Part shown: positions 1 to 64,000 of the stretch, in pieces
How positions within the stretch are numbered: the first letter of the stretch is position 1
Layout: the number at the start of each line of letters is the position of its first letter
Origin: Pseudomonadota bacterium
GTDB lineage: Bacteria; Bdellovibrionota_B; Oligoflexia; Oligoflexales; CAIYRB01
Assembly: GCA_031416315.1 (NCBI GenBank)
Contig: JANOTL010000138.1
Location: 98,131-162,130, forward strand
DNA length: 64,000 bases
Direction of reading: 5' to 3'
Translations under genes and position numbers: made by a program
The notes under the pieces: model-generated
Database searches by the model: none
The model's input: the letters and a program-made list of their open reading frames with translations, nothing else
Told to the model about the DNA's origin: nothing

Positions 1-311
1 ACGTAATCGCCCGCTTCCGGCATGCCGTTCGGCGCGAGGAAAAGGTTCTCTTCGACCTGGATGCTGTGCCGGCGCGCGGTCATCGACAGCTCGTCCAAAC
101 GCTCGCCGGGCAGGATCGAGCCGCCCCACATGACGAGGAGCTCACCCGCTTCGATCGTCTGCGACGCGAACACGCCGTAGCCGCCCTTTTCGGGCCGCAC
201 GCGGGCCTCGAGCGCAGGCGAGACGTAGTGAGTGGAGGTGGCAAGGGCTTCGTTCGGAAGGATTTTAGCCTTTCGACGCGAGAGCCTCGAGACATCGGAA
301 ACTGCTGCCAT
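1..311 (-). CDS. SET-domain protein, N-terminal part (gene continues beyond window start)
   Basis: Minus-strand ORF starting at ATG 309-311, immediately after the stop of the upstream gene. It is not in the ORF track because it has no stop inside the window. Translation MAAVSDVSRLSRRKAKILPNEALATSTHYVSPALEARVRPEKGGYGVFASQTIEAGELLVMWGGSILPGERLDEL shows a GxGxFA...I..GE SET-like core. Confidence 0.4.
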   Translation of the reverse strand, partial: MAAVSDVSRLSRRKAKILPNEALATSTHYVSPALEARVRPEKGGYGVFASQTIEAGELLVMWGGSILPGERLDELSMTARRHSIQVEENLFLAPNGMPEAGDY

Positions 312-313
312 CG

Positions 314-1381
314 TCACCCTTTCTTCTGCCGCGGGTCGCTAGCCGCGGACACCGTCACACCCGAAGGAAGCTGGAGCAAGACGCAGTGAAAGCCGCCGCC
401 GTTATACAGCAGGCCGTCGGCGAGTACGAAGACTGTTTCATAACCGTGGCGCGCGTAAATTTCGCGAACCGCCCGCTCGTACCCGGGCTCGAGCGCGGCG
501 TCCGGATAATCGTCGTGGCCCCAGCCCCAACGCTCGAAGCGCGGCGTGATCGCCGTCTGGTTCACGAGGAGCGAGTTGGCGAAAGTGCGAAAGACGCCGC
601 GGTACGGCAAAGGCATCGGCAGCCGCTCGACCTTCAAGCTTTTCGCCAGCTCCCGCGCGCCGGCGTCCAGGCGGTCGCGCGTGCGCTCGAGCTCCTCCGC
701 CATCCGACCGTCTGGGCCCGCCGCGGTCTTGAGGGTCTCTGGCCCGAGCTGGTTGACGAGGACGGTGTCCTTCCCTACGACCTTGATCCACATGTCGACG
801 TGCGCATGCGGCGGATTGCGGAGGGTGATCGTCTCGCGGCAGCCCAGTGCGGCGCGCGTCGTGGGCGAGAGCTCGGGGGTCGCCGGCCCGACGCTGGTGA
901 TGCAGACGTCGCCGGCGACGAGGAGGTTGCCGCCGTCGAGCGCGGCCGGGAGCGCCGCGGCTTGGATGCCGACCGCCTTGCCGAGCGCCGTCGGAAAGCC
1001 GTCGTTGTCGGCGCCGGTGTCGTCGTATTTCGCGTCGAGGAAGCGCGGCGCCGCCGACTGTGCGTCGCGGACCAGGATCGGACCGTAGTCGCGTAGCCAG
1101 ATGTTGCCGTGCGGGACGGTGAGGAAGCGGAGGGCGAGGTCGGCCTTGCCGGCCTCGGCAAAAAGCGCCTTCCGGGCGGCGGCGTCGCGCGGCTCCGAAG
1201 TGACGATGATGACTTCCGCACCGGCGGCGGTGACGGCGGCGACCAGCTCGGGCGCGTGGTATCCGGCGGCAAAAAGCTCTTCGGGGAAGAGAACCGAGCG
1301 TGTGGGCTCGTATTCAGCGATGGGACTGACGGAACCGGCGGCTGCTGCGGAGGCGGCTGCGGCTACGAGGGCGACAAGCAC
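314..1381 (-). CDS. Agmatine deiminase / Porphyromonas-type peptidyl-arginine deiminase family protein, secreted
   Basis: N-terminal signal peptide MLVALVAAAASAAAAG. Family motifs WLRDYGP near the N-terminus and GGGFHCVLLQLP (GGGxxHC) near the C-terminus. Confidence 0.75.
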   Translation of the reverse strand: MLVALVAAAASAAAAGSVSPIAEYEPTRSVLFPEELFAAGYHAPELVAAVTAAGAEVIIVTSEPRDAAARKALFAEAGKADLALRFLTVPHGNIWLRDYGPILVRDAQSAAPRFLDAKYDDTGADNDGFPTALGKAVGIQAAALPAALDGGNLLVAGDVCITSVGPATPELSPTTRAALGCRETITLRNPPHAHVDMWIKVVGKDTVLVNQLGPETLKTAAGPDGRMAEELERTRDRLDAGARELAKSLKVERLPMPLPYRGVFRTFANSLLVNQTAITPRFERWGWGHDDYPDAALEPGYERAVREIYARHGYETVFVLADGLLYNGGGFHCVLLQLPSGVTVSAASDPRQKKG

Positions 1382-1620
1382 GCGCTACCACTCCTCGCTG
1401 TTGGAGAGGCCGCGCGCGCTTGGCGCCGTGCTTCGATGCGGGAAAGGGTCTTCCGACATGGAGTCCAACAGTGAGACAGGCCGAGTCCGGCCGAGATGCG
1501 TGTGCAAGCTCAATATTCAGTAAAGGACCATTCATATGCGTAGTCAAGTTTATTGTGGGCGAGATACGATGGCAGCTTCGGGCGAAAAGTTTTGCGCTTT
1601 CGGGCGCTCAGGAGATTGAA

Positions 1621-2124
1621 GTGTCGTTGCGTCGTTTTTTCTCCGCAGTCACCGTTACGGCCCTTGCGCTGACGCTCGTAGCGGCTCGTTGCACGAGCGA
1701 CGACGAGGAAGAGATGCGCCTCTACCCGACGCCGGCCGACAGCCGCGTGCCCGCGGATCCGTCGGCGCAGAGGGGCGAAGACACGGACGCCGAGGCCGAG
1801 CTCTTGAAGCCCGACACCGTGCGCGCGCCGACGACCGGCGATGGCGAGACGGTCCCCGACATCGGCGGCGAGGTCGCGCCGAAATCGCCGCAGGACGCGA
1901 AGGGGCCCGAGGACGATCTCTTCTCCGACCCGCTCGAAGGCGCGAACGCCGGCACGCCGGACGGCGCGACGAGCAACGTGCCGATGCTCGACGACTCCAC
2001 GATCCAGGAAGACGCCTCCACGTTCGAGGACTCCGGCGCGGGCGGCGGCGGCGAAGCCTTGGACGGCGCGCCTTCCAGCGACGACCCGGCCGACGCCGAG
2101 CCGATGCCGGATTTGACGGAATAA
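1621..2124 (+). CDS. Acidic low-complexity lipoprotein, hypothetical
   Basis: GTG start with AGGAG 10 nt upstream. Signal peptide plus lipobox (LVAARC). D/E/P/A-rich remainder. The start is trimmed from the longer ORF 1420..2124. Confidence 0.45.
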   Translation: MSLRRFFSAVTVTALALTLVAARCTSDDEEEMRLYPTPADSRVPADPSAQRGEDTDAEAELLKPDTVRAPTTGDGETVPDIGGEVAPKSPQDAKGPEDDLFSDPLEGANAGTPDGATSNVPMLDDSTIQEDASTFEDSGAGGGGEALDGAPSSDDPADAEPMPDLTE

Positions 2125-2336
2125 AGTATTTCCCGTATTTTTCAGTGCGGTTCACGGTCTCCAACCCTCACCAGGAGGTGCCACATGACTGAGCTCTTCT
2201 CGTGCGGGGATGCCTGGACGGCCCTGGCCTAAGCTCGCTCGAGCCACGTCACGCTTCCCAGCTCCCTGCCAAATCCAATCCCATCTGGTTGATTCGATTT
2301 CGCAATGTTTCGCCTCCGGGCGAAGGAGCTTTCGAC

Positions 2337-3386
2337 ATGCATCTTTTCGACTTGGGCCTCGACGCCCATTTCGCGGGACTCGTCACGCCATCGGAGCAAG
2401 AGTCGCTCGGTCGCGTCGTCGAGACCCAAAAGGGCGGCGCCCTCGTGCAAACGACGGCGGGCACCGTCTGGGCGAAGCCGCGCGGGCGGCTCGTACACAT
2501 GGTCGGCGAAGCCGAGGCGCAGCCAGCGGTCGGCGACTGGGTCGTCCTCCACGGCGGCGCGCAGATTGAACGCATTTTGCCGCGGCGGACGCTCCTGGCG
2601 CGGCAGCAAGTCGGCGAAGGCGGCGCGGAGGCGCAGCTGATCGCGGCGAACGTCGACGTCGTCTTCCTCGTCATGGCCTTGGCGGAAGACTTCAACGTCC
2701 GCCGGCTCGAGCGCTACTTGGCGACGGTCTGGGCCGGCGGCGCGATGCCGGCGGTCGTCCTGACCAAGGCGGACCTCTGTGCGGATCCCGCGCGCTACTT
2801 GGCGCAGGTGCGCGCGGCCGCGCCCGGCGTCCCGGTCGTCGTCGTCAGCTCGGTCACCGGCGAAGGCTTGGCCGAGGTCGAGCGCCTCGCCGAGACCGGC
2901 AAGACCGTCTGCGCCGTCGGCTCCTCCGGCGTCGGCAAGTCGACGCTCGTAAACCGGCTGATGGGCGTCGACGTGCTCGCGACGCAAGGCGTGCGCGAGA
3001 GTGACGGCAAGGGCCGCCACACGACGACCTCGCGCCATCTGTTCACGCTGCCCGGCGGCGCGTTGATGATCGACACGCCAGGCATGCGCGAGCTGATGCC
3101 GTGGGACGCCGAGTCCGGCGTCACGCGAATCTTCGGCGACGTCGAGGACTTTGCCGCACAGTGCCGCTTCAGCGACTGCCGGCACGAGACGGAGCCAGGC
3201 TGCGCGGTACAGGCCGCGCTCGAAGGCGGAGCTTTGACGAAAGATCGCTTCGCCGCCTGGGAGAAGCTCCTGCGTGAGCAGGCGTTCCAGGAGCGGCGCC
3301 GTGACGTTAAGGCCCAGGTCGTGGAGCGTGAAAAATGGAAAAAGATTCACAAGGAGATGCGGCGCAAGCCGCGCGTGAAGACCTAA
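2337..3386 (+). CDS. rsgA: Ribosome small-subunit-dependent GTPase A
   Basis: ATG at 2337 with GAAGGAG RBS. GTPase motifs AVGSSGVGKSTLVN and DTPG. C-terminal zinc-finger CRFSDCRHETEPGCAV is typical of RsgA/YjeQ. Confidence 0.9.
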   Translation: MHLFDLGLDAHFAGLVTPSEQESLGRVVETQKGGALVQTTAGTVWAKPRGRLVHMVGEAEAQPAVGDWVVLHGGAQIERILPRRTLLARQQVGEGGAEAQLIAANVDVVFLVMALAEDFNVRRLERYLATVWAGGAMPAVVLTKADLCADPARYLAQVRAAAPGVPVVVVSSVTGEGLAEVERLAETGKTVCAVGSSGVGKSTLVNRLMGVDVLATQGVRESDGKGRHTTTSRHLFTLPGGALMIDTPGMRELMPWDAESGVTRIFGDVEDFAAQCRFSDCRHETEPGCAVQAALEGGALTKDRFAAWEKLLREQAFQERRRDVKAQVVEREKWKKIHKEMRRKPRVKT

Positions 3387-3513
3387 ATGCCTGATTAAAA
3401 TTAACTATTTGCGCCAGACCGGCCTCAACAAGGCTGGTCTGGTGGCCCATTTCAATCTAATATATGGGCCTGCCGTCCATTCCCGGACCCCGACTCACCG
3501 AATCAAGAGAATT

Positions 3514-5385
3514 ATGTCCAGCAATCTCCGCAACATTTGCATCATTGCCCACGTCGACCACGGCAAGACGACGCTCGTCGACTTCCTCTTGAAGCAAGCC
3601 GGGACCTTTCAAGCGCACGAAACCACGGCCGACCGCATGATGGACTCGGACTCCCAGGAGCGTGAGCGCGGCATCACGATCTCTGCGAAGAACGCCTCGT
3701 TCATGCTCGGCAACGTCAAGGTGAACGTCGTCGACACGCCGGGTCACGCCGACTTCGGCGGCGAGGTCGAGCGCATCATGGACATGGTCGACGGCGCCAT
3801 ATTGCTCGTCGACGCGGTCGAAGGGCCGCTCCCCCAGACCCGCTTCGTCCTCCAGAAGGCGATCGACAAAGGTCTGAAGATCGTACTCTGCATCAACAAG
3901 GTCGACCGCCCGGAAGCCGTCGGCAGCAATATGGTCTCCGAGTGCGTTGACAAGGCCTTCGACCTCTTCGTCGAGCTCGGCGCCTCCAACGAGCAGTGCG
4001 ACTTTCCGATCATCTACGCGTGCGCCCGCCACGGCTGGTGCACGGCGGACATCGACGCGATCCCGACCTATCTGGCCGGCGGGGGCGAGCGCAATCTCAA
4101 GGCGCTCTTCGCCACGATCCTCGCGATCCCGTCGCCGACGGCCAACGTCAACGCTGAGATGCAGCTCCTCGTCTCGAACATCGCGTATTCCGACTATCTC
4201 GGGAACCTCGCCTTGGGCCGGATCGCCGCCGGCAAGGTCCGCAAGGGCCAGGAGCTCCTACGCCACGGCGTGACCGAGACCGGCGCGCCCTCCGTGCAGA
4301 AGTTCTACGTCGCTCGCCTCCTTTCCTATGAAGGCATGAAGCAGGTCGAGGTCGAAGAGATCGGCGCGGGCGACATCGGCCTGATTGCCGGCTCTGACCA
4401 GCTGGAGATCGGCGACACCTTGAGCGGCCCGGCCGGCGTCGCGCTGAAGCGCATCAAGGTCGAAGAGCCGACCATGCGCATGATCTTCTCCATCAACACG
4501 ACGCCGAACTCCGGCCGCGAAGGCAAGGCGATCCAGTCGCGCGAGCTACGTCAGCGCCTGTACAACGAAACGCGCGCAAACGTCGCCCTGCGCCTCGAGG
4601 ACACCGAGCAGCCCGACCAGTTCTACCTCCTCGGCCGGGGCGAGCTCCAGTTCGGCATCCTGATCGAGAAGATGCGCCGCGAAGGCTTCGAGTTCATGGT
4701 CGGCCGCCCGAACGTGCTCTTGAAGAAGGAGGACGGCGTCCTGTTGGAGCCCGTCGAGCGCATGACCCTCGACCTTCCGGAGGCCTTCGCCGGCGAGGTC
4801 ACGCGCATGTACCAGCAGCGCAAGGGCACGCTTCTTTCGTATGAGGCGGCCTCCGCCGCCAGCACGGAAGAGGCTCGCGTCCGCCTCGTGATGGAGATCC
4901 CCACGCGCGGCATGCTCGGCACCAACTCCATGTACAAGACGGCGACGCGCGGCTCCGGCCTCATCAGCTCCGAGTCTGCCGGCTACAAGCCGCACTCCGG
5001 CCTGATCCAGCACCGTCTCACCGGCAGCTTGATCGCCGACCGCTCGGGCAAGACGACCGAATACGCGCTGGCCTCGGTGCAGGAGCGCGGCGTCTTGATG
5101 ATCGGCGAGGGCGTCGAGGTCTACGAGGGCATGATCATCGGCGAATGCGCGAAGGACAACGACCTCGTCGTCAACGCCATCCGCCCGAAGAAGCTCACCA
5201 ACATGCGCACGACCGGCTCGGACGGCATCACCAACCTCTACGGCGTCAAGCAGATGAGCCTGGAGAAGTGCATCGAGTGGATCGACGACGACGAGTGGAT
5301 CGAGGTCACGCCGAAATCGGTCCGCCTGCGCAAGAAGATCCTCGGGGCGCAGCAGCGCGGCTTGCGGAAGACCGAAAGAGACTAG
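3514..5385 (+). CDS. typA: Translational GTPase TypA/BipA
   Basis: [31 protein letters not shown] and NKVDRP G-motifs. Length ~623 aa and full-length collinearity with the EF-G-like fold. The start is trimmed to MSSNLRN. Confidence 0.95.
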
Positions 5386-5531
5386 CCCGATTCTCGAGCG
5401 GCGCGTCGGACAGCCGTCGCTGATGGCCGACAACGTCCACATCGACAAGGTCGCCGACAGCTACCGGCTTTTCCACGGCAAATACAAGCGCCGCCACGGA
5501 CTCTTCGAGTACCTGGCTCTCAAGCTGTGGA

Positions 5532-6701
5532 TCAGACTGCGGCGCTGACAGCGAGCGACTTCTCGCGGTCCTGCGCCCAGCTCTTTTCCCAGCCGTTGAA
5601 GACGAGGATCGCCGGATAGAGCGACACCGTCATCAGGACGAACAGCGGCAGGGCCAAGGCGAGAGGCAGCGTCTGCGGCACGAGCAGGGCGCAGGCATAA
5701 ATCGCCAGGATGTGGAAGACGAAGGCCGGCAGCGACTGCTTGCCGATCGTCGCGAGCGGCCGGAACCCGAGCGGCCGGCGCAGGTGGGGCCAGACGCCGC
5801 GGATCGCCATGCCGAGCGCGATGAAGTTGAGGAGCCGAAGCGGGGCCAAAGCCCGCACGGAGAGGTAGGGCTCAAGGCGCAGGGGCGGCAGCGGCAGCTC
5901 GGCGTGCCGCTGCACGAAGAGAAAGACCAGAAGGAGCGCGAAGGGCGCGGTCGTCTTCCAGGTCGGACGCGCCAGGAAAGCGGGCAAGCCGCCGACCCGG
6001 CTCAGGTTGCCGAGGACGAAACCCGAGACGAAGACGAGTTGCCAGGCGGCGAGCTCGAACCAGCCGAAAGACACGTAGCGGCTCGGGAAAACACGCATCA
6101 GCGCGTCGGCGACCTTGGCGGACGGGAAGAACTGCCCGGCGACCCAAAGCGCGCCGGAGACCGCCAGCGGCAGCCACAAAACGCGGCGTTTTTGGGCCAG
6201 AATCAACAAAGGAATGGTCGCCAGGAAAATCATATAGGCAGGTAGGATGTCGAGCAGCCACGGCTCGTTGACGCCGACGGCCAGCTCGAGGAGCGACAGA
6301 CCGCGGATCGCGCCGTATTCCTTGAGGACGGCGCTCGTCCACTCGGGCTGGGCGGCAAACGACCAGGCGACGGGCGCGATGACCGCGGCCAGCACGAGGT
6401 TGACCAGGAAGAGCCTGCGGATGCGACGGGCGACGGCGAGGCCGACCTCGCGCAGCGGTTTTCGGTCCGCCAAACGGCCATAAGCCATGGCGCTCACGAG
6501 GCCCGACAGGAAAAAGAAGCCTTCGGCGGCGCTGACGAAGCCGAACGGCTGGTAGAGGTGCTCGAGGGCCGGCTTGAGCATCTGCAGCGGCCAGAGGACC
6601 AGGTGGTTGGCCATCATGATCAATAGAAGAAGTCCGCGCAGGGCATCGATCTCGACGCACCGTGTCGATGGTTTGGTGGCGGCCGGGGTGGCGGTCTGCA
6701 T
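5532..6701 (-). CDS. Acyltransferase-3 / OpgC-like integral membrane protein
   Basis: About 10 predicted TM helices. N-terminal IDALRGLLLLIMM motif is characteristic of acyltransferase_3 / OpgC / DUF1624-type membrane acyltransferases. Confidence 0.55.
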   Translation of the reverse strand: MQTATPAATKPSTRCVEIDALRGLLLLIMMANHLVLWPLQMLKPALEHLYQPFGFVSAAEGFFFLSGLVSAMAYGRLADRKPLREVGLAVARRIRRLFLVNLVLAAVIAPVAWSFAAQPEWTSAVLKEYGAIRGLSLLELAVGVNEPWLLDILPAYMIFLATIPLLILAQKRRVLWLPLAVSGALWVAGQFFPSAKVADALMRVFPSRYVSFGWFELAAWQLVFVSGFVLGNLSRVGGLPAFLARPTWKTTAPFALLLVFLFVQRHAELPLPPLRLEPYLSVRALAPLRLLNFIALGMAIRGVWPHLRRPLGFRPLATIGKQSLPAFVFHILAIYACALLVPQTLPLALALPLFVLMTVSLYPAILVFNGWEKSWAQDREKSLAVSAAV

Positions 6702-6858
6702 GCGGATCCTCGTGAAAAGGCTCCGCTGCTTACACCCTGTAAGCCTTGTGGCTCAACGGCTTCCAGGATTCCCCTGCCCCGCCGCGGATTTAACGACCAC
6801 GATCGATCGCGCCAGGGGAGGTAGCGGACGCTCACGCCTAACTCTGTATTGCTAGTCC

Positions 6859-9225
6859 TCAATAATCTCGGCGGTTGTACAGCGGCGCGTTCTTACTCAC
6901 CTCGAAATCCCCCGAGATCAGGTCCTTCCCGTTCGCGTGCAGACGCACCTTCCACTTCCCCTCTTCCATCGGGCCGGGGGATTTGTGGAAGACGTGCGCC
7001 GACGTCCAGTCCTTGTCGAACTTGAACGTGATCTCGCGCTTTTTGCCGGCGGGTGAGGTCCATTCGTAGAAGACCGTGGTGTCGTCCGGGAAAGCGACGC
7101 CGAAGGTCCACGCGACCATGTCCTCTTCCGGGTTGACCGTCTTGATCTCGTGGAAGTCCTTCTTCTTCCCGCCCTTGAGCGAGCCGAAGGCCAGCTTCTT
7201 CGGCCCGGGCGTCGAAAGGTCGTCGATCGCGAGCGCCACGCCGGCGGTCTTGCGGAAGCCCCGCAGCCGGTCGCCGTAGTCCTTGTTGATCTTCAGGTAC
7301 CACTGCTTCACCAGCGCCTGGTACTCGGTGATCTTCTCCAGGTTCTTGTCGGCCAGGTTTACGAGCTCGTGCGGGTCGTTCTCGAGGTCGAAGAGCTCGG
7401 GCTCGAACGGGGCGACCTTCTTGGCGATGAACTTCCACTTCCCGTCGCGGAGGCCCCAGCGCTCGGGCTGCGCGTTCTTGTGGAAGTAAGCGATGCGTTC
7501 TTTGTAATTGGGGTCAAAGAGATCCTGGCCCAAGAAGTCGCGCTTCGCCGGGGCCACGGTGTTGACCATGGTCGGCGCGATGTCGCCGACCGCGCCGAGG
7601 ATCGGCACCGTCGTCGGGCCGTCCTTCTTGCGCGGGTCGATGACGAGGAGGAAGTTCCGGATGTTCTCGTCGTAGATGTAGTTCTTGTGCGTCATGTTCG
7701 TCGGGTGCCACTCGCCGAAGGCTTCGCCGTGGTCGCCGCAGATGAAGATGATCGTGTTGTCGAGCTGGCCCTTCGCCTTCAGCTGGTCGACGAGCTGCTT
7801 GATCACGGAGTCCGTGAAGTTCAGCGCGTTGGTGTAGCGCGCTTTCCGATCGACCGGACCATCGCCGGTGCCGGCGGGGACGAGCGCAGGGTAGTCCTTC
7901 GGGATCGAATACGGATGGTGCGTGCCGTTGGTCATGTACTCGAGGAGGAAGGGGCCAGACTGCTTGCTGGCCCACTCGATCGCCTTGTCCATGACCCGGC
8001 GCTCGTCGACACCCCACGAGTTCAGCTTGTTCGACTTGCGGAAGTCGTCGGTGCCGTCCTCCGGCGTGAAGCTCTCGTCCCAAGGCAGGTTCTCGTAGAC
8101 GATGCCGAGGTTCTCGGTGTCCATGAACTGCGCCGAGAAGAGGCCCGTCTTGTAACCGGCCTTGCTGAGCTCGCCGGGGATCGTCGGGCCCATGAAGGAC
8201 TGCTTGTACTCTTCGTAGACCGAGCCCCAGGTGATCGTGTAGCCACCGGTCAGGATCGGCACGTGCGAGCGCACGGTGCCCGGAAAGTTGTCGTAGATGT
8301 GCGTGAAAATCGTCTGGTTCTGGCTCAAAGAGGCGAGAAAGGGCGTCGTCTTCGGGTCCAGCTTGCCGTCCGGCAAGATCTGCTTCGAGCCGACCGACTC
8401 GAGGACGAAGAACACGATGTTCGGCTTTTTCGGGTCGGTGCTCCAGCGCTTCGGCGTGTCGCGCCAGCCGGCCGGGAAGCCGTTGACGTTCGAGGGCAGG
8501 CCGAACTTCAGCGGATAAGGATCGTAATTGAGCGTCGCTGCTTGCGCCATGTTCGCTTGCGGCGCCGCGCGGAAGAGGCTAGCGGTCACGGAGATCAAAG
8601 GATGCGCGCTGATGTTGTAGAGGTCGCCACGCCCGATCAGCATGCCGCAGCAGATGATCGAATAGACCGCCGTATAGACGTAAGGAACGCGGCCGTTCTT
8701 GAAGTAGAACTTCGGCCAGGGCTCGCCCTTCTCCTGCCGGCGCAGGATCTGCGCGCCGACCAGGCAGGCAAGCCAAAGCGCGACGATCGCGTTCGCCGAG
8801 AAGGCGACGCCGAACTCGCCAACGATCGAGTCCTTCAGGGTCTCGAGGCTCGTCTCGGCGCCTTCGATGAAGCCGACCTGATAGTGGTCGAAGAAGATCG
8901 TGTAGAAGATGTTGTTGAAGAGCATGTAGGTGAGGACGAAGACGTAGACCGAGACCGCGAAGACGCGGCCGAAAACGGTCTTCGATGCGGCCACGAAGAG
9001 CGCGGTGACGAGCCCCGAGACGATCAGGTTCTGCACCTGGCTGAGCAAAATGCGCGAGAGGTCCGAGAACATCGGGTAGAACGCGGTGCGATGCCGCGCG
9101 AAGTAGATGCCGTAGTTTTCGTACTGCAGCGCGAGGTAGAAGAGGAACGTCGTGACGAAGACCAGCGTACCCGTGCGCCAGATGTTGGCTGGAGCACGGG
9201 GCGATTTGATTTTCTCGGACATCAT
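6859..9225 (-). CDS. LtaS/sulfatase (alkaline-phosphatase superfamily) membrane enzyme with C-terminal extension
   Basis: Five N-terminal TM helices. Extracytoplasmic sulfatase-like domain with NIVFFVLESVGSK and ICGDHGEAFGEWHP metal-site motifs. ~200-aa C-terminal extension. Stop overlaps the start region of the upstream rSAM gene (9222-9225). Confidence 0.8.
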   Translation of the reverse strand: MMSEKIKSPRAPANIWRTGTLVFVTTFLFYLALQYENYGIYFARHRTAFYPMFSDLSRILLSQVQNLIVSGLVTALFVAASKTVFGRVFAVSVYVFVLTYMLFNNIFYTIFFDHYQVGFIEGAETSLETLKDSIVGEFGVAFSANAIVALWLACLVGAQILRRQEKGEPWPKFYFKNGRVPYVYTAVYSIICCGMLIGRGDLYNISAHPLISVTASLFRAAPQANMAQAATLNYDPYPLKFGLPSNVNGFPAGWRDTPKRWSTDPKKPNIVFFVLESVGSKQILPDGKLDPKTTPFLASLSQNQTIFTHIYDNFPGTVRSHVPILTGGYTITWGSVYEEYKQSFMGPTIPGELSKAGYKTGLFSAQFMDTENLGIVYENLPWDESFTPEDGTDDFRKSNKLNSWGVDERRVMDKAIEWASKQSGPFLLEYMTNGTHHPYSIPKDYPALVPAGTGDGPVDRKARYTNALNFTDSVIKQLVDQLKAKGQLDNTIIFICGDHGEAFGEWHPTNMTHKNYIYDENIRNFLLVIDPRKKDGPTTVPILGAVGDIAPTMVNTVAPAKRDFLGQDLFDPNYKERIAYFHKNAQPERWGLRDGKWKFIAKKVAPFEPELFDLENDPHELVNLADKNLEKITEYQALVKQWYLKINKDYGDRLRGFRKTAGVALAIDDLSTPGPKKLAFGSLKGGKKKDFHEIKTVNPEEDMVAWTFGVAFPDDTTVFYEWTSPAGKKREITFKFDKDWTSAHVFHKSPGPMEEGKWKVRLHANGKDLISGDFEVSKNAPLYNRRDY

Positions 9226-10874
9226 GACCCCGTCGCGTCGACCTGAGCCGGTACGGCCCTCTCGAGCTGGATTTCCTGCAGCTTGGCTGTCTTATCTAGA
9301 ATATAGCGCCGTTGGGTCGAGAAATGGAGGTACATCCCCATCAAACGCATCGCCAGGTCGAAGTGGTTCGGCCCGGCAAAAAGTGCCTTGAAGAAGTTCC
9401 GCCAGTAAAGCGGGCGCCATTCGGGATTTTTGCTCATCTTCCAAGAGATGATGGCCAACCCCATGATGTCCCGCTTCAGCTCCCAGAGGCGGGGGAGGCG
9501 CTTCTGCTTGAGCTTGACGAGGAGGCACTGGCGCAGCACGCGGTCGAAATAGACCTTCGGCGAGTAGACCGTGTCCACGACGTTGCGGAACTCGGCCAGG
9601 ATCTCGTAGCGATTTCGCGTGGTGATGAAGTTGAGGCCGGCGACCGTTTGGTCGGCCACCTCGAAGGTCTTGAGGTCGGCGCCGTGCGCCGTCGAGGCGG
9701 AGGTGTCGTTGGCGTCGATCAGCTTCGAGTCGAAGCCCATGAGCCGACCCTCTTTCTTCAGGCGGCGGGTGAGCTGCGTGTTGGGCAAGGCCACGAGGAG
9801 TCCGGTCATCGCGATCGTGACGGCCCCGTCCTCGATGCACTTGATGATCGCCACGTCCATGTTCTTCTTCTCGCCGTCGAAGCCCATGATGAAGCCGGCG
9901 GTCGGCATGAGCCCGCAGGCCATCATCCGGTGCAGGCGGTCCTGGATCGGGCGCACGGTGTTCTGCGACTTCTGGGTCTTGAGCAGGAGCTCCGGGTCCG
10001 GCGTCTCGATGCCGGTGAAGACGATCCGGAAGCCCGCGTTCGCCATCTCCTTCATCATCGGCTCGTCGTCGGCCAGGTTCATCGACGCCTCGGTGGCGAA
10101 GAAGAAGGGGCGGAAGCGTTTACGGTTCCACTTGGTCAGGGCCGGCAGGATGTTCTGGCGGATGTAGCGCTTGTTGCCGATGAAATTGTCGTCGACGATG
10201 TCGACCGAGCCCGTGTAGCCCGTCTTCTTGATCGCCTCGAGCTCCTTGATCACCTGCTCCGGCGATTTGATCCGCGGCTTTCTGCCGAAAAGCTCGATGA
10301 TGTCGCAAAATTCGCAGTTGAAGGGACAGCCGCGCGAGATCTGCAGCGCCATCTGGTTGTAGTCGTTCTTGTCGAGCAGGTCGTAGCGCGGGACCGGCGT
10401 CGTCGTCATGTCGGGCTTATCGGCGGAGCGGAAGAGGCCCTTCGCCTCGCCCTTGCGCCAGCTTTCGAGCCACATCGGGATGGTGATCTCGCCTTCGTCG
10501 AGGACGCGCGCGTCGGCCGGCGTGTATACGTCGGCCTGGCTCGACGGGTCGGAGCCGCCGACGACCACGAATTTGCCGCGTTTTTTCGCCTCGTCGATGA
10601 CTCTCAACGTGTTCATCTGCTGCGGCAGCATGCCGCCGGTCGCGACCAGCTCGGCCCAGGCCCAGTCGGCGTCGCTCACCTGGCGGCAGTTCATGTCGAC
10701 GAGGCGAAACTCCCAGTGCTGCGGGAAGATCGCGGCGACCGTGATCAGGCCGAGGGGCATGTTCGGCGTCTTCGCGCCGATCGCCTCGACCGATTCCTTG
10801 TAGTTCCAAAAGCTCCCGATCGGGAACTCGGGCTGGATGAGGAGGCAGCGGATGGGCTGGTCGGGTGATTTCAT
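9222..10874 (-). CDS. B12-binding (class B) radical SAM protein with DUF4070-like C-terminus
   Basis: Start trimmed to MKSPDQPIRCLLIQPEF (ATG 10872-10874, AGGAAA RBS). N-terminal Rossmann-like cobalamin-binding region. Radical SAM cluster motif CPFNCEFC. Long C-terminal domain. Confidence 0.85.
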   Translation of the reverse strand: MKSPDQPIRCLLIQPEFPIGSFWNYKESVEAIGAKTPNMPLGLITVAAIFPQHWEFRLVDMNCRQVSDADWAWAELVATGGMLPQQMNTLRVIDEAKKRGKFVVVGGSDPSSQADVYTPADARVLDEGEITIPMWLESWRKGEAKGLFRSADKPDMTTTPVPRYDLLDKNDYNQMALQISRGCPFNCEFCDIIELFGRKPRIKSPEQVIKELEAIKKTGYTGSVDIVDDNFIGNKRYIRQNILPALTKWNRKRFRPFFFATEASMNLADDEPMMKEMANAGFRIVFTGIETPDPELLLKTQKSQNTVRPIQDRLHRMMACGLMPTAGFIMGFDGEKKNMDVAIIKCIEDGAVTIAMTGLLVALPNTQLTRRLKKEGRLMGFDSKLIDANDTSASTAHGADLKTFEVADQTVAGLNFITTRNRYEILAEFRNVVDTVYSPKVYFDRVLRQCLLVKLKQKRLPRLWELKRDIMGLAIISWKMSKNPEWRPLYWRNFFKALFAGPNHFDLAMRLMGMYLHFSTQRRYILDKTAKLQEIQLERAVPAQVDATGS

Positions 10875-10962
10875 GTCGTGTTTTCCTCGCTTACGCCTAT
10901 CGGACGCGAGGCCTTCCCGGCTTGAGGCGGCCAGATCCGCCGCGCTTTGGTAGAATGGGCAA

Positions 10963-11736
10963 ATGCAGAGAAAACAAATCATCATGCTGGGCGCGAGCAA
11001 CCTGACCCGCGGCATCTCGACCGTGGTCTCCTGGCTCCGTGGCAACCTCGGCGGCCCTTTCGACCTGTACGTCGCCTTTGGCTACGGGCGCTCTTTCGGG
11101 ATCAAGAGCGGCGTCTTCGGCCGCGACCTCCCGAGCATCAAGGACTGCGGCATCTGGGAGGCGCTCGCCGCTCGACCGCCCCACGAGCGCGACGCTCCGA
11201 CTTACGCTTTGATCACCGACATCGGCAACGACCTTCTGTATCAAGTCCCCCCGGATGAGATCGCGCGCTGGCTCGAATACGCCCTGCGCAAATTTCGCGA
11301 GCTAGGCGCCAAGATCTCGATCGTGCAAATCCCGAAGGCCAACGTCGAGAAAGTCACGAGACTGCAGTTCTTCCTCCTGAACCGCATATTCTTCCCCGGC
11401 CGCAACATGCAGCCCGACGACATGCGCGCCCGCGCCATGCGCCTCGCGGCGCACGTCGAGCGCCTCGCCCGCGAATACGGCGCGACGCTCGTCGACCAGA
11501 AGCCCGAGTGGTACGGCTTCGACCCGATCCATTATAAGATCTGGTGGTGGCCGCGGGCTTGGGCCTCGGTGCTGGGGTCCTGGCAAGAGACCGCGCTCGT
11601 TCCCGTCGCCGCCTTCCGCCAGTGGCTCTACCTGCGCAGCCGGGGTCCGGCCCAGCGCTGGTTCTTCGGGCGGGAGCAGCGCTATGCGCAGCCGCACGGC
11701 CGCCTGAGCGACGGCTCGACGGTGCACGTTTACTGA
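10963..11736 (+). CDS. Hypothetical protein, SGNH/GDSL-hydrolase-like
   Basis: Divergent from the rSAM gene. N-terminal IIMLGASNLTRG (GDS-like block) and DIGNDLL (GNDL-like block). No signal peptide. Confidence 0.4.
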   Translation: MQRKQIIMLGASNLTRGISTVVSWLRGNLGGPFDLYVAFGYGRSFGIKSGVFGRDLPSIKDCGIWEALAARPPHERDAPTYALITDIGNDLLYQVPPDEIARWLEYALRKFRELGAKISIVQIPKANVEKVTRLQFFLLNRIFFPGRNMQPDDMRARAMRLAAHVERLAREYGATLVDQKPEWYGFDPIHYKIWWWPRAWASVLGSWQETALVPVAAFRQWLYLRSRGPAQRWFFGREQRYAQPHGRLSDGSTVHVY

Positions 11737-11750
11737 GCTGGAAGCCCACG

Positions 11751-13094
11751 ATGCAATCCACGCACGCCGCCTGGCCCGTTTCCGCGTTCGAGCACTACAT
11801 GCTCGCAGACGACCGGCCCGATTTCGCGATGACGTGCTTCGTCCGCTGCCGCTTCGCCGGCCACTTTGATCGTCTTCGCTTCGAAAGCGCGTGGCGCGAG
11901 GCCGTCGTGCGGCATCCCATGACGCGAGCCTTGGTGCGCGGCCCGCGGTGGGGCCGCCGTCGCGACCTAGTCTGGTATCTCGACCCGAACGCCGCCTTTC
12001 CGGCAGTGCGTTGGCGCTCCGCGAATCCTGGAGTCCGTCCCGGCAGCTTTCCGTCGGACCCGCGGCGTGGAACGGGCTTCTTGCTTTGGCTCGACGAGCT
12101 ACCCGAAGAGACCGAGCTTTTGTTCCAGTTCCACCATGCTGTCTGCGACGGGGCGGGAGTCTTCGGTTTTCTGGAGGACCTCTTGCTCGCGTACGATCAC
12201 GCCGGCGCCGGCGGCGGCATGACGCCGCGCGTCTTGGATCCGACGCGCTTCGAGCGCCGAGACACGATCGGCCTCGACGCGGCCGAGCTGAAGGCGCGGT
12301 TGCCGCTGGACGTAGAGGAGACGCGCAAGTTTTTTCGCGTCTTGCCCGCGCCGGTCCGGCGCCCCAAGCACCGCCCCGCGGGGCTCGATAGAGCCCCGGA
12401 CCTTGCGGCGATCGTGCGGCGCGTGCTGTCAGAAGAAGACCTTCGCGCGCTTTCGGCCGCCGGCAAGCGCCGCGGCGCCACGTTGAACGACGCGCTTCTT
12501 CGCGACTTCTTCCTGGCGCTCGACGACTGGAACGGCGCGCAGGCGCCCGGCGCGCCGCGGCCTTCGTTGCGGCTCGCAATGCCTATGGACCTGCGTCTTC
12601 CCGACGACTCGGCGATGAGCGCCGCGAACCTGGTCAGCATGGTGTTTCTGACGCGGAGCGCGCGCGAGCTCGCGGACCGCGACGTCCTTTTGGCCTCGAT
12701 CGCCGCGGAGACGGCCCGCGCCAAGCGTCATCGCATGGGGATCACGCTGATCCGGGTCGTGCGCGCCCTCGGCGCCTGGTTCGCCGCGCTCGTGCTGTTT
12801 TTTCGCTTGCCGCTGTGCAGCGCGAGCGCCGTGCTCACCAATTTGGGTCGGCCCTTCTCGGGCTCCGGCCTTCTCGACGCCGAGGGACGAGTGCGCTCGG
12901 GGTCGACTAGGCTGCTGTGGCTGGAATCGATCCCGCCCCTGCGGCGACGCACGCGGGTCGCTGTCTCCGTCAACACCTACGGCGGCAAGCTGCGCCTCAC
13001 GTTGCATTACGATTCGACGGTCTTCGGCGCGGAGCATGCGGAGGAGATGCTGGAGCGCTACCTCGTTCGCCTGCGGCAGACGGCGCGGATCTGA
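11751..13094 (+). CDS. Condensation-domain / WS-DGAT (PapA5)-like acyltransferase
   Basis: HHAVCDGAG matches the HHxxxDG catalytic motif of the condensation/WS-DGAT superfamily. 447 aa. Starts 15 nt after the previous gene. Confidence 0.65.
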   Translation: MQSTHAAWPVSAFEHYMLADDRPDFAMTCFVRCRFAGHFDRLRFESAWREAVVRHPMTRALVRGPRWGRRRDLVWYLDPNAAFPAVRWRSANPGVRPGSFPSDPRRGTGFLLWLDELPEETELLFQFHHAVCDGAGVFGFLEDLLLAYDHAGAGGGMTPRVLDPTRFERRDTIGLDAAELKARLPLDVEETRKFFRVLPAPVRRPKHRPAGLDRAPDLAAIVRRVLSEEDLRALSAAGKRRGATLNDALLRDFFLALDDWNGAQAPGAPRPSLRLAMPMDLRLPDDSAMSAANLVSMVFLTRSARELADRDVLLASIAAETARAKRHRMGITLIRVVRALGAWFAALVLFFRLPLCSASAVLTNLGRPFSGSGLLDAEGRVRSGSTRLLWLESIPPLRRRTRVAVSVNTYGGKLRLTLHYDSTVFGAEHAEEMLERYLVRLRQTARI

Positions 13095-13119
13095 GCCGGA
13101 AGCGATCGGTGCGATCGCT

Positions 13120-13677
13120 TCACTTGCAGTCGCGCCACGCGAGGGCGAGCTTGGCCGCCTTCACCATCGCGACGCGGCTCGTCGCGGCGGGCGTGCCTTT
13201 CGCAAGGGCGCCCAGGCCGAAGACCAAGGTCGTGGCTTTGCCGCACCCGCCCCAGCGCGGCTCGAGGCGGACCGTTTCTTCCTGAGCGTTGCGCTTCACG
13301 CCGTCGCCATACGCGACGACGCCGGATGAGGTCTCCGCTGCGCCCTGCAGATGCATGCGAGCCGTAACCTCCGCGCTCGCGCCGTTCGCCACGTCGGCGT
13401 CGACGGAAAAGGTGAGCGCGTTGCCGGCGAGCTGCTTTCCAGGCTCGGCGGAGATCGTCACCGCCGCCTCGCAGTTGGACCTCATGAGGCCGCGCGCCTT
13501 TGGGCCGCCGGCCGCCGCCTCGAACGCGGGCATCTCGACGACCAGCGCGTCGGGCTCGAGCCGGGTGACGGCGGTCTGGGCCGCTTTGCAGCCGCTGCCG
13601 GCGAGCGAGGCTTGGGTGACTTTCGGCTCCGCGTGAGCGGAGGTCGCGACGAGGATCAAAGGCAAGAGATGACGCAT
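13120..13677 (-). CDS. Secreted paralog A of a DUF4360-like family
   Basis: Start trimmed to MRHLLPLILVATSAHA (signal peptide). GSGC motif and conserved Cys pattern shared with the three downstream paralogs. Most diverged member. Confidence 0.55.
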   Translation of the reverse strand: MRHLLPLILVATSAHAEPKVTQASLAGSGCKAAQTAVTRLEPDALVVEMPAFEAAAGGPKARGLMRSNCEAAVTISAEPGKQLAGNALTFSVDADVANGASAEVTARMHLQGAAETSSGVVAYGDGVKRNAQEETVRLEPRWGGCGKATTLVFGLGALAKGTPAATSRVAMVKAAKLALAWRDCK

Positions 13678-13766
13678 GGGAGGCCCTCCGAAAAGAGGAC
13701 CCCCCGCGACCCAAGGGCCGCGGGGGGCAAGACGAGTCTCGTCCATTTACCCCTGTCTTCCGTCGA

Positions 13767-14384
13767 TTAGCAACGGCGCCAGCGGACGCCGTAGACGTGC
13801 GTGAGCTCGCCGTCGATCGAGTCCGTGGTCATGAGGCCGCGGGCGAAGCGGTTTGAAGAGGTCAGGCGGACCTGAGTGTTGATGTTGAGCGCACGAGTCG
13901 CGCCGCAGGGCGACCACACGACGGCTGCGAGGCCGAGGCTGTCGCGGATTTGGTAGTCTTGCTGCGTCGGGCCGCGGAAGTTGGAGCGCAAGGTCGCCGT
14001 CGCAGCCGAACCTTGGAAGTAGTATGCCGACTGTTGCGTGCCGGTGACGCCGGCTTCGAGGCTCGCGTATCCGCGGTAGTCGACGTCGAGGATGGAGTAG
14101 CTCCAGCCTTGCGGGAAATGCAGGTCGACGGCGATCTGGCAGTTCTTGCGGGACTGGTTCAGCTGGACGCCGGGGCCGACTTCGGCGATGTAGCTGTCGA
14201 AGAGCAGCGTGAAGGCCTTGAGATCTTGCGCGACGTTTTGCGAGACGGTCCCGGCGGGGCAGCCCGAGCCGGCGTACGAGATGCTGCGGATGCGGACGTA
14301 CTCAGGGCTCTGCGCGAAAGCGGACGAGCTGAGCATCGCGATCGCGAGTCCGGCTCCGGCTTTCAAAAGGTTCGAGAATTTCAT
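13767..14384 (-). CDS. Secreted paralog B of the DUF4360-like family
   Basis: Signal peptide. VRIRSISYAGSGCPAGTVSQNVA...KNCQ...WSPCG. About 80% identical to paralog D (15682..16306). Confidence 0.75.
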   Translation of the reverse strand: MKFSNLLKAGAGLAIAMLSSSAFAQSPEYVRIRSISYAGSGCPAGTVSQNVAQDLKAFTLLFDSYIAEVGPGVQLNQSRKNCQIAVDLHFPQGWSYSILDVDYRGYASLEAGVTGTQQSAYYFQGSAATATLRSNFRGPTQQDYQIRDSLGLAAVVWSPCGATRALNINTQVRLTSSNRFARGLMTTDSIDGELTHVYGVRWRRC

Positions 14385-14557
14385 TTGTGACGATCCTCCT
14401 CAGAATGTTTGTGTTCCGCATTTGCCAGAACGATGCGTACTGTGCAGTTCACATGCCACCGCGAAAAAACGGGGAAAAAGCGTGCGAACTCGCGCGACCG
14501 CGCCATTGCGCGTGAGCGCTCGCGGTAACAAAAAACGCTGAGACGGAAAAAGATGGA

Positions 14558-14627
14558 CCGTTCTGTTGTTCTGCGAGCGCTCTTCGCCAAGTCACAGAAC
14601 GCTTTGTTCTGCGAGTATATTGCGTTC
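14558..14627. promoter_or_regulatory. Cluster of CAGAAC/GTTCTG half-sites including the palindrome AGTCACAGAAC-gcttt-GTTCTG, in the divergent promoter between paralogs B and C
   Basis: GTTCTG at 14560, 14569 and 14606; CAGAAC at 14595; direct repeat TTGTTCTGCGAG x2 (14566-14577, 14604-14615). Lies 40-110 nt upstream of the paralog C start. Confidence 0.5.
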
Positions 14628-14669
14628 TAAACAATTGTTTCGTATCTTCAGCCCGAGGGGGAGACGAAG

Positions 14670-15311
14670 ATGCACGAGCAAAGCACTTGGAAAGAGCAAT
14701 TTTTCGCCGCGATCGCCCTGGCCGCCGCGGCCGCTATCGCCCAGGCCGCGCGCGCCGACGAAAGTCGGGAGCCTGAGTTCACCGACGAGCCGGCATGGGT
14801 CTCGGTCCTTAGCGTCGTCAAGGCCGGCAGCGGCTGCCCCGCGAGCTACGGCGACGCGGTCGTCTACGGCGAGTCGCTCCTCATCATTGATTATGATCGC
14901 ATGACCGCGCGGTACGGCGCGGGCCACTCCCTGCGCGAATCGCGCAAGACTTGCCAGCTCTCGATCGATCTCGACTACCCGAGCGGCTGGACTTACGCGG
15001 TCGAGGCCGTCTACGCCGAGACCTCGCTGCGCCTCCCGGCCGGCACGACCGGTAAGGCGGTCTTCTCCGCCTACTTCCAAGGGACGAACGAGACGGCGCG
15101 CGCCGAGCGCCCCTACTACGGCCCAGCTGCGAGCTACGACGCGATGGATCTTTACTTCGACCGAGCCGTTTTCGCGCCGTGCGGCCAGTCCCGCCCGTTG
15201 AACGTCAAGGCCGAGGTCCAAACGAGCGTAAGCCGCTACGGCGGCGGGGCGAGCCGCGTCGGCCTCGACGGCCCCGCGTACCTCCTTCTTCGCTGGCAGC
15301 GGTGCGAGTGA
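14670..15311 (+). CDS. Secreted paralog C of the DUF4360-like family
   Basis: Signal peptide. GSGCPASYG ... KTCQLSIDLDYPSGWTY ... APCG. Same architecture as A/B/D. Confidence 0.7.
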   Translation: MHEQSTWKEQFFAAIALAAAAAIAQAARADESREPEFTDEPAWVSVLSVVKAGSGCPASYGDAVVYGESLLIIDYDRMTARYGAGHSLRESRKTCQLSIDLDYPSGWTYAVEAVYAETSLRLPAGTTGKAVFSAYFQGTNETARAERPYYGPAASYDAMDLYFDRAVFAPCGQSRPLNVKAEVQTSVSRYGGGASRVGLDGPAYLLLRWQRCE

Positions 15312-15445
15312 GCCGGGTTCGTAAGGCCCCGCTTCGGGGACCCGTGCCGCGCGCGGGACCCCCATTCGGACAAAAGTATCCCACCTGGAGCGCCGCTCTG
15401 GCGGGGCATCTCAGCGAATCTCAGTGAAACTTAGCGAGTCTTAGT

Positions 15446-15495
15446 CCCGATCGGTCGCACAAGTAAACCGCGCGACCGGTCGGGATTCTGTCATT
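15446..15495 (+). terminator. Stem-loop after paralog C (probable terminator)
   Basis: 13-bp stem CCCGATCGGTCGC / GCGACCGGTCGGG (one G-U), 13-nt loop, followed by a T-rich ATTCTGTCATTT. Confidence 0.4.
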
Positions 15496-15681
15496 TGGAC
15501 GTACGGGCTCCCCGAGCAGCTTGTCGTTGCAATCCCCGAAACCCTTACTCCGCGGCGTGTTCGAAACATCGCCCCGTCAATTTCGCGCCCTTCGCTCACC
15601 TCTGGCACATCGTTTGCTCAAGGGAGCGTGTTCGCAACGCAGCGAGCTTCAACTTCTTCATCTCTCTTGGAGGACTCCGCA

Positions 15682-16306
15682 GATGCTTTCCGCTCTCAAG
15701 AACCTGGTCAAATTCGGCGCTCCCGTGGCTGTCATGGCGTTCGCTTCCGTCGCCAACGCGCAAGCGCCTTCGCATGTCCGCATCCGCTCGATCTCGTACG
15801 CCGGCTCGGGCTGCCCCGCCGGAACCGTCTCGCAGAACGTCGCGCCGGACCTGAAGGCCTTCACGCTGCTCTTCGACAGCTACATCGCCGAAGTCGGCCC
15901 CGGCATCCCGCTGAACCAGTCCCGCAAGAACTGCCAAGTCGCCGTCGACCTCGACTTCCCGCAAGGCTGGTCCTACTCCCTGATGACCGTCGACTACCGC
16001 GGCTACGCGGCCCTCGACGCCGGCGTCCGCGGCGAGCAGAGCGCGGCGTACTACTTCCAAGGCCAGTCGGCCACCGCGCGTCTCGGCACGACCTTCAGCG
16101 GCCCGACCGCCCGCGACTACCAGATCCGCGACACCCTCGGGATCACGGCTCTCGTCTGGTCGCCGTGCGGCCTTTCCCGCGCGCTCAACATGAACACCCA
16201 AGTTCGCTTGTCGGCCCCGGCCGGCCGCCGCGGCATGCTGACCACCGACTCGATCGACGGTCAGATCACCCACGTCTACGGCATCCAGTGGCAGCGCTGC
16301 CGCTAA
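15682..16306 (+). CDS. Secreted paralog D of the DUF4360-like family
   Basis: ATG 15682 with GGAGG 8 nt upstream. Signal peptide MLSALKNLVKFGAPVAVMAFASVANA. Near-identical blocks with paralog B. Confidence 0.75.
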
Positions 16307-16357
16307 TCTTAGCGGTCCCGCTCGTACCGGTTACCTAGAAGCGCCTGTGTGTCTTCC

Positions 16358-16395
16358 GAGCTCCGCGGCGCCCGCCGCGGAGCTCTTCGTTTCCC
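16358..16395 (+). terminator. Rho-independent terminator after paralog D
   Basis: 13-bp perfect GC-rich stem GAGCTCCGCGGCG/CGCCGCGGAGCTC with a 3-nt loop, followed by TTCGTTTCC. Confidence 0.55.
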
Positions 16396-16438
16396 GCCAT
16401 AAATATAATCCAGTTTATAAACAAACTCTCAGCCAAAG

Positions 16439-16461
16439 AGTCACAGAACACCACGTTCTTT
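16439..16461. promoter_or_regulatory. Second copy of the AGTCACAGAAC-N5-GTTCT palindromic motif, ~60 nt upstream of the TIGR02147 regulator gene
   Basis: GAGTCACAGAACaccacGTTCTT matches 16 of 16 core positions of the 14592-14611 site. Preceded by an AT-rich stretch (16400-16430). Confidence 0.5.
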
Positions 16462-16518
16462 GAGCTTGTGCGCGGCGCGATAATCCGCTAGATTCTGTTT
16501 CGGAGGCGCGAAGTCGGA

Positions 16519-17325
16519 ATGCAAGATCTAGCGATCAACGACTACAAGACCATCCTCAAGGAGGAGCTCGCGTCTCGTTGTCGGCAGAACCCGCGCTACT
16601 CGCTCAGGGCTTTCGCCCGCGACCTGAAGCTCGCTCCCTCGCGGCTTTCCGAGGTGCTTTCTGGGAAGCAAGGCTTGTCGCGCCCAGCCGCCGAGCGCAT
16701 CGCCAAGTCCCTCGGCTACGCGGCGGGCGACATCGAGCGCTTCTGCGACCTAGTCGAGAGCCTGCACGCCCGCTCGAAGAAAAACCGCGATTCGGCTCGC
16801 CTGCGCTTGAAGAAGGTCGGCGGCGATTCCAGCGAGATTCAACTGCAAGCCGACACCGTCAAGCTCATCGCCGACTGGTATCATTTTGCGATTCTCGAGC
16901 TCACCAACCTCGACGGGTTCCGCTCGGAAAGTAAGTGGATCGCGAAGCGGCTCGGAATTTCCGAGTTCGAGGCGCAACTTGCGCTCGACCGCTTGCAGCG
17001 CCTGAACCTCATCACCCGCAAGGGCGACGAGATAAAACTGAACCACCAACATGGTTTTCATGCTTCCAACGTCTCCACCGAGGCGATCAACACCTTCCTC
17101 GGCCAGCTGATGGCGAAGGCGCGCGATGCGCTGTATTTCCAGCAGGTAGAACGCTCGGAGATCAACGCGGAGATCGTCGCGATCGACCGCGCGAAGATCC
17201 CGGAAGCGAAGAAAATGATTCGTGACTTCAGGCATAAATTTTGCAGAAAACTCGGTGAAGATGAGGTCCGCGACGGCCTCTACTGCATCGCGATCCAGTT
17301 CTTCGAGCTGACCGAGAGGGGATAG
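16519..17325 (+). CDS. TIGR02147-family HTH transcriptional regulator (Fibrobacter/Bdellovibrio-type)
   Basis: 268 aa. N-terminal YSLRAFARDLKLAPSRLSEVLSGKQGLS HTH block typical of the TIGR02147 family. Stop is 4 nt before the next gene start. Confidence 0.65.
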   Translation: MQDLAINDYKTILKEELASRCRQNPRYSLRAFARDLKLAPSRLSEVLSGKQGLSRPAAERIAKSLGYAAGDIERFCDLVESLHARSKKNRDSARLRLKKVGGDSSEIQLQADTVKLIADWYHFAILELTNLDGFRSESKWIAKRLGISEFEAQLALDRLQRLNLITRKGDEIKLNHQHGFHASNVSTEAINTFLGQLMAKARDALYFQQVERSEINAEIVAIDRAKIPEAKKMIRDFRHKFCRKLGEDEVRDGLYCIAIQFFELTERG

Positions 17326-17328
17326 ACG

Positions 17329-18936
17329 ATGTTCAAGGCTTCTCAAAAAATCGCGACGACCATGGCCTTGTGGTCGGCGTTCGCAACAGCGGCCTACGGC
17401 GGCTGGGGCATGGGCCGCGGCGGCGACTCCCTGCGACTCGCGTTCGCGCAAGCGAAGCAGCACGCCTCGCACATCGTCCTACGGCTGCGCCCGGAAGCGC
17501 TCCCGGCCAGCGTCCCCGCGGACGTGCGCGCCTGGCTCACCGAGCAGACCAACCGCGAGCAACTCGCGGCCGACATCTCCGCCTCGGAGCACGTCTGGAC
17601 GGAAGACGAGAAGCCGACCTGCGCCTGGACGCAGACGACGCGCGACGCCGCGATCGACCTCTCCTACGTTACCTGTCGCAAGGCGATGGATTTCGCCAGC
17701 GGCAACCGGCCGAGCGACCACACCTCGATCCCGAGCTTCGAGGCCGTCGGCCGCCTCTTGATCCACGAGTCCGTCCACCATTTCGGCATCACCGACGAGC
17801 AGTTTGCGGACTCGGTCGCGATCGCCGTCTACGACGCTTGGAGCGCCGGCGCCAACGAGTGGCTGCGCATCCCGAGCGCGCCCGAAGCGAAGACCAAGCA
17901 CGCGGCCGTCTGGGCCGACAATCAGATGATCGTTTTCGGCGGGCTCAACGCCTCGGGACGCGCCACCAATACCGGCTTCTCCTTCGACCCGAAGACCTCG
18001 ACCTGGACGGCACTGCCGAACGCCGGCGCTCCGGCGCGCGATCTGCCGCAGATGGTGTGGGCGGAAGATAAGCTGATCGTCTGGGGCGGCTACGTCGCGA
18101 AGACCGTCTCCGGCACGCAGACGTTCGTCTGGCAGAACAACGGCGCGGTCTATGCGAACGGACGCTGGACCAATCTTGCGCCGCCCGCAGGCCAACCGGC
18201 GGAGCTCGCCGACGCGGCGGCTTACATCGACCGCGGCGTGCAGACGATGGTTTGGACCGGCACCGAGGCCGTGATCTTCGGCGGCGCGCCGGTGAGCGGC
18301 AAGCTCATGGGCGGAGCCTACAACCCGACGACCGGCGCCTGGCGCCAAGTGAAGACGCAGGGCGCGCCCGACGCCGTCAGCGGCCACACTGCCGTGTGGG
18401 CGGGCGACAAGATGATCGTCTTCGGCGGCCGCGACTCGGCTCGCAACATCTCGAACCGTGGCGCCGCTTGGAGCGCTTCTGCGAACGCCTGGACGACGCT
18501 CTCGACGACCGGCGCCCCCTTGGCCCGCGACGCGCACACCGCGGTGTGGACCGGCAGCAAGATGCTCGTCTTCGGCGGTCAGACCTCGACCTCTGCAGGA
18601 TCGAGCGGCAACGGCGGCGTCTATGATCCGAGCAACGGTAGTTGGCTCTCGTTCACGACCGAAGCCGCCCAAGGCCGCTTCGAGCATGCCTCGGTCTGGA
18701 CCGGCTCGGAGATGCTCGTCTACGGCGGCAAGTCGGCCCGCTTTATCTTCTCACTCGGCGCGATGGCCGCCTACAGCCCGGCCGCCAAGGCCTGGCGCGT
18801 GAGCGAGGGCGCGGCGCAGGCACCGGCCTCTCGGATGCACCCGACCGCGGTTTGGACGGGCTCGTCCGTCATCGTCTTCGGCGGCACCCTCGACGGCGGT
18901 GCAGCCACCGCAACCGGCGGCGTGTTCTTCCCGTAA
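17329..18936 (+). CDS. Secreted Kelch-repeat protein with N-terminal HExxH-containing domain
   Basis: Signal peptide. N-terminal domain with LIHESVHHFG (HExxH). At least six WxGxxMIVFGG Kelch-like repeats. Confidence 0.75.
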   Translation: MFKASQKIATTMALWSAFATAAYGGWGMGRGGDSLRLAFAQAKQHASHIVLRLRPEALPASVPADVRAWLTEQTNREQLAADISASEHVWTEDEKPTCAWTQTTRDAAIDLSYVTCRKAMDFASGNRPSDHTSIPSFEAVGRLLIHESVHHFGITDEQFADSVAIAVYDAWSAGANEWLRIPSAPEAKTKHAAVWADNQMIVFGGLNASGRATNTGFSFDPKTSTWTALPNAGAPARDLPQMVWAEDKLIVWGGYVAKTVSGTQTFVWQNNGAVYANGRWTNLAPPAGQPAELADAAAYIDRGVQTMVWTGTEAVIFGGAPVSGKLMGGAYNPTTGAWRQVKTQGAPDAVSGHTAVWAGDKMIVFGGRDSARNISNRGAAWSASANAWTTLSTTGAPLARDAHTAVWTGSKMLVFGGQTSTSAGSSGNGGVYDPSNGSWLSFTTEAAQGRFEHASVWTGSEMLVYGGKSARFIFSLGAMAAYSPAAKAWRVSEGAAQAPASRMHPTAVWTGSSVIVFGGTLDGGAATATGGVFFP

Positions 18937-18968
18937 AAAAAACGGGTGCAAACGGCGAAAAATTTCGG

Positions 18969-19001
18969 CATGAGACGTCCTCCCCCAAAGGACGTCTCAT
19001 G
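18969..19001 (+). promoter_or_regulatory. Perfect 12-bp hairpin enclosing the SD-like AAGGA and the ATG of the astacin gene
   Basis: CATGAGACGTCC-tcccccaaa-GGACGTCTCATG. The 3' arm ends exactly at the start codon (18999-19001). Confidence 0.45.
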
Positions 19002-20222
19002 CCGCGCTGCATTATGCCGATTTTCATGGCCCTAGCGGCTTGCTCGAAGCCACTGCCCGAGGCCTCGCGTGCGGCGTCTTACGTTTCGGAGCGCGATCTT
19101 TGGCCGACGGCGCGGATCTCGGTTTGCTGGGAGCTGTCGGCTCTCCCTTTCCCCGAAGAGCGGGGCTGGGTCCGCGAGCAGATCGAGTCCCAATACAACG
19201 AGAAGACTTCGCTCAGCTTCGTCGACTGGCGCATGTGCTCGGCGAGCACGCGCGGCGGCATCCGCGTCGGGGTCGAGGACTCCGCGAGCAACAACCCGCA
19301 CACCGTCGGCCTCGGCCGCAACGTCCGCCACGCCGTCGACGGGCTGGTCCTCAACTTCGAGTTCCGCAACTGGAGCACGAGCTGCCAGGCGAACCGCGAG
19401 GACTGCATCCGCGGCATCGCCGTCCACGAGTTCGGCCACGCCGCCGGCCTGGCCCACGAGCAGAACCGGACCGATCGCCCGTCGAGCTGCGCCGAACCGG
19501 CGCAAGGCACCGACGGTGACCGGACGGTCGGCGCCTACGACGCCGCATCCGCGATGAACTACTGCAATCCGATCTACAACAACGGCGGTTTGCTCAGCGA
19601 CGGCGACTTGGACGGGATCGATCACCTCTACGAGGGCCGCCCCGACCTGCCGATCGCCGCGCGGCGACCGATCGAGCTCCCTTGCAACGCCGTCGTCGCG
19701 AGCCGCGACCGGGGCCCGCGCCTTGCGGTCGAGCTCGTCAACGCCTCGCGGCGTGCGATGCGCCTCGAGTGGGTCGACACGGCCGGCGTCCGTCGCCCCT
19801 TCAGCGCCATGCCGGTCCGCCACGCCTCGACCTTTCAGGCGACCGTCGGCCACGTCTTCGAGGTCGCCGACGCCAACGGCGCCTGCGTCACGCGCTACCA
19901 GGTCGACGCCAATGCGACGCCCTTCGTCGTCCACCAGGAGGAGCCCTTCCTCGACGACTGGGGCTGCGGCACGCCGAACCAGACTCTGAGCTCCGGCGCG
20001 CCCGGGACGATCGAGTTCGTCAACGAGTCGGCGCGAGCCGCCACGGTTTTCTGGCTCGATTGGCAGGGCAATCGCCGCGACTTCGCCGTCGTCTCGCCGG
20101 GCCGACGCCATGTGCAAACGACCTTCGACGGCCATGCCTGGATGGTGGGCGACGCGAACGGAGCTTGTCGCGCCACGACGACCGCGACGGCGAGTTACCG
20201 TTACCTCGTGTTCTCGCGGTAA
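18999..20222 (+). CDS. Astacin-family (M12A) zinc metalloprotease lipoprotein with two C-terminal VHL-beta-like domains
   Basis: Lipobox MALAAC. Extended astacin signature HEFGHAAGLAHEQNRTDR (HExxHxxGxxHExxRxDR) and Met-turn SAMNY. Two ~95-aa C-terminal repeats (VNxS...W.D..G.RR.F...T....GH.W..DANGAC). Confidence 0.85.
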   Translation: MPRCIMPIFMALAACSKPLPEASRAASYVSERDLWPTARISVCWELSALPFPEERGWVREQIESQYNEKTSLSFVDWRMCSASTRGGIRVGVEDSASNNPHTVGLGRNVRHAVDGLVLNFEFRNWSTSCQANREDCIRGIAVHEFGHAAGLAHEQNRTDRPSSCAEPAQGTDGDRTVGAYDAASAMNYCNPIYNNGGLLSDGDLDGIDHLYEGRPDLPIAARRPIELPCNAVVASRDRGPRLAVELVNASRRAMRLEWVDTAGVRRPFSAMPVRHASTFQATVGHVFEVADANGACVTRYQVDANATPFVVHQEEPFLDDWGCGTPNQTLSSGAPGTIEFVNESARAATVFWLDWQGNRRDFAVVSPGRRHVQTTFDGHAWMVGDANGACRATTTATASYRYLVFSR

Positions 20223-20641
20223 GCACGCACTTCGATCCGGATCCCGTCCGGGTCGGCGAAGTAGAGCGTCTTCAGCGGTGGCCGCTCCTCGCTGTGCTCC
20301 CGCAAGCCGGCGCCGAGGCGCTCCGAGTCCTCGACCTCGATGCGCCGGCCCTCGAGCTCGGGTAAAGCGCGGAGGCAGGCGGCATACTCTTCGAGCGCCG
20401 TTACGGACTCGACCGCGACGCAGAAGTGGTCGATGCGCACTTCGTCGGTTACGCTCGCGTCGCGACGCGCCTCGGGCAGAAAATGCAGGCGCTGCTCGCC
20501 GAGCATGATCTCCAGGAAGTGGGGCGACGGTTTTGACACCGTGCGCCCTCCCAGGGCTTCGTAGAAACGCCGGCTCGCGGCGAGGTCGCGAACGGCAAGA
20601 GCGATGTGGTCGGTCAGGAAGGCGGCGGGCGGCGGGTTCAA
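20201..20641 (-). CDS. VOC/glyoxalase-family protein
   Basis: 146 aa. LTDHIALAVRDLAASRRFYE opening is typical of glyoxalase/bleomycin-resistance fold proteins. Convergent with the astacin gene; ends overlap by 22 nt. Confidence 0.7.
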   Translation of the reverse strand: MNPPPAAFLTDHIALAVRDLAASRRFYEALGGRTVSKPSPHFLEIMLGEQRLHFLPEARRDASVTDEVRIDHFCVAVESVTALEEYAACLRALPELEGRRIEVEDSERLGAGLREHSEERPPLKTLYFADPDGIRIEVRAYRENTR

Positions 20642-20799
20642 GGTGGGCTTTCCTCGCGGAGTTGCGGGAGGAGCGAAGCTGAGACCAGTTGTACGCGCTG
20701 GAAACTGCTAACGGAAATGTTCGTTTTTGATCGTCGCCATAGCTTCGCCCTATCGCTCGAGCTGTCACGAAAGCCGCTGTTTCGACCGATGATCCTGCT

Positions 20800-22161
20800 A
20801 TGAAGTCCCGTCAACTCACCGCCGAAGAGCGCGAGTTCGTGGTCGCCTGGGTCGAGGCGCACGCGGACGCGACGACGCGCACCATCAGCCGGCTCGGCTT
20901 AGGAATGTGCCTCCTCGCCATGATCGGTGCGACGCTCATCGCCGAGGTCGCGAAGCCGATCATCCAGCTGACCATCGGCCTCGCAGGCATCGCGCTGCTG
21001 CTCTCGGTCGTGAGCCGCCGCCTCGGAATCGTCTTACTCTCTCACGCTTCCGTCGTCGTGGCGCAGCTCATCGTCATCGCGGGCTTCGCCTACTTGCTGC
21101 GGCAGGGGCTCGGCGGCTCGGGCGTCAGCGTCACCCTGGCGGCTGCGTGCGTCATGAGCCTCGGGAGCGCGTTCCTCCGGTTGAGCCCGTTCTGGAGTCA
21201 TCGCGTCTTGGCTGCCGAAGGCATCGCCTTCGCCGTGATCGCGTCGACGCCTTACTACGGTTATCCGGAGTACCTGCGCTGGGTCGTCATGTGCATTTTG
21301 GCGACTTTGTTTTCCTGGGGATGCGAGTTCTTCCGAATTCAACGCATGCGCAGCGAGGCCCTAAACGAGCTGGATGCTCGCGAGCGCGTTCGCGTCGGCG
21401 AGCGCAAGGCGATGGACAAAGAGCTCGAGATGGCGCGCCAGATCCAAGACTCTTACACGCTGCCGCCGACGCAGCTCGCGGCGAGCGGAGTCCGCGTCCA
21501 CACCTTCCAGAAGAAGCACCACGTCCTCGGCGGCGACTGGGTCGGCGTGCGCGAGCTCCCCGACGGCCGTGTCGCGCTCCTCGTCTCCGACGCCAGCGGC
21601 AAGGGCGTGCAGGCGGCGCTCGTGACGCATGCGCTGCAGTCGCTCTGGGCGAACGCCTCACTCGATCCGACCTTCGAGCCGATCGCCTGGTTGGAGCGCG
21701 CGAACAAAACGCTCTTGGTCCTCGGAAAGTCGCAGCTCCAGACGATGACGATCGGTCTCGCGATCATCTCCGTGCGCGAGATCGTGTACTACAGCGCGGG
21801 CCATGTGCCCTGCTTCGTCGCCGTGCGCTCGGAGTCGGGGCGTTACGTCAAGGCGCTTCGCGCGCGGGGCAACATGGTCGGCGTCGTCGAGTCGCTTGAT
21901 CTCGAACCGGTCAGCCTCGACTTGTCCCGTTACCTCGAAGTGCACGTCCTGCTCGGTAGCGACGGCATCTTCCACAACGCGCATTCGACCCGTGGACCCG
22001 CCATCCTCTCGATGATCGACAAACTGGAGCGTGACGAGTCGGCCGCTGTCCTCGACGTCGAGTCGGGCGACGACAAGCTCTTGATCTGGGTGCAATGCCG
22101 GACGGAGGCCTCCGAGGCGGAGGCGCGTCAGGCGGCTGCGACGTCGTCCATCGCGGGCTGA
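20800..22161 (+). CDS. Membrane-anchored PP2C-type serine phosphatase (SpoIIE/RsbU-like)
   Basis: N-terminal multi-TM region. C-terminal PP2C/SpoIIE blocks GGDWVGV and LLVSDASGKG. Ends with DGIF.... Confidence 0.8.
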   Translation: MKSRQLTAEEREFVVAWVEAHADATTRTISRLGLGMCLLAMIGATLIAEVAKPIIQLTIGLAGIALLLSVVSRRLGIVLLSHASVVVAQLIVIAGFAYLLRQGLGGSGVSVTLAAACVMSLGSAFLRLSPFWSHRVLAAEGIAFAVIASTPYYGYPEYLRWVVMCILATLFSWGCEFFRIQRMRSEALNELDARERVRVGERKAMDKELEMARQIQDSYTLPPTQLAASGVRVHTFQKKHHVLGGDWVGVRELPDGRVALLVSDASGKGVQAALVTHALQSLWANASLDPTFEPIAWLERANKTLLVLGKSQLQTMTIGLAIISVREIVYYSAGHVPCFVAVRSESGRYVKALRARGNMVGVVESLDLEPVSLDLSRYLEVHVLLGSDGIFHNAHSTRGPAILSMIDKLERDESAAVLDVESGDDKLLIWVQCRTEASEAEARQAAATSSIAG

Positions 22162-23390
22162 GGCTCCTTGCTCCCCTTGCGCCCGTTGCCGGCGCCGCTC
22201 GTTGCGGCGCGCTCCGCGGCCGCATCTTTCTTCGGTTTCACGACCCTGACGTAGTAGACCGCGCCCCCGATCGCCGCCCCCAGGAAGAGGACGAGCAAGA
22301 CGGGACTGTGCGCGATCATCGAGACCAGCATGGTCACGCCGGAGAGGACGAAGGCGACGAGGCCGAAGATGGCCCCGAGGACGAAGCGGCCGACGGTGGC
22401 GAGGATCGGGATGAAGTCGAGAAGCGTGATCAGGGGGCCAGCGAGAAGGTTGAGGCCGATCCACATGACCGCGAAGCCGACGAAGCGAAAGACCCATGCC
22501 ATGTCGCTCGCGGCTTCCTTGCCGTGCTCGATCATCTGCTTCGGCTGCTTCTTGCCTTCTTCGACCAGGAACTTCTCTTTGCCGTTCTTCGATTTCCAAA
22601 GGCCGAGCTTGCCGCCCGGCATTTGGCGCGCCATGACGCTGAACGGCCCCTGGCGCACGACGCGGTAGCTGACGCGAACGTCGCCGATCTTGTCGCCCGT
22701 AGCCTTCGGATCTTTTTTGAAATAGAGGAGACCCTTGTTGATGACCGCGCCCTTCGTCTCTTTGCCGGAGGCGAGGTTTTCCTTGGTGACCGGAAGGTTC
22801 TCCGTCGGGTAGACCCGCTCCAGAATGGCGGCGCCGTCGAATTTGCCGAGGGAGGACTTCTTCACCATGCGGCGATGCCCCTCGACGGTGAGCGGCGGGT
22901 TCTCGTGACCGGCGCTCATCTGGAAGCTCGCCGACTCGACGCGGCCCGGGGCCCAGCCGAGAGCGTACGTGTATGTAGTCTCGCGCGTGCTGCTGCCGCC
23001 GAGGTTCGACTTGCGGCGCGTCTCGCTCTTCTCCGTCCACTGGTACATCTCGACGACGCGCTCGACGACGAGAAAGTCGCCGGCTTTCAGATAGGGCGCG
23101 TCGCCGATCTTCTCCACTGACTTCAGCGGCCCGCTCGCGAACACGAGCTTGCCGTTGTGCTTCGCCGCGGGCGCCGAGACCTGGGCCTTCTGCACGACCT
23201 TGCGCATCTCCTCGAACGCGCCCTTCTCGGCGATGACGTTGCCCTCGTTCCACCAGAGGATGACGAAGCTGGCGAGGAAGAGCACGAGGCCGATGAGAAC
23301 GCCGATCACGGAGTTGAACAAGCGCGACATGAAGCCGTCGGTCGAGGTCACCGTGACCGAGTTGGCCGCACCCATCAGCTTGTCGAGCAT
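22128..23390 (-). CDS. TMEM43 (DUF1625)-like membrane protein
   Basis: Start trimmed to MLDKLMG (AGGGGG RBS). One N-terminal TM with the LWWNEG motif, large soluble middle, and three C-terminal TM helices, as in TMEM43/LUMA homologues. 3' end overlaps the convergent PP2C gene by 34 nt. Confidence 0.55.
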   Translation of the reverse strand: MLDKLMGAANSVTVTSTDGFMSRLFNSVIGVLIGLVLFLASFVILWWNEGNVIAEKGAFEEMRKVVQKAQVSAPAAKHNGKLVFASGPLKSVEKIGDAPYLKAGDFLVVERVVEMYQWTEKSETRRKSNLGGSSTRETTYTYALGWAPGRVESASFQMSAGHENPPLTVEGHRRMVKKSSLGKFDGAAILERVYPTENLPVTKENLASGKETKGAVINKGLLYFKKDPKATGDKIGDVRVSYRVVRQGPFSVMARQMPGGKLGLWKSKNGKEKFLVEEGKKQPKQMIEHGKEAASDMAWVFRFVGFAVMWIGLNLLAGPLITLLDFIPILATVGRFVLGAIFGLVAFVLSGVTMLVSMIAHSPVLLVLFLGAAIGGAVYYVRVVKPKKDAAAERAATSGAGNGRKGSKEPQPAMDDVAAA

Positions 23391-23606
23391 GTCCGAACCC
23401 CCTGCGTTGCCTGAGCAGAGATTTTTTCGGTGGTAAAAATGCAAACTTTAAGCAAATTGCCAATGATTACCGTATACCCTTGCATTTTCAGGCTCTTCCC
23501 TTAAGATCCGGGCAAGACTTCCCCTGGTGTCACGTCGGTGGAGGTCTGTCCCAAACCCCGGTTTCGACGGGTCCCGCATCCGTGAAGCCACTGGAGGAGT
23601 TCGCCC

Positions 23607-25814
23607 ATGCATCCCACCGCCCATCCGTCCCTCAAGCTCAGCGAAGCGAGCCAATTGCTAAACCAAAAAAGCCGGAAGGACTTCTCGATGGTCCCGGTCT
23701 CCGAATATTTCGGCGAGCTCACCTTCGGGCTCGGCCAGATGCGCGAGCGCCTGCCGCGTCACGCGTATCAGGATCTGACGCGCTCCCTCGAGCACGGCGG
23801 CCGTAAGATCACCAAAGAGACGGCCGAGGCGATCGCGCAGGTCATCATGGACTGGGGCGTCCGCAACGGCGCGACCCACTTCTGCCACTGGTTCCAGCCG
23901 ATGACGGGCTTGACGGCGGAGAAGCACGACTCCTTCATCTCGATCCAGCACTCGAATCACTCCGAGCTGAAAGTGATCGAGCGCTTCACCGGCGGCCAGC
24001 TGATCCAGGGCGAGCCGGATGCGTCGAGTTTCCCCTCCGGCGGCATGCGCTCCACGTTCGAGGCGCGCGGCTACACGGCGTGGGATCCGACCTCGCCGCT
24101 CTTCATCCTCGAAGGCACGACGACCAAGACGCTCTGCATCCCGACCGTCTTTTTCGGCTACCACGGCCAAGCGCTCGACAACAAAACCCCACTGCTCCGC
24201 TCGGTGCAGTCGGTCTCCGCGGAGGTCGTCAACTTCCTCAAGCTCATCGGCGACGTCGACGTGAAATCCGTCGTCTCGACCCTCGGCGCCGAGCAGGAAT
24301 ACTTCCTGGTCGACAAAGAGCTCGCCGCCAAGCGCCCGGACATCATCATGTGCGGCCGCACGGTCCTGGGCTCCGGCTCGGCCCGCGGCCAGAAGCTCGA
24401 GGACCACTACTTCGGCGCGATCCCGACGCGCGTGCAAGCCTTCATGGAAGACATGGACCGCGAGCTCTGGCGCCTCGGCATCCCGGTGAAGACGCGCCAC
24501 AACGAGGTCGCGCCGAGCCAGTTCGAGATGGCGCCCATCTTCGAGAACGCCGCGGTCGCCTCCGACCACAACGTCCTCGCAATGGAGACCATGAAGCGCG
24601 TCGCCTCCCGCCACGGCTTCACCTGCCTCCTGCACGAGAAGCCGTTCGCCGGCATCAACGGCAGCGGCAAGCACTGCAACTGGAGCCTCGCGACCGACAA
24701 GGGCGACAACCTCCTGGAGCCGGGCCACACCCCGCACCAGAACCTGCGCTTCCTCGCCATGATCGCGATCACCGTCGCGGCCGTGAAGAAGCACAGCGAC
24801 ATGCTCGTCGCCTCGATCATGAACGCAGGCAACGACCTCCGCCTCGGCGGCAACGAAGCGCCTCCGACCATCATCTCCGTCTTCCTCGGCGCGCAGCTCG
24901 AGGCGATCTTCGAGCAAATCACCAAGGGTGAGGCGGCGCGCGCGACCGAAGCTCAGATCATCAACTTGGGCGTCGGTCACCTGCCGGACGTCACCAAGGA
25001 TTACACCGACCGCAACCGGACCTCGTCGTTCGCTTTCACCGGCAACAAGTTCGAGTTCCGCGCCGTCGGCGCCTCCGCCAACACCGCCGTGCCGATGGCG
25101 ATCCTCAACGCCGCCGCGGCGCAGGCCTTCGCCGACGCCTCGGTCCGTCTGAAGGCGCTCCTCGCGTCCAAGAGCAACCGCGACGAAGCCGTCATGACGC
25201 TGGTGAAAGAGCTGATCACGGAGAACGGCGGCGTCGTCTTCTCCGGCAACGGCTACTCCGCCGAGTGGCGCGCCGAGGCCAAAAAGCGCGGCCTGCCGAT
25301 CTTCGACTCCAGCGCCGACGCGTTCGCGGTCTGGAACGACAAGAAAGCCACCCAGTTCCTCGTCGACCAAAAGGTGCTGAGCCGCGACGAAATCGCCTCC
25401 CGCTACAACGTCAACCTCGAGCGCTTCGCCAAGACGGTCGAGATCGAGCTCCAGACGATGGGCGAGCTGGTCGACGAGTTCGTCATCCCGGCCATCGAGA
25501 AGCAGCTGCAGCGCACCTACGGCGTCGCCGAGAAGACCCGCTCGAACAAGCTGTCTGAGACCTTGGGGGAGCGCTTGAGCAAGCTCGAGTCGCTCTTCAA
25601 CGACGTCATGACCTACCGCAAGAATTTGAGCGAGAGCCTGGAGAAGGCCCACCACATCGAAGACGAGGCCAAGAAGGTCCAACACCTGGCGAAAGAGTCG
25701 CAGCCCATCGGCGCGAAGCTACGCACGGCCTCGGACGCGGCCGAGCTCTTGGTGGCGGACGAGTTCTGGGGTTTGCCGAAGTACCGCGAGATGCTCCATA
25801 GCATCTTGAAGTAG
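23607..25814 (+). CDS. Glutamine synthetase type III
   Basis: ~735 aa. GSIII-specific N-terminal domain (SEYFGELTFG..MRERLP) and catalytic core. An alternative start at 23688 (MVPVSEYF) also has a GGAAGGA RBS. Confidence 0.85.
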   Translation: MHPTAHPSLKLSEASQLLNQKSRKDFSMVPVSEYFGELTFGLGQMRERLPRHAYQDLTRSLEHGGRKITKETAEAIAQVIMDWGVRNGATHFCHWFQPMTGLTAEKHDSFISIQHSNHSELKVIERFTGGQLIQGEPDASSFPSGGMRSTFEARGYTAWDPTSPLFILEGTTTKTLCIPTVFFGYHGQALDNKTPLLRSVQSVSAEVVNFLKLIGDVDVKSVVSTLGAEQEYFLVDKELAAKRPDIIMCGRTVLGSGSARGQKLEDHYFGAIPTRVQAFMEDMDRELWRLGIPVKTRHNEVAPSQFEMAPIFENAAVASDHNVLAMETMKRVASRHGFTCLLHEKPFAGINGSGKHCNWSLATDKGDNLLEPGHTPHQNLRFLAMIAITVAAVKKHSDMLVASIMNAGNDLRLGGNEAPPTIISVFLGAQLEAIFEQITKGEAARATEAQIINLGVGHLPDVTKDYTDRNRTSSFAFTGNKFEFRAVGASANTAVPMAILNAAAAQAFADASVRLKALLASKSNRDEAVMTLVKELITENGGVVFSGNGYSAEWRAEAKKRGLPIFDSSADAFAVWNDKKATQFLVDQKVLSRDEIASRYNVNLERFAKTVEIELQTMGELVDEFVIPAIEKQLQRTYGVAEKTRSNKLSETLGERLSKLESLFNDVMTYRKNLSESLEKAHHIEDEAKKVQHLAKESQPIGAKLRTASDAAELLVADEFWGLPKYREMLHSILK

Positions 25815-25866
25815 CCGCGAACCGGTACTTCCCTCCACTTTCGACTTTCGACTCTCGACTCTCCGT

Positions 25867-26511
25867 CTACTTCGAGCCCGTACCCACCGGTACGGGCTCA
25901 TTCTTCTTCGCCGCCGCCGCCGGCTTCGCATAACGCACCGTAAACTTCACGAGCGTACCCTTGTCGTCCGTGATCGTCATCGCGACGTTCGTCCGCGCCG
26001 GCACGTCGAACTTCGTCGGCGCGATGATGTGGTAGCTCGTCTTCCCCACCATCGTGTCCTCGCCGAGGAAGAAGAAGCGCTTGTTCTTCTCCGTCATCTC
26101 GATCTCGACCATGACGGCGACGTCGCCTTCGGTGACCTTGAGCTCAGTCATCGTCCGCGCCACGAGCTCGCGCACGGCGTTGCCCTCGATGGTCAGCTCC
26201 TTCGCGTCCTTCGCTTTCTCGTCCGCCTTCCAGGTGCTCAGGGCGTCGATCTTGGTCGCGCCGAAGGTGCCGAGATCGACCTCGAGCTTCTTCCGTTTCT
26301 CGAAGGCCAGGTTGCGCTCCTCGGAAGAGTTAAGGAGGCCGAAGACTCGGGCGTGGAAGACGTAGTCGTTCACCCCGGAGTCGTCGTGATTGCCCGCGCG
26401 CAGCGCGTCGATCGCAATAGTCTGGCTCAGCAGATCGTATTCCAGCGGCTCCGCTACTGGAGTCTGGGCCAAGGCGAATGCGGTCATGAGCTTGAGGAAT
26501 GGGGATAGCAT
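25867..26511 (-). CDS. Secreted hypothetical protein
   Basis: Signal peptide MLSPFLKLMTAFALAQTPVA. K/E-rich. No recognisable motif. Confidence 0.45.
   Translation of the reverse strand: MLSPFLKLMTAFALAQTPVAEPLEYDLLSQTIAIDALRAGNHDDSGVNDYVFHARVFGLLNSSEERNLAFEKRKKLEVDLGTFGATKIDALSTWKADEKAKDAKELTIEGNAVRELVARTMTELKVTEGDVAVMVEIEMTEKNKRFFFLGEDTMVGKTSYHIIAPTKFDVPARTNVAMTITDDKGTLVKFTVRYAKPAAAAKKNEPVPVGTGSK
25874..25910. terminator. Perfect 11-bp hairpin between convergent GSIII and 25867..26511 genes (candidate bidirectional terminator)
   Basis: GAGCCCGTACC-cac-GGTACGGGCTC followed by ATTCTTCTTC. The stem encodes the last residues of the minus-strand ORF. Confidence 0.4.
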
Positions 26512-26525
26512 CCCCTCATTCTAGC

Positions 26526-27338
26526 TCAATGCGCCGGCCGCGTGTCCTTCTCGGCGGCCAGCTGTGCCAGAATGCGGAACATGGTCTCCAAGAGCGCCCG
26601 GGTCCGTTGGTCCGGGTTCTGCCGGTTCTCGTCCATGCAGACCTTCTCGACCACGGCGTGGTGGGGGACGTTGCTCGCCAGGGTCATGATCGCGGCCTCG
26701 CCGATGGCGTTGGCCAAAGCGTCCGACTCATTGCCGTAGTTCTTCACTGCGCCGACGATCTTGCGGACAAAGGCGGCGTCGCCCGTGGCGCTGAAGGCGG
26801 CCCACAGGAGGTTGATGTGCCGCGGATCGGTGATGTCGCCCTCGGTGAGCGCCGGCGGCGCGACCTTGGCCTTCAGGACCTCGCCGAGGCGATCCTGATA
26901 CTGCCGCGAGGCCCGACCGAGATTCTCGGTCAAAAGCTCGTGGCCTTCCTTCGTGCCGGAGAACCAGAGGGCGGTGAGGAGGACGCTCCAAGCCTCTTCT
27001 TTGAGCTTTGCGTCGCTCTTCCACTCGCTGACCCAGCTCGCCAGCGCGGCCGGTTCTTTCGTGAAGATGTGGCCGATGAAGATCGAGGCGATGTCGGGAT
27101 GGTCGGAGAGGTAGGCGTTCGACTGCATGAAATGAAGAGCCGCGGTCAGCCGCGCAGGGTTCCCGTTCTTGTAGTAGTAGGCGAACCAGTTGCGGAAGTC
27201 GTCGTCGCCTTGGAACGGCGTCACGTCGCTACCGGGGCTCGACGCCGTCGCGCTTCCGGAGAGCGTCTGGCAGCCACTGCTCGCCAAGCTCAAGGGCGTC
27301 AAAGCCGCGACCAGGGCGAGAATTCTGAGCGTACGCAT
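26526..27338 (-). CDS. Hypothetical lipoprotein
   Basis: Start trimmed to MRTLRILALVAALTPLSLASSGC (signal peptide plus Cys). Confidence 0.45.
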   Translation of the reverse strand: MRTLRILALVAALTPLSLASSGCQTLSGSATASSPGSDVTPFQGDDDFRNWFAYYYKNGNPARLTAALHFMQSNAYLSDHPDIASIFIGHIFTKEPAALASWVSEWKSDAKLKEEAWSVLLTALWFSGTKEGHELLTENLGRASRQYQDRLGEVLKAKVAPPALTEGDITDPRHINLLWAAFSATGDAAFVRKIVGAVKNYGNESDALANAIGEAAIMTLASNVPHHAVVEKVCMDENRQNPDQRTRALLETMFRILAQLAAEKDTRPAH

Positions 27339-27481
27339 CGAGCACCTCCAATCCGAGATCGACAGGGTTCGTGAGAAACCTGAGATGAAACCCGGAAAGC
27401 CTTGAGACTCAAGGGATTCGTAGGTCAAAACCGCGACTTGAGAGCGTCGCCGCTGCGGCGGTCGGACGGCGATTCGAGCTC

Positions 27482-28672
27482 TCACCGACGCAGCCGGTAG
27501 AACGCCTCGACCCGCTCTTGCCGCTCACGGACGTGCGCGCGCAAAGCAGCGAAGGCATAGAGTTGCCGGCGCCAGACGATCCCGCCGCGCCGATGGGTCA
27601 GCCACACGGAGCGCAGGATCGCCCAGATCACGAGGCTCGCCGCCGCCGGCGCTAGGAGCGCGTGCGCCGGCGACAGCCGACTGGAGCGGCGCATGAGCGT
27701 CATGATCGCGAGCATCGCCGCGATTGACGCGCAGCTTGCAATGCGCGCCGTCGCAGAGCCGAAAACGAGCCAGAGCGACGGCCCGATCGCCGCGATCGCC
27801 ATCGCCGCCGTCATCACCGTCGTGCGAACGAGAGAGAGTCCGAAACCGGCGTACGCGTTCTTCTCGATCCCGCGGATGTACCCGGCGAGCCCGTTCTGCC
27901 AGCGGACTTTGACCATGTCCGTGCCCTGCAATACGCGGCTCGCGCCGCCGGCCGCCTTCATCATCTCGCCGAGGCGCACGTCGTCGTCGACGCTGAGCGA
28001 AAGGTGCGCGAAACCGCCGGCCGCGACGAAGGCCTCGCGGCGCACGAGGTTGAAGGCGCCGATGCCGAGGTGGTTCCGCGAGCGCCCCGACTCGACGGCC
28101 CAGCTCGGATGTCCGAGCCCGAACATCAGCCCGAAGAAGCCGACGAAGAGCCGTTCGCCGAAGCCGCCGTGGTCCATTTCGGGATAGACCGTGAGGTGCG
28201 TGGCGGACGCGGCCTCCGCATACGCGACGGCGCGGGCGGCGGCATCGGGCGCAAAGCGAACGTCCGCATCGGTGAAGAGGAGCCACCGCGGCTCCGCGGG
28301 CGCGAGGCGGCCCATTCCTTCACGCAACGCGTGCGTCTTTCCGAGCCAGCCTTCGGGCAAGCTCGCGATCGTCACCACTTCGAGCCTTGGATCCTCCGCC
28401 GCGAGGCGGGCCAGGATCGCGCTGGTCCCGTCCTCCGAGCGATCGTCGACCGCCACGATACGCAGGCCCGGCAGGAGTTCTTGCGCCAGGAAGCTACGGG
28501 TCGCCGCTTCGATCCCCGCGGCCTCGTCTCGCGCGGCAAAGACGAGCGCGACACTGCCGTGCGGTAGCGGCGCCGGTCGCGGCAGATCGGCCAGCCAACG
28601 GCGGCGGCAGATCAACATCATCACAAGGAAGCGGACCCAGACGAGAAGGACGACGAGGCTCGCGGCGGTCAT
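27482..28672 (-). CDS. Family-2 glycosyltransferase, membrane-bound
   Basis: GT-A fold blocks (ALVFAARDEA, AVDDRSEDGT, DAD motif in LLFTDADV). C-terminal TM helices. Confidence 0.8.
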   Translation of the reverse strand: MTAASLVVLLVWVRFLVMMLICRRRWLADLPRPAPLPHGSVALVFAARDEAAGIEAATRSFLAQELLPGLRIVAVDDRSEDGTSAILARLAAEDPRLEVVTIASLPEGWLGKTHALREGMGRLAPAEPRWLLFTDADVRFAPDAAARAVAYAEAASATHLTVYPEMDHGGFGERLFVGFFGLMFGLGHPSWAVESGRSRNHLGIGAFNLVRREAFVAAGGFAHLSLSVDDDVRLGEMMKAAGGASRVLQGTDMVKVRWQNGLAGYIRGIEKNAYAGFGLSLVRTTVMTAAMAIAAIGPSLWLVFGSATARIASCASIAAMLAIMTLMRRSSRLSPAHALLAPAAASLVIWAILRSVWLTHRRGGIVWRRQLYAFAALRAHVRERQERVEAFYRLRR

Positions 28673-28820
28673 TCCTTGATGAGGTCGGTGAAGTGCATCC
28701 CGCCACCGCCCGCGAACGCAGAAGCGGCGACGACCCAGAGGCTCAGCGCGATCTTCGGTCTCGCCGCGCTCGTCCTCTGCATCACCGCCGTCTCCGTCTC
28801 TCCACCGCCGTCGCGCTTGC

Positions 28821-29327
28821 TTACTTCTTCTTCGCCGGCTTCTTGCCGCCGGCCTTTTTCGGGCCCTTGGCCGCTGCCGCTTTGTTCTTGGTCGGCTCGG
28901 TCTCGGAGAGGCGCGCGGCCGCGACGTACTCGTTCGGGCCGATCTTCGCCCATTCGCCGTTGACCACGACCTCGATCTTGTCGCCCCATTTCACATGGCG
29001 CGTGACCGGGGAGTCCTTCGTCGGGCCGGAGCGGACGTTGAGCGCGAAGCTGTTGACGAAGCGCCACACCTTGGCGCCTTCGAACCCGGCGGGCTCGGCC
29101 GAAGCCGCCGGCGCGGGCTCGGGAGCCGGGGCCGGCTCTGCAGCGACCGGAGCGGGCTCTTCGGCCGGCTTCTCTTCTTCGGTCTTCTCTTCTTCTTCCT
29201 CGGGAGCGGCGGCCTCGGAGCCAGCGCCTTCACCCGCCGGCTCGGCCGGCTCTTCTTGATCGCCGGAGCAACCGCCCGGCGCGAACGCCATGAACCCGAC
29301 CAACATCGCCAGACGATAAACTCGCAT
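28821..29327 (-). CDS. SH3b-domain lipoprotein with acidic P/A/E-rich linker
   Basis: Signal plus Cys. C-terminal bacterial SH3-like block WRFVNSFALNVRSGP...GDKIEVVVNGEWAKI. Lysine-rich tail. Confidence 0.55.
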   Translation of the reverse strand: MRVYRLAMLVGFMAFAPGGCSGDQEEPAEPAGEGAGSEAAAPEEEEEKTEEEKPAEEPAPVAAEPAPAPEPAPAASAEPAGFEGAKVWRFVNSFALNVRSGPTKDSPVTRHVKWGDKIEVVVNGEWAKIGPNEYVAAARLSETEPTKNKAAAAKGPKKAGGKKPAKKK

Positions 29328-29435
29328 GTCACTCTCCCTTAAAATTCATCTCCGCAGAGAATACGGTGCCAAAAGTCGGAGTAAAGAGCAAAAAGTTTCG
29401 TCAAATCACTCCCTCAGGTCGCTTACGAGGCGCAT

Positions 29436-31328
29436 TCAAGCCGACCGCTGCAGTGCCGCGCGCGCCTTCGCCAGCTCGCCCGGCAGGTCGACGTCGTCGG
29501 CCTTGAGCTTCCGGCCCATCGACAGGACGAACGCCTCCTCGTCGGCCGTGATCTCGCCGTCGGCGACACAGAGCTTGATCAGGAAATAGAGAAAGTTCCG
29601 GCGCTGGGCCTTGGTGATGAAGCGCACGGCCGGGAGCTCGTGGTTCTGCACCTGTTGACAGATCGCTAGGAGCCGTTCGCGGCCGATGCCGTGCATCGCC
29701 GCGAACTCGCCGAGCAGCGCCATCTCCCGACCCGCCGCGCGCCCGTCGGCCATGACGAGGCGCACGGCGGCCGCGATGGCGTCCTCCGCATCCGGCGTGC
29801 GGACCCGGCGGTCGCCCGTCGCCGTAGCCCCTGCCGCGGTCGGCACGTCGACCCCGACCGAGCGTCCTGAGTAGTGCCGGACGTCGGCCAGGACCCAGTC
29901 CGCGTCGCCGGTATTGAGCAAGGAGCCGCACCGCGAGCACGTTGTGCCGCCCAGCCGTGTCTCCGGCGCTCCGCAGCTGGCGCAGGCGCGCGCCGCGAAG
30001 CCCTCTTTCGCCGACTGCACGCCGGTCCGCCGTACGAGGACGAACTCGTGGTCGAAGGGATGCGTCTCCCGCACCGACGGCTTGATCAAGGCCGGAAGCT
30101 TCGCCGCGACCTCCCGTCCGGACCATTTCACCCGCACGTGCAGCTTGTCGAAGCCGCCGACGTCGCTTTCCACCGAGACCAGGTCGACCGCCCCGACCGC
30201 CGGATCGGCGAAGAAGCGCGTGCCGCCGTCCGCCTGCTTCTCGTAAGCTTTGTGCCTCTTCGTCAGGAAGTCGGGCGCCGCGACGCCGCGAACCGGCAAG
30301 GGCGAGCCTTGCAACTCCGCCGCGCGGAGGCGCCAGAAGATGACCGAGGCGCGGTCCTCGACGTACTGCTCGTTGAATCCCGGATCGCGTGCTGCGATCT
30401 CAGCCAGGCCGGCGACGGCGCCCGCACGCCGTTGCGCCGCGCTCGTCTGCGTGATCTCCGCGAGCACCCAGTCGTAGGACCCGGAGTTCACGATCGCCTG
30501 GCAGTATTCGCAGGCGCCGCGGTCCGAGATTTTGAGGGGCGCGCCGCAGCTCGGGCAGTTGCCGTCGGAGAGACCTTTCGCGCCCGGCTTCGTCCTCACC
30601 TTGGGGCGGCGGAGAAAGCTCCAATACTCGACGAAGCGCTCCGGCGCGTCGGCGCCGTCGACACGGGCCCTCGTGTCTGTGCGCTCGAAGTAGTCGACGG
30701 CCGAGGCCTCGATCTTCACCTCGATCGTGTCGAAGTGCGCGTCGCTCTTCACGCAGCGAAGGTGCACGTTCGTCACGGTGACATCCTTCATCACGTTGCG
30801 CAGCAACCAACGCTGGTGCATCTCGAGCAAGATCTCGAAGCGCTCTTGGACGCCGTCGCTCACCAGGGGCCGGATGCGCTCGAGGCTGCGCGCGCTCCAC
30901 GCCTTCTGCACCGCGAGAAAGGTGTCCCTCACCTTCTTCTTGAACGCCAGCTCGTCGAAGCCCGGGTCGCGGGCCTTCAGGCGATGTAACTCCGGCATAA
31001 GCACGTTCTTCGGGGCCGGCTCTTCGTAGTTTCCCCAATCCGCCTTGGCGCCGCCCCAAACCGAGTCGCCGCGCGAGTAAATGTAGTAGATGACGCCGCA
31101 CACGATGATCGCAACCGGGATTCCTACCGCAGGCTTCCAAATGATGAGCCGGACGAGCATGTAGATGATGTCGATGACCCAGCCGCTGTCGCTGTTGCTC
31201 CCGCCGCCACTGCCGCTATTGTAGCCGCCGCCACCGCCCGCGCGGCCGAACGAGGCCTCGTCCGAGACCATCATGAAGAGCAGGATAAGACTGGCAGCTA
31301 AGGACAGACGACGCACGCTGGCCCTCAC
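29436..31328 (-). CDS. Membrane protein with two Tim44-like domains, two zinc ribbons and C-terminal TerB-like domain
   Basis: Signal/TM plus Gly-rich segment. Two repeats of Tim44-like sequence, each followed by CxxC...CxxC (CPSCGAP..CEYC; CASCGAP..CSRCG). C-terminal TerB-like DGEITADEEAFV. Confidence 0.65.
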   Translation of the reverse strand: MRASVRRLSLAASLILLFMMVSDEASFGRAGGGGGYNSGSGGGSNSDSGWVIDIIYMLVRLIIWKPAVGIPVAIIVCGVIYYIYSRGDSVWGGAKADWGNYEEPAPKNVLMPELHRLKARDPGFDELAFKKKVRDTFLAVQKAWSARSLERIRPLVSDGVQERFEILLEMHQRWLLRNVMKDVTVTNVHLRCVKSDAHFDTIEVKIEASAVDYFERTDTRARVDGADAPERFVEYWSFLRRPKVRTKPGAKGLSDGNCPSCGAPLKISDRGACEYCQAIVNSGSYDWVLAEITQTSAAQRRAGAVAGLAEIAARDPGFNEQYVEDRASVIFWRLRAAELQGSPLPVRGVAAPDFLTKRHKAYEKQADGGTRFFADPAVGAVDLVSVESDVGGFDKLHVRVKWSGREVAAKLPALIKPSVRETHPFDHEFVLVRRTGVQSAKEGFAARACASCGAPETRLGGTTCSRCGSLLNTGDADWVLADVRHYSGRSVGVDVPTAAGATATGDRRVRTPDAEDAIAAAVRLVMADGRAAGREMALLGEFAAMHGIGRERLLAICQQVQNHELPAVRFITKAQRRNFLYFLIKLCVADGEITADEEAFVLSMGRKLKADDVDLPGELAKARAALQRSA

Positions 31329-31448
31329 GTCTCTAACGAAATACTTAGCTCCGCCATTCTAGCAAATGCGGGATCCTTCGCGTTAAGATGAGGAAACTCC
31401 TTCTGAACTCGCGACCCTTCCCCTTCCCCTTCACCGGAGCGGCTACCG

Positions 31449-32552
31449 ATGGGCATCCTCGACAAACTCAAGGGCGAATTCATCGACATCATCGAGTGGA
31501 CCCAGCCCACCGATCGGGGAATCCTCGCGTACCGTTTTCCGCGCCATAACAACGAAATCAAAATGGGCGCGAAGCTCACCGTGCGCGAAGGCCAGGCCGC
31601 CGTGTTCATTAACGAAGGCCAGCTCGCCGACGTCTTCAAGCCGGGCATGTACACGCTGCAGACGCAGAACATGCCGATCCTCTCGACCGTCAAGGGCTGG
31701 AAGCACGGCTTTAACTCGCCCTTCAAGGCCGAGGTCTACTTCATCGCGACGGCGCAGCAGCCGGACTACAAGTGGGGCACGACCAACCCGATCATCGCGC
31801 GCGACGCCGATTTCGGCATGGTCAGGATCCGCGGCTTCGGCTCCTACGTCTTCCGCGTCTCCGACCCGGCGCTCTTTATGAAGGAGCTCGTGGCCACCGA
31901 CCCCTGCTTCGAAGATTACGAGATCGACACGCAGCTCCGTCAGGTCATCGTCGCGCGTTTCTCCGACGTCCTCGGCAAATCGAAGATTCCGGTCTTGGAC
32001 CTCGTCGGTAACTACGAGCAGCTCGCGAAATTCGTCCTCGACCTGATCAAGCCGGAGTTCGCCGGCTGGGGCCTCGAGATCGTGAAGTTCTACATCGAGA
32101 ACCTCTCGCTGCCGCCGGAGGTCGAGGCCGCGATCGACCGCCGCACGCAGATGGGCGTTGCCGGCGACCTTTCCAAATACAACCAATTCCAGATCTCGGA
32201 GGCCATCCGCGCCTCGGGCTCGAACCCGGGCGGACTCGTCGGCGCCGGCGTCGGCCTGGGCGTCGGCTTGGGCGTCGCGCAGCAGGTCGCGAGCACCGTC
32301 GGCCAGCTGGGCCAGCCCGCCGCCGGCGCGCCCCCGCCACCGCTCCCGGGCGGCGCGCAGTATCACGTCGCCATCAACGGCCAGGCTTCCGGTCCCTTCC
32401 CCATGGCCACGATCCAGCAGTACGTCGCGCAAGGCCAGGTCAGCCGCGACACGCTCGTCTGGAAGAACGGCATGGCCGAATGGGTCAAGGCCGGAACCGT
32501 CTCAGACCTCGCCTCTTGCTTCCCGGCGACCCCGCCTCCCATCCCCAGATAA
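31449..32552 (+). CDS. SPFH/band-7 domain protein with C-terminal DUF4339 (GYF-like) domain
   Basis: SPFH-like N-terminal 260 aa. GLGVGLGV linker. C-terminal YHVAINGQASGPF...LVWKNGMAEWVKA. Confidence 0.7.
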   Translation: MGILDKLKGEFIDIIEWTQPTDRGILAYRFPRHNNEIKMGAKLTVREGQAAVFINEGQLADVFKPGMYTLQTQNMPILSTVKGWKHGFNSPFKAEVYFIATAQQPDYKWGTTNPIIARDADFGMVRIRGFGSYVFRVSDPALFMKELVATDPCFEDYEIDTQLRQVIVARFSDVLGKSKIPVLDLVGNYEQLAKFVLDLIKPEFAGWGLEIVKFYIENLSLPPEVEAAIDRRTQMGVAGDLSKYNQFQISEAIRASGSNPGGLVGAGVGLGVGLGVAQQVASTVGQLGQPAAGAPPPPLPGGAQYHVAINGQASGPFPMATIQQYVAQGQVSRDTLVWKNGMAEWVKAGTVSDLASCFPATPPPIPR

Positions 32553-32564
32553 GCGAACGAAACA

Positions 32565-33680
32565 TTGATCAAATCGAAGCAGAAAAAACGGCATGCGCCG
32601 CGCGTCGCGCGCCTCACCAGTGGTCTCGTGCGCAGCTCGGTGCGCTATTCACGGCGATTCTTCACCAGCGCGCGCCATTTCGGTCCGGCCAAGAGTCATT
32701 TCGACGGGAAAAAGTTCCTCAATCAGGTGCCGACCATGAACTGGTCCGCGCATGTGATGAAGTGGCTGCTCAACCGCAAGGGCGACAGCTGGCCGAAGTG
32801 GCTCGAGTCCGAGCCGGCGCCGAACCCTTCGGCGCGCGTCGACGGCGGCGAGATCGTCATCACGTTCGTCAACCACTCCACCGTCCTGATCCAGACCGCG
32901 GGCCTCAACATCCTGACCGATCCGGTCTGGTCGAACCGCGTCGGTCCCTTCCCGTGGCTCGGCGCGCAGCGCGTCCGCTCTCCCGGCCTGACCATCGACC
33001 AGGTGCCCAAGCTCGACCTCATCCTCATCAGTCACGATCACTACGACCACCTCGACATCCCGACGGTGAAGACTTTTCTCGAGCGCGACCACCCGAGGAT
33101 CTTCTGCGGCCTGGGCGTCACCCGCTCCCTCGAGATCGACGGGGTCAAGGGCGCCGAGGCCCTCGACTGGTGGGATACCGTGGACGTCGCCAACGGCGTC
33201 AGCGCCACCTTCACCCCCTCGCGGCACTTCTCCGGCCGTGGCCTCTACGACCAGGATTCGACCTTATGGGGCGCCTTCGTGGTCCACACGCCCTCGGGCC
33301 CCATCTATTTCGGCGGCGATACGGGCTACGGCCCGCACTTCCGCGAAGTGCGGGAGCAATTCGGCCCCATGGCCGTCGCCCTCCTGCCGATCGGCTGTTA
33401 CGAGCCCCGCTGGTTCATGAAGACCTTCCACATGTCGCCTTTCGACGCGGTCGAGGCGCACGTGGATCTGGAGGCGCACTACAGCGTGGGCGTCCATCTC
33501 GGGACCTTCCGTCTCGGCGACGAGAGCATCGAGCGGCCCGGTCTGGACCTCCTACAGGCCTTGTCCGAGAAGGGCTTGCCCCATTCTTCCTTCGTCGTGC
33601 CGGGCTTCGGCGAGCGCCTCGTGGCCCCGCCCCGCCCTCTCGGCCTCGGGCTCGGGAAGCCCGCCGTGGCGCGGTCCTGA
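32565..33680 (+). CDS. MBL-fold metallo-hydrolase (NAPE-PLD-like)
   Basis: ISHDHYDHLD (HxHxDH) plus downstream His/Asp ligands. Architecture matches N-acyl-PE phospholipase D-type hydrolases. Confidence 0.75.
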   Translation: MIKSKQKKRHAPRVARLTSGLVRSSVRYSRRFFTSARHFGPAKSHFDGKKFLNQVPTMNWSAHVMKWLLNRKGDSWPKWLESEPAPNPSARVDGGEIVITFVNHSTVLIQTAGLNILTDPVWSNRVGPFPWLGAQRVRSPGLTIDQVPKLDLILISHDHYDHLDIPTVKTFLERDHPRIFCGLGVTRSLEIDGVKGAEALDWWDTVDVANGVSATFTPSRHFSGRGLYDQDSTLWGAFVVHTPSGPIYFGGDTGYGPHFREVREQFGPMAVALLPIGCYEPRWFMKTFHMSPFDAVEAHVDLEAHYSVGVHLGTFRLGDESIERPGLDLLQALSEKGLPHSSFVVPGFGERLVAPPRPLGLGLGKPAVARS

Positions 33681-33798
33681 AAAGTTTTACATTTCCCTTA
33701 CATGTTGAAACTCGCGTCCTATCCGGCCTAAGATAGGACTTTGTCCATTATCCCATTGATCGGTTGCGGAAACTCCAGCTCGGGCGTAGGGAGAGGCG

Positions 33799-35004
33799 AT
33801 GCAGTTGCAAGAAATCAGTCGGGGGAACATCCTGCTCACGGGCGCCACTGGTGTCCTCGGGTCCCACCTGCTGAAAGAGCTCCTCGCCTCGACGGACTCC
33901 GACGTCTTTTGCGTCGTCCGGGCGGAAACGATCGAGATCGCGCGCCAGCGCCTCCACGGCTTCCTGCGGGTCTACGACCCTCAGGACAAGCTCTTCCCGG
34001 AGTTTCTGGCGCGCGTGACGCCGGTCCTCGGCGACGTGACGCATCCGACCCTGGGTCTGGACGCGAGCACCTACGCCGAGCTCACGGACTCCATCGACGT
34101 CACCATTCACTGCGCGGCGAACACCAACCTTTTCGCGCGCATGAAGCAGATCGAGCCGATCAACGTCGGCGGCACGCGTAACATCCTCGACTTCGTCCTC
34201 AAGACCCGCGCGAAGAACCTGACCTACATCTCGACCTACACGGTCATGGGCAACAGCTCCTTCGACGCCTCGGTCGTCTTCAAGGAGACCGATCTCGATA
34301 TCGGTCAGACCTTCAAGTACATGACCTACCAAGAGAGCAAGTTCACCGCGGAGAAGATGATCCACGCCGCCGGCAAAGAGCACGGCCTGCAGTGGAAAAT
34401 CATCCGTCCGGGACAGATCTTCGGAGAGGCGCGCACCGGCAACTATCCGCAAGGCCAGACGAACGTCTCCGGGCTCTTCTACGACATCTTCAAGACCGTC
34501 ATCGAGTCGGGCGTCGCGCTCTATGCCGACACCCACTACGACGTCTCGCCGGTCGACTACGTCAGCCGCGCCACCGTCCATTTGGCGATGCGTGAGCCGG
34601 CGACGGCTCAGACCTACCACCTGACTAACCCCGACATTAAGACGTACTCCGACGTCATCAAGATCGTTCGGGGCTTCGGCTACCCGATCGACATCGTTCC
34701 CCAGGATGAATATAAGCAGCTCCTCTTCAACAAGGGGCTCATGGTGAACGGCGCCGAGTACAAGAGCTACACGACCAAGGCGTTCCGCTGGTGGTACACG
34801 CGCGAGGAGTTCGAGTTCGACTTCCGCGAGAGCTGTCGCACCGTCTGCGACGCCACCCGCGCCGTGCTCGAGCCGCGCGGCATTCGTTGCCCCAAGATCG
34901 ACCACGACCTTATCGGCACCTACCTCGAGGTCGGCATCCGCAATCAGTACTTCCCGCAGGCGCCCGTACGCGTCGCGCAGCGCGCCAGCGCTGCCTCGCG
35001 GTAA
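33799..35004 (+). CDS. Fatty acyl-CoA/ACP reductase (thioester-reductase-domain, extended SDR)
   Basis: LTGATGVLGSHLL NAD(P)-binding motif, YxxSK catalytic pair (YQESK). About 400 aa, as in FAR / NRPS R-domain. Confidence 0.75.
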   Translation: MQLQEISRGNILLTGATGVLGSHLLKELLASTDSDVFCVVRAETIEIARQRLHGFLRVYDPQDKLFPEFLARVTPVLGDVTHPTLGLDASTYAELTDSIDVTIHCAANTNLFARMKQIEPINVGGTRNILDFVLKTRAKNLTYISTYTVMGNSSFDASVVFKETDLDIGQTFKYMTYQESKFTAEKMIHAAGKEHGLQWKIIRPGQIFGEARTGNYPQGQTNVSGLFYDIFKTVIESGVALYADTHYDVSPVDYVSRATVHLAMREPATAQTYHLTNPDIKTYSDVIKIVRGFGYPIDIVPQDEYKQLLFNKGLMVNGAEYKSYTTKAFRWWYTREEFEFDFRESCRTVCDATRAVLEPRGIRCPKIDHDLIGTYLEVGIRNQYFPQAPVRVAQRASAASR

Positions 35005-35025
35005 CAAACTCTAAGGACCGACGTC

Positions 35026-36789
35026 ATGATGAAGTGGTGGGGCTGGGGCGACCAGAAGATCACGTTTCCGATGCACGAGAAGCCCACCCTCTGGCCTTGG
35101 ATCAGCAGCAAGCTGAACATGAAATCCGAGCGCGCCACCCCGCCGGTCGCCCGCAAAGACGTCGCGATGCCCCCGCCGACCGTAAATCATGCGTTCCTCG
35201 CGGCCCTGAAAGAGAAGCTGAAAGCCGACCAGATCACGAGCGACGACGAAGCGCGCTTGCACCACTGCTACGGCAAGAGCTATCCGAACCTCTTCCTCGC
35301 CCGTAAGGGCTACATCCAGCAAGCCCCCGACCTGATCGTCTACCCGCGCTCCCACGACGACGTCGTCGCCGTGATCGAGCTCGCGAACAAGCACGACGTC
35401 TGCGTCATCCCGTTCGGCGGCGGCACCAACATCGTCGGCGGCATCGATCCGCGCGAGGACGGCGACCGCATGATCGTCACCTTGCAGATGACCCAGATGA
35501 GCCGCCTCATCTCCGTCGACAAGATGGCGAACACGGCGACCATCGAAGCGGGCGCCCTCGGCCCGAAGCTCGAGCAGGACCTGCAGGCGCAGGGCTACTC
35601 TCTCGGCCATTATCCCGACTCCTTCGAGTATTCGACCCTCGGCGGCTGGCTCGCCACGCGCTCGGCCGGCATGCAGTCCGACGCCTACGGCAAGATCGAG
35701 GACATGGCCGTCTGCATGAAGATGGTCACGCCCGCCGGCACGATCGTCACGCGTCCGTTCCCGGCCTCTTCCGCCGGCCCGGACCTGAACCGCCTGATGT
35801 GCGGCTCCGAAGGCGTCCTCGGCGTCATCACCGAGGCGACGATGCGCGTGCATCCGACGCCGGCGGTGAAGGACTACCGCGGCTTCCTCTTCAAGAATTT
35901 CGAGAGCGGTGTCGTCGCGATCCGCGAGCTCATCGAGAAGAACCACCTCCCGAGCATGATCCGCCTCCAGGACGAAGGCGAGACCGAGCTGGCCTTCAAC
36001 ATGAAGTCCCCGCCGAAGGGCCTGCAAGCCTTCGTCGCGAAGGGCGTCAAAGGCTACCTCAAGCGTACGGGCTACACGAAGCCCGTGATCATGGTCGTCG
36101 GCTGGGAAGGCCTCGAGGAAAGCCTCGTCCACCGCCGCGAAGAAGGCCTCGCGATCCTGAAGAAGCATGGCGGCTTCGCTTTAGGAAAGTCGGTCGGAAC
36201 CTCGTGGTCCAAAGACAAATTCAACATGCCCTACCTGCGCGACTGGGTCATGGACCGCGCCGTCATGTGCGACGTCTCGGAGACCGCGGCCACCTGGACC
36301 AACGTCCTGCCGCTCCACGCCGCGACCACTGCTGCTGTGAAAGAGAAGTTCAAGCAGGAGCCGAGCGGCGACGGCTACGTCGGCTGCCACATCTCGCACA
36401 CCTACGAGACCGGCTGCTGCCTCTACTTCACGTACGCCGCGGTGCAGCGCCCGGGCCAAGAGCTCGAGCAGTACTACGAATACAAGAAGCTCGTGACCGA
36501 CACCTTCATGCGCACGGGCGGAACGCTGTCGCATCACCATGCGATTGGCTACGAGCACATGCCGTGGATGGAGCAGGAAGTTTCGCCCACCGGCGTCGAG
36601 GCACTGCGCGCTCTGAAGGCGAAGCTCGATCCGAAGGGCATCTTGAACCCGGGCAAGCTCATTCCGCAGAAACTCGAAGTCTCGACCGAAGTGGCGAAGA
36701 TTCCGGCGGACGGCATCGAAGGCTGGGGCGCGCAGAGCTTCCAACCCAAGACGCTGCAGACCGCTACTTACGAAGCCGGAAGTGATTGA
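35026..36789 (+). CDS. FAD-linked alkyldihydroxyacetonephosphate synthase (AGPS)-like oxidase
   Basis: N-terminal KWWGWG motif, PCMH-type FAD-binding domain (VIPFGGGTNIVGG), ~587 aa. Confidence 0.8.
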   Translation: MMKWWGWGDQKITFPMHEKPTLWPWISSKLNMKSERATPPVARKDVAMPPPTVNHAFLAALKEKLKADQITSDDEARLHHCYGKSYPNLFLARKGYIQQAPDLIVYPRSHDDVVAVIELANKHDVCVIPFGGGTNIVGGIDPREDGDRMIVTLQMTQMSRLISVDKMANTATIEAGALGPKLEQDLQAQGYSLGHYPDSFEYSTLGGWLATRSAGMQSDAYGKIEDMAVCMKMVTPAGTIVTRPFPASSAGPDLNRLMCGSEGVLGVITEATMRVHPTPAVKDYRGFLFKNFESGVVAIRELIEKNHLPSMIRLQDEGETELAFNMKSPPKGLQAFVAKGVKGYLKRTGYTKPVIMVVGWEGLEESLVHRREEGLAILKKHGGFALGKSVGTSWSKDKFNMPYLRDWVMDRAVMCDVSETAATWTNVLPLHAATTAAVKEKFKQEPSGDGYVGCHISHTYETGCCLYFTYAAVQRPGQELEQYYEYKKLVTDTFMRTGGTLSHHHAIGYEHMPWMEQEVSPTGVEALRALKAKLDPKGILNPGKLIPQKLEVSTEVAKIPADGIEGWGAQSFQPKTLQTATYEAGSD

Positions 36790-37552
36790 TCACCCGCATG
36801 AGCATCGCTAGCCAGCCGCCTGGCAGGATGCGCACGAGGGTGACGAAGAACTTGTTGATGCCGCCGGGTACGGTCAGGCGCTTGCCCCGCACGAGCCCGG
36901 CGTACGCGACCTCGGCCACGGCCTCGGCGCTTAGGCCCTTCCCCTTCTCGGGCTTGCCGGCGCGGCTTCGGAACTCGGTCTTCGTCGTTCCCGGACAGCA
37001 CACCGAGATGGTGATCCCTTGGCTCGCCGTCTCGTTCGCGAGCGCTTCCGAGAACGAGTACATGAACGCTTTGCACGAGCCGTACACGGCCTGGAACGGC
37101 ACCGGCACGAACGAATACACCGAGGCGACGTTGAGAAACCAGCCGCGGCCCCGCGCCAGCATGCGCGGCAGGTAGAGCTTCGTCAGCCCGAGGAAGCACC
37201 CGATCTGCACGTCGACCATCTCGGCCTCGCGCTCGAGCGACGTGGTCTCGAAGGGGCCGTGGACCGCAAAGCCCGCGTTGTTGACGACGATGTCGATCTC
37301 GAGCCCGAGGCGCTGCGTCGCGGCGTAGAGCTCGACCGCCGCGCTCGTCCGCGTCAGATCTTTCACCATGACGTGCGTCTTCACGCCTTGGAACCGCGCC
37401 GCGATCTCGGTTGCGACTTTGTCGAGCGCCGCTTCGTCGCGCGCGACGAGGACGACGTGCGTCCCGCCTTCCGCCAGACGCAAGGCCAGCGCCCGGCCGA
37501 TGCCGGACGAGGCGCCGGTGACCAGCGCCGTTTTCCCCCGCAGCTCGCTCAT
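36764..37552 (-). CDS. Short-chain dehydrogenase/reductase with C-terminal membrane anchor (candidate acyl/alkyl-DHAP reductase)
   Basis: Start trimmed to MSELRGKTALVTGASSGIG (TGxxxGIG). NNAG and YxxxK motifs. Hydrophobic C-terminal helix. Start overlaps the upstream PlsC-like gene by 4 nt. Confidence 0.8.
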   Translation of the reverse strand: MSELRGKTALVTGASSGIGRALALRLAEGGTHVVLVARDEAALDKVATEIAARFQGVKTHVMVKDLTRTSAAVELYAATQRLGLEIDIVVNNAGFAVHGPFETTSLEREAEMVDVQIGCFLGLTKLYLPRMLARGRGWFLNVASVYSFVPVPFQAVYGSCKAFMYSFSEALANETASQGITISVCCPGTTKTEFRSRAGKPEKGKGLSAEAVAEVAYAGLVRGKRLTVPGGINKFFVTLVRILPGGWLAMLMRVINHFRLRK

Positions 37553-38331
37553 GCGAAGTAGCGGTCTTCGAGCGCTTTGATGGTCGTGCCGACCTTGTCG
37601 ACGATCTCTTGGTAGCTCTCGCGACTCTTGCCGCGGGCGACCAGGTCGAGGGGCTGCATCGAGATGCGGAAGCGCGAGCCGGGCGCCGGGTAATTCGAGA
37701 AGGATTCCTGCTTGTCGCCGCGGACGTAGACGCAAAGCACGCGGCAACGGCCGAGCTGCGTCACGAGCTTTGCGACGCCGTAAGTCAGCTTGTCCGGATC
37801 GAAGCGACCGGTGCGGCTACGCTTGCCTTCGGGAAAGATCGTGACGACCTCGCCCGCGCGCAAGAGGTGCAAGCACAGCGTCAGGACGCTGTCCTTGTGC
37901 TCCTTCGAGCCGTCGCGGTGGATGAACACGCACTTCGAGATCAGCGCGATGAATCGGTACAACAGCTTCTTCTTGAAGAAGTCGCCCGCCGGCAGGTTCC
38001 ACGAGAAGCGGTGGAAATGCGACAGGTACCAGAAGTTCGAGCCGAAGGCCCAAATCAAGAGCACCGAATCGATGAACGTCAGGTGGTTCGAGGCGATCAG
38101 GATCGGCCCAGGCTCGCGCGCCAGCTCTTTGAACTGGCGGCGCAACTCGGCCATATTCTCGATCACGTAGCCGGCTTTAAACTTCATCATGCCTGTGCAT
38201 ACCGCATAGAGCGGAATGTGCAGAACGCGGCACAGCAAATGCTGCCAGCGCGCCTGCGCCAGCAGCCCCTTGGACGGGGCGGCGAGGGCCGCGAGGTCGG
38301 CATTCGGTCGCGTGAGATCGGCTTCGGTCAT
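37549..38331 (-). CDS. PlsC-family glycerolipid acyltransferase (candidate DHAP/G3P acyltransferase)
   Basis: NHLTFIDS (HxxxxD) and FPEGKRS motifs of lysophospholipid acyltransferases. Confidence 0.8.
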   Translation of the reverse strand: MTEADLTRPNADLAALAAPSKGLLAQARWQHLLCRVLHIPLYAVCTGMMKFKAGYVIENMAELRRQFKELAREPGPILIASNHLTFIDSVLLIWAFGSNFWYLSHFHRFSWNLPAGDFFKKKLLYRFIALISKCVFIHRDGSKEHKDSVLTLCLHLLRAGEVVTIFPEGKRSRTGRFDPDKLTYGVAKLVTQLGRCRVLCVYVRGDKQESFSNYPAPGSRFRISMQPLDLVARGKSRESYQEIVDKVGTTIKALEDRYFA

Positions 38332-38373
38332 CCGCAGATTTTAGGGCAGGGCGAACAGGCTTGCCACTGATCT

Positions 38374-39723
38374 TTACAAACTGGGATTCCAAAGGCTTAC
38401 GGGTGCGTGCCAGGTGATCACGAGCTTGGCCCACCGACGCGTGCGGTTGTCACCGATGAAGTTGGCGCTCGCCCCGCCCTCGAACCCGCGCATCATATAG
38501 CCGAGGGTGTCCGCGAAATGCGCGTACTGCGGATAGTCCCATGGGAAGTCACGAGTCTTGGCGCCCCGCACGCTTTCCGGAAGGAGCCGGTCCAGGACGG
38601 CGTGCGCTTCGGTGTCGCTGAGGTCACCTTCTAAGCGCTGCACCACCGCGGCATGCATGACCATGTCCGAGTCGAAGCCGACGAGCCATGCTTCGACGTC
38701 GCCTTCGAGCTGCCGGCGCCGCAAAAACCCGCGTTCCTCGGCCTGCGGCGCGATTTTTCCGTAGCGCATCGCCAGGTGCATCGTGATCTTGCGCTGCGTC
38801 ATCACGTTCGGGTGGTCGTTCATGGCGAGGAGCAAGGGCTCGAGCTCGAGGTTGGCATCGCTTGCCGCCTCTTCTGCGATCGCGAGCTCGCCGCAGGCGA
38901 TGAGGCGCTTGATCTCGTCCGGCGAATCGAACATTTCGTGAGCATAGAAGTCGATGCCATTGGAGACGGGGAGCATGTTCGGCTCTTCGCTCAGCCGCTG
39001 CTCCAGGATCTCGAACATCCAGGCCTTGACGTCGATCGCGCCGCGCTCGGCTAAGTCCTCGAGATTGCCATGATAAAAGGCAGCGAGGAAGGGTCCGGCC
39101 ACTCCCGGCCGGGCGATCTCCATGCCCTTGAGTTGCTGCACCAGCTCGTGCAAGGGCGGGTCGAGATCCGACTCGTCGACGTAGAGCTCGCCGAGACCGC
39201 GGGCAGCGCTCGCGCGCGTCAGCACGCCAGCAGCGTTCAAGCCTTCGAGCAGGGCGACTAGTGCTGTGTCGGCATCACTCGCATTGCCCGTGTGTATGAG
39301 GCGCGCCGCCTCGAGCACCTCGGCCGGCACGGTCGGCCGCTGGGCTTCGATCCAGTTCGCGATCTCGGGGGCGTCCTCGACGTACTTCGAATGATCTTGG
39401 ACGAACTTCAGGAGCAGCGACGCATCGCGCGCGACGGCGCGCGTCAGCAGCGGACCGATCGTCGCGAAGCGCCGTCCGCCTTGCTCGACCCAGAGCGAGA
39501 CCCCGACCCAGTGAAACGCGCTGTCGCGCACGGACTCTTCGTCGCGGTCGAGGAGCGCCGCCATCGCGGGAACGAAGCGGTCCCAGAACGACGTCGCGCC
39601 CGTGCGCAGATTATAGACCTGAAGCACCTGCGTCTCGTCGAGCACCCGGCGTGCTGCGACGTCGTCCCGGGACGCGACCGCGCGCTCCAGGCTCTGCAGA
39701 TAGGCCTCTGCCTCGGGACTCAT
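38374..39723 (-). CDS. Hypothetical protein (alpha-helical)
   Basis: Start trimmed to MSPEAEAYLQSLERAV, which overlaps the upstream small membrane ORF by 4 nt. No motif recognised. Confidence 0.45.
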   Translation of the reverse strand: MSPEAEAYLQSLERAVASRDDVAARRVLDETQVLQVYNLRTGATSFWDRFVPAMAALLDRDEESVRDSAFHWVGVSLWVEQGGRRFATIGPLLTRAVARDASLLLKFVQDHSKYVEDAPEIANWIEAQRPTVPAEVLEAARLIHTGNASDADTALVALLEGLNAAGVLTRASAARGLGELYVDESDLDPPLHELVQQLKGMEIARPGVAGPFLAAFYHGNLEDLAERGAIDVKAWMFEILEQRLSEEPNMLPVSNGIDFYAHEMFDSPDEIKRLIACGELAIAEEAASDANLELEPLLLAMNDHPNVMTQRKITMHLAMRYGKIAPQAEERGFLRRRQLEGDVEAWLVGFDSDMVMHAAVVQRLEGDLSDTEAHAVLDRLLPESVRGAKTRDFPWDYPQYAHFADTLGYMMRGFEGGASANFIGDNRTRRWAKLVITWHAPVSLWNPSL

Positions 39724-40094
39724 TTCCCGGGTCGGCTCTGGTGCGCAGACACCAATATAATCAGTCCCTTGAGCGCATCGAGGAAGAGGTTGTCGAGGCG
39801 TCCGTAGAGGACGCAGAGCGCCGTCCCGATGCCGATCCACCACGCGCCGAGAATGTAGCTCAAGGTCCAGCCCACAGCCTCGTTCTTGAGCACCATGCGG
39901 AGAGCCAGGCCGCAGATGATCGCAACGAAGAGCAGGAGCCAACTCGCCACGTGCCCGAGGAAGAGCGTGTCCGGCGAGGCTTGCACTTTAAAGAGCGAGA
40001 GCGCCAGCTCCGGCATGAAGAAGCCACCGATAGGGAACAGGCATTCGATCACGAACGCGAGGCCGAGGATGCCGATCAGGACTTTCCGCGCCAC
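39720..40094 (-). CDS. Small 4-TM membrane protein
   Basis: 124 aa, four hydrophobic helices. First gene of the minus-strand operon ending with the SDR. Confidence 0.4.
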   Translation of the reverse strand: MARKVLIGILGLAFVIECLFPIGGFFMPELALSLFKVQASPDTLFLGHVASWLLLFVAIICGLALRMVLKNEAVGWTLSYILGAWWIGIGTALCVLYGRLDNLFLDALKGLIILVSAHQSRPGK

Positions 40095-40182
40095 GAGAAC
40101 CTCTAGAGCCTGCCCGTCGGCGGCGAATCCGTGTTAAAGATGGAACTTACGTATCTTCACTGATTCTTAGAGGAAGCTCAAC

Positions 40183-41289
40183 TTGCGACTCTGGCGCGCA
40201 CTCGGCGTCATCATCGGACTCGGGATCGCGCTTTCGGCACAGGCCGCCGAGCCGACCGGAAGGCCGCTCGTCTTCATCCACGGCATCAAGGGGGCCGAGC
40301 TCGTCGACGCGCAAGGCGAGGTCGTGTGGATCGCCGCCGCTCAAGCCCTCGGCTTCTCGACGCCGCAGCTCGCTCTTGAGACGCGCTTCGTCGACGGCAA
40401 GCAGCCGCTCGACGCGGTGAAGCCGCACGGCGTCCTCGCTAAAATTTCAATTATTCCAGGCATCTTCTCCGTCAACGTCTACGGCCCGTTCCTCGAAGCG
40501 GCCCTGGCCTCGGGACGGCCGTTCCATCCTTTCGCGTACGACTGGCGCCGCGACAACAACGAGACGGCGAAAGAGTTCGCGGCCTTCCTCGAAGAGCTCG
40601 TGAAAAAATACGCGCCGCAAAAACCCGTGGTCGTCGCGCACAGCATGGGCGGACTGATCACGCTCGCGGTTGTGAACGAGCGGCCGGAGCTCTTTGATCG
40701 CGTCGTTTTCGCCGGCGTCCCGTTCCGCGGCGGCGTCGGTTTCCTGAGCGACTTGACCGTCGGCGAGGCGGCCGGGTTCAACGACGAGATCCTCAGCCGC
40801 GAAGTGCTCGCCACGTGCCCTTCCGTTTTCACCCTCTTCCCGCTGGTCCACGAGGCGGTCGTCGACGCTGGGCAGAAGCCCGTCGCCGTGGACTTCTACG
40901 ACGCGGAGAGCTGGAAGCGGTTTCGGCTCGGGCCTTATGCCGAAAGGACGCCGCCGGAAACCTACGCCATCTTCTTGCGCGAGACCTTGAGCCGCGGCAA
41001 AGCCTTCCGCCAAAGGCTCGTCCCCAAACCGGGTGCGGTTTTCCCGCCGATCCTAATCGTCACGAGTAAGGCCCACAAGACGCTGGTGAAGGCGCAGATC
41101 GCCGGCCCGAAGAGCGAGAACGGCGTCGACTTCGAGTCCATGCCCAAGGCCGACGGCGATGGGCGCGTCGCTTACGAGACGTCGCTGCCGCCTACCGGCA
41201 TCAACCCGGTTCGCATCATGACGACCGCGAACGATCACTCCGAGCTCTTGAACGATCCGGAAGTGATCGGGAGCGTCCTGAAGTTCTAG
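40183..41289 (+). CDS. Secreted alpha/beta-hydrolase lipase (LCAT/PGAP1-like)
   Basis: Signal peptide. FIHGIKG and AHSMGG nucleophile elbow. Architecture of lecithin:cholesterol acyltransferase-like lipases. Confidence 0.65.
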   Translation: MRLWRALGVIIGLGIALSAQAAEPTGRPLVFIHGIKGAELVDAQGEVVWIAAAQALGFSTPQLALETRFVDGKQPLDAVKPHGVLAKISIIPGIFSVNVYGPFLEAALASGRPFHPFAYDWRRDNNETAKEFAAFLEELVKKYAPQKPVVVAHSMGGLITLAVVNERPELFDRVVFAGVPFRGGVGFLSDLTVGEAAGFNDEILSREVLATCPSVFTLFPLVHEAVVDAGQKPVAVDFYDAESWKRFRLGPYAERTPPETYAIFLRETLSRGKAFRQRLVPKPGAVFPPILIVTSKAHKTLVKAQIAGPKSENGVDFESMPKADGDGRVAYETSLPPTGINPVRIMTTANDHSELLNDPEVIGSVLKF

Positions 41290-41303
41290 GGACTAGGTCG
41301 CGC

Positions 41304-41831
41304 TCACCACGGAAACAAGAGCCCGACGCGGAACGAGTTGTGTGACAAGTCGTGCTCGAGGCGCAGCCCCATGTCGGGCTTGAAGCGCCAGACCGCGCCG
41401 CCCTGCAGGACGAAGCCGCTGCCGTGGCGGTTCCGGCGCGGATTGAAGTATTTTTCGTCGTCTTTGTCGTCGTCGTCGTCGCCGAAGCGCGTGCCGAGCT
41501 CGGCGCCGGCCTCGCCGTACACCGTCCACTCCGGATGCAGGTGGAAGCACCACTGCAGCAAGGGCGCCACGAAGAGGTGACCGCTCTCGGAGACGAGGAC
41601 GCTGCCCTCGATGAACACCGAGTTGTTGATCTGCGGCACGAAGCCCGGATTGGCGATGAGCCAGCCCGCCTTCGCGCCGAGCTCGAACCCGTAGTAGGTC
41701 GAGGCGCCGACCCACGGGGTTACCGTTTGGTCGGGCTCGTTTTGCGCTTTCGGCGTGGCGACGTAGGCGCGTCCGAAAGCGGGGGAGGAAATAAGAGTGG
41801 CCAGCATGACCTGGAGGAACTTGTGCATCAT
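41304..41831 (-). CDS. Small outer-membrane beta-barrel-like protein with poly-Asp loop
   Basis: Signal peptide. Alternating amphipathic strands. DDDDDKDDEK loop. C-terminal aromatic residue. Confidence 0.45.
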   Translation of the reverse strand: MMHKFLQVMLATLISSPAFGRAYVATPKAQNEPDQTVTPWVGASTYYGFELGAKAGWLIANPGFVPQINNSVFIEGSVLVSESGHLFVAPLLQWCFHLHPEWTVYGEAGAELGTRFGDDDDDKDDEKYFNPRRNRHGSGFVLQGGAVWRFKPDMGLRLEHDLSHNSFRVGLLFPW

Positions 41832-41903
41832 GCCGGCCACTCTAGTCGCTGTCGAATGCCTTGAGAACCCCAAACTTGCGTGTCGGGCAATGACCTGCGT
41901 CGC

Positions 41904-43643
41904 TCAGTGCGACAAATGCGCCCCGGTCTGCACCTTCCACAGCCACGCATACTGCGCATTCAGCGAGACCAGATCCTCGTGCGTTCCCGCTTCGACGATC
42001 TTCCCGTGATCGAGCACGTAGATGCGCGACGCCTTGCGGATCGTGCTCAAGCGATGCGCGATCACGAGCATCGTGCGGCCGACGGCGATCCGCTCCAGCG
42101 CCTTTTGGATCAAGCGCTCCGACTCGTTGTCGACGGCCGAGGTTGCTTCGTCGAGGATGATGATCGGCGGATTCTTCAGGATCGCACGCGCGATCGCGAG
42201 CCGCTGCCTTTGCCCGCCGGAGAGGCGCATGCCGCGCTCGCCGACCTTCGTGTCGTAGCCGTCCGTCAGCTTCTCGATGAACTCGTGCGCGTCGGCGTCC
42301 TTCGCCGCCTGGATCACCTCAGCCCGCGTGGCTGCGAACGCGCCGTAAGCCAGGTTCTCGTGGATCGTTCCGTCGAAGAGAAAGAGATCCTGTCCCACGA
42401 AACCGATCGCCCGGCGCAAATCCATCGTGTCCAGCGCGGAGACGTCGTCCCCGTCGAGCCGGATCGTGCCGCCCGTCGGCTCGTAGAACCGCAAGAGGAG
42501 CTTTGCGATCGTGCTCTTGCCCGAGCCCGTCGCGCCGACGAGTGCCGTCGTGGAGCCGGCGGGAAACTTCAGCGTCAAGTGCTCGAACAAAGGCGGTCGC
42601 CCGGCATAGGCGAAGCTCACGTCATGCAGCTCGATCTCGCCCCGCACCTTTGTCGGCTCGATCTTCCGCCCGCCTAGGGGTGCCGTCACTTTCGTCTCGA
42701 TCAGCTCGAGCACGCGCGCCGTCGACGCCAAGGCCCGTTGATAGAGGTCGATCGTCTCGGCCAGCCGCGTGAACGGCCACAGGAACCGCTGCGTCAGAAA
42801 CACCAGCACGCCGTAGCTGCCGACGCCGATCGCGCCGTCGACCGCCATGGACCCGCCGATCACCAGCGTGCCGATGAAACCGGAGAGCACCGCCATCCTG
42901 ATCAGCGGAATGAAGGCCGAGCTGACCTCGATCGCCCGCCCGTTCGCTTGGCAGTACTCCTGGCTCAGCGATTCGATCTTTCCCGCCTCGACGGCCTCCG
43001 CCGTCTGGCTCTTGATCGTCGTGATCCCGGAGAGGTTCGCCGCCAGCTTACCGCCGAGCCGCGCCGCAGCCGCACGGACACCGACGTAAAGGGGCTCCGC
43101 GCGCCGCTGATACTTGCGCGCGCCCCAGATGATGACGGGGATCGGCAGCATCGACCACACCGCGACGGCGGGCGCCAAATAGAAGAAAATCGCGCCGATC
43201 ACGATCGTCGACGTCGCCACCTGGAGCAGCGCGTTGGCGCCGTTGTCGAGGAACCGCTCGAGCTGGTTGACGTCGTCGTTCAAGATCGAGACGAGGCCGC
43301 CGGCCGCGCGCTCCTCGAAGTAAGCGACGTCCAAGCTCTGCACATGCCGATAGGCCTCGAGCCTCAAGTCGTGCTGGACGCGCTGCGCCAGCCGCCGCCA
43401 CTCCAATTGGTACAAGTATTCGAAGATCGACTCCGACACCCAGATGAAGAGCGTCAGCGCCGCTAAGGCGTAAAGCTGCATCTTCACGTCGCCGATACCG
43501 ACCCGCGCGAGGAAGGAGTCCTTCTTCATCACCACGACGTCGACCGCGACGCCGATGAGCACCTCTGGCGCGATGTCGAAGACTTTGTTGGTCACGGAGA
43601 AGAATGTGGCGCGGGCGCACATGCGGCGATAACGCCCGCTCAT
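41904..43643 (-). CDS. ABC exporter, fused permease/ATPase (MsbA-like)
   Basis: Start trimmed to MSGRYRR. Six-TM domain. Walker A GATGSGKST, signature LSGGQRQR, Walker B ILDEATSAVD. Confidence 0.9.
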   Translation of the reverse strand: MSGRYRRMCARATFFSVTNKVFDIAPEVLIGVAVDVVVMKKDSFLARVGIGDVKMQLYALAALTLFIWVSESIFEYLYQLEWRRLAQRVQHDLRLEAYRHVQSLDVAYFEERAAGGLVSILNDDVNQLERFLDNGANALLQVATSTIVIGAIFFYLAPAVAVWSMLPIPVIIWGARKYQRRAEPLYVGVRAAAARLGGKLAANLSGITTIKSQTAEAVEAGKIESLSQEYCQANGRAIEVSSAFIPLIRMAVLSGFIGTLVIGGSMAVDGAIGVGSYGVLVFLTQRFLWPFTRLAETIDLYQRALASTARVLELIETKVTAPLGGRKIEPTKVRGEIELHDVSFAYAGRPPLFEHLTLKFPAGSTTALVGATGSGKSTIAKLLLRFYEPTGGTIRLDGDDVSALDTMDLRRAIGFVGQDLFLFDGTIHENLAYGAFAATRAEVIQAAKDADAHEFIEKLTDGYDTKVGERGMRLSGGQRQRLAIARAILKNPPIIILDEATSAVDNESERLIQKALERIAVGRTMLVIAHRLSTIRKASRIYVLDHGKIVEAGTHEDLVSLNAQYAWLWKVQTGAHLSH

Positions 43644-43684
43644 GCCTAAAAGGCGTCGCAGAGGCGAGGCTCCGGATGCCGGCG

Positions 43685-44155
43685 TCACGGATGCAGGCCG
43701 CTCGCCGCCGTCGTCAAGCTGCCGATCAGGCCGCGAAGCGCCTGATCCGCGGCGTCCAGGCTCGTGGTGACCATCGGGAGCTCGGCGAGATGCGCCTTGA
43801 CCCGCGCGCTGGCCCGCCCCTTGATGTCGCGATGCGCCGTCTCGTCGACGACCACCGCATGGAACATCCAGAACGGCAGCCGCTCGACGTCTTCCAGCGT
43901 CCATGCGATCGCGGGGTGCGCGTCAACCATCTCGGCCGTGTGCGCGACGCGGCTCGCGAACTGGATGTCGCTCGAGATGCAGAGGATCTGCCAGCCGCCC
44001 TTTGCGTGCATCGGTCCGCGCAAGGTCGTGGTCACCGGACGAGGCGCGAGCCCTTGATCCGCGAGCACCTGCTCGACTTTGGCGTCGCGGGTCGCGTTGC
44101 GGTCGCGACGGTCGGCACGGTCGTTGCGGTCGGGACGGTCGAGTCGGTCGTTCAT
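43685..44155 (-). CDS. Hypothetical protein with DR-rich N-terminus
   Basis: Start at M with GAGGA RBS. N-terminus MNDRLDRPDRNDRADRRDRNATRD is encoded by degenerate CGGTCG hexamer repeats. Confidence 0.35.
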   Translation of the reverse strand: MNDRLDRPDRNDRADRRDRNATRDAKVEQVLADQGLAPRPVTTTLRGPMHAKGGWQILCISSDIQFASRVAHTAEMVDAHPAIAWTLEDVERLPFWMFHAVVVDETAHRDIKGRASARVKAHLAELPMVTTSLDAADQALRGLIGSLTTAASGLHP

Positions 44156-44272
44156 CGGCGGGAAGTCCTCGAAATGAGCCGGGTCTTGATATCCGAACCC
44201 ACCCCGCAAGTAAAGCCGCCAGGGTCTAACGTGTCGCATACCTTGAGGAATGCCGAGCGCAGCGTCCGCGGC

Positions 44273-45403
44273 TCAGAAGGGCAATACGGAAACCCGCACC
44301 ACCTGCTCGTAGATCCAGATCGCGGCCAGGCCGCCGGTGATCGCCGAGCCCGCGTACAGGAACGTGCCCTTGTAGAACCGAGTCCGACGCAGGAGGAACG
44401 CGACCGGCAGAAAGACGGCGAGCACCACCAGCTGCGCAAGCTCGACCCCGATGTTGAACCCGACCAGCGGCGAAGCCAGATGCCAACCCTCGAGCCCGAG
44501 ATCCGTCAATGCCGAGGCGTAGCCGATCCCGTGCACCAGCCCGAACACGAAGCCGACGATCCAGCGCTGGGTTTTCACCGTTGGGAAGATGTTGTTCAGC
44601 GCCGTAAGGAGGATCGTCAGCGCCACGAGCGTTTCGACGAGCCGCGTCGGCGGCGGGCGGATGACGCCGAACGTCGTTAAGCACAGGCTCAGCGTGTGCG
44701 CCGCCGTGAACGCCGTCACCACCTTCGCCGTCTCGATTAGGACGGCGCTCAGACGCGCCTTCGGCACGAACCGCCGCCCGATCTGCCAGAACACCGCCGG
44801 CAGGAGCAGCGCGACGAGGAAGAGCATGTGATCGTACCCGCGGAAGATGTGCCGCATCCCCTCCCCGACGAAGCGACGCATCTGCCGCGTCCAACCACCC
44901 TCGTTCGGATCGAAGGTGAACGTGCGCTCTTTGTCCGTGAATGCAAACGCTTCCTGCTCCTCGCGGTAGCTCATGCGAAAGAGCCCACGATGCTGGGCAT
45001 CCACGTCGAAAAGCCCGTCGTAACGCACTTTCAGCAAACCCACGGCTTCCGTCATGCAGCTCGTGTTGAACAAGAGCGTCGCATAAGCGCCGTCGGCATA
45101 ATCGGTGACCGCGAGATCGAGCGGAACCAGCGCGCAAGGCCCGCGGTCCGTCGCGATCCCAAGCCGCTCCGCGGCGTAAGCGCGCAGCTCTGCGTCCTGC
45201 GCCTTCAGCTCTCCCCAGGTCACTTTCCCGTCGCCGTCACGGTCGAGCCCGAGGGCCAGCTCCAGGTCCTTCAGCGCCAAGTCGAGCTGCCCCGAAACCG
45301 TCGTGCCCTCGATGTCCACGGTGATGAACGCATCGCTCGGCTTGTGGGCGAGCGCCGGCGTCGCCCCTAAGAACATCGCCAGCACCAGAGTGAGATGACG
45401 CAT
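44273..45403 (-). CDS. HupE/UreJ-family membrane protein with periplasmic EF-hand-like N-domain
   Basis: Signal peptide. DRDGDGKVTWGE Ca-binding-like loop. Six TM with HGIGYA and E-rich helices as in the HupE_UreJ_2 family. Confidence 0.55.
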   Translation of the reverse strand: MRHLTLVLAMFLGATPALAHKPSDAFITVDIEGTTVSGQLDLALKDLELALGLDRDGDGKVTWGELKAQDAELRAYAAERLGIATDRGPCALVPLDLAVTDYADGAYATLLFNTSCMTEAVGLLKVRYDGLFDVDAQHRGLFRMSYREEQEAFAFTDKERTFTFDPNEGGWTRQMRRFVGEGMRHIFRGYDHMLFLVALLLPAVFWQIGRRFVPKARLSAVLIETAKVVTAFTAAHTLSLCLTTFGVIRPPPTRLVETLVALTILLTALNNIFPTVKTQRWIVGFVFGLVHGIGYASALTDLGLEGWHLASPLVGFNIGVELAQLVVLAVFLPVAFLLRRTRFYKGTFLYAGSAITGGLAAIWIYEQVVRVSVLPF

Positions 45404-46590
45404 CACAAAGCCTCGAGCTGTTTTTTCGCGCCGACCAGCGCCGGATCCAACGCCGCCGTCTTCGCCAGCCACGCCATCGCCGGCTCCGCCAAGCGCGGTT
45501 CCCGCGCCTTCGCCGCCGCCTCGAGGAGGAGCCGCGCATCGATCGGCTCGCGCTGCACCTTCCAATTCTCGTGCGCCAGGTGTGCCGCCAGGGCCGGCTC
45601 GTCCGTCACGTACAGGCGAAAGTAGGCCTCCTCACGCAAGTGCGGGGCGCTCCCCCGCTCGCGCTCGGCGACGAAGCGCTCCGCGAGCGCAGCCGCATGG
45701 GCTTTCGCCGCCGGGAGGCCGAGGCGCTTCTCGGCGACGGTCAGCCGCAGAAGAACGGAATCCTGCTCCGTCCGATCGGCGAGGAGGTCCAGTACCTCCT
45801 GATGCCGGCCGAGGTCGTTGAGGACATCCGCCATCGACACGAGGGAGAAAAGGTCCCCCGGCCATGCCGCTTGCGCCGCCTTGAAGTGCGCCAGGGCATC
45901 GTCGGTTCGCCCGATGCGCAGGGACAGCTCTCCCAAGGTCCCCTCGACCCAAGCGGCCGCGTGCGGCTCCGAGGGCGCAAGGAATGTCGCCATCGCCCGC
46001 AGCTGCTCGAGCGTCCGCGCCGCATTGCCTGAGAGACCGGCGGCGGCCGCGCTACAAGTCGCTTTGAGGATCACCTCGCGCCCGGACGGCAGACTCGCGC
46101 AAGTGGCCCGCGCGGCGTCGTACTCGGCGATGACGACGTGGATCATCGCCTTCATGAGGCGCGCGCTCACGTCATCCGGCCGTTTCAAGAGGTAGGCGTC
46201 AAGATCCTTCAGGGCCGCCGCAAACTCATGATTGAACTGCCGAATCGTCGCGCGCAAGCGCAAGACGTCGACCGGCGGCTCGGCTGCGGTCCACCACGGC
46301 TTCAGGGCGGCTTCCGCCTGACCGTAAGCTCGTGGATCCGCCTGCTCGCGACCGATCGCTACGAAACCCTCGGCAAGCCGCAGCGCGAGGTCCAGATTCT
46401 TCGGGTTCCGCGCCAGCTCGACATGCAGCGCGCGCAGCTCCTGCGGCACGTAGCCGTTGGCGCGCTTCGGCAGGATCTCGAGGACCACGGCGTCGTCGCG
46501 CGGCCGGTAAGTCTGCGCAAGTCCCGTGTTTTCGTAAGCCAAAAAGGCGCCGAGGAGCGTGCAGACCGTGAGCCACGTTCGATTTGACAA
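45403..46590 (-). CDS. Secreted TPR-like helical repeat protein
   Basis: Signal peptide. Alpha-helical A/L-rich repeats. Stop/start overlap with the downstream HupE-like gene. Confidence 0.45.
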   Translation of the reverse strand: MSNRTWLTVCTLLGAFLAYENTGLAQTYRPRDDAVVLEILPKRANGYVPQELRALHVELARNPKNLDLALRLAEGFVAIGREQADPRAYGQAEAALKPWWTAAEPPVDVLRLRATIRQFNHEFAAALKDLDAYLLKRPDDVSARLMKAMIHVVIAEYDAARATCASLPSGREVILKATCSAAAAGLSGNAARTLEQLRAMATFLAPSEPHAAAWVEGTLGELSLRIGRTDDALAHFKAAQAAWPGDLFSLVSMADVLNDLGRHQEVLDLLADRTEQDSVLLRLTVAEKRLGLPAAKAHAAALAERFVAERERGSAPHLREEAYFRLYVTDEPALAAHLAHENWKVQREPIDARLLLEAAAKAREPRLAEPAMAWLAKTAALDPALVGAKKQLEAL

Positions 46591-46677
46591 GGCTCGGAGT
46601 CCTTTCTAAGGTGCTCGCGCCGTCAACATTGCTGACTTTTGCCCAAGCCGTTCAAAAGCTGAAGAGAAAGGTTCCCC

Positions 46678-46995
46678 ATGAAACTCACCACTGTCAAGCT
46701 CGCTCTCGTCGCTGCCGCCACGCTCGCTCTCGCACCGCAAGCCTTCGCCCACAAGGCGAAAGACAATCACACGCACTGCGCCGTCGGCGGCAAGGGCGTC
46801 TCCGTCGCCGGCTCGACCGACGCGGAGCGCAAATCCGACTGCACCAAGCAAAAGGGCAGCTGGGACGAGAAAAAGACCCTGACGATCGACCCCAAGGGCA
46901 TGACCAAGGCCGAAGCGCCGAAGGTCGAGGACGCCGCGACGCCGGGCGCCACCGCCACCGATGGCGCGACGAAGACCGAAGAGCCCACGAAGTGA
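46678..46995 (+). CDS. Small secreted protein
   Basis: Signal peptide MKLTTVKLALVAAATLALAPQAFA. 105 aa, K/T/D-rich. Confidence 0.4.
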   Translation: MKLTTVKLALVAAATLALAPQAFAHKAKDNHTHCAVGGKGVSVAGSTDAERKSDCTKQKGSWDEKKTLTIDPKGMTKAEAPKVEDAATPGATATDGATKTEEPTK

Positions 46996-47167
46996 ATTCG
47001 TCACTCGGCCTCGCTGGCGCCTTCGCCTCGTCTCCGCCGTTCGACGCCGCGGCATCCGCCGATGCGACCGAATCGGGACGCGTCGGTGACGTCTCCTGCG
47101 AGGCGGAGCTTTTCCTGCCTCTGCCGCCTTCCTCTCGTGTTTTCTTCCTGCGCGCGCTGGCGGGCCT

Positions 47168-48748
47168 TTGGCTCTTCGACCGCGTCTTCTCCCTGGAGTT
47201 CATGCCGTTTTAAAGCTCATCCAAAAAGCCCTCGCGCGCGCCGCCGGCGTCAAGTCCGAGGACGACACCCCGCAAAACCAACAGCCGAAGCAGGATGCCG
47301 CCAAGCCCGCGGCCAAGCCCGCGGCCAAGCCCGCGGCCAAGCCCGAATCGAAGCCTGCCAAGGTCGTCGACACGAGCCCGGTCACGACCGAGGCCTTTGC
47401 CGCTTTGGGCCTCGAAGAGCCGATCCTCTCCGCGGTCGCGGCGCAGGGCTATCGCACGCCCACGCCGATCCAAAAGCAATCGATCCCTTACGTGCTGAAC
47501 AAGCGTGACATGCTCGGCTGCGCGCAGACCGGTACGGGCAAGACCGCCGCCTTCTCGCTTCCGATGATCCAGCTCCTGGCGAAAGCCTCGGCCTCGGAGC
47601 GCCACGGCAAGCGCTCGATCCGCGCCCTCGTCCTCGCGCCCACGCGCGAGCTCGCCATCCAGATCGACGAGAGCTTCCGCGCCTACGGCAAGGGCTCGGA
47701 CCTCCGCTGCGCCGTCGTCTACGGCGGCGTCGGTCTCTCGCCGCAGATCGACCAGCTGAAGCGCGGCCTCGACATTCTCGTCGCCACGCCGGGCCGCCTT
47801 CTCGACCTCCAAGGTCAGGGCTACGTCGACTTCCGTCACGTCGAAATCTTCGTCCTCGACGAAGCCGACCGCATGCTCGACATGGGCTTCATCCACGACG
47901 TCCGCAAGATCATCGCGGTCCTGCCGCCGAAGCGCCAGAACCTCCTCTTCTCCGCGACCATGCCGCGCGAGATCCAGGGCCTCGCCGACAAGCTCCTCCA
48001 CAACCCGGCGAAGGTCGCCGTCGCCGCGGTCTCCTCAACCGCCGAGACCGTCGAGCAAAAACTCTTCCTCGTCGACAAGAAGCTCAAGACGCGCCTTCTG
48101 GTCCACCTCTTCAACGAGGACCCGGCGATGTCGAAAGCGCTCGTCTTCACCCGCACCAAACACGGCGCCAACCGTCTCTCCGAGAACCTCGAAAAGAACG
48201 GCATCAAGGCCGAGGCGATCCACGGCAACAAGTCGCAGTCGGCGCGGCAGCGCGCGCTCTCCAACTTCAAGGCCGGAACGATCAGGGTCCTCGTCGCCTC
48301 CGACCTCGCCGCGCGCGGCCTCGACGTCGAGGAGATCTCGCACGTCGTGAACTTCGACTTCCCGAACATCCCCGAGACTTACGTCCACCGCATCGGCCGC
48401 ACGGGCCGCGCCGAGGCGACCGGCATCGCCATCAGCTTCTGCGACCAAGAGGAAAAAGCCTTCGTCCGCGACGCGGAGCGTCTTATTGGCCGGAAGATCC
48501 CGGTCATTGAAAATCATCCGTTTCCCATGGGAACCGCGGTATCAGCGGACGATCGCGACAATGAGTCCCGCGATCGCGACGGCGGCTCGCGCGGGGGCCG
48601 CGGAGGTGGCGGCAGTCGTCACGGAAGCTCCCGACCTGATTCACGTAACGCTAGTGCCCCAAGGCCTCCAGGGGGACAGGCGCCGCGCCCCGAAGGCGCG
48701 CCCAAGCGTCGCCGTCGCCGTCGCCCGAAGCCCGCCGGCGGTTCTTAA
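47168..48748 (+). CDS. DEAD-box ATP-dependent RNA helicase (RhlE/DeaD-like)
   Basis: Q-motif GYRTPTPIQ, Walker [28 protein letters not shown]-rich C-terminal tail. No in-frame ATG/GTG precedes the Q motif, so the start appears to be TTG at 47168 (uncertain). Confidence 0.85.
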
Positions 48749-48863
48749 TAAAATTTTGAATTCTATAGAAACTATTGTAAAAGAGGCCGCTGGCAGGTCC
48801 GGCCCTCCCCCGAAATCAGCTCAATGCGCCCCCGCAAAACGCCATTCTAAAGAGGTGCGACCG

Positions 48864-50519
48864 ATGAAACATGTTTCGATCAAAATGACGTTGGGCTTGG
48901 CTGCCCTGGTTTTCGCAAGCGCAGCGCACGCGGACCAAAAAAGTCGCGACCAGCGCAAGACGGGCGGCGAAGTCTACTGGAGCGCCGGCGACGAGCCGCC
49001 GTCGATGGACCCGACCAAGCAAGCCGACACGCTCTCCGGTATGTGGCTCGGCCACATGTTCGAAGGTCTGATGACCTACGACAAAGCCGGTAACGTCACG
49101 CACGGCACCGCCGAGTCGATGACCGCGTCGGAAGATAAGAAGACCTACACCTTCAAGATCCGCAAGAACGCCAAATGGCACGACGGCAAGCCCGTCGTCG
49201 CCGGCGACTTCGTCTACGCTTGGCAGCGCCTGGTCGACCCGGCCTACGCCTCCGAGTACTCGTTCATCGCCACCGCGGCCGCCATCGTCAACGCGGACGA
49301 GATCATCGCGAAGAAGCTCCCGAAAGAGCAGCTCGGCGCCAAAGCGATCGACGACTCGACCCTCGAAGTGAAGCTGAAGCACCCGGTCGCCTTCTTCGAC
49401 TCGCTGATGGCTTTCCAAGTCTTCTTCCCGGTCCGCAAGGACCTGGTCGACAAGTACGCGGACAAGTTCGCGAACGATCCGGCCTCGATCGTCGGCAACG
49501 GCCCCTTCAAGCTCGCGTCGTGGAACAAAGAGCAGTCCATGCGCATCGAGAAAGCCGACACGTATTGGAACGCCGCCGCGATCAAGCTCAAGGCGATCGA
49601 GTCGCCGGCCATGGTCAAGGACCTCCAGGCCAACTACAACAACTTCCAAACCGGCGGCATCGACCTCACGGGCGTCGGCCAGCCGGAGTTGATCAAGCAA
49701 GCGCAGGACGCGAAGCTCAAGATCTCGACGTTCCAAACGGGCTGCATCAGCTACATGCAGGCCAACGTTCGTGACGGCAAGCTCTTCTCGGACAAGAACC
49801 TGCGCCTCGCGATCCGTAACGGCATCGACCGCAACGAGTACGTGAACAAGATCATCGGCGTCCCGGGTTACAAGCCGGCCTACAGCATCATCCCGGATTA
49901 CATGCCGGGCTCGAAGCCGGGCCTCAGCTACGGCAAGGAAGCGCCCCTGTCCTTCAAGGACGCGGACGCCGCCGGCGCCAAGAAGCTCGTCGAAGCCTAC
50001 TTGAAAGAGAAGAAGCTCGACAAACTCCCCGCGTTCACGATCCTCTCGGGCGACTCCTCGCGCGCGAAAAAGTACGCGGAGTACTTCCAAAACAGCCTCT
50101 CGAAGCTCCTTGGAGCCGAAGTCAAGGTCGAGTCCGTCCCGTTCAAGACGCGCCTCCAGAAGACGCGTGACGGCCAGTTCGACATCGTCATGGCCGGCTG
50201 GTGCCCGGACTACCGCGACGCGATGACCTTCGCCGACCTCTTCACGACCAAGAACGAGAACAACAACTCGGGCTGGTCGAACAAAGAGTTCGACGCGTTG
50301 ATCGAGCAAGCCGGCGCCGAGACGGATCTCGCCAAGCGCATCCAGCTCTTCGCCAAGGCCAACAAGATCCTCACCGACGACGCGCCGTTGATCGCCGAAG
50401 AAGCCTCGGGCGGCGCCTTCGTGCTCGCCGGCGGCCTCGAAGGCGTCCAGCGCCGCATCTTCGGCGTCGACCCGGACTTCCGCTACGCGGAATGGACCGC
50501 GGGCAAAGCCAGCCACTGA
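48864..50519 (+). CDS. ABC transporter periplasmic substrate-binding protein, family 5 (OppA/DppA-like)
   Basis: ATG 48864 with AGAGG RBS. Signal peptide. Family-5 solute-binding-protein length and motifs. Confidence 0.9.
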   Translation: MKHVSIKMTLGLAALVFASAAHADQKSRDQRKTGGEVYWSAGDEPPSMDPTKQADTLSGMWLGHMFEGLMTYDKAGNVTHGTAESMTASEDKKTYTFKIRKNAKWHDGKPVVAGDFVYAWQRLVDPAYASEYSFIATAAAIVNADEIIAKKLPKEQLGAKAIDDSTLEVKLKHPVAFFDSLMAFQVFFPVRKDLVDKYADKFANDPASIVGNGPFKLASWNKEQSMRIEKADTYWNAAAIKLKAIESPAMVKDLQANYNNFQTGGIDLTGVGQPELIKQAQDAKLKISTFQTGCISYMQANVRDGKLFSDKNLRLAIRNGIDRNEYVNKIIGVPGYKPAYSIIPDYMPGSKPGLSYGKEAPLSFKDADAAGAKKLVEAYLKEKKLDKLPAFTILSGDSSRAKKYAEYFQNSLSKLLGAEVKVESVPFKTRLQKTRDGQFDIVMAGWCPDYRDAMTFADLFTTKNENNNSGWSNKEFDALIEQAGAETDLAKRIQLFAKANKILTDDAPLIAEEASGGAFVLAGGLEGVQRRIFGVDPDFRYAEWTAGKASH

Positions 50520-50562
50520 TTCGGCTGTCGGTCCCCTCGTAAATCTTGCCCTTGGGTTGTCG

Positions 50563-51534
50563 ATGAAGGCGTTCTTCTCTTCCGGTCTGGTCAGGTTCCT
50601 CGGGGGGCGGCTTTTGCTGTCCATCGTGACGCTCCTCGCGCTCGCGAGTCTCACCTTCGTCTTCATGCGCGCGGTCCCCGGCGACCCGCTCACGCGTACG
50701 AAAGAGATCCCGGCCGCGGTGCGCCAGAACCTGGAAGAGAAGTACGGCCTCACCAAGCCCATGTGGCAGCAGTACCTGATCCAGATGGACCGGATGTTCC
50801 TCAAGGGCGACTTTGGGGAGAGCTTCCGGACCGTCGGTCGTAGCGTCAACGCGATGATCGAGGAGCAGTTCCCGCGCAGCGCGATTCTAGGAATCGTGGC
50901 GCTCGTGGTCGGCACGACCGTGGGGCTGCTCCTCGGCATCTTCGCCGCTTTGTATCGAAACTCGCTCATCGACCGGACCGCCATGGTCCTTTGCGTCGTG
51001 GGCATCGCGATTCCGTCCGCGGTCATTGCGCCCGTGATCCAGTACTTCTTCGCCGTCTTCCCGCTCACCAACATGGGCGCGAACCCGGACTTCTGGCTGC
51101 GCCCGGTCGGCTGGGGCCAGACCCGCGACATCATCCTGCCCTCGCTCACCCTGAGCCTCGGCATCATCGCCGTCATGACGCGCTACATGCGCAGCCAGAT
51201 GGTCGACGTCTCCTTCGCCGAATACGTCCGTACCGCGAAAGCGAAGGGCGTTTCGACGCTCCGCCTCGTCGTGCGCCACGAGATCCGTAACGCCATCCTC
51301 CCCGTCATCTCGCTGCTCGGCCCGATCTTCGTCGGCGCCGTCTCGGGCTCCCTCGTCGTCGAGGGCGTCTTCGGCGTCCCCGGCTTAGGCGTCGCCTTCA
51401 TCAACTCGATCAACAACAACGACTACAACGTCCTGATGGGGCTCACCGTCTTTTACGGCGGCTTCTTCATTCTCGTGAACTTGCTGACGGACGTTCTGTA
51501 CGGCGTGATCGACCCCCGGATCCGGGTCGCGTGA
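50563..51534 (+). CDS. Peptide ABC transporter permease (OppB/DppB-like)
   Basis: Six TM. EAA-like loop of binding-protein-dependent permeases. Confidence 0.9.
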   Translation: MKAFFSSGLVRFLGGRLLLSIVTLLALASLTFVFMRAVPGDPLTRTKEIPAAVRQNLEEKYGLTKPMWQQYLIQMDRMFLKGDFGESFRTVGRSVNAMIEEQFPRSAILGIVALVVGTTVGLLLGIFAALYRNSLIDRTAMVLCVVGIAIPSAVIAPVIQYFFAVFPLTNMGANPDFWLRPVGWGQTRDIILPSLTLSLGIIAVMTRYMRSQMVDVSFAEYVRTAKAKGVSTLRLVVRHEIRNAILPVISLLGPIFVGAVSGSLVVEGVFGVPGLGVAFINSINNNDYNVLMGLTVFYGGFFILVNLLTDVLYGVIDPRIRVA

Positions 51535-51548
51535 GCGGCGAGGGAAGC

Positions 51549-53054
51549 ATGAGCAATCGTAAAATCGAAGGTAAAGACTCGCGCGAGCCGGCGGAGCCGC
51601 CGTTCACCGACGCGCAGTTCATGCCCATGCCGCGCGAAGCCGGCGAGGCCGAGATCATCTCGCGCCCGGCGCTGACCTACTGGCAGGACGCGATGAAGCG
51701 TCTGCGCCAAGACAAGCTGGCGATGACTTGCGTCGCGATCATCGCGATGGTCTGTCTCGTCGGCGTGGCCGGACCGTGGTTCTTCCCAGCGGAAGTCGAC
51801 GGCGTCCCGTACGAGAACCAGCAGAACCCGAACAACCTCGACGTCTCGCCCAACTTCGGCGAGAAGTTCGTCGTCACCGAGGACAGCTCGGGCTGGGGCG
51901 AGGACAAGATCGCCGCCAATTTCGACCCAGCCGCCGCGCCGATCCTCTCCGCGGGCCAGATCCCGCCGGTCACCGGCCTCAAAGTCAGCCAAGCCTCGGT
52001 CAACGGCGTCGTCCTCGAGTGGGACTGGATCGCCGGCGTCGCCGGATATCAGATCTATCGCACCGTCATCGAGCGCGACTCGCTGAAAGAGCCGGACCTC
52101 ATCCTCGGCTTGAAGCAGGGATCGCTCGAGCGCGGCATCGCCAGCGGCGAAGCCTCGCAGCCGGGCCAGGTCAGCTACACCGACCGCATGGGCCTCGACT
52201 CCTCCGAGCGCTACGCCTACACCGTCGTGCCCTATATCGACAATCCGAGCACTTTCCAGCGCGAAGAGTCGCAAGCGGCCGGCGTCGTCATCACGGACCT
52301 GAAGCGCACGATCAAGCTGAGCGACGCGCAGCTCCTCATCTCGAACGTCAAGGTCGGCGACGAGATCGCGGGCCGCGCCCATCCGTTCGGCACTGACGGC
52401 CTCGGTCGGGACGTGCTCGCGCGGATGGTTCAGGGCACCCGCATCGACATGCTCCTTGCGCTCCTCGTGCCGACGCTCGCGATCTTCCTCGGCGTTCTCT
52501 ACGGCGCCGTCTCCGGACTCATCGGCAAGACGACCGACGTCATCATGATGCGCATCGTCGAGATCGTGGACAACTTCCCTGATCTTCTCGTCTTCATTCT
52601 GCTGCAGGTCGCCTTCGGCAAAGGCCTCCTCACACTGATCGTCGCGCTCAGCATCTTCAGCTGGGCCGGCTTCGCCCGCATCGTCCGGGGCGAAGTGCTT
52701 CGCCTGCGGGAGATCGAGTTCGTGCAAGCCAGCCGCCTCCTCGGCGCCCCGGTCATGCGCCTCGTCATGAAACACATCGGCCCGAACCTCTTGGGCCTGA
52801 TCATCATCGCCTGGTCCTCGCGGATCCCGAACGTGATCGCGGCCGAGGCTTTCTTGTCGATGCTCGGCCTGGGTCTCGAGCAGCCGACCCCTTCCTGGGG
52901 CAACGTGGTCTTCGACGCCGCGCGCCGCCTGCAGGTGAATCCGATCCAATTCTTCTTGCCGGCCGCGGTGCTCGGCGTGACGCTGCTCGCCTTCTACCTG
53001 CTCGGCAACTCGCTCCGCGACGCGTTCGATCCCAAGCTCCGCGGTCGCGGCTGA
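51549..53054 (+). CDS. Peptide ABC transporter permease (OppC/DppC-like) with ~250-aa periplasmic insertion containing an FN3-like module
   Basis: ATG 51549 (GAGGGAAG RBS), overlapping the stop of the previous gene. First TM, then insertion with LKVSQASVNGVVLEWDWIAGVAGYQIYRT (FN3-like), then the five-TM permease core. Confidence 0.85.
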   Translation: MSNRKIEGKDSREPAEPPFTDAQFMPMPREAGEAEIISRPALTYWQDAMKRLRQDKLAMTCVAIIAMVCLVGVAGPWFFPAEVDGVPYENQQNPNNLDVSPNFGEKFVVTEDSSGWGEDKIAANFDPAAAPILSAGQIPPVTGLKVSQASVNGVVLEWDWIAGVAGYQIYRTVIERDSLKEPDLILGLKQGSLERGIASGEASQPGQVSYTDRMGLDSSERYAYTVVPYIDNPSTFQREESQAAGVVITDLKRTIKLSDAQLLISNVKVGDEIAGRAHPFGTDGLGRDVLARMVQGTRIDMLLALLVPTLAIFLGVLYGAVSGLIGKTTDVIMMRIVEIVDNFPDLLVFILLQVAFGKGLLTLIVALSIFSWAGFARIVRGEVLRLREIEFVQASRLLGAPVMRLVMKHIGPNLLGLIIIAWSSRIPNVIAAEAFLSMLGLGLEQPTPSWGNVVFDAARRLQVNPIQFFLPAAVLGVTLLAFYLLGNSLRDAFDPKLRGRG

Positions 53055-53061
53055 GGCTCCC

Positions 53062-54096
53062 ATGCAAGGCAAAATCCTGCTCGACGTCAAAAATCTGTCG
53101 GTCAACTTCGCCGTCCACGGCGGCGAGGTGAAAGCCGTTCGTGACGTCTCCTTTCACGTGTTGGAAGGCGAGACGCTCTGCATCGTCGGCGAGTCCGGCT
53201 CGGGCAAATCCGTCTCGACGCAAGCCGTCATGGGCATCCTGCCGATGCCTCCCGGCAAGATCACCGGCGGCAAGGTCCAGTTCGACGGCAAGGACCTGGT
53301 CGCGATGACGCCGAAGGAGCGCCGCCAGATCATCGGCAAAGACATCACGATGATCTTCCAGGATCCGCTCGTGAGCCTGAACCCGACGATGACGGTGAAC
53401 GACCAGATCGCCGAGTCGCTGGTCGTCCACACGGACATGAACGCCGAGCAACGCAAGAAGCGCGTGCTCGAGCTTCTTGAGCTGGTGCGCATCCCCGAGC
53501 CCGCGCATCGCATGTATCAGTTCCCGCACGAGCTCTCCGGCGGCATGCGCCAGCGCGTCATGATCGCGATGGCGCTCGCCTGCAATCCGAAGCTCTTGAT
53601 CGCCGACGAGCCGACCACGGCCCTCGACGTCACCATCCAAGCGCAGATCCTCGTGCTCATCAAAGAGCTGTCGAAGCGCTTGAACATGGCGACCATCCTG
53701 ATCACGCACGACCTCGGCGTCGTCGCGAAGATGGCGGATCGGGTCGCCGTCATGTACGCCGGTCAAATCGTGGAAGAGGGCTCGGTCGACGACGTCTTCT
53801 ACCGCCCCAAACACCCGTATACGCTCGGACTCCAGAAGGCGATGCCGAAGGACGACGGCGTCTCCGGCGAGCCCCTCACGCCGATCCCCGGCACGCCGCC
53901 CGACCTCTTCGCCCCGCCGGTCGGCTGCGCCTTCGCCCCTCGCTGCGGCGCCGCGATGGTGATCTGCAAAGAGCGTCAGCCGCCGATGACGGAAAAAGGC
54001 GGCCAACGCGCCATGTGCTGGCTTCAACACGAGAAGGGCGCGAGCCTCCGCACCGCTTACGGACTCCACTCCGTCGAGCAAAGGGTTGCCCCGTGA
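53062..54096 (+). CDS. Peptide ABC transporter ATP-binding protein (OppD/DppD-like)
   Basis: Walker A GESGSGKS, signature LSGGMRQR, Walker [12 protein letters not shown]-terminal oligopeptide-transporter extension. Confidence 0.9.
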
Positions 54097-55115
54097 CCAC
54101 GACGCAAAACCACCCGACGCATGCCGCGAACAAATGGTCGAGCACCTCCAAGGGCACGGCCGGCACGCCCTTGATCGAGGTCAAGCACCTCACGAAGAAG
54201 TTCGACCTCGGGCACGGCAAGATCTTGCACGCCGTCGACGACGTGTCCTTCGAGATCAAGAAGGGCGAGACCCTGGGCCTCGTCGGCGAGTCCGGCTGCG
54301 GCAAGTCGACCCTCGGCCGCACGCTCGTGCGCATGTACGAGCCGTCCGGCGGCGAATTCAGCTTCGACGGCCAGAACGTGCCCGTGAAGATGAACATCGC
54401 GGCGCGCAAAGATTACGCGCGCAAGGCGCAGATGATCTTCCAAGATCCTTACGCCAGCCTAAACCCGCGCATGACCGTCGGTGACATCGTCGCCGAGGGT
54501 CCAGATATCCACGAGCTGTGGACGCGCGGCGAGCGTCAACAGAAGATCGATTTTTGGCTGAAGCGCGTCGGCCTCGTTCCCGAGCACGCCTTCCGTTTTC
54601 CGCACGAGTTCTCCGGCGGCCAACGTCAACGCATCGGCCTTGCGCGCGCCTTGGCGCTCGAGCCGAAATTCGTCGTCTGCGACGAGCCGATCTCGGCCCT
54701 CGACGTCTCGATCCAAGCTCAGATCGTCACCCTTCTGCAGGACCTGCAGAAGGAGCTCGGCCTCACGTACTTGTTCATCGCGCACGGCCTCAGCATGGTG
54801 CGCTACATCTCGACCCGTATGGCGGTGATGTACCTCGGGCAAATCGTCGAGCTGGGCTTGGCCGAGGACGTCTACTCCCGGCCGATCCATCCGTACACGA
54901 AGGCCCTGGTCGCGGCCAATCCGTCTCCTGATCCGGCGCGTGAGCGCAGCCGTCCGGACACCCTCTTGGGCGGCGAGCTGACGAGTCCGGTCAACCCGAA
55001 AGCCGGTTGCCGTTTCGCCAACCGGTGCCCGATGGTCATCGACCGTTGCCGCGTGGAAACCCCCGCCCTGAGAGCGATTCAGCCAGGTCGGGTCGCCGCC
55101 TGCCACCGCGTCTGA
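54093..55115 (+). CDS. Peptide ABC transporter ATP-binding protein (OppF/DppF-like)
   Basis: GTG start in a GTGA overlap with the upstream stop. Walker [28 protein letters not shown]. Confidence 0.9.
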
Positions 55116-55232
55116 TTTTGGCTCGCGCGCTAAGCAGCGGAGTTAACTGGCGTTCGAGCCCGAGCTAATCTCGGCGCCGGCTTTAACCGATGAATTCCCC
55201 TAGAGAGAGTCGTCTTTCAACGGGAACTTCGT

Positions 55233-57332
55233 ATGCCAAACGCATCCGCGTCTTTGCTGCGCCATCTCTTCGTCGCTTTGAGCGTCGGAGGCATGACGTT
55301 CTTCGCGAGCTGCGACTCGGACAAGGTCGCCGATCGCACCGGCTCGGCGGCGTCGACGACGAAGCCCGCGACCGGCGCATCCGCGCCGACCGGCGTGAGC
55401 GATGACGACGACGACGACGATGACGATTCCGGGTCGGAGCCGGGCTCGGCCACGGGAGATGCTTCGGGAACGGACGTCGGCTCCGGAACCGAGGATGCGG
55501 GCGGGACCGATACGGGCACGGGCTCCGGTACGGAAGACGCGACCGGCTCCTTGAATATCGACATCGAGAACGGCGGCGCAGACCCAGAGGCCAACTTCAC
55601 CCCCGAAGAGATGGACGACGCAAGCGCGGTCGCGTTCTTGAAGAGCGCCTGCGCCTCTTGCCACAAGGACGGCGCCGGCAACGACAGCGCCTGGAGCATG
55701 GGCGCGGAAGCCAACATCGTTCCGGAGAAGTACGTCGCGCGCCTCAAATCAGACGTCCAGCTCGACGCCGTGTTCGCCGCGATGGCCAATAAGTTTCTCG
55801 GCATCGAGGCCGCGTCGCCCAAGCCGATGCCGTTCGGCCCGACGCTCGACCTAGAGCTCAAGATGAAGCTCGCCGGCGTCTTGCAGTGGATGAAGGTCCA
55901 ATTCCCCGTGTCCTCGGCGGCCGGCGAGGAGCGCCTCGGCGGCCTCGCGCTCGACCTCAAGGGGCCGAGGGTGTCGAAGCGCTACAAATGCGTCGAAGTC
56001 CCGGACAAAGGCGCGTACTTGCGCCGAGTCATGGCCGACATCTTCGACCGTCCGCCGACGACGTCCGAGAAGGCCAAGTTCTACGCCAGCGTGGCGGAAG
56101 AAGGCGAGCCCGCGGACGCAGAGTACCGCAAGAAGGTCATGAACGAGCTGTTCAAGCCGTCGACCTCTCTGAACACCGAGTTCGACCGCAAGGGTCTTGA
56201 AAAGCTGTCGTCGAAGATCACCGGCGTCACCGGGCTGCGCCCGAACGCCTCCTATGACGCCGACGTCATTAAGGACTTTCAGGCTGAGTTCCTGATGCTG
56301 CTGCGCGCTAAGGTGAAGGAACTCCCATTCAAGGACATCCTCCTGGCCAAGAAAGTGATGGTCTCGAAGAAGACCGCGAAGTTCTACAGCGCGGCGTGCG
56401 AGACAGCGGCCGCCAACCTGAATGACAGCTCGACAAACATCAAGGAACGCTTCGTCGAGTGCGACCTCGACGCCGAGCGCAGCAACTTTTTCGGCACGAT
56501 CCCCTACCTGAACCTTTGGCAGAGCTCGTTCTTAATCAACAACAACAACTACACGCGCATGGCGCACATGTACACGGTGCTGACCGGCGAGGCGCTCAAG
56601 CCGAAAACCGACGGCCCGACCGGCGGCGCCGCGTTACCCGGCGCAAGCTGCCTGAAATCCAAGGACACGCGAGCGAAGCTGGCGAATCCGGATGATCCTA
56701 CGTCCGCCCTCGCCAAGCATGGCACGATCTCCATCCCGAGCGTCGGCATTTTCTGCCAGTCCTGCCATGTCGGCAGGAACCTCGCCAACGGCTCGATCAT
56801 CTTTCGTCCGTTCCACTTGCATGGAGAAAAGCTCACGAAGGTCCTGGTCGCCGAAGCGGTGACGGCCCTCAACATCCCGAACCCGGATCCGGTGCCCAAG
56901 TTCCTGGAAGAAGTGAAGATCGCGACGGAGCCGGGCCGCGTGTTCGTGGACATCGTCCAAAACAAGCCGAAGCTCGTCGAAGTCTCGAGCCCCGATGGCC
57001 TCTTGCGCCTCGCCGCCCTGCTCGACAAGAGCAGCTCCGAGAACGAAGGTTGCGTCGCGACCGTCGACCCCGCCGGCAATAAAGTCGAGAAGAAGATCGT
57101 GACCATCGGCGACCTCACCGCCGAGATCGTCGGCGACGGCAAGATCCTGATCGCTGGCCTTGCTCGCCACATTCCTAGGGCTTTCGGCAACCAATCGGTG
57201 ACCAACCAGGAAATCCTGGCGGCTATGAGCAAGGCGAACACCGAAGGCGGGGGCAAGCTTTACCCGCTCATTCGGGCATACCTCGAGACCGAGTCTTATG
57301 CTTGCGGTCGAACTGCCGAAGCACCGAACTGA
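55233..57332 (+). CDS. Diheme c-type cytochrome lipoprotein (possibly PSCyt/PSD1-type)
   Basis: Lipobox FFASC. Poly-Asp and G/T/D low-complexity linker. Two heme-binding motifs, CASCH (~residue 150) and CQSCH (~residue 505). Confidence 0.65.
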   Translation: MPNASASLLRHLFVALSVGGMTFFASCDSDKVADRTGSAASTTKPATGASAPTGVSDDDDDDDDDSGSEPGSATGDASGTDVGSGTEDAGGTDTGTGSGTEDATGSLNIDIENGGADPEANFTPEEMDDASAVAFLKSACASCHKDGAGNDSAWSMGAEANIVPEKYVARLKSDVQLDAVFAAMANKFLGIEAASPKPMPFGPTLDLELKMKLAGVLQWMKVQFPVSSAAGEERLGGLALDLKGPRVSKRYKCVEVPDKGAYLRRVMADIFDRPPTTSEKAKFYASVAEEGEPADAEYRKKVMNELFKPSTSLNTEFDRKGLEKLSSKITGVTGLRPNASYDADVIKDFQAEFLMLLRAKVKELPFKDILLAKKVMVSKKTAKFYSAACETAAANLNDSSTNIKERFVECDLDAERSNFFGTIPYLNLWQSSFLINNNNYTRMAHMYTVLTGEALKPKTDGPTGGAALPGASCLKSKDTRAKLANPDDPTSALAKHGTISIPSVGIFCQSCHVGRNLANGSIIFRPFHLHGEKLTKVLVAEAVTALNIPNPDPVPKFLEEVKIATEPGRVFVDIVQNKPKLVEVSSPDGLLRLAALLDKSSSENEGCVATVDPAGNKVEKKIVTIGDLTAEIVGDGKILIAGLARHIPRAFGNQSVTNQEILAAMSKANTEGGGKLYPLIRAYLETESYACGRTAEAPN

Positions 57333-57342
57333 GGGAAACGCG

Positions 57343-58197
57343 ATGAAGCTCAGAATGCTCTATGTTTCGGCGGTCGCATTAGCGCTCGTCATCGGTTGCG
57401 GCGACAAAGAGCCGATCCTCGCCGGCAACGGTGGGAAGGCTCCTGGCTCCTCCAGGAAGACCGTGAGCAACGAGGACGGAAGCGGATCGGAAACCGCGAG
57501 CGGAAGCGGCAGCACGCCGGTCATCGTGATCGATTCCAATTCCGCCGAGCCGGTCCCAGCTACCCCGGACCTCGTGCCCGTCGTCGAAGAGCCGACCATC
57601 GGCGAAGACGAGACCCAGGCCGTCGTCATCGACGTCGAGCCGATCGAAGGCCCGTCGTTGCAGGTGAAGAACGTGCTGCTCCTGAGAAGCTCGATTTCCG
57701 CCTGTCTCGATGTCGAGCCGAACAACAAAGCGATCTACCTCGTCGGCCCCGAGACGAAAATCGGCAGCTCGGCGGACCTCGGTATGACCGGCAAGCTCAA
57801 ATTTTACAACGGCTCGTGCCCGACCGGCGGTGACATCGTCGACTGCTTGAAGTCGGACCTCTACAACCCCGCGGCCGTCTCCGGCGACACGGTGGCGGCC
57901 AACGCGCTGACCGCCGGTTATCTGCAGGCGCTCGGCACCGTGGCGAATTTCGTGGCTCAGAACTGCAACGTCGCGGACGCGAACAGCCGCTGCCGCTGCG
58001 AGAAAGAGGACGTCGCAAAGTCCCTGATCTCCTCTTGCCTCCCCTACCTCAAGGGCGATGACGCCACGCTAGCGGCTGAGTATCTGCAGCAGACCTGCGA
58101 AACGACCTCAACGGCCGAGGACAAGATCAACTTGGCGCGGCGAATCGGCATCGCTAACCTCCTTGGATCCATTGCTTTCGCCGTCTCGCGCGAATAA
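57343..58197 (+). CDS. Hypothetical lipoprotein, Cys-rich C-terminal half
   Basis: ATG with GAGGGA RBS. Lipobox VIGCG. Ten Cys residues in the C-terminal 150 aa. Confidence 0.5.
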   Translation: MKLRMLYVSAVALALVIGCGDKEPILAGNGGKAPGSSRKTVSNEDGSGSETASGSGSTPVIVIDSNSAEPVPATPDLVPVVEEPTIGEDETQAVVIDVEPIEGPSLQVKNVLLLRSSISACLDVEPNNKAIYLVGPETKIGSSADLGMTGKLKFYNGSCPTGGDIVDCLKSDLYNPAAVSGDTVAANALTAGYLQALGTVANFVAQNCNVADANSRCRCEKEDVAKSLISSCLPYLKGDDATLAAEYLQQTCETTSTAEDKINLARRIGIANLLGSIAFAVSRE

Positions 58198-58209
58198 GGA
58201 AGCACCGTC

Positions 58210-59889
58210 ATGGCCAAGAAGAATCTCGATTTCGTTCTGCGTGATCGCCGCGAGTTCTTTAAGCTGAGCTCCGCTCTGGGACTCGGCGCCGCGACTTGGG
58301 CCCATGTGCCTTGGCTCGCGAATCGCTATGTGGCGCCAACGGTGGCCAGCCTCTACGACGCATTCAACCGCTCAGCCCTCGCGCAGAGCGTCGACGGCTT
58401 CGACTACTTGGTCGACGCTGCCAAGGGCGGCCTCTCGCTTTTGCGCTTCACCGAGACCGCGCAGGCCGCGGTCGAGGATGAAGAGATTTACTACGTGAAC
58501 ATCAACGTGACCTGCGGCATCTCGCCGAAGTTTTTCACGATTTTCGAGGCGGAGAACGCGGCCGGCCTCAAGGGCGGGTTGCTTGCCCCCGGTAATGCGG
58601 CCAACTTTCCGAACACTCTTCAGTACCTCAAAGATACCGGCCTCGAGAAGATGACGACGATCGACCGCTTCAAGCCGATGCGGATGACCGAGTGGTTCTC
58701 GCAAATCCTCATGCACGGCACGAACGACGGCAAGGACATCGGGACGACGGCGAGCGTCCTCGACAAGGTCAAGCCCTACATCGCGCCTTTCACGGACGAG
58801 GCCCGGATCCAGATCGCCCACGCTTTGACGGGCGGCGTCTCGCACATCTACAGCTCCTTCCAGCTCACGGGCGGCGGCGACATCAACTACGAGATGCAGA
58901 AGGGCGGCTTGTACAGTCCCCTTCAGCTCCTTTGCTTCGGCTACCCGGTGCTCCTCCCCGGCGACGACGACCTCAACTCCGGCAACAACAAGATCCAGGG
59001 CCCAGGCGGCTCGGTTCTCGTTCCAGCCAAGACGACGAACAACTTCGTGCAAACAATCAACCAGCTCGTTGCCGACTCATTCCTCTCCACCGACAAGTGC
59101 GCGGAAAACAATATCATCTGCTCTTTCGACAAGCTGGCGCGCAGTCGAGACGCGAACGAGCTGCGCAACACGATGCTCGAAAAGCTCGATTTGATCCGCA
59201 CCAAGATCAAGACGATGGGGCCCAACATCGAAGGCGTCGCCAATGCGACGGCGGTGCGCGACGAAGCGATGGCCCTGCATTCGGTCACGACCACCCGGGC
59301 GCAAACGACCCCGCCGACCAACTTCGCGAGTATGGACTTCATGTCGCAGATGGTCGCCTGCTGCGAGCTCATGACCAACTTGGATGCGTACCGAAACTTC
59401 TCTTGCCATCTCAACATCGTTGACCTCGACGGCCGGAAGTACGATGCGAAGGATGACCCCGAGGCGATTCCCCACGGCCACAACTACGTCAACGGCCACC
59501 GTCAGCTGGCGATCGCTCTCAACATGCTGGGGACACTGATCAAGCGCACCGGCAAGAAGATTTACGTCACCGTCAGCGCCGACACGGGTCGCGCGGTCTC
59601 CGGGGTCGATGCGGTGGGCTCGACCGCGATCCTCATGGCTCCAAAGTCGACGAAGCTGAAGGATGCCTACGTCTATTACAACGACACGGCATTGACCACG
59701 AATGACGGCGCCGCCGCGGATCCAAGCTCAAATCCGGCTATCTGGGGCAAGGACCTTCGCGACCAGGCAGACGCCGCCGACACGACGAAGCCGACCTCGT
59801 TCAAGGCATGGGCGGCCGGCGTCTACCACTTCATCCTGGGCAAGCGCATGGCCAACGAGCCTTACGTCAAGATCAAGAAGGACGCCTGA
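58210..59889 (+). CDS. Tat-exported hypothetical protein
   Basis: Twin-arginine signal DRREFFKLSSALGLGAATWA. 559 aa. Begins 13 nt after the lipoprotein gene. Confidence 0.55.
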   Translation: MAKKNLDFVLRDRREFFKLSSALGLGAATWAHVPWLANRYVAPTVASLYDAFNRSALAQSVDGFDYLVDAAKGGLSLLRFTETAQAAVEDEEIYYVNINVTCGISPKFFTIFEAENAAGLKGGLLAPGNAANFPNTLQYLKDTGLEKMTTIDRFKPMRMTEWFSQILMHGTNDGKDIGTTASVLDKVKPYIAPFTDEARIQIAHALTGGVSHIYSSFQLTGGGDINYEMQKGGLYSPLQLLCFGYPVLLPGDDDLNSGNNKIQGPGGSVLVPAKTTNNFVQTINQLVADSFLSTDKCAENNIICSFDKLARSRDANELRNTMLEKLDLIRTKIKTMGPNIEGVANATAVRDEAMALHSVTTTRAQTTPPTNFASMDFMSQMVACCELMTNLDAYRNFSCHLNIVDLDGRKYDAKDDPEAIPHGHNYVNGHRQLAIALNMLGTLIKRTGKKIYVTVSADTGRAVSGVDAVGSTAILMAPKSTKLKDAYVYYNDTALTTNDGAAADPSSNPAIWGKDLRDQADAADTTKPTSFKAWAAGVYHFILGKRMANEPYVKIKKDA

Positions 59890-59892
59890 CGC

Positions 59893-61212
59893 TTAAGGAA
59901 TGACGCCTTCCGCGAGGCGGAGCGCTTCGCCCGCCAGGGCGAAGAACTTCATCTCCCTGGCGGCGCCGGCGTAAGCGTCGTGCGTCGGGTCGTTCCAGGC
60001 AAGGGCAAGGCAACCCGCGGCGCCGGCTCGCGAGCGTAGCCCGTACGTCATGTGGATGACTCCGGGCTCCGAGCCGCCTTTGTAGCCCGCCCAGGCCCAG
60101 TGCGAGCCTTCGCGGCCCGGCGCGACAAAGGGCGTATTGGCGCCCAAGATTTCGACGAGGTGCGCATCGCCACGCGCGGTGAGCCAGCGCATGGCGGCGC
60201 ACGTCTCGCGCGTCGACGCGAACCATTCGATCGTGTCGATCAGCTTCGGCGTCAAGAAGCAGCGGGGCTCGATACAGATGGCTTCCCTGGGCTTCGTGGC
60301 TAGCTCAGCGAGGATGGCGTTGCGCTCCGCCAGCGTCCCGAACACGTACCGCGTCGCGCGCGTAGCGTCATCCTCAAGCCATTTCAGCTTGAACGCCTCG
60401 ACAGTCGAGAGAAAGGGCGCGTTTCCCGGGTCCGCGTTGTCGAGACCCATCACGCGCGCGTGCGCCGCGACCGCGTCCCGGCCGAGATAGTGCAAAAGGT
60501 GGTCGGTGGCGGTGTTGTCGCTGTCGGCGATCATCTTGCGCGCGTACTCGAAAACGCCGGCCTGCGATCCCGCGGGCCAAAGATGCATCTCGCCGCTGGG
60601 GAGCGACTTCCAGTCTTCGCGGATTGCGAGCGGCGTCGTCCACGAGAAGGTCGAGGGAATCGTCGTCCACAGCGTGCCGAGGATCCACAGCTTGAAGGTC
60701 GAGCCGATCGCGAGCGGCTCCTCGTCTGCCACGCTCGCCGCGGCGCCGGGTGCGCCGTCGAGGCTCAGATGCAGGCTTGTTTGACCGCCGAGAGCTTCCA
60801 GCGCCGCCGCGAGCGCGGCCGGCGTCTCGAGATGAAGGCGAGGATCGTCGGCGTCGACGATCCGGAAGCCGTCGACCAGGCCCGCTTCGTCGACGTGCAG
60901 CGAAACGAGGATCGCGCCGCCGGCGTCGGTGTCGAAACGCAACAAGTTGGCTTCGACAAGGCTCGACTTGCTGCAGGCGCCATACTCGCGCGCGAAACCG
61001 GCGAGGTAACGCTCGAGCTCGGCCGGCGTGACGATCGCGCGCACTACTGGGGCGAAGGTGGCTTCGAAGTCGATCTCGGGCGCGAGCGTCGTGGCGGCAC
61101 AGATCCGCTCGCCCTTCTCGAGGAGGTCGGCGGCGGCGTCGGCGCGGGCGGCGGGCGCCGGCAGCGCGGCGCCGACCGTCAGGGTCAAAGCCATGCGGGA
61201 CAAGGCGTTCAT
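59893..61212 (-). CDS. Secreted serine hydrolase, class-A beta-lactamase-like, with N-terminal extra domain
   Basis: Signal peptide. STFK (SxxK), SDN and KGG motifs in class-A order and approximate spacing. ~150-aa N-terminal extension. Confidence 0.45.
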   Translation of the reverse strand: MNALSRMALTLTVGAALPAPAARADAAADLLEKGERICAATTLAPEIDFEATFAPVVRAIVTPAELERYLAGFAREYGACSKSSLVEANLLRFDTDAGGAILVSLHVDEAGLVDGFRIVDADDPRLHLETPAALAAALEALGGQTSLHLSLDGAPGAAASVADEEPLAIGSTFKLWILGTLWTTIPSTFSWTTPLAIREDWKSLPSGEMHLWPAGSQAGVFEYARKMIADSDNTATDHLLHYLGRDAVAAHARVMGLDNADPGNAPFLSTVEAFKLKWLEDDATRATRYVFGTLAERNAILAELATKPREAICIEPRCFLTPKLIDTIEWFASTRETCAAMRWLTARGDAHLVEILGANTPFVAPGREGSHWAWAGYKGGSEPGVIHMTYGLRSRAGAAGCLALAWNDPTHDAYAGAAREMKFFALAGEALRLAEGVIP

Positions 61213-61270
61213 GGAGTCTCCTGGGCGGCGGTCGGGGCCGTTCTACCGCAAGGTCTGCTACAATGCCAGG

Positions 61271-62197
61271 ATGCATAATCGGATTTCGATTCAGCTGGTT
61301 GCGACAACGATCGCGGTCCTGCTCGGACTCGAGGCCGGGCTATTCTGGGCGCTGGACTCGGGGAGAACGGCGCTCGTGCTGGGCTTTGCCGTCGGCATCG
61401 GCGTGTGGCTCGACCGGCTCTACGTCGTCGCGCACGAGGCGAGCCACTTCAAGCTCTTCCCCCGAAATCGTTGGGCGAACGATCTTGCGGGTGGGCTCTT
61501 GACCCTGCCGGTGCTCGTGCCGATCACTGCGTTTCGCAAGATCCATCTCTTCCATCACGGCCAAAACCGGCGCACGCCGGAGCTGGCAGCGCTCGACGTG
61601 TTTGTCGTCGACCGCGAGCCCGGGCGGGTGAAGCGCGCTTATCTTTACGCGTCTTGGTACCTGTGCGTCTTTTGCGGCGGCTTCTTCCTGCACTCGTTGG
61701 CGACGGTCGCGATCATGCTGCTCTTGCCGACGAAGACGGCCGTGCGCATCTCGCCGGCGTTCATCGGCTGGTCGCGGCGGCAACGCCTGATCGCGTGGGG
61801 CGAGACGCTCTGCGGCGCGGCGCTGCATTTAGCCGTGTGGCGGAGTTTCGGCGCCGAGGCCTGGTTTTTCGCCCTCGGACTACCGATTCTCGTGTTCGCC
61901 TGGCTCTGGTCGATCCTGCTTTACGTCTATCACTACCGCGCGACCATCGGCGCGAAGGTCGGCTGGAACGCGCGGTCCTTGCCACGGCAGCGGTTCTTCT
62001 CGTGGCTTCTGCTCAACTTCAACGAGCACGTGACGCATCACGCAGACCCGCGAATTCCGTGGTACGAGCTGCCGCAAAAGCGCATGGAGCTGCCGGAGAC
62101 GCACGGCGCCAACGCGACCGGCAAGGGATTGGCGTCCTTGGTGTTGGCGCAGCTCGCCGGACCGACGATCGTCGTTCGTCGGAAGGAGGCCTCATGA
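61271..62197 (+). CDS. Membrane fatty-acid-desaturase-family protein
   Basis: Three His boxes HEASH, HLFHH and HVTHH. Four or more TM helices. Confidence 0.8.
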   Translation: MHNRISIQLVATTIAVLLGLEAGLFWALDSGRTALVLGFAVGIGVWLDRLYVVAHEASHFKLFPRNRWANDLAGGLLTLPVLVPITAFRKIHLFHHGQNRRTPELAALDVFVVDREPGRVKRAYLYASWYLCVFCGGFFLHSLATVAIMLLLPTKTAVRISPAFIGWSRRQRLIAWGETLCGAALHLAVWRSFGAEAWFFALGLPILVFAWLWSILLYVYHYRATIGAKVGWNARSLPRQRFFSWLLLNFNEHVTHHADPRIPWYELPQKRMELPETHGANATGKGLASLVLAQLAGPTIVVRRKEAS

Positions 62198-62835
62198 GGC
62201 GGGCGACGCTTGCGGACGTCCCCGCCGTCATGGCCCTGAAAGAGTCGCTACGCATGGATCCTTCTCGGACCATGGCGGCGGAAGGGTTCCTGCTCGGATC
62301 GAGCGCCGAAGCGTACGCGCACTTCGTTCAAGGAGCTGCCTTTCGCTTGCTGTGCGCTAAAGAATCTAGTGAAATCAACGGATTCGGAATTGCCCTGCCG
62401 GACGCGATGCTGCGAGCGAGCGAAGTGTGGGAAAGGCGCCACGAGATCGCGTGGACGGAGCCGGATCTGCTCGCCTCCTTGGAGGCCCGCAAGCTCGGTT
62501 ACGTCGAGCAGCTCGCGTTTCGTCCTGGAATTGCGGCACGAGTGTATGCGCCTGCCCTCGCCATGCGCTTGGTCGAGGACCTCGAGGAGATGGGGACGGA
62601 GCTCGTTCTGGCGACGACCGTGGCGGCGCCTTTCATGAACGCGGCCTCGCTGACGCTCATGGCGACCGTAGGCGCGCGGGTTGTGGGGCGCGTGGAAGAG
62701 CAGCATGGCGCGATACGCCTCATCTCCGACGTGCATTTGTTCTCGATGGCGGAGTTCGCGCGCCTTCGTGATCATAGCGCGCCGCGCCGGTTTCGGCGGA
62801 TCCGTGACACCATGCTGAGACTGGTGAGAGAGTAG
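62194..62835 (+). CDS. Hypothetical protein translationally coupled to the desaturase
   Basis: ATGA overlap with the desaturase stop. GGAAGGAGG RBS. No motif recognised. Confidence 0.45.
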   Translation: MRRATLADVPAVMALKESLRMDPSRTMAAEGFLLGSSAEAYAHFVQGAAFRLLCAKESSEINGFGIALPDAMLRASEVWERRHEIAWTEPDLLASLEARKLGYVEQLAFRPGIAARVYAPALAMRLVEDLEEMGTELVLATTVAAPFMNAASLTLMATVGARVVGRVEEQHGAIRLISDVHLFSMAEFARLRDHSAPRRFRRIRDTMLRLVRE

Positions 62836-62890
62836 CTGGAACGCGACTTGCTTCAGCAGGGGCCTGATCCCTCTCATGGAGGACCGGCCA

Positions 62891-63352
62891 ATGTTGATTC
62901 AAGACTATCTCGTGCAGCAGCACGTCCCGTTCCGGCAGATCGTGCACGACACGACGTTCACGGCGCGTACCCTGGCGCGGAAGATCCATGTCGACGTGGC
63001 CTCGGTCGCGAAGACGGTGGTGCTCGACGCAGAGGATCGGTTCGTGCTCGCGGTCCTGCCCGCGAATCGGGAGATCGACCTCGAGCGCGCGGCGGAGGTG
63101 CTAGGCGTTCATGGCGTGAAGTTGGCGTCCGAGACGACGTGCGGGATGTTGTTCCCGGAGAGCGAGTTGGGAGCGATGCCGCCGTTCGGCTCACAGCACG
63201 GGATGATGACGATGGTGGACCGCCGGCTTTGCTACGAAGAGGACATCACGTTTGAGGCGGACCGCCACCGCGCGGCGATCCGGATGAAATTCGCGGACTT
63301 CGAGCGTTTGGAGCGGCCGATGATCCGCGACTTTACGCGCACGGCGTCGTAG
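62891..63352 (+). CDS. YbaK/ProX-like deacylase-domain protein
   Basis: ~150 aa. KTVVLDAEDRFVLAVLP...GAMPPFG pattern resembles YbaK/aminoacyl-tRNA-editing domain proteins. Confidence 0.45.
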   Translation: MLIQDYLVQQHVPFRQIVHDTTFTARTLARKIHVDVASVAKTVVLDAEDRFVLAVLPANREIDLERAAEVLGVHGVKLASETTCGMLFPESELGAMPPFGSQHGMMTMVDRRLCYEEDITFEADRHRAAIRMKFADFERLERPMIRDFTRTAS

Positions 63353-63353
63353 A

Positions 63354-63701
63354 TCAAGTTCGCCGCGCTTCCTCGCGCAGCGCGGCTTCGGCTTCACCGA
63401 AGGCGACGTTGATCCGAAGGAGCAGCGCGGGCGCGTCCTCGATCGCGCGTTCCCGGCACCGCCGCTCCAGCGTGACGCAAAGATCTCGAAGCTGGGTCGC
63501 GCCGATCGTGGCTGCCGTGCCGGCCATCGCGTGGGCAGTCATGCGCAAGCGTGTCGAATCGCCGTGCGCGAGCCCCGCGGCCAACGCGTCGAGGAGGGCG
63601 CCGCAGCGGGCGGTGAAGAGGAGGATTTGCTCGTCGAAGAAGGGGTCCTCCGGAATCGACAGACTCTTCAGGTCGTCCACGATGCGAGGATCCAGAATCA
63701 T
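63354..63701 (-). CDS. Hpt (histidine phosphotransfer) domain protein
   Basis: Start trimmed to MILDPRIV. HAMAGTAATIGA fits the Hpt HxxKGxxxxxGA helix. Overlaps the upstream REC-domain ORF by 4 nt. Confidence 0.55.
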   Translation of the reverse strand: MILDPRIVDDLKSLSIPEDPFFDEQILLFTARCGALLDALAAGLAHGDSTRLRMTAHAMAGTAATIGATQLRDLCVTLERRCRERAIEDAPALLLRINVAFGEAEAALREEARRT

Positions 63702-64000
63702 CGAGCTTTCTCCTTGAGATGCGTCCCGAGGCAGCGGCGGAGCTCCTCGAAGCGCAGTGGTTTCAAGAGCACTTCGTCCATGCCGGCCGCGTGGCATGCG
63801 TCTCGGTCCGCTTGGAAGACGTCGGCGGTGAGGGCGACGATGCGTAGCTCCGGGTCTTTGTTGTCTTTGCGGATTTGCCGCGTCGCCGTGAGGCCGTCCA
63901 TCTCGGGCATCTGGCAATCCATGAAGATGAGGTTCGGTTTGTGCCGCGTCGCGAAGTCGACGGCCTCGGCGCCGGAGCACGCGACCTTCACCTTAAAGCC
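63698..64000 (-). CDS. Response-regulator receiver domain (C-terminus of a gene continuing beyond the window, likely hybrid histidine kinase)
   Basis: LIFMDCQMPEMDG, ALTADV and KP motifs of REC domains. ORF is open to the window edge. Confidence 0.7.
   Translation of the reverse strand, partial: GFKVKVACSGAEAVDFATRHKPNLIFMDCQMPEMDGLTATRQIRKDNKDPELRIVALTADVFQADRDACHAAGMDEVLLKPLRFEELRRCLGTHLKEKAR

Follow-up and report, generated by a model that had tools for sequence, protein, structure and literature searches.

In E. coli, OpgB and OpgC put phosphoglycerol and succinyl groups, respectively, on the periplasmic glucan. The anaerobic sulfatase-maturating enzymes (AtsB/anSME) make formylglycine, and a radical SAM gene coupled to a sulfatase gene is the classic arrangement. 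The class-B radical SAM family includes enzymes that are not methylases, such as AprD4, OxsB and BchE. An architecture consisting of a B12 domain, a radical SAM core and DUF4070 is common to HpnP and to several uncharacterised HpnP-like clades (PMC10697835; bioRxiv 10.1101/2025.07.29.667474). HpnP, a hopanoid C-2 methylase that acts on a lipid substrate, is the sole characterised protein of this architecture (PMC10697835). In the window, by which we mean the whole 64-kb stretch of DNA that was analysed, a radical SAM gene lies among genes related to several of these systems.

The first-pass annotation had placed five open reading frames within positions 5532-13094. All five were found where it placed them, and Pfam searches and a motif check confirmed the domain typing. 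The minus strand encodes an OpgC/acyltransferase-3 polytopic membrane O-acyltransferase (5532-6701, 389 residues), an LtaS/OpgB-type membrane phosphotransferase of the alkaline phosphatase superfamily (6859-9225, 788 residues) and a class-B (cobalamin-domain) radical SAM protein with a C-terminal DUF4070 (9222-10874, 550 residues). On the plus strand are a cytoplasmic SGNH-fold hydrolase-like protein (10963-11736, 250-257 residues) and a stand-alone condensation-superfamily (PapA5/WS-DGAT-like) HHxxxDG acyltransferase, which starts at 11751 within the open reading frame 11544-13094 and has a recorded product of 447 residues.

The radical SAM open reading frame spans 9222-11045 on the minus strand, with a TTG codon at 11045 and an ATG codon at 10874 (MKSPDQP...). 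The ATG is most likely the start, rather than the TTG; the recorded product has 550 residues. The 4-nt overlap reported between the radical SAM and LtaS-like genes is real. The minus strand reads ...GGG TCA TGA TGT CC..., an ATGA overlap in which the radical SAM stop codon is the TGA at 9224-9222 and the LtaS-like start codon is the ATG at 9225-9223. The gap between the LtaS-like and OpgC-like genes is 157 bp. The radical SAM and SGNH-like starts are separated by a divergent intergenic region of 88 bp (10875-10962), which presumably holds the putative promoters of both genes. No sigma-70-like match was found in this region, and terminator-like matches within 5300-13300 were not above the shuffled expectation.

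Domains and folds of the five products

The radical SAM protein matched the Pfam models Radical_SAM (5e-17) and DUF4070 (5.8e-24), and the [4Fe-4S]/SAM motif, C183-x3-C187-x2-C190, is invariant in 18 homologues. At E<=0.01, the window protein had no match to the Pfam B12-binding model, PF02310. Most of the homologues have a recorded match to this model, weak or faint wherever it was graded. The structure model had a pLDDT of 86 and its best PDB folds were AprD4, OxsB, MgmA, TsrM and CysS, with the predicted N-terminal Rossmann (beta/alpha) domain superposing on OxsB, TsrM, CysS and MgmA. Because the top fold match, AprD4, is not known to use cobalamin, the binding of cobalamin by the window protein is treated here as predicted. 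No transmembrane segments were predicted and the protein is soluble.

No NCBIfam equivalog was reached by the radical SAM protein. The models for BchE, the ApyD RiPP family, the P-methylases and others were far below their cut-offs, so that its membership of a characterised non-lipid subfamily, which the first-pass annotation had raised as a way to refute its proposal, was not borne out. The hopanoid models gave 42 bits for HpnR (cut-off 650) and 45 bits for HpnJ (cut-off 578), and neither Pfam nor NCBIfam gave a SPASM-type or anSME match. A squalene-hopene cyclase signature (a DxDDTA-type open reading frame) was looked for 10 kb to either side in 85 homologue loci and not found, and none of the annotated window genes was a hopanoid gene. 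Since the three-domain architecture also occurs in the uncharacterised HpnP-like clades, it is insufficient for assigning the window protein to HpnP, and since class B includes non-methylases, methyl transfer is a prior only. The protein appears to belong to a widespread, uncharacterised family of B12-type radical SAM enzymes.

The LtaS-like protein matched the Pfam Sulfatase model (1.1e-35) over residues 268-553. The top NCBIfam match was lipoteichoic acid synthase (3.8e-23, 81.9 bits against a cut-off of 970); OpgB (PRK12363, phosphoglycerol transferase I) gave 1.5e-7 and 30.5 bits against a cut-off of 572, and the EptA-type models gave 14-23 bits, so that the protein is below every curated equivalog score among the LtaS, OpgB and EptA-type models. 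The top PDB sequence match was Listeria LtaS (4uoo, 1.2e-18), aligned over residues 265-580. There are about five N-terminal transmembrane segments, with hydrophobic stretches within residues 59-198, an extracytoplasmic catalytic domain of approximately residues 265-650 and an extra conserved domain of about 130 residues at the C-terminus. Residues E276, H436, H437, D498 and H499 are invariant in 26 homologues, and residue 317 is Thr in 23 of them and Ser in the other 3. We take E276, T317, D498 and H499 to match E255, T300, D475 and H476 of LtaS. The nucleophile motif is PGTVRSH, and the formylglycine signature C/S-x-P-x-R is absent. The family is rare, with 78 matches, about 60 of which cover most of the query, and some homologues are named 'phosphoglycerol transferase MdoB-like' by JGI.

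The OpgC-like protein was strongly matched by OpgC_C (2.9e-44, 151.9 bits against a cut-off of 21.4) and also by Acyl_transf_3 (9.4e-11), and its several hydrophobic segments indicate a polytopic membrane protein. The SGNH-like protein gave 31.3 bits with Lipase_GDSL_2 (3.6e-7), 1.6 bits below the cut-off of 32.9. Its blocks GASN (S12), G42, GND (N89) and DPIH (D187/H190) do not vary across 25 homologues. The model of this protein had a pLDDT of 90.7, and the top PDB matches were TesA and sialate O-acetylesterase with a Foldseek probability of 1.00. No signal peptide or transmembrane segment was predicted. The family is large, with 1087 homologues annotated merely as 'hypothetical protein'.

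The HHxxxDG protein, in which the motif is HHAVCDGAG, also fell below the Pfam cut-off (Condensation, 2.1e-6, 27.2 bits against 30.6). Among 32 homologues, however, PF00668 was matched by 30 and PapA_C by 9; there is no variation at H128, H129 and D133, and hardly any at G136. When the family profile was compared with the PDB, the matches were an NRPS C-domain (PvdL, 8.9e-21), PapA5 (4.9e-14) and WS/DGAT (1.2e-8). The homologues number 1968 cluster representatives at E<=0.001, and the window protein has a hydrophobic segment at residues 333-365. All five products of the interval plausibly touch lipids or envelope glycans, a set more coherent than a random neighbourhood and in that respect counter to a mosaic.

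Conservation of the neighbourhood

The first-pass annotation had read the interval as a single five-gene locus for tailoring envelope lipids, and had suggested gene-neighbourhood conservation as a check. Its domain calls and the general envelope/lipid character stood, but the single five-gene locus did not, since only three of its genes stay together, and then only in the closest relatives. The nearest named relatives belong to the Oligoflexales/Oligoflexaceae (Bdellovibrionota), not to the Myxococcota or Desulfobacterota. The trio of SGNH-like, radical SAM and LtaS-like genes was kept only in L081-L083, where the radical SAM identity is 79%, and in L084 (77%); these are also the only loci with an SGNH-like gene beside the radical SAM gene (60% and 47% identity, respectively). 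In L081, a 197-residue protein, an Exo_endo_phos protein and a PAP2 protein are found where OpgC sits in the window, and there is no HHxxxDG gene. Gaps between same-strand genes are short in these relatives (4 nt in L084 and 19 nt in L081). Together with the ATGA overlap of the window, these short gaps resemble a genuine operon, an observation that runs counter to a mosaic.

At a radical SAM identity of 70-71%, neither L085 nor the P0004 contig has the SGNH gene, and in L085 (71%) a POT-type transporter rather than an LtaS-like gene lies downstream of the radical SAM gene. In L086, an Oligoflexales metagenome-assembled genome (62%), the order is GT2, a 562-residue protein, radical SAM, PMT_2, GT2 and rml genes. 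The context at 62-77% identity is thinly sampled, by three loci, one of them truncated, which weakens the case for a mosaic. Among 80 genome loci with 42-62% identity, none had an LtaS-like, OpgC, SGNH or HHxxxDG gene within 10 kb of the radical SAM gene. No neighbour cluster was common to more than 9 of 85 radical SAM loci, and the 124 immediate (+1/-1) neighbours represent 156 Pfam families, the commonest of which was seen 6 times. Neither L081-L087 nor the other fetched loci gave a tblastn match to the OpgC-like gene, which, among the relatives examined, is confined to the source genome. The HHxxxDG gene was likewise absent from all fetched loci and is found at the locus only in the source genome.

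When the neighbourhood was viewed from the LtaS-like side, 12 orthologue loci (31-46% identity) had neither a nearby radical SAM gene nor a common neighbour. In 70 more distant sulfatase-domain loci, L120 alone has a radical SAM gene, which is remote (25% identity) and 5 kb off. The radical SAM and LtaS-like genes are probably co-expressed in the source genome and are not obligate partners. What is conserved is a backbone consisting of GSIII, Kelch, a DUF4423 regulator, DUF4360 paralogues, the radical SAM gene and, further along, BipA; the DUF4423, Kelch and DUF4360 genes are also common to the loci of the relatives. The GSIII identity to L081, L085 and L086 (88%, 72% and 69%) tracks that of the radical SAM protein (79%, 71% and 62%).

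A different context was found for other radical SAM relatives. L087 (58% identity), L170 (57%) and L002 (50%) have one common cluster around the radical SAM gene, which consists of an ACP, a FabZ-like dehydratase, two ketosynthases, a thioester reductase, a ketoreductase, the radical SAM protein, a 453-residue protein and a PPTase. In the Pirellulaceae loci L004 and L008, and probably in L005, the radical SAM gene is divergent from a type-I synthase with the order R-KS-AT-ACP-KR-DH. The L087-type and Pirellulaceae clades are successive sisters of the window clade in a rough neighbour-joining tree without support values. Both sister clades adjoin ACP-dependent clusters for lipid synthesis, with ACP, ketosynthase and thioester reductase genes, in 6 of 11 loci. 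A lipid substrate for the window radical SAM protein is therefore plausible.

Readings of the locus

The interval is best explained as a lineage-specific mosaic of envelope-related genes around a fixed radical SAM gene, rather than as one conserved system, and we give this reading a probability of roughly 0.55. The radical SAM gene would be the constant anchor on the chromosomal backbone of an Oligoflexia-like lineage, with the flanking gaps filled by varying envelope genes. The five genes would not make one product; they are new members of known families, with predicted functions. The radical SAM protein would act in the cytoplasm on a lipid chain and modify it by radical chemistry, most probably by adding a methyl group at an unactivated carbon, a role suggested because of the architecture of the family and because the sister clades lie within ACP/ketosynthase/thioester-reductase clusters. 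The translationally coupled LtaS/OpgB-type enzyme may take a phospho-alcohol head group off a membrane phospholipid and attach it to an extracytoplasmic acceptor; the residues of an outward-facing, metal-dependent domain with a Thr nucleophile are present, and both donor and acceptor are putative. By family membership, the OpgC-type enzyme would O-acylate an extracytoplasmic glycan. The SGNH esterase/thioesterase-like and PapA5/WS-DGAT-like proteins would be cytoplasmic enzymes with acyl esters or thioesters as substrates.

The possibility was considered that the SGNH-like, radical SAM and LtaS-like genes are a young but genuine pathway of the sub-lineage, with OpgC and HHxxxDG as optional extras. 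A membrane phospholipid, or the head group of one, might be modified (for example methylated) by the radical SAM protein and then trimmed or deacylated by the SGNH esterase, after which the LtaS-like enzyme might use the modified lipid as a donor, or act on it as an acceptor, on the outward side of the membrane. The trio was kept in three assemblies, which represent two distinct relatives, despite the turnover of neighbours; genes overlap by 4 nt in the window and are closely spaced in the relatives, and the divergent radical SAM and SGNH-like genes are 88 bp apart. That the trio persisted while the flanks were replaced hints at selection for linkage. Furthermore, the radical SAM gene of L086 again precedes a gene for a large polytopic enzyme (PMT_2), of a family with a lipid-linked donor. 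However, the trio-bearing relatives are close (GSIII 88%), so shared ancestry alone could account for the trio, which is absent at 71% and 62% radical SAM identity. Each of the three families mostly occurs without the other two, and none of the 1087 SGNH homologues lies near the radical SAM gene in the 80 genome loci. The three-gene pathway is a possible, tentative account. A wider and somewhat unlikely proposal is that the radical SAM protein belongs to a so far unrecognised family of lipid-modifying cobalamin radical SAM enzymes that spans several phyla. The ancestral partner of the family would be a synthase containing a thioester reductase, and in the sub-lineage of the window the enzyme would have been rewired into an LtaS-type operon. 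That synthase may have been fatty-acid/polyketide-like, of type II in Oligoflexia-like and other bacteria and of type I (R-KS-AT-ACP-KR-DH) in Pirellulaceae. In the window, a radical-modified (e.g. methyl-branched) lipid may then act as the donor or the acceptor when the envelope is decorated with phospho-head-groups in a new way.

The adjacency of the LtaS-like and OpgC-like genes on the same strand, the OpgC_C score of 151.9 bits, the MdoB-like names given by JGI and the match to the phosphoglycerol transferase I model at 1.5e-7 would fit a pair that adds phosphoglycerol and succinyl groups to a periplasmic glucan, with the radical SAM protein unrelated. Such a pair is unlikely, since no OpgG/OpgH-type gene is among the annotated window genes, OpgC is never beside the LtaS-like gene in any relative or orthologue locus, and the OpgB score is far from its cut-off (30.5 bits against 572). 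The cooperation of all five genes on one unusual glyco-/phospholipid or polymer, as first proposed, is very unlikely. Although every domain assignment was right and compatible with lipid or glycan chemistry, and the radical SAM protein is outside the characterised non-lipid subfamilies, the OpgC and HHxxxDG genes are missing from every relative examined, the closest included. No partner is kept at greater distance from either the radical SAM or the LtaS-like side, and 157 bp separate the LtaS-like and OpgC genes. Translational coupling to a sulfatase-family gene could also suggest that the radical SAM protein modifies the adjacent protein post-translationally, by analogy with AtsB/anSME. This is improbable in the extreme, since PGTVRSH carries Thr (23/26) or Ser (3/26), as in LtaS-type Thr enzymes, and no C/S-x-P-x-R; the radical SAM protein has a predicted B12 domain and DUF4070 with no SPASM-type match; and a sulfatase neighbour is missing from over 80 orthologue loci.

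If the radical SAM protein truly modifies lipid chains, it would offer a handle on one large 'HpnP-like' clade and suggest that unknown lipids, branched or cyclised, occur in Oligoflexia, Planctomycetota and further phyla. The three-domain architecture alone has been used for calling 2-methylhopanoid producers, and HpnP-like clades confuse biomarker genomics (PMC10697835; bioRxiv 10.1101/2025.07.29.667474). A more general lesson is that coherent-looking domains of envelope enzymes in one genome do not amount to a pathway unless they recur, which here they do not beyond close relatives.

Comparison with known systems

The OpgC-like protein shares with OpgC/MdoC, the OPG succinyltransferase, a strong OpgC_C match and the polytopic membrane form. 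However, no opgGH partners stand among the annotated window genes, and the gene is not conserved at the locus in any relative. The SGNH-like protein has the catalytic tetrad and flavodoxin-like fold of TesA and the SGNH esterases, whereas its score is below the Pfam gathering score and its family is merely 'hypothetical'. The same is true of the window acyltransferase, a member of a large 'hypothetical' family, although it has the HHxxxDG motif and condensation-fold profile of PapA5 and WS-DGAT.

As in LtaS and OpgB/MdoB, the LtaS-like protein has an N-terminal multi-transmembrane region and an extracytoplasmic AlkP-fold domain, in which the Thr nucleophile, Glu, His-His and Asp-His are kept. 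Unlike LtaS/OpgB, the second half of its catalytic domain resembles choline- and aryl-sulfatases. In contrast to LtaS, its host is an apparently Gram-negative lineage, which is not known to have teichoic acid. The pairs of anSME (AtsB) and sulfatase genes resemble the window in that a radical SAM gene adjoins a gene of the sulfatase superfamily, but the formylglycine motif and the SPASM domain of those systems are both missing in the window pair.

The predicted architecture of the radical SAM protein, with B12 domain, radical SAM core and DUF4070, is that of HpnP. Its model superposes on the folds of CysS, TsrM, MgmA and OxsB, with Foldseek E values of 1e-12 to 1e-15 and query-normalised TM-scores of 0.47-0.60, at a sequence identity of 13-17%, whereas the C-terminal domain of these enzymes differs from the helical DUF4070 domain. 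The chemistry of this group ranges from methylation through ring contraction to dehydration. CysS is a cobalamin radical SAM methylase whose PDB entries contain pantetheinylated substrates, a parallel to the ACP clusters in which the sister clades are found.

Five genes and their products

The first-pass annotation had placed five genes at 5532-13094, and all five are real genes of this genome (65% G+C), with ORFs and Pfam domains as described and start sites corrected. Three lie on the minus strand: an OpgC/acyltransferase-3 membrane protein (5532-6701; Pfam OpgC_C 2.9e-44, 151.9 bits vs. a cut-off of 21.4), a 788-residue LtaS-like protein of the sulfatase superfamily (6859-9225; Pfam Sulfatase 1.1e-35) and, upstream of it, a 550-residue probable class-B (cobalamin-domain) radical SAM/DUF4070 protein, rSAM (9222-10874; Radical_SAM 5e-17, DUF4070 5.8e-24). 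An 88-bp gap separates rSAM from a divergent plus-strand pair, an SGNH-like gene (10963-11736; Pfam score 31.3 vs. gathering 32.9) and an HHxxxDG acyltransferase (11751-13094; 27.2 vs. 30.6) with a 447-residue product on record. The mechanical ORF of rSAM starts at the TTG at 11045; the ATG at 10874 (MKSPDQP...) gives the 550-residue product on record, which aligns with homologues over its full length. Reading of the sequence confirmed the claimed 4-nt overlap, a stretch TC-ATG-A that holds the rSAM stop (9224-9222) and the LtaS-like start (9225-9223). Scans for promoters and terminators stayed within the shuffled expectation, and an Rfam scan of the window gave no match. Each of the five adds a new member to a known superfamily; the earlier domain reading was correct and its lipid or envelope flavour reasonable.

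The best sequence matches of the LtaS-like protein are lipoteichoic acid synthases (NCBIfam 3.8e-23; PDB 4uoo, 1.2e-18), but it does not reach the curated equivalog score (82 bits vs. 970), and the second half of its catalytic domain is closer to choline- and aryl-sulfatases. Hydrophobic segments within residues 59-198 precede the catalytic domain, a layout shared with LtaS and OpgB. E276, H436, H437, D498 and H499 are invariant among 26 homologues. The position of the sulfatase formylglycine is occupied by Thr in 23 of the 26 and by Ser in the other three, and the nucleophile context is PGTVRSH rather than C/S-x-P-x-R. Judged by the layout and this residue, the protein is a phosphotransferase or hydrolase with a Thr nucleophile, akin to LtaS, OpgB and EptA, and not a sulfatase. 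The family is rare, with 78 matches, about 60 of which span most of the query. Its members also carry a conserved C-terminal domain (residues ~660-788) with invariant W722, P725, G756 and W758, which matches no Pfam family; its sole hit was weak and CrtC-like (E 0.0056).

The SGNH-like family comprises 1087 detected homologues, named, where named at all, only 'hypothetical protein'. The blocks GASN (S12), G42, GND (N89) and DPIH (D187/H190) are invariant in 25 aligned members, and for the AlphaFold model (pLDDT 90.7) Foldseek gave a probability of 1.00 against E. coli TesA and sialate O-acetylesterases. For the HHxxxDG acyltransferase, 1968 cluster representatives were found at E<=0.001; among 32 family members H128, H129 and D133 are invariant, PF00668 is matched by 30 and PapA_C by nine. 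The family profile retrieved NRPS C-domains (8.9e-21), PapA5 (4.9e-14) and WS/DGAT (1.2e-8) from the PDB. Neither protein has a signal peptide, and the acyltransferase has a single hydrophobic stretch, residues 333-365.

Gene order in relatives

A scan of species-representative genomes yielded 80 rSAM loci (42-62% identity) in Oligoflexales, Pirellulaceae, Kuenenia, Bacteroidota, Bradyrhizobium, Roseibium and others. When the LtaS-like, OpgC, SGNH-like and HHxxxDG proteins were searched by tblastn, none was present within 10 kb in any of the 80. All-against-all clustering of rSAM neighbours gave clusters each common to at most 9 of 85 loci; the 124 genes immediately next to rSAM were assigned to 156 Pfam families, the commonest, MFS, occurring six times. 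A universal partner was rejected on these three analyses; none is kept family-wide. From the other side, LtaS-like orthologue loci, ten metagenomic (31-37%) and two more (45-46%), contain no rSAM, SGNH, OpgC or HHxxxDG gene, and clustering the neighbours of these 12 loci revealed no common gene. A remote rSAM (25% identity) lies 5 kb off in one of 70 more distant sulfatase-domain loci. The proposal of one coupled five-gene tailoring system thus failed the synteny check, no partner being kept beyond the closest relatives.

The nearest named relatives are Oligoflexales/Oligoflexaceae, phylum Bdellovibrionota. The order SGNH-like, rSAM, LtaS-like is kept in the relatives' loci L081-L083 (rSAM 79% identical) and L084 (77%), where the LtaS-like protein is 62-63% identical and the SGNH-like protein 60% (L081-L083) or 47% (L084); the gap between the rSAM and LtaS-like genes is 19 nt in L081 and 4 nt in L084. 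In L081, OpgC is replaced, the LtaS-like gene being followed by a 197-residue protein, Exo_endo_phos, PAP2 and BipA, and the HHxxxDG gene is absent. In L085 and the P0004 contig (rSAM 70-71%), DUF4360 genes abut rSAM and there is no SGNH gene; in L085 the 280 bp downstream of rSAM contain the beginning of a POT-type transporter gene, not LtaS. In L086, from an Oligoflexales MAG, the rSAM orthologue (62%) stands in a same-strand glycan-assembly run (7134-21641) of GT2, a 562-residue protein, rSAM, a 994-residue PMT_2 protein, a 415-residue protein and GT2, then four rml-type genes of a dTDP-sugar pathway and a DegT aminotransferase.

A backbone of GSIII, Kelch, a DUF4423 regulator, DUF4360 paralogues and rSAM is common to the window, L081, L084, L085 and L086, and BipA lies beyond rSAM in the window and L081. 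Identity of rSAM (79%, 71% and 62% in L081, L085 and L086) tracks that of GSIII (88%, 72% and 69%), indicating orthologues at a fixed chromosomal site. The two gaps flanking rSAM vary among relatives and are filled by envelope enzymes, among them the HHxxxDG acyltransferase, the SGNH protein, LtaS-like, OpgC, PAP2, Exo_endo_phos, PMT_2, GT2 and rml genes. What was taken for a five-gene 'locus' is therefore a single configuration of an envelope island that varies around its anchor, the conserved rSAM.

Of all rSAM neighbours in the lineage, the block 13120-18936 persists furthest; it is syntenic with L081, L084, L085 and partly L086. It holds four DUF4360 paralogues at 13120-13746 (-), 13767-14384 (-), 14670-15311 (+) and 15521-16306 (+), the DUF4423/HTH regulator (16519-17325) and the Kelch beta-propeller protein (17329-18936). 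BipA of the window (3409-5385) is only 59% identical to that of L081 (16477-18393), against 88% for GSIII and 79% for rSAM, and is an unexpectedly divergent translational GTPase or possibly a paralogue. RsgA and BipA adjoin a gene of the Porphyromonas-type peptidyl-arginine deiminase/agmatine deiminase family (314-1381, minus strand; PAD_porph 1.2e-18).

Elsewhere in the window, an ether-lipid-type module (33790-37816) consists of a plus-strand thioester/fatty-acyl reductase (33790-35004; NAD_binding_4 6.6e-54; TIGR01746 225 bits, over cut-off), an abutting plus-strand alkyl-dihydroxyacetonephosphate synthase homologue (35005-36789; PDB 2uuu, E 4.5e-132) and a convergent minus-strand SDR (36764-37816). 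Nearby genes encode a metallo-beta-lactamase-fold protein (32553-33680) and an LCAT-like hydrolase (40171-41289). A further run encodes proteins whose domains are better known in eukaryotes: a metalloprotease-like product (18642-20222) containing a VHL beta domain (1.1e-10), a TMEM43 homologue (22128-23447; 2.9e-51), a Tim44-like domain protein (29436-31358; 2.7e-22) and, at 31407-32552, an SPFH/Band-7 protein that includes a GYF domain.

Interpretations of the locus

We prefer, with a confidence of roughly 0.55, to read the region as a mosaic. Its anchor would be a conserved HpnP-like rSAM that stands alone; in the sub-lineage of the window this enzyme would be co-transcribed with an LtaS-type transferase, and the accessory envelope genes around it would be interchangeable. 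The order kept from the window to L084 is consistent with a narrower unit in which the SGNH-like, rSAM and LtaS-like genes form a three-gene module; with no SGNH gene in L085, this is possible but doubtful. The OpgC protein and the OpgB-type layout of its neighbour would suit a pair decorating an OPG-like glycan, which is improbable, as the annotated window genes include no OpgG/OpgH-type gene.

A single pathway made up of all five genes is quite unlikely given the synteny results. Least credible of all is maturation by rSAM of the adjacent sulfatase-family protein: the Thr nucleophile takes away the obvious reading of a sulfatase paired with a radical SAM maturase, and the anSME type was rejected on the missing C/S-x-P-x-R motif and on the rSAM domain type.

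The rSAM family and lipid-synthase clusters

At least 8000 rSAM homologues were found, the best 120 of these being 49-79% identical over the full length, and C183-x3-C187-x2-C190 is invariant in 18 aligned homologues. NCBIfam models scored far under cut-off: ApyD 75 vs. 750, the PhpK family 62 vs. 600, ladderane-type TIGR04072 47 vs. 360, HpnJ 45 vs. 578, HpnR 42 vs. 650 and BchE 41 vs. 481. The characterised subfamilies (these, including the PhpK-type P-methylases, and slr0320) were rejected at 6-12-fold or more under cut-offs. A hopanoid methylase is not favoured, a squalene-hopene-cyclase-type ORF being absent within 10 kb in 85 of 85 homologue loci. In the model (pLDDT 86) a Rossmann-like domain at the N-terminus precedes the rSAM barrel, and DUF4070 forms a helical domain at the C-terminus; its fold matches are AprD4, OxsB, MgmA, TsrM and CysS.

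The most interesting thread lies outside the window, in other lineages, where the rSAM family is recurrently paired with reductase-containing FAS/PKS clusters. Three diverged organisms share a cluster (L087, rSAM 58%, 4084-12029; L170, 57%, 4098-13725; L002, 50%, ~1500-11000) of ACP, FabZ-like double-hotdog DH, KS, KS, thioester reductase, KR, B12-rSAM/DUF4070, a conserved 453-residue protein and PPTase. KR and rSAM overlap by 4 nt in L087, and L087 and L170 additionally have FtsX/MacB-type and LolA-like genes. The N-terminal half of the double-hotdog DH gave a weak AmcE-like match. In Pirellulaceae L004 and L008, rSAM (50-51%) is divergent from a giant minus-strand type-I synthase (4229-9790 and 716-9823, respectively), and L005 probably has the same arrangement. 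Its domains, an N-terminal NAD_binding_4 reductase, KS, AT, ACP, KR and DH, are the set of the type-II cluster. No description of the ACP/KS/thioester-reductase/rSAM cluster was found in the literature searched, nor anything relevant on B12-rSAM with ACP/ketosynthase or planctomycete secondary-lipid clusters.

In a rough neighbour-joining tree, drawn without support values, the window clade has the type-II-cluster clade as its immediate sister, and the sister of this pair is the planctomycete clade; such a synthase is adjacent in 6 of 11 sister-clade loci with context. These comparisons support, from outside the locus, a lipid substrate for rSAM. Class-B radical SAM enzymes also catalyse reactions other than methylation. 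To our knowledge, HpnP is the only characterised relative of rSAM by architecture; given also the synthase-adjacent sister clades, the best guess at the putative reaction of rSAM is that it methylates a lipid chain by radical chemistry. HpnP, the hopanoid C-2 methylase, combines a B12 domain, rSAM and DUF4070, an architecture shared by several uncharacterised 'HpnP-like' clades (PMC10697835; bioRxiv 10.1101/2025.07.29.667474).

Follow-up and report, generated by a model that had tools for sequence, protein, structure and literature searches.

A palindrome repeated at two promoters within a cluster of DUF4360 and regulatory genes in the window (the whole 64-kb stretch of DNA analysed here) is, on comparative sequence grounds, a real, evolutionarily conserved 23-bp DNA site lying just upstream of both. 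Its two copies are probably operators of the adjacent TIGR02147-family regulator, which would autoregulate its own operon and control a promoter of the neighbouring DUF4360 genes.

The motif AGTCACAGAAC-N5-GTTCT, which the sequence-only reading had described as shared by the two promoters, is indeed duplicated: it occurs exactly twice in the window, at 14590–14610 and 16439–16459, on the forward strand and reading AGTCACAGAACNNNNNGTTCT in both cases, shifted by 1–2 nt from where that reading had placed it (14592–14611 and 16440–16460). At both copies the distance from the start of the motif to the downstream ATG (14670 and 16519, respectively) is exactly 80 nt. When up to three mismatches were allowed, five matches were observed against a shuffle mean of 0.19, and none of 100 shuffles reached five. 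The motif is larger than first described, each copy marking the core of a palindrome of 23 bp, TCACAGAAC-N5-GTTCTGTGA, and both palindromes match the arm consensus TCACAGAAC at 9/9 positions on the left and 8/9 on the right. Predicted operator 1 (TCACAGAACgctttGTTCTGCGA; 14592..14614, forward strand) lies in the intergenic region between DUF4360 paralogs B and C, and predicted operator 2 (TCACAGAACaccacGTTCTTTGA; 16441..16463, forward strand) precedes the TIGR02147 gene. With the window held out, a position weight matrix built from orthologous loci only scored operator 2 at 32.7 bits and operator 1 at 29.3 bits; the next best matches in the 64-kb window reached 11.1 and 11.0 bits, which is chance level given that simulated 64-kb sequences yielded 0.8 matches at ≥10 bits, and no third above-chance site was found in the window with this matrix. 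The 11.0-bit match is an uncertain, weak palindrome (TGCCAGAACgatgcGTACTGTGC; 14423..14445, no strand assigned; arms 7/9 and 7/9) beside the sigma-54-like promoter of paralog B. The additional half-sites that had been pointed out around operator 1 are present, with GTTCTG at 14560 and 14568 and CAGAAC at 14426, and the 285-bp B–C intergenic region holds 5 of the window's 33 CAGAAC/GTTCTG hexamers. Two of these form putative auxiliary direct half-sites, GTTCTG-tt-GTTCTGCGA (14560..14576, forward strand), which repeat the right arm and precede operator 1 by 15 nt. Many members of the TIGR02147 family show, in an alignment judged by eye, an additional half-site on the upstream side that looks like the right arm.

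Each palindrome is followed by a putative sigma-70 promoter on the forward strand: that of paralog C (14620..14648) comprises a -35 element TTGCGT (14620–14625), a 17-nt spacer and a -10 element TATCTT (14643–14648), and that of the TIGR02147–Kelch operon (16466..16494) comprises TTGTGC (16466–16471), a 17-nt spacer and TAGATT (16489–16494). A strict sigma-70 consensus scan of 13000–17400 called no promoter, these two included, and the assignments therefore rest on comparative register. In both site classes the TTG of the -35 element stands at a fixed register and is followed ~17 nt on by a -10 element; the TTG lies 4–5 nt past operator 1 in all orthologs, and orthologs of operator 2 carry CTTTACA-N17-TAGATT-like elements. 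Because the -35 element begins 2–5 nt past the palindrome at both cluster sites, the palindrome would extend from about -62 to about -40 and be centred near -51. Paralogs B and D each have a separate promoter: a conserved sigma-54 promoter for D (15603–15618) and a sigma-54-like promoter for B (14458–14443, reverse strand), ~145 nt upstream of which operator 1 is located. The corresponding TGGCAC-N5-TTGCW elements stand ahead of the B-like and the D-like DUF4360 genes, both in the window and in almost every ortholog.

The candidate binder, identified by family profile scores and a structure model, is a TIGR02147/DUF4423 protein of 268 aa (16519..17325, forward strand), and the gene for a Kelch beta-propeller protein (17329..18936, forward strand) starts 4 nt past its stop codon. 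This spacing, together with the overlap or abutment of the two genes in relatives, identifies Kelch as an operon partner, and the HTH–Kelch pair is kept in all orthologous loci. Of the earlier suggestion that the regulator might be linked to the Kelch and astacin genes, the Kelch part is thus supported, whereas the astacin part is uncertain: adjacency of astacin to the cluster is not conserved and a strong hairpin lies between astacin and Kelch. On the other side of the regulator, paralog C (14670..15311, forward strand) is the predicted direct target of the operator 1 promoter; in relatives without paralog C, the D-like paralog is the first gene downstream of that promoter. Paralog D (15683..16306, forward strand) is followed by a terminator-like hairpin (16358..16385, forward strand) that separates it from the regulator's promoter. 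Paralog A (13120..13746, reverse strand) lies 20 nt downstream of paralog B (13767..14384, reverse strand), a gap short enough to suggest co-transcription of the two. Operator 1 does sit between B and C, as had been noted, but it accompanies a rightward sigma-70 promoter only and not a shared divergent one. Likewise, the proposed link between the regulator and the secreted paralogs narrows to C here and the D-like gene in relatives, with B and D served by their sigma-54 promoters.

Alignment of orthologous intergenic regions, which the sequence-only reading had put forward as a check, revealed conserved arms within diverged spacers and flanks. Upstream of nine orthologous HTH genes from metagenomic loci (57–69% identity) the arms are kept and the N5 spacer varies; all HTH orthologs of ≥57% identity carry the same arms, 67–83 nt before the ATG, around differing spacers. 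A second copy, often perfect, occurs in the DUF4360 intergenic region of every ortholog having upstream sequence, so that operator 1 is kept in eight loci (L002, L106, L107, L110, L111, L113, L114 and L117), including a perfect TCACAGAACattatGTTCTGTGA in L117, whose regulator is a 48% ortholog. Operator sequence follows the orthogroup: orthologs share an identical sequence down to a protein identity of 48%, and paralogs at ≤46% have different ones. A scan of the orthologous loci with the core hexamers gave further matches only at the two-mismatch level, and no other conserved DNA-binding gene was found among their called genes. In the GTDB species set, L002 (67% identity, on a 3.4-kb contig) is the one close relative and all others are at ≤46%; a metagenome scan returned only relatives of ≤42% identity, and the exact TIGR02147 protein was matched only on one 8.2-kb Logan contig.

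The protein encoded at 16519–17325 belongs to TIGR02147 (NCBIfam; 97.9 bits against a cut-off of 50) and to DUF4423 (Pfam PF14394; 126.6 bits against 30), and falls just under the Pfam gathering thresholds for HTH_31 (25.3 against 27 bits) and HTH_3 (17.3 against 23 bits). Its AlphaFold2 model (pLDDT 84.5, and >87 over residues 11–100) predicts two DNA-binding folds, a HigA-like HTH and, within DUF4423, an ArsR-like winged HTH. For the N-terminal five-helix HTH, the top Foldseek matches were HigA–DNA complexes (probability 1.0, target TM about 0.6). The second domain adopts an ArsR-like winged HTH fold in the model, with marginal similarity only to CzrA/ArsR chains (E 0.008–0.12) and no reported Pfam HTH_5 or HTH_20 match.

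Palindromes of the same design are found across the family. Defined as AC-N5-GT located between -140 and -40 with arms that match at ≥7/9 positions, such a site lies upstream of 41 of 106 TIGR02147 genes (27–69% identity), compared with 8/1755 random windows, 6/2120 shuffles and 6/446 other ORFs (Fisher p about 1e-26). The TTG stands exactly 4 nt past the palindrome in 21/38 non-redundant family rows, and the outer arm bases are paralog-specific, as in TTTTGGAAC, TCAAGTAAC, TCACATAAC and GCTCCGAAC. That each paralog has its own palindrome at the same place ties this class of site to the TIGR02147 family and not to a global regulator. About 60% of family loci are without a strict AC-N5-GT palindrome, some of them having variants with other spacing and some none. 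In a by-eye reading, a G-x-S in the recognition helix tracks outer bases of the TC type, with Gly in 18/18 TC-type rows and 2/18 others, a suggestive correlation between recognition helix and operator that is confounded by phylogeny. Near distant paralogs, a second operator copy was clear in one case (L013) among 18 loci, which indicates that co-control of neighbours is not a general rule in the available flanks.

An inverted repeat at a factor's own promoter, conserved in its orthologs, is the arrangement expected of an autoregulated factor, and we infer that the adjacent TIGR02147 protein is the binder of the palindrome. The earlier view of an autoregulated factor that controls its neighbours gains support from the footprints in orthologs, the family-wide palindromes and the two predicted DNA-binding folds. 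In the proposed mechanism, a TIGR02147 dimer would bind the palindrome at two promoters, one driving the HTH–Kelch operon, and hence autoregulation, and the other directed rightward, out of the DUF4360 intergenic region to paralog C here and toward the D-like paralog in relatives. As to the sign of regulation, we lean slightly towards repression with negative autoregulation over activation, in which the bound dimer would hinder RNA polymerase alpha-CTD and sigma region 4. Repression is favoured by the near-consensus -35 and -10 elements and by flanking half-sites suggestive of cooperative occupancy; against it counts the position of the operator, since sites wholly upstream of -35 at a fixed register are commoner for activators than for repressors. 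A further-reaching picture, which we regard as unlikely though worth stating, is that TIGR02147 proteins are lineage-specific dual-HTH regulators of Bdellovibrionota (XRE plus an ArsR-like wing), in which the strictly conserved N-terminal HTH would read the AAC-N5-GTT core common to the family and a second element the outer bases peculiar to each paralog; they would act as register-dependent activators centred near -51 of sigma-70 promoters and, in this cluster, would combine with sigma-54 promoters to time when the secreted DUF4360 proteins and the Kelch protein are made, perhaps in connection with predation.

Operator 1 has one feature of a sigma-54 enhancer, an inverted repeat ~80–200 nt upstream of a GG-N10-GC promoter: it precedes the B-like sigma-54 promoter by 115–210 nt in the window and orthologs, a typical enhancer distance, and the sigma-54 elements before both B-like and D-like genes are conserved. 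The palindrome could accordingly be read as the upstream activating sequence for an enhancer-binding protein whose gene lies elsewhere and which activates the DUF4360 sigma-54 promoters and cross-regulates the regulator's sigma-70 promoter, just as NtrC cross-regulates the sigma-70 promoter glnAp1. We consider this improbable. A search through all frames of the window and of the orthologous loci gave no GAFTGA, ESELFGH or Walker A type motif, and so no cognate AAA+ activator, and the palindrome, far from being independent of sigma-70 register, is fixed close to a sigma-70-type -35 element at both sites and in all orthologs. Moreover, L117 has the operator and lacks the sigma-54 promoter, the D-like promoter has a better enhancer candidate in a distinct, conserved 10-nt tandem block at 15408–15447, and an enhancer role leaves unexplained why TIGR02147 genes are paired with palindromes of their own. 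The same pairing weighs against the idea that another global or distant regulator binds the site, with the copy at the HTH gene reflecting co-regulation and not autoregulation. Scanning covered 64 kb of the genome and short contigs of relatives, which leaves room elsewhere for such a regulator and for a wider regulon, but a single global factor would not give distant paralogs different palindromes of one design at one promoter register, operator sequence tracks the orthogroup, and the window holds no extra above-chance site; we judge this explanation, too, a doubtful one.

Explanations that dispense with a binding protein fare worse. Arms of 9 nt around a 5-nt loop could fold as RNA, and palindromy is kept with differing sequences across paralogs, as might be expected of an attenuator, terminator or processing hairpin; yet the palindrome stands upstream of the -35 element of its accompanying promoter at a fixed register, its arms are invariant within the orthogroup instead of co-varying, no T-tract follows it, and 13000–17500 gave no Rfam match at E up to 1, making an RNA-level role very improbable. 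A chance match was rejected on the strength of the shuffles and the held-out matrix, by which the expectation is near zero. The DUF4360 genes are paralogous and local duplications have therefore occurred, but a functionless remnant of promoter duplication was likewise rejected: similarity ends at the edges of the palindrome, with flanks unalignable in a by-eye reading, and arms are kept across orthologs while spacer and flanks diverge. We give chance or duplication almost no credence. The LexA Cheo box of Gram-positive bacteria, GAAC-N4-GTTC, shares the inverted GAAC...GTTC core. It was rejected because all 18 sites have a 5-nt spacer where N4 is required; in addition, the arms here extend to 9 nt with TCACA, none of the neighbours identified by Pfam is a known SOS gene, and the sites occur only within the DUF4360/TIGR02147 cluster.

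Among known systems, the HigA/XRE autoregulators, such as the Proteus vulgaris HigA–operator complex (PDB 6chv), resemble the TIGR02147 protein in N-terminal fold, with weak TIGR02607 and HTH_31 matches below cut-offs, in having a palindromic operator at their own promoter, and in the dimeric binding that this implies. In contrast to HigA, the TIGR02147 protein is ~170 residues longer, with a second winged-helix domain, and its operator lies upstream of -35, whereas that of HigA lies over -35 and -10. There is no toxin partner either: TIGR02607 scored 22.5 bits against a cut-off of 47.7, and the genes on either side encode DUF4360 and Kelch proteins, with no HigB toxin gene. The restriction-modification C proteins (C.BclI, C.AhdI) share an XRE-type HTH, C.BclI appearing at ranks 37, 42 and 46 of the fold matches. 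C proteins are autoregulatory and combine activation with repression through palindromic C-boxes at a fixed position beside -35. The TIGR02147 protein differs in being much larger, in having DUF4423 and in having no restriction-modification genes nearby, and its operator is unrelated to the C-box in sequence and in its 9-N5-9 geometry, so the comparison serves as an analogy of mechanism only. From the ArsR/SmtB repressors (CzrA, SmtB), to which sequence similarity is marginal, the protein differs in carrying its winged domain behind an XRE HTH in a single chain, a fusion that we know of in no ArsR protein.

TIGR02147/DUF4423 proteins make up a large family of paralogs in Bdellovibrionota and Fibrobacter, for which we found no functional study in the searchable literature; the sole match was a proteomics table in which Bd3700, 'DUF4423 domain-containing', was up-regulated during growth within prey. 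For DUF4360, a role in prey invasion has been suggested for the crystallised relative Bd1399 (PMC10792529). The design described here is that of an ordinary autoregulated HTH and operator pair, standard in concept. It provides the first predicted operator for the TIGR02147 family, N7-AC-N5-GT-N7 with the TTG of the -35 element mostly 4 nt past the palindrome, and the first predicted regulon for one of its orthogroups, consisting of the regulator's own Kelch operon and secreted DUF4360 proteins. The operator rule could be used to predict the regulons of many paralogs in predatory bacteria.

Two exact copies of the 21-nt motif AGTCACAGAAC-N5-GTTCT, and no more, occur in the window, both on the forward strand, at 14590-14610 and 16439-16459; the two copies described in the sequence-only reading are therefore real, with coordinates that were off by 1-2 nt. 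Allowing up to three mismatches, five matches were found against a mean of 0.19 in 100 dinucleotide-preserving shuffles, none of which reached five. Reverse-strand matches at the same places show that both copies form the core of longer inverted repeats, namely operator 1 (14592-14614; TCACAGAACgctttGTTCTGCGA), between DUF4360 paralogs B and C, and operator 2 (16441-16463; TCACAGAACaccacGTTCTTTGA), upstream of the TIGR02147 regulator gene. From the start of the motif to the next ATG (14670 and 16519) the distance is exactly 80 nt at both copies. Extra half-sites had also been claimed, and 5 of the 33 CAGAAC/GTTCTG hexamers in the window indeed sit in the 285-bp B-C intergenic region, which holds a direct half-site pair (GTTCTGttGTTCTGCGA) at 14560-14576. 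Within the 5' leader of the B-like DUF4360 gene, a CAGAAT-N5-GTTCTG element (14404-14421) overlaps the ribosome-binding site and is kept in three orthologs (L106 6052, L107 6502 and L110 3198), the window copy having a spacer 1 nt longer; it is possibly an operator of low affinity, or else the conservation may belong to the ribosome-binding site alone.

The four DUF4360 paralogs (A, 13120-13746, and B, 13767-14384, on the reverse strand; C, 14670-15311, and D, 15683-16306, on the forward strand) were assigned by Pfam/NCBIfam, as were the TIGR02147/DUF4423 regulator (16519-17325; 97.9 bits for TIGR02147, whose cut-off is 50) and a Kelch propeller protein (17329-18936) whose gene begins 4 nt past the regulator stop codon. 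By its homologs, the locus belongs to an uncultured Bdellovibrionota/Oligoflexia-like lineage. D and the regulator are separated by a strong T-tailed hairpin (16358-16385). A perfect 18-bp hairpin (18966-19004), terminator-like on the minus strand only, stands in the gap from the Kelch stop codon (18936) to an astacin-like gene, whose ATG (18999) falls within the right arm. The DUF4360 array is preceded by a B12-binding radical SAM/DUF4070 protein (Pfam; 9222-11045, reverse strand) and a further ORF (6859-9225, reverse strand); in L106 and L107 a syntenic radical SAM gene is present, and the gene after it has a Sulfatase match.

The exact regulator protein is otherwise known from one 8.2-kb contig only. 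Comparison relied on close homologs of 57-69% identity (contigs L002 and L106-L114) and more distant orthologs (L115/L116, 54%; L117, 48%), across which the gene order DUF4360(-)/DUF4360(+)/TIGR02147/Kelch is kept. Every ortholog of at least 57% identity carries TCACAGAAC-N5-GTTCT(T) 67-83 nt 5' of the regulator ATG, with essentially invariant arms around spacers that vary by locus (accac, atgat, actgt, gcaat, acact, aagat, actat, aatgt, aaact). Aligning orthologous intergenic regions, the check that had been proposed, gives a classical phylogenetic footprint. A second copy, usually the better palindrome, is found in the DUF4360 intergenic region of every ortholog locus with upstream sequence, and both L117 and L114 have ...CACAGAAC-N5-GTTCTGTGA there. 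A position matrix built from 16 ortholog sites, leaving out those of the window, gave 32.7 bits for operator 2 and 29.3 bits for operator 1. No other position in the 64 kb exceeded 11.1 bits (second, 11.0), a level at which Markov-simulated sequence gives 0.8 matches per 64 kb; within the 64-kb window, then, the element is found in this cluster only. Of the two arms, the promoter-proximal one is GTTCYGTGA at the DUF4360 promoter and systematically weaker (GTTCTTTGA or GTTCTTTAA) at that of the regulator, which suggests that the two sites differ in affinity.

Both palindromes stand in register with putative sigma-70 promoters. In orthologs, the regulator site is followed by a -35 element CTTTACA or CTTGCA, 17 nt and a -10 element TAGATT, TAATGT or TAGAAG; at site 1, every ortholog has a gap of 4-5 nt between the palindrome and CTTGAC, CTTGAT or CTTGCA, then 17-18 nt further on a hexamer resembling a -10 element, always rightward. 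From this comparative register we infer the window promoters as TTGTGC (16466-16471) and TAGATT (16489-16494) for the regulator, and TTGCGT (14620-14625) and TATCTT (14643-14648), directly 5' of paralog C, for site 1; a strict sigma-70 consensus scanner called neither. A -35 element around -35 to -30 would put the 23-bp operator at roughly -62 to -40, centred near -51. In relatives without paralog C, the site 1 promoter faces a 250-450-nt leader and then a D-like gene, and in L117 the sole operator and promoter stand 5' of DUF4360-TIGR02147-Kelch, which looks like a single operon.

The pairing extends to distant homologs. In most of ~95 loci examined (27-46% identity), the best upstream palindrome sits 50-100 nt 5' of the start codon and shares one design: seven variable bases, AC-N5-GT and the reverse complement of the variable bases (e.g. 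TTTTGGAACactttGTTCCAAAA, TCAAGTAACgctttGTTACCTGA, TCACATAACggaatGTTATGTGA, GCTCCGAACaaaacGTTCGGAGC and ATTTGTCACactttGTGACAAAT), with an oriented spacer consensus aCtTT. Counting palindromes with at least 7 of 9 arm positions matching, located at -140 to -40, we found them at 41/106 TIGR02147 genes, compared with 8/1755 random windows, 6/2120 shuffles and 6/446 other long ORFs of the same loci (Fisher p ~1e-26 for the last, with loci not fully independent); some 60% of family loci lack a palindrome of this strict definition. When sequences were aligned on the palindrome, 21 of 38 non-redundant rows showed TTG at a distance of exactly 4 nt on the downstream side, with a TAnAAT-like -10 ~17 nt beyond, and on the opposite side no offset had TTG in more than 3 rows. 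In L062, L064, L065, L066, L071 and L032 the ATG follows the inferred -10 by 6-8 nt, so that their mRNAs are probably leaderless, supporting the promoter assignment. Operator sequence tracks orthogroup: orthologs as distant as 48% protein identity share one and the same sequence, and paralogs have others. In the segment that follows the recognition helix, G-K-x-G-L-S versus G-K-R-x-x-S separates TC-type from TTT/ATT-type outer bases, a split confounded by phylogeny. The 46%-identity paralog in L013 has its own operator twice (2771-2793 and 3215-3237; TCGCGGAACgcattGTTCC(A/G)(C/T)GA), the second copy 5' of a small ORF that encodes a Cys-rich product whose N-terminus resembles a signal peptide; as in the window, the operator has been duplicated onto a secreted-protein gene.

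Sigma-54-type promoters (TGGCAC-N5-TTGCT; GG-N10-GC spacing) lie 5' of paralogs B (14458-14443, reverse strand; TGGCATgtgaaCTGCA) and D (15603-15618, forward strand; TGGCACatcgtTTGCT) and are kept in nearly all orthologous loci. With 115-210 nt between it and the B-like sigma-54 promoter, operator 1 could in principle be an upstream enhancer of that promoter. However, no gene signature of an enhancer-binding activator was found in the window or nearby, the palindromes hold a fixed register with sigma-70 -35 elements, and L117 has the operator but no sigma-54 promoter. An enhancer role would also leave the family-wide pairing of regulator and palindrome unexplained: autoregulatory factors lead to a separate palindrome for each paralog, in constant register with the promoter, a result that a global regulator or enhancer-binding protein would not have. 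A better enhancer candidate is a block of four tandem 10-nt units at 15408-15447 (ATCTCAGCGA ATCTCAGTGA AACTTAGCGA GTCTTAGTCC), without a match in Rfam, which is kept in L002, L106, L107, L110, L111, L113 and L114, precedes the D-like sigma-54 promoter by 130-220 nt and may be an enhancer or response-regulator array.

In the AlphaFold2 model of the regulator (mean pLDDT 84.5), a helical HTH domain at the N-terminus (residues 9-100) is joined by a disordered linker (residues 102-111) to DUF4423 with its ArsR-like winged HTH. For the N-terminal domain, Foldseek ranked HigA antitoxins in complex with DNA highest (probability 1.0), with other XRE proteins, C.BclI and ClgR among them, coming next. 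From these predicted folds, it is plausible that the protein binds DNA as a dimer in which each subunit has two DNA-binding folds. A HigBA module was rejected because a toxin gene is absent and the score falls below the cut-off, as was a LexA Cheo box, since the spacer is N5 rather than N4; nor is the regulator demonstrably an ArsR-family sensor.

Most likely, the regulator binds both palindromes, autoregulating the HTH-Kelch operon from operator 2 and controlling the rightward DUF4360 promoter from operator 1. We lean slightly towards repression over activation because of the near-consensus -35/-10 elements and additional flanking half-sites; in that case the bound protein would occlude alpha-CTD and sigma region 4. 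A site in constant register with the -35 and entirely 5' of it is seen more typically with activators. Previous knowledge of DUF4360 comes from the crystal structure of Bd1399 (PMC10792529) and from secreted fungal proteins; we found no functional study of TIGR02147/DUF4423 in the searchable literature. The predicted system resembles XRE/HigA-type or C-protein-type autoregulators in its palindromic operators and similar working, and the regulator-operator pair is a well-supported new case of a familiar kind of system, whose practical value would be an operator rule for the uncharacterised TIGR02147/DUF4423 family.

Follow-up and report, generated by a model that had tools for sequence, protein, structure and literature searches.

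In Myxococcus xanthus, AGPS is encoded by MXAN_1676 in a three-gene operon together with a FAR-GNPAT fusion (MXAN_1675) and a member of the NAD-dependent reductase family (MXAN_1674) (PMC9131029, PMC13012113), and deletion of MXAN_1676 lowers the ether lipids of this organism, of which the AGPS route supplies only a minor part (PMC9131029). The elbA-E cluster of the same species encodes ElbD, in which an acyl-CoA synthetase, an ACP, a reductase and an AGPAT-like acyltransferase are combined for alkyl-ether lipid synthesis (PMC9131029); this cluster lacks an AGPS. The eukaryotic peroxisomal pathway is made up of FAR1/2, GNPAT, AGPS and DHRS7B, and the mammalian alkyl-DHAP reductase, DHRS7B, is an SDR-family gene (PMC9471318). 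In the anaerobic bacterial routes, which depend on the plasmalogen synthase PlsA/PlsR or the glycerol ester reductase Ger, an ester of a ready-made diacyl lipid is reduced directly (PMC13012113, PMC11868695).

Organization of the locus

The locus compared with these systems lies in a 64-kb window, the term used here for the whole stretch of DNA that was analyzed. An initial annotation had described a eukaryote-like ether lipid gene set in two convergent operons, and all seven of its ORFs were recovered with the positions and domains it had given, the HMM searches it had proposed matching NAD_binding_4, FAD_binding_4, adh_short and PF01553. The features are as follows.

32565-33680, plus strand: NAPE-PLD-like metallo-beta-lactamase-fold (MBL) hydrolase (Lactamase_B_2)
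33705-33734, plus strand: sigma-70-like promoter match in the MBL-FAR gap; weak, 9/12 positions
33799-35004, plus strand: FAR, R-domain reductase (NAD_binding_4, TIGR01746)
35026-36789, plus strand: predicted AGPS (FAD_binding_4 and FAD-oxidase_C)
36764-37552, minus strand: classical SDR (adh_short)
37549-38331, minus strand: acyltransferase, AT (PF01553)
38338-38367, minus strand: sigma-70-like promoter match directly upstream of AT and downstream of the HEAT-repeat gene; weak
38374-39723, minus strand: HEAT-repeat protein, 449 aa, between MEM and AT
39720-40094, minus strand: MEM, 124-aa membrane protein (hydropathy, conserved synteny)
40183-41289, plus strand: LCAT-like alpha/beta-hydrolase (Pfam LCAT, Abhydrolase_6)

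The two operons do converge, with the 3′ ends of AGPS and SDR overlapping by 26 nt, and stop/start ATGA overlaps join AT to SDR and MEM to the HEAT-repeat gene, which suggests co-translation in the minus-strand operon. FAR-AGPS facing MEM-AT-SDR in convergent orientation makes up the conserved core. This gene set very probably makes ether-linked membrane lipids, and the locus is likely to specify an AGPS-dependent synthesis of 1-O-alkyl (plasmanyl-type) glycerolipids that needs no oxygen and is built from separate genes.

AGPS and the two reductases

The FAD oxidase, previously described as AGPS-like, is, judging from its sequence, a genuine alkyl-dihydroxyacetonephosphate synthase (AGPS), the flavoenzyme that forms the ether bond. 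Its closest PDB match is Dictyostelium AGPS (2uuu; E 5.6e-132, 41% identity over 507 aa) followed by guinea-pig AGPS (4bby; E 1.9e-97), while the nearest solved oxidase that is not an AGPS, a putative oxidoreductase, gives an E-value of only 8e-34. Residues Y467, H503-H505 and R313 align with Tyr578, His615-617 and Arg419 of the guinea-pig enzyme, and the catalytic Tyr, HHH and Arg, together with KWWGWG, are invariant in 15 bacterial AGPS homologs, the N-terminus of the window AGPS reading MMKWWGWGD. It is not a D-lactate/glycolate oxidase, the result that would have counted against the initial annotation; AGPS is by far the nearest family. The best NCBIfam match is GlcD (162 bits, far under the cut-off of 568), because NCBIfam has no AGPS model. 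The label "eukaryote-like" is misleading, since close relatives of this AGPS are encoded in at least 577 representative bacterial genomes, the nearest being labeled Bdellovibrionota or Pseudobdellovibrionaceae, and wide occurrence of AGPS in MAGs has been reported (PMC11868695).

FAR matches NAD_binding_4 (E 6.5e-54) and contains the motifs TGATGVLG and YQESK, and its TIGR01746 (thioester reductase) score of 225.4 bits, over the cut-off of 213.35, bears out its earlier designation as a fatty acyl reductase with a thioester-reductase domain. It is proposed to be a stand-alone fatty acyl reductase of the thioester-reductase (R-domain) type and the source of the fatty alcohol. Among solved structures the MxaA terminal reductase (4u7w; E 6e-50) is its nearest relative, an enzyme that delivers a primary alcohol by four-electron reduction; R-domain reductases are also able to stop at the aldehyde, and the alcohol is the predicted product here. 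FAR orthologs lie directly 5′ of AGPS in loci L002, L003, L007, L012, L014, L017, L022, L028 and L081, and elsewhere the alcohol-supplying slot is occupied by a FAR1-type reductase (L008/L009), a FAR-Sterile-acyltransferase fusion beside AGPS (L010) or a FAR-AMP-binding fusion (L035), the pattern to be expected if the function and not the gene is conserved.

The SDR (adh_short, E 2.9e-44; motifs TGASSGIG, NNAG and YGSCK) is proposed to be the acyl/alkyl-DHAP (1-alkylglycerone-3-phosphate) reductase, and in about 20 loci, drawn from at least five groups with different labels, an ortholog (41-56% identity) is immediately adjacent to AGPS. It had been described as a C-terminally membrane-anchored SDR. 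The family assignment stands but the anchor does not, as no 19-residue window of the SDR reached transmembrane level in a hydropathy scan, and its tail is therefore at most amphipathic.

Conserved gene neighborhood

Genes within 1.5 kb of AGPS were counted in 80 bacterial AGPS loci, where an SDR was found in 60/80, spread over many groups, a PF01553 acyltransferase in 31/80 and a FAR in 12/80. FAR-AGPS is also convergent with AT-SDR in L002, L003, L028 and L006, AGPS is convergent with SDR-AT in the cultured Fluviispira (F. multicolorata 33A1-SZDP) and Alsobacter (A. soli SH9) as well as in Silvanigrella MAGs, and AT and SDR are fused in one relative (L028). Co-localization is far beyond chance. 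FAR, AGPS, AT and SDR form a conserved neighborhood, which supports the initial annotation, with fusions in L028 and L010, and this fits a scheme in which FAR activity and acyl-DHAP formation are followed by AGPS and then by keto-reduction. Tight linkage is not obligatory, since in L022, the closest relative by synteny, the 4.7 kb that follow AGPS show neither an SDR nor an AT.

Comparison with known ether lipid systems

A pathway of this kind is already known in myxobacteria, and what is new here is the different set of helper enzymes around AGPS. The premise that AGPS is unlinked in myxobacteria, on which novelty had been claimed, is wrong because the MXAN_1676-1674 operon links AGPS, FAR-GNPAT and reductase (PMC9131029, PMC13012113). 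In that operon, as in the window, AGPS is accompanied by fatty-acyl reductase and acyltransferase functions and by a member of the NAD(P)-dependent reductase family, so that all of the early "peroxisomal" steps are encoded together. In contrast to MXAN_1675, as it is described, the reductase and acyltransferase of the window are separate genes of different subfamilies, FAR being an NRPS/PKS-type R-domain without a Sterile domain and AT a 260-aa divergent PF01553 protein instead of a GNPAT-like domain. The candidate for keto-reduction belongs to the classical and not the extended SDRs, which is how it differs from MXAN_1674 by description, and the window genes form two convergent operons with a conserved 4-TM protein (MEM) and an LCAT-like hydrolase in addition. 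The pairing of a reductase with an AGPAT/PlsC-like acyltransferase, which is small in the window, is shared with elbA-E, whereas the window enzymes are discrete and lack the AMP-binding and ACP domains by which ElbD is described.

With the eukaryotic peroxisomal pathway the window shares the key enzyme (41% identity to Dictyostelium AGPS), the logic of alcohol supply, acyl-DHAP, exchange and keto-reduction, and an SDR-family gene, in the window a candidate, for the last reductase (PMC9471318). However, neither FAR nor AT is an ortholog of its eukaryotic counterpart (FAR1 and GNPAT, respectively), the genes are clustered, and no organelle is involved. No vinyl-ether desaturase (PEDS1/CarF) is visible in the 64-kb window, and alkyl ethers rather than plasmalogens are therefore predicted. 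The anaerobic PlsA/PlsR and Ger routes would have the same class of end product, ether-linked glycerolipids, but the AGPS chemistry of the window is unrelated to them, and no PlsA/PlsR or Ger homolog was seen in the 64 kb.

Accessory genes

MEM has three to four hydrophobic/transmembrane segments, as judged by hydropathy, and no family match in Pfam, NCBIfam or PADLOC. It has 32 homologs (45-94% identity), is situated directly upstream of AT in L001, L081, L086, L087 and L088, and its place at the head of the MEM-AT-SDR operon is conserved, which strengthens the suggestion that this small membrane protein is a component of the system. The same suggestion for the 449-aa protein had to be abandoned. 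This is a HEAT-repeat protein that has no match in Pfam or NCBIfam, occurs only in the window and in one 94%-identical relative, and is absent from every other operon copy examined, while its distant homologs are in unrelated gene contexts. Its gene is a recent insertion between MEM and AT in this lineage only, and probably a passenger rather than a pathway enzyme.

The LCAT-like hydrolase (Pfam LCAT, E 4.9e-8, plus Abhydrolase_6) has an AHSMGG nucleophile motif and a signal-peptide-like N-terminus and is probably exported. As in the window, it forms a divergent pair with MEM in L001, L081, L086, L087 and L094; in L002 and L003 its gene is found close to the cluster. This conserved neighbor is located just outside the range of the initial annotation and was missed there. 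The NAPE-PLD-like hydrolase (Lactamase_B_2, E 8.9e-39), the start codon of which is uncertain, has human NAPE-PLD as its best solved relative (4qn9; E 9.3e-61, residues 19-350). Its identity and position were correctly recognized, but not its linkage, as a copy (62% identity) is in the same position only in the closest relative, L022, and the gene is peripheral and associated with the cluster at most loosely.

Proposed pathway and alternatives

In the pathway envisaged, the R-domain reductase (33799-35004) would make the fatty alcohol from a fatty acyl-CoA or acyl-ACP thioester, and the PF01553 acyltransferase (37549-38331) would produce 1-acyl-DHAP. AGPS (35026-36789) would then swap the acyl group for the alcohol, forming the ether bond, and the SDR (36764-37552) would reduce 1-alkyl-DHAP to 1-alkyl-sn-glycerol-3-phosphate, which would enter ordinary phospholipid synthesis. 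The claim of a full peroxisomal route in discrete genes is supported in part; AT is not of the GNPAT type.

AT (PF01553, E 9.3e-15) has the motifs NHLTFIDS (HX4D) and FPEGKRSRTG, which are invariant among nine orthologs. Its only family-level matches are to PlsC/AGPAT-type models, and no solved relative was detectable by sequence or by profile. In hhalign comparisons with the FARAT acyltransferase domain the window-type AT scored 64 and verrucomicrobial AT1 217, and none of the AGPS-linked acyltransferases compared by profile is farther from that domain than the window type. Assignment of AT as a GNPAT ortholog or a FARAT-type enzyme was rejected on the basis of this score and its small, divergent sequence. 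AT is a small divergent PF01553 glycerolipid acyltransferase for which the role of DHAP acyltransferase is proposed; given its distance from the GNPAT/FARAT type, its specificity for DHAP is something that we purely infer.

There is some chance, although a rather small one, that AT is instead an sn-2 acyltransferase that converts 1-alkyl-G3P to 1-alkyl-2-acyl-G3P, acyl-DHAP being supplied by a housekeeping acyltransferase elsewhere and the pathway being otherwise the same. The PlsC-like size and family matches of AT and its distance from the FARAT domain would suit such a role, the AT-SDR fusion in L028 would fit equally well by joining consecutive steps (reductase, then sn-2 acylation), and verrucomicrobial operons run AT1-AGPS-SDR-AT2 and thereby show that such clusters can include a second acyltransferase that acts after the reductase. 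However, housekeeping PlsC could handle alkyl-G3P, and acyl-DHAP is, to our knowledge, not a normal bacterial intermediate, so that what AGPS would most need beside it is an acyltransferase dedicated to DHAP. In addition, hhalign places the window-type AT slightly nearer to AT1 (108) than to AT2 (86), and AT scores under the cut-off of the PlsC model (TIGR00530; 40.8 versus 102.95).

The two remaining alternatives depart further from the proposed synthesis of membrane ether lipids. It is improbable that the gene set serves in remodeling or salvage of lipids acquired, for example, from prey or the environment, or in making neutral alkyl lipids or wax-like storage or signaling compounds and not bulk membrane ether phospholipids, with the two hydrolases as integral parts. 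AGPS, the reductase and FAR are biosynthetic enzymes for which we know of no catabolic role, and the NAPE-PLD-like gene, although directly upstream, is linked only in L022. What speaks for this use is the conserved LCAT-like hydrolase with its signal-peptide-like N-terminus, the Bdellovibrionota or Pseudobdellovibrionaceae labels of the nearest relatives, and the build-up of alkyl ethers as the neutral lipid TG-1 in M. xanthus development (PMC9131029). That the co-localization is coincidental, with the FAD oxidase a 2-hydroxyacid/D-lactate-type dehydrogenase and the two operons functionally unrelated, is effectively refuted. The subthreshold GlcD match would agree with it, as would L084, where a distant MEM homolog adjoins a genuine GlcD-like oxidase, but that oxidase is 28% identical and lacks the HHH, whereas the window enzyme retains the AGPS-specific HHH loop, the catalytic Tyr and KWWGWG, about 98 orders of magnitude in E-value separate AGPS from any other solved oxidase, and synteny and fusions recur in many lineages.

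Promoter-like sequences

The number of sigma-70-like sites, two versus 1.2 ± 1.1 in shuffles, is not above expectation. Both are located directly 5′ of conserved gene pairs.

Gene Organization of the Cluster

The window has a G+C content of ∼65%, and within it no tRNA genes or Rfam families were found. Codon-position GC together with ORF analysis of the flagged range placed seven genes exactly where the initial annotation had put them; that range ended one gene short, leaving out the conserved LCAT-like hydrolase at 40183-41289. The minus-strand genes converge on the FAD-linked oxidase, with the 3′ ends overlapping by 26 nt, and ATGA stop/start overlaps join the acyltransferase to the SDR gene and the gene of the small membrane protein to that of the 449-aa protein. 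The genes are:

32565-33680 (+), NAPE-PLD-like metallo-beta-lactamase-fold protein, best solved relative human NAPE-PLD (E 9.3e-61)
33799-35004 (+), stand-alone thioester-reductase-domain protein (FAR), 401 aa (NAD_binding_4; TIGR01746)
35026-36789 (+), FAD-linked oxidase (AGPS), 587 aa (FAD_binding_4 and FAD-oxidase_C, Pfam)
36764-37552 (-), classical SDR (adh_short, E 2.9e-44)
37549-38331 (-), PF01553 acyltransferase (AT), 260 aa (PF01553 model at 55 bits)
38374-39723 (-), 449-aa protein, no family match
39720-40094 (-), membrane protein (MEM), 124 aa, three to four hydrophobic segments
40183-41289 (+), LCAT-like alpha/beta-hydrolase, divergent from MEM, beyond the range first annotated

Identity of the Oxidase, Reductase, and SDR

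Judged from its sequence, the oxidase, a two-domain flavoprotein of the VAO/PCMH type, is a genuine member of the AGPS family (EC 2.5.1.26). When the PDB was searched with it, Dictyostelium AGPS ranked first (E 5.6e-132; 41% identity over 507 aligned residues) and guinea-pig AGPS second (E 1.9e-97), well ahead of the first match outside the family, a putative oxidoreductase (8e-34), and of D-lactate dehydrogenase (∼2e-30) and glycolate oxidase (∼3e-27). HMMER alignment equates Y467 with guinea-pig Tyr578, H503-H505 with His615-617 and R313 with Arg419, which we take to be functional residues of the guinea-pig enzyme, with Tyr578 catalytic and the histidines forming the HHH loop. None of these residues varies among 15 diverse bacterial homologs that were aligned, and the same holds for the N-terminal KWWGWG. 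A grouping with lactate and glycolate oxidases, which the initial annotation had named as the outcome that would speak against AGPS, was not seen, because the PDB ranking, the aligned catalytic residues and their invariance are all of the AGPS type. The window enzyme would be expected to replace the acyl chain of acyl-DHAP with a fatty alcohol.

The reductase was correctly assigned from the outset to a thioester-reductase domain: its TIGR01746 score (225.4 bits) exceeds the curated cut-off (213.35), NAD_binding_4 is present, and TGATGVLG and YQESK fit the TGxTGxxG nucleotide and YxxxK catalytic motifs. With the R-domain of the MxaA terminal reductase as its closest solved relative (E 6e-50), it belongs to the thioester-reductase (R) domain family. 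The alternative of a eukaryote-type FAR1 or “male sterility” reductase fails, as the Sterile domain (PF03015) was not matched in the Pfam search and the solved FAR 7eoz is only a weak match (E 1e-9).

The SDR carries the motifs TGASSGIG, VNNAG, and YGSCK, which conform to the classical SDR pattern (TGxxxGxG, NNAG, S-Y-K), and its best matches in the PDB are generic SDRs (E ∼1e-27). We infer that it is an acyl/alkyl-DHAP reductase (EC 1.1.1.101), the role filled by DHRS7B and Ayr1, because its adjacency to AGPS is conserved. The membrane anchor that had been ascribed to its C-terminus is the one detail of the initial observation that found no support, since the segment falls below transmembrane-level hydropathy.

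Linkage of AGPS Across Bacterial Genomes

Homologs of AGPS occur in at least 577 representative genomes, and the closest relatives among the matches listed are from metagenome-assembled genomes (MAGs) labeled Pseudomonadota, Bdellovibrionota, and Pseudobdellovibrionaceae. A total of 80 bacterial loci around AGPS homologs were searched with the window's proteins: 60 had an SDR no more than 1.5 kb from AGPS, 31 had a PF01553 acyltransferase at that distance, and 12 had a FAR. The arrangement in which FAR-AGPS converges with AT-SDR recurs in three Pseudomonadota/Pseudobdellovibrionaceae MAGs (loci L002, L003, and L028) and in Alsobacter soli (L006), and AGPS converges with SDR-AT in Fluviispira multicolorata and in Silvanigrella and Oligoflexia MAGs (L005, L008, and L009). 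SDRs resembling that of the window (41-56% identity) accompany AGPS in Elusimicrobia, Planctomycetota, Sulfotelmatobacter, Alphaproteobacteria, and a Bdellovibrionota-like group.

The comparison provides strong evidence that the genes around AGPS act together, because one component is swapped for unrelated enzymes of the same chemistry and because components are fused. The reductase slot is filled in L008 and L009 by a 496-aa NAD_binding_4 FAR, in an Elusimicrobia locus by a 763-aa FAR-Sterile-acyltransferase fusion (FARAT; L010:12467-14758, minus strand) that adjoins AGPS and SDR and has the architecture of MXAN_1675 and of many eukaryotic proteins, and in a Gemmatimonadales locus by a FAR-Sterile-AMP-binding fusion directly upstream of AGPS (L035:7580-9943, plus strand). 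In Verrucomicrobia and Ignavibacteria (L030, L047, L050, and L072, ∼5700-13200) a same-strand operon encodes an MMPL transporter, an HMG-CoA-reductase-like protein (333 bits to that family), a first acyltransferase (AT1), AGPS, SDR, and a second acyltransferase (AT2). Enzymes of the HMG-CoA reductase type carry out a four-electron reduction of a thioester to an alcohol, and for this reason the gene may be a further stand-in for the step that forms the fatty alcohol. In L028 the acyltransferase and SDR are fused in a single 543-aa ORF (11615-13246) that is convergent to FAR-AGPS.

Several of these loci carry additional lipid-related genes. The L028 cluster (8808-14006; uncultured Pseudobdellovibrionaceae MAG, CAYNEF010000026.1) also includes a divergent gene (13314-14006) for a 230-aa PF10520 “Lipid_desat” protein of the CarF/PEDS1 family (E 2.7e-59), so that this locus may encode, in one cluster, an entire aerobic plasmalogen pathway outside the Myxococcota, and a partial PF10520-like match lies 3′ of AGPS in L027. 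A protein of the FA_hydroxylase family, of which the alkylglycerol monooxygenase family is part, and a membrane protein of the FA_desaturase family are encoded just upstream of FAR-AGPS, partly divergently, in L014 (6546-8624), and ORFs with similar N-termini occupy this position in L007 and L012; the three loci are from Burkholderiales, Oxalobacteraceae, and Steroidobacteraceae MAGs. In L003, the interval that separates the LCAT-like hydrolase from FAR (6513-8363) contains genes for a 143-aa membrane protein, a weakly FA_desaturase_2-like protein and a chalcone-isomerase-like (fatty-acid-binding-type) protein, as defined by a domain scan of L003, and ORFs with similar N-termini are found at the matching positions in L002 (1012-2416). 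The AT operon in both loci is headed by a protein of ∼800 aa with 7-9 TM segments, and a sulfatase domain was confirmed in the L002 copy.

The Acyltransferase

The acyltransferase is the weakest link of the proposed pathway. Only the generic PF01553 model matches it, and no PlsB or GPAT model does. Its HX4D and FPEGxRS motifs are present and invariant, its score on the PlsC model TIGR00530 (40.8) is below the cut-off of 102.95, and its profile does not align significantly with Thermotoga maritima PlsC (5kym, E 0.86); PDB searches by sequence or by profile gave no significant match to any solved structure. Membership in the GNPAT/FARAT clade of DHAP acyltransferases was rejected, given the small size of the protein (260 aa) and an hhalign score of 64 against the FARAT acyltransferase domain of L010, to which the verrucomicrobial AT1 scores 217. 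Its own scores against AT1 (108) and AT2 (86) are higher, and by profile-profile comparison it falls in a PF01553 subfamily of its own. The pathway has this enzyme generating acyl-DHAP ahead of AGPS, and yet it could equally be an sn-2 acyltransferase acting after the SDR, an order of events that the AT-SDR fusion of L028 would suit as well.

Accessory Genes

Homologs of MEM number 32. The gene directly precedes that of the acyltransferase in L001, L081, L086, L087, and L088, and an LCAT-like alpha/beta-hydrolase is divergent from it, as in the window, in the first four of these loci and in L094, a relative with 94% identity. Both genes are therefore conserved parts of the neighborhood in the window's clade. 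The proposal that MEM is a new pathway component is favored by its conserved place upstream of the acyltransferase and weakened by homologs located away from AGPS: for one of them the next gene is an SDR and AGPS is absent within 8 kb, and another, more divergent homolog (L084) is 3′ of a GlcD-like oxidase that was ruled out as an AGPS, being 28% identical and without the HHH loop. The NAPE-PLD-like gene accompanies FAR-AGPS in L022 only.

The 449-aa protein, also put forward initially as a pathway component, has a very different distribution. Its gene follows MEM in L094 and is missing from every other copy of the operon, and a word-index search of 5.8 billion proteins returned only the protein itself. 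A full HMMER search gave 148 distant relatives, many of which score as HEAT repeats, and the closest homologs are encoded between toxin-antitoxin pairs or amid unrelated genes. The most plausible reading is that the gene entered the operon recently and has no part in the pathway, given that it is lineage-restricted and has its HEAT-repeat relatives in unrelated contexts. In two loci (L089:5427-9329 and L092:1924-4183) such homologs have a conserved neighbor that carries no annotation (386 aa or 118 aa), and these gene pairs are located between ParE- and PIN-type toxin-antitoxin pairs or adjoin a holin-family gene. PADLOC gave no match for these loci, and their setting suggests an accessory or mobile context.

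Proposed Pathway and Comparison With Known Systems

The most likely function of the cluster is AGPS-dependent synthesis of 1-O-alkyl glycerolipids. From the family identities, catalytic residues, and linkage established here, we infer the substrates and products of every step: the reductase would supply the fatty alcohol, the acyltransferase would form acyl-DHAP, AGPS would convert this to alkyl-DHAP, and the SDR would reduce it to 1-alkyl-G3P. No PF10520 (CarF/PEDS1) desaturase was found among the scanned ORFs of the window or by tblastn of the window with the L028 desaturase, and so the genes visible in the window predict alkyl ethers rather than vinyl ethers.

The cluster belongs to an already known kind of system with a different cast of enzymes. 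In Myxococcus xanthus, an operon encodes AGPS (MXAN_1676), a FAR-GNPAT fusion (MXAN_1675) and a protein of the NAD-dependent epimerase/dehydratase family (MXAN_1674), which contradicts the initial premise that the myxobacterial AGPS is unlinked, and disruption of MXAN_1676 slightly lowers ether lipids (PMC9131029; PMC13012113). Homologs of AGPS have also been reported from metagenomes, where they span many bacterial phyla (PMC11868695), and from sponge symbionts (bioRxiv 10.64898/2026.06.23.733905). Literature searches gave no link of Silvanigrella or Fluviispira to ether lipids and no match to the exact phrase for a bacterial AGPS gene cluster. In contrast to the fused genes of M. xanthus, those of the window are discrete, with an NRPS/PKS-type R-domain instead of a FAR1-type reductase and a novel small acyltransferase instead of GNPAT. 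The SDR is classical, as in mammals (DHRS7B, PMC9471318), whereas that of M. xanthus is extended, and the window cluster adds two conserved genes, those of MEM and the LCAT-like hydrolase.

The gene set first described was therefore observed and its interpretation borne out in part, for AGPS and its linkage, while the unlinked myxobacterial enzyme and the 449-aa candidate were given up. On a more far-reaching reading, the cluster would represent a distinct and hitherto undescribed form of the bacterial AGPS pathway: the R-domain reductase, the new PF01553 subfamily and the classical SDR would all be non-orthologous to their eukaryotic and myxobacterial counterparts, and a dedicated 4-TM protein and an exported LCAT-like acyltransferase/lipase would be functional components. 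Taken as a whole, we regard this reading as tentative and rather doubtful.

Implications for Bacterial Ether Lipids

Ether lipids serve as biomarkers and palaeoclimate proxies, and there is active debate over how eukaryotes came by their ether-lipid and plasmalogen pathway. To our knowledge, the M. xanthus AGPS is the only bacterial one with genetic data, and its role there is minor. According to a recent GTDB survey that searched with eukaryotic enzymes, FAR and GNPAT among them, the complete set of four pathway enzymes occurs in just 73 bacterial genomes, of which 61 are Myxococcota (PMC13012113). Clusters of the window type would escape such surveys because their FAR and acyltransferase are non-orthologous, and gene-based estimates of aerobic ether-lipid capacity in bacteria are probably too low. 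If so, and given the PF10520 desaturase of L028, a sister lineage, the capacity for aerobic ether lipids, possibly including plasmalogens, could be considerably broader than thought, which is relevant to the proposal that the eukaryotic pathway came from myxobacteria. The compact cluster of separate genes, with equivalents in the cultured strains Fluviispira multicolorata 33A1-SZDP (L005) and Alsobacter soli SH9 (L006), offers a clean, testable system for reconstituting a bacterial AGPS route, one in which the still-missing bacterial DHAP acyltransferase and alkyl-DHAP reductase could be identified, the new small membrane component tested, and genome-based estimates of aerobic ether-lipid makers recalibrated. 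A close AGPS is encoded by Silvanigrella aquatica as well. Should the cluster be inactive or redundant, it would merely be one more set of homologs.

Other Features of the Window

Three consecutive plus-strand ORFs (55233-59889; 699, 299, and 559 aa) have good coding statistics and no Pfam family. A minus-strand run (5532-11045) encodes a radical-SAM/DUF4070 protein (9222-11045), a 788-aa sulfatase-domain protein (6859-9225), and an OpgC-type acyltransferase_3 protein (5532-6701); the sulfatase-domain protein was considered as the counterpart of the L002/L003 AT-operon head and rejected at only 24% identity. The region 13120-18936 contains four DUF4360 paralogs (13120-13746 and 13767-14384, minus strand; 14670-15311 and 15521-16306, plus strand), adjoined by plus-strand genes for an HTH/DUF4423 protein (16519-17325) and a Kelch beta-propeller protein (17329-18936). 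Domains familiar chiefly from eukaryotes are found in TMEM43-like, Tim44-like plus TerB, and SPFH plus GYF proteins (22128-23444 and 29436-31328, minus strand; 31449-32552, plus strand), with which the NAPE-PLD-like, LCAT-like, and Kelch proteins share the window.
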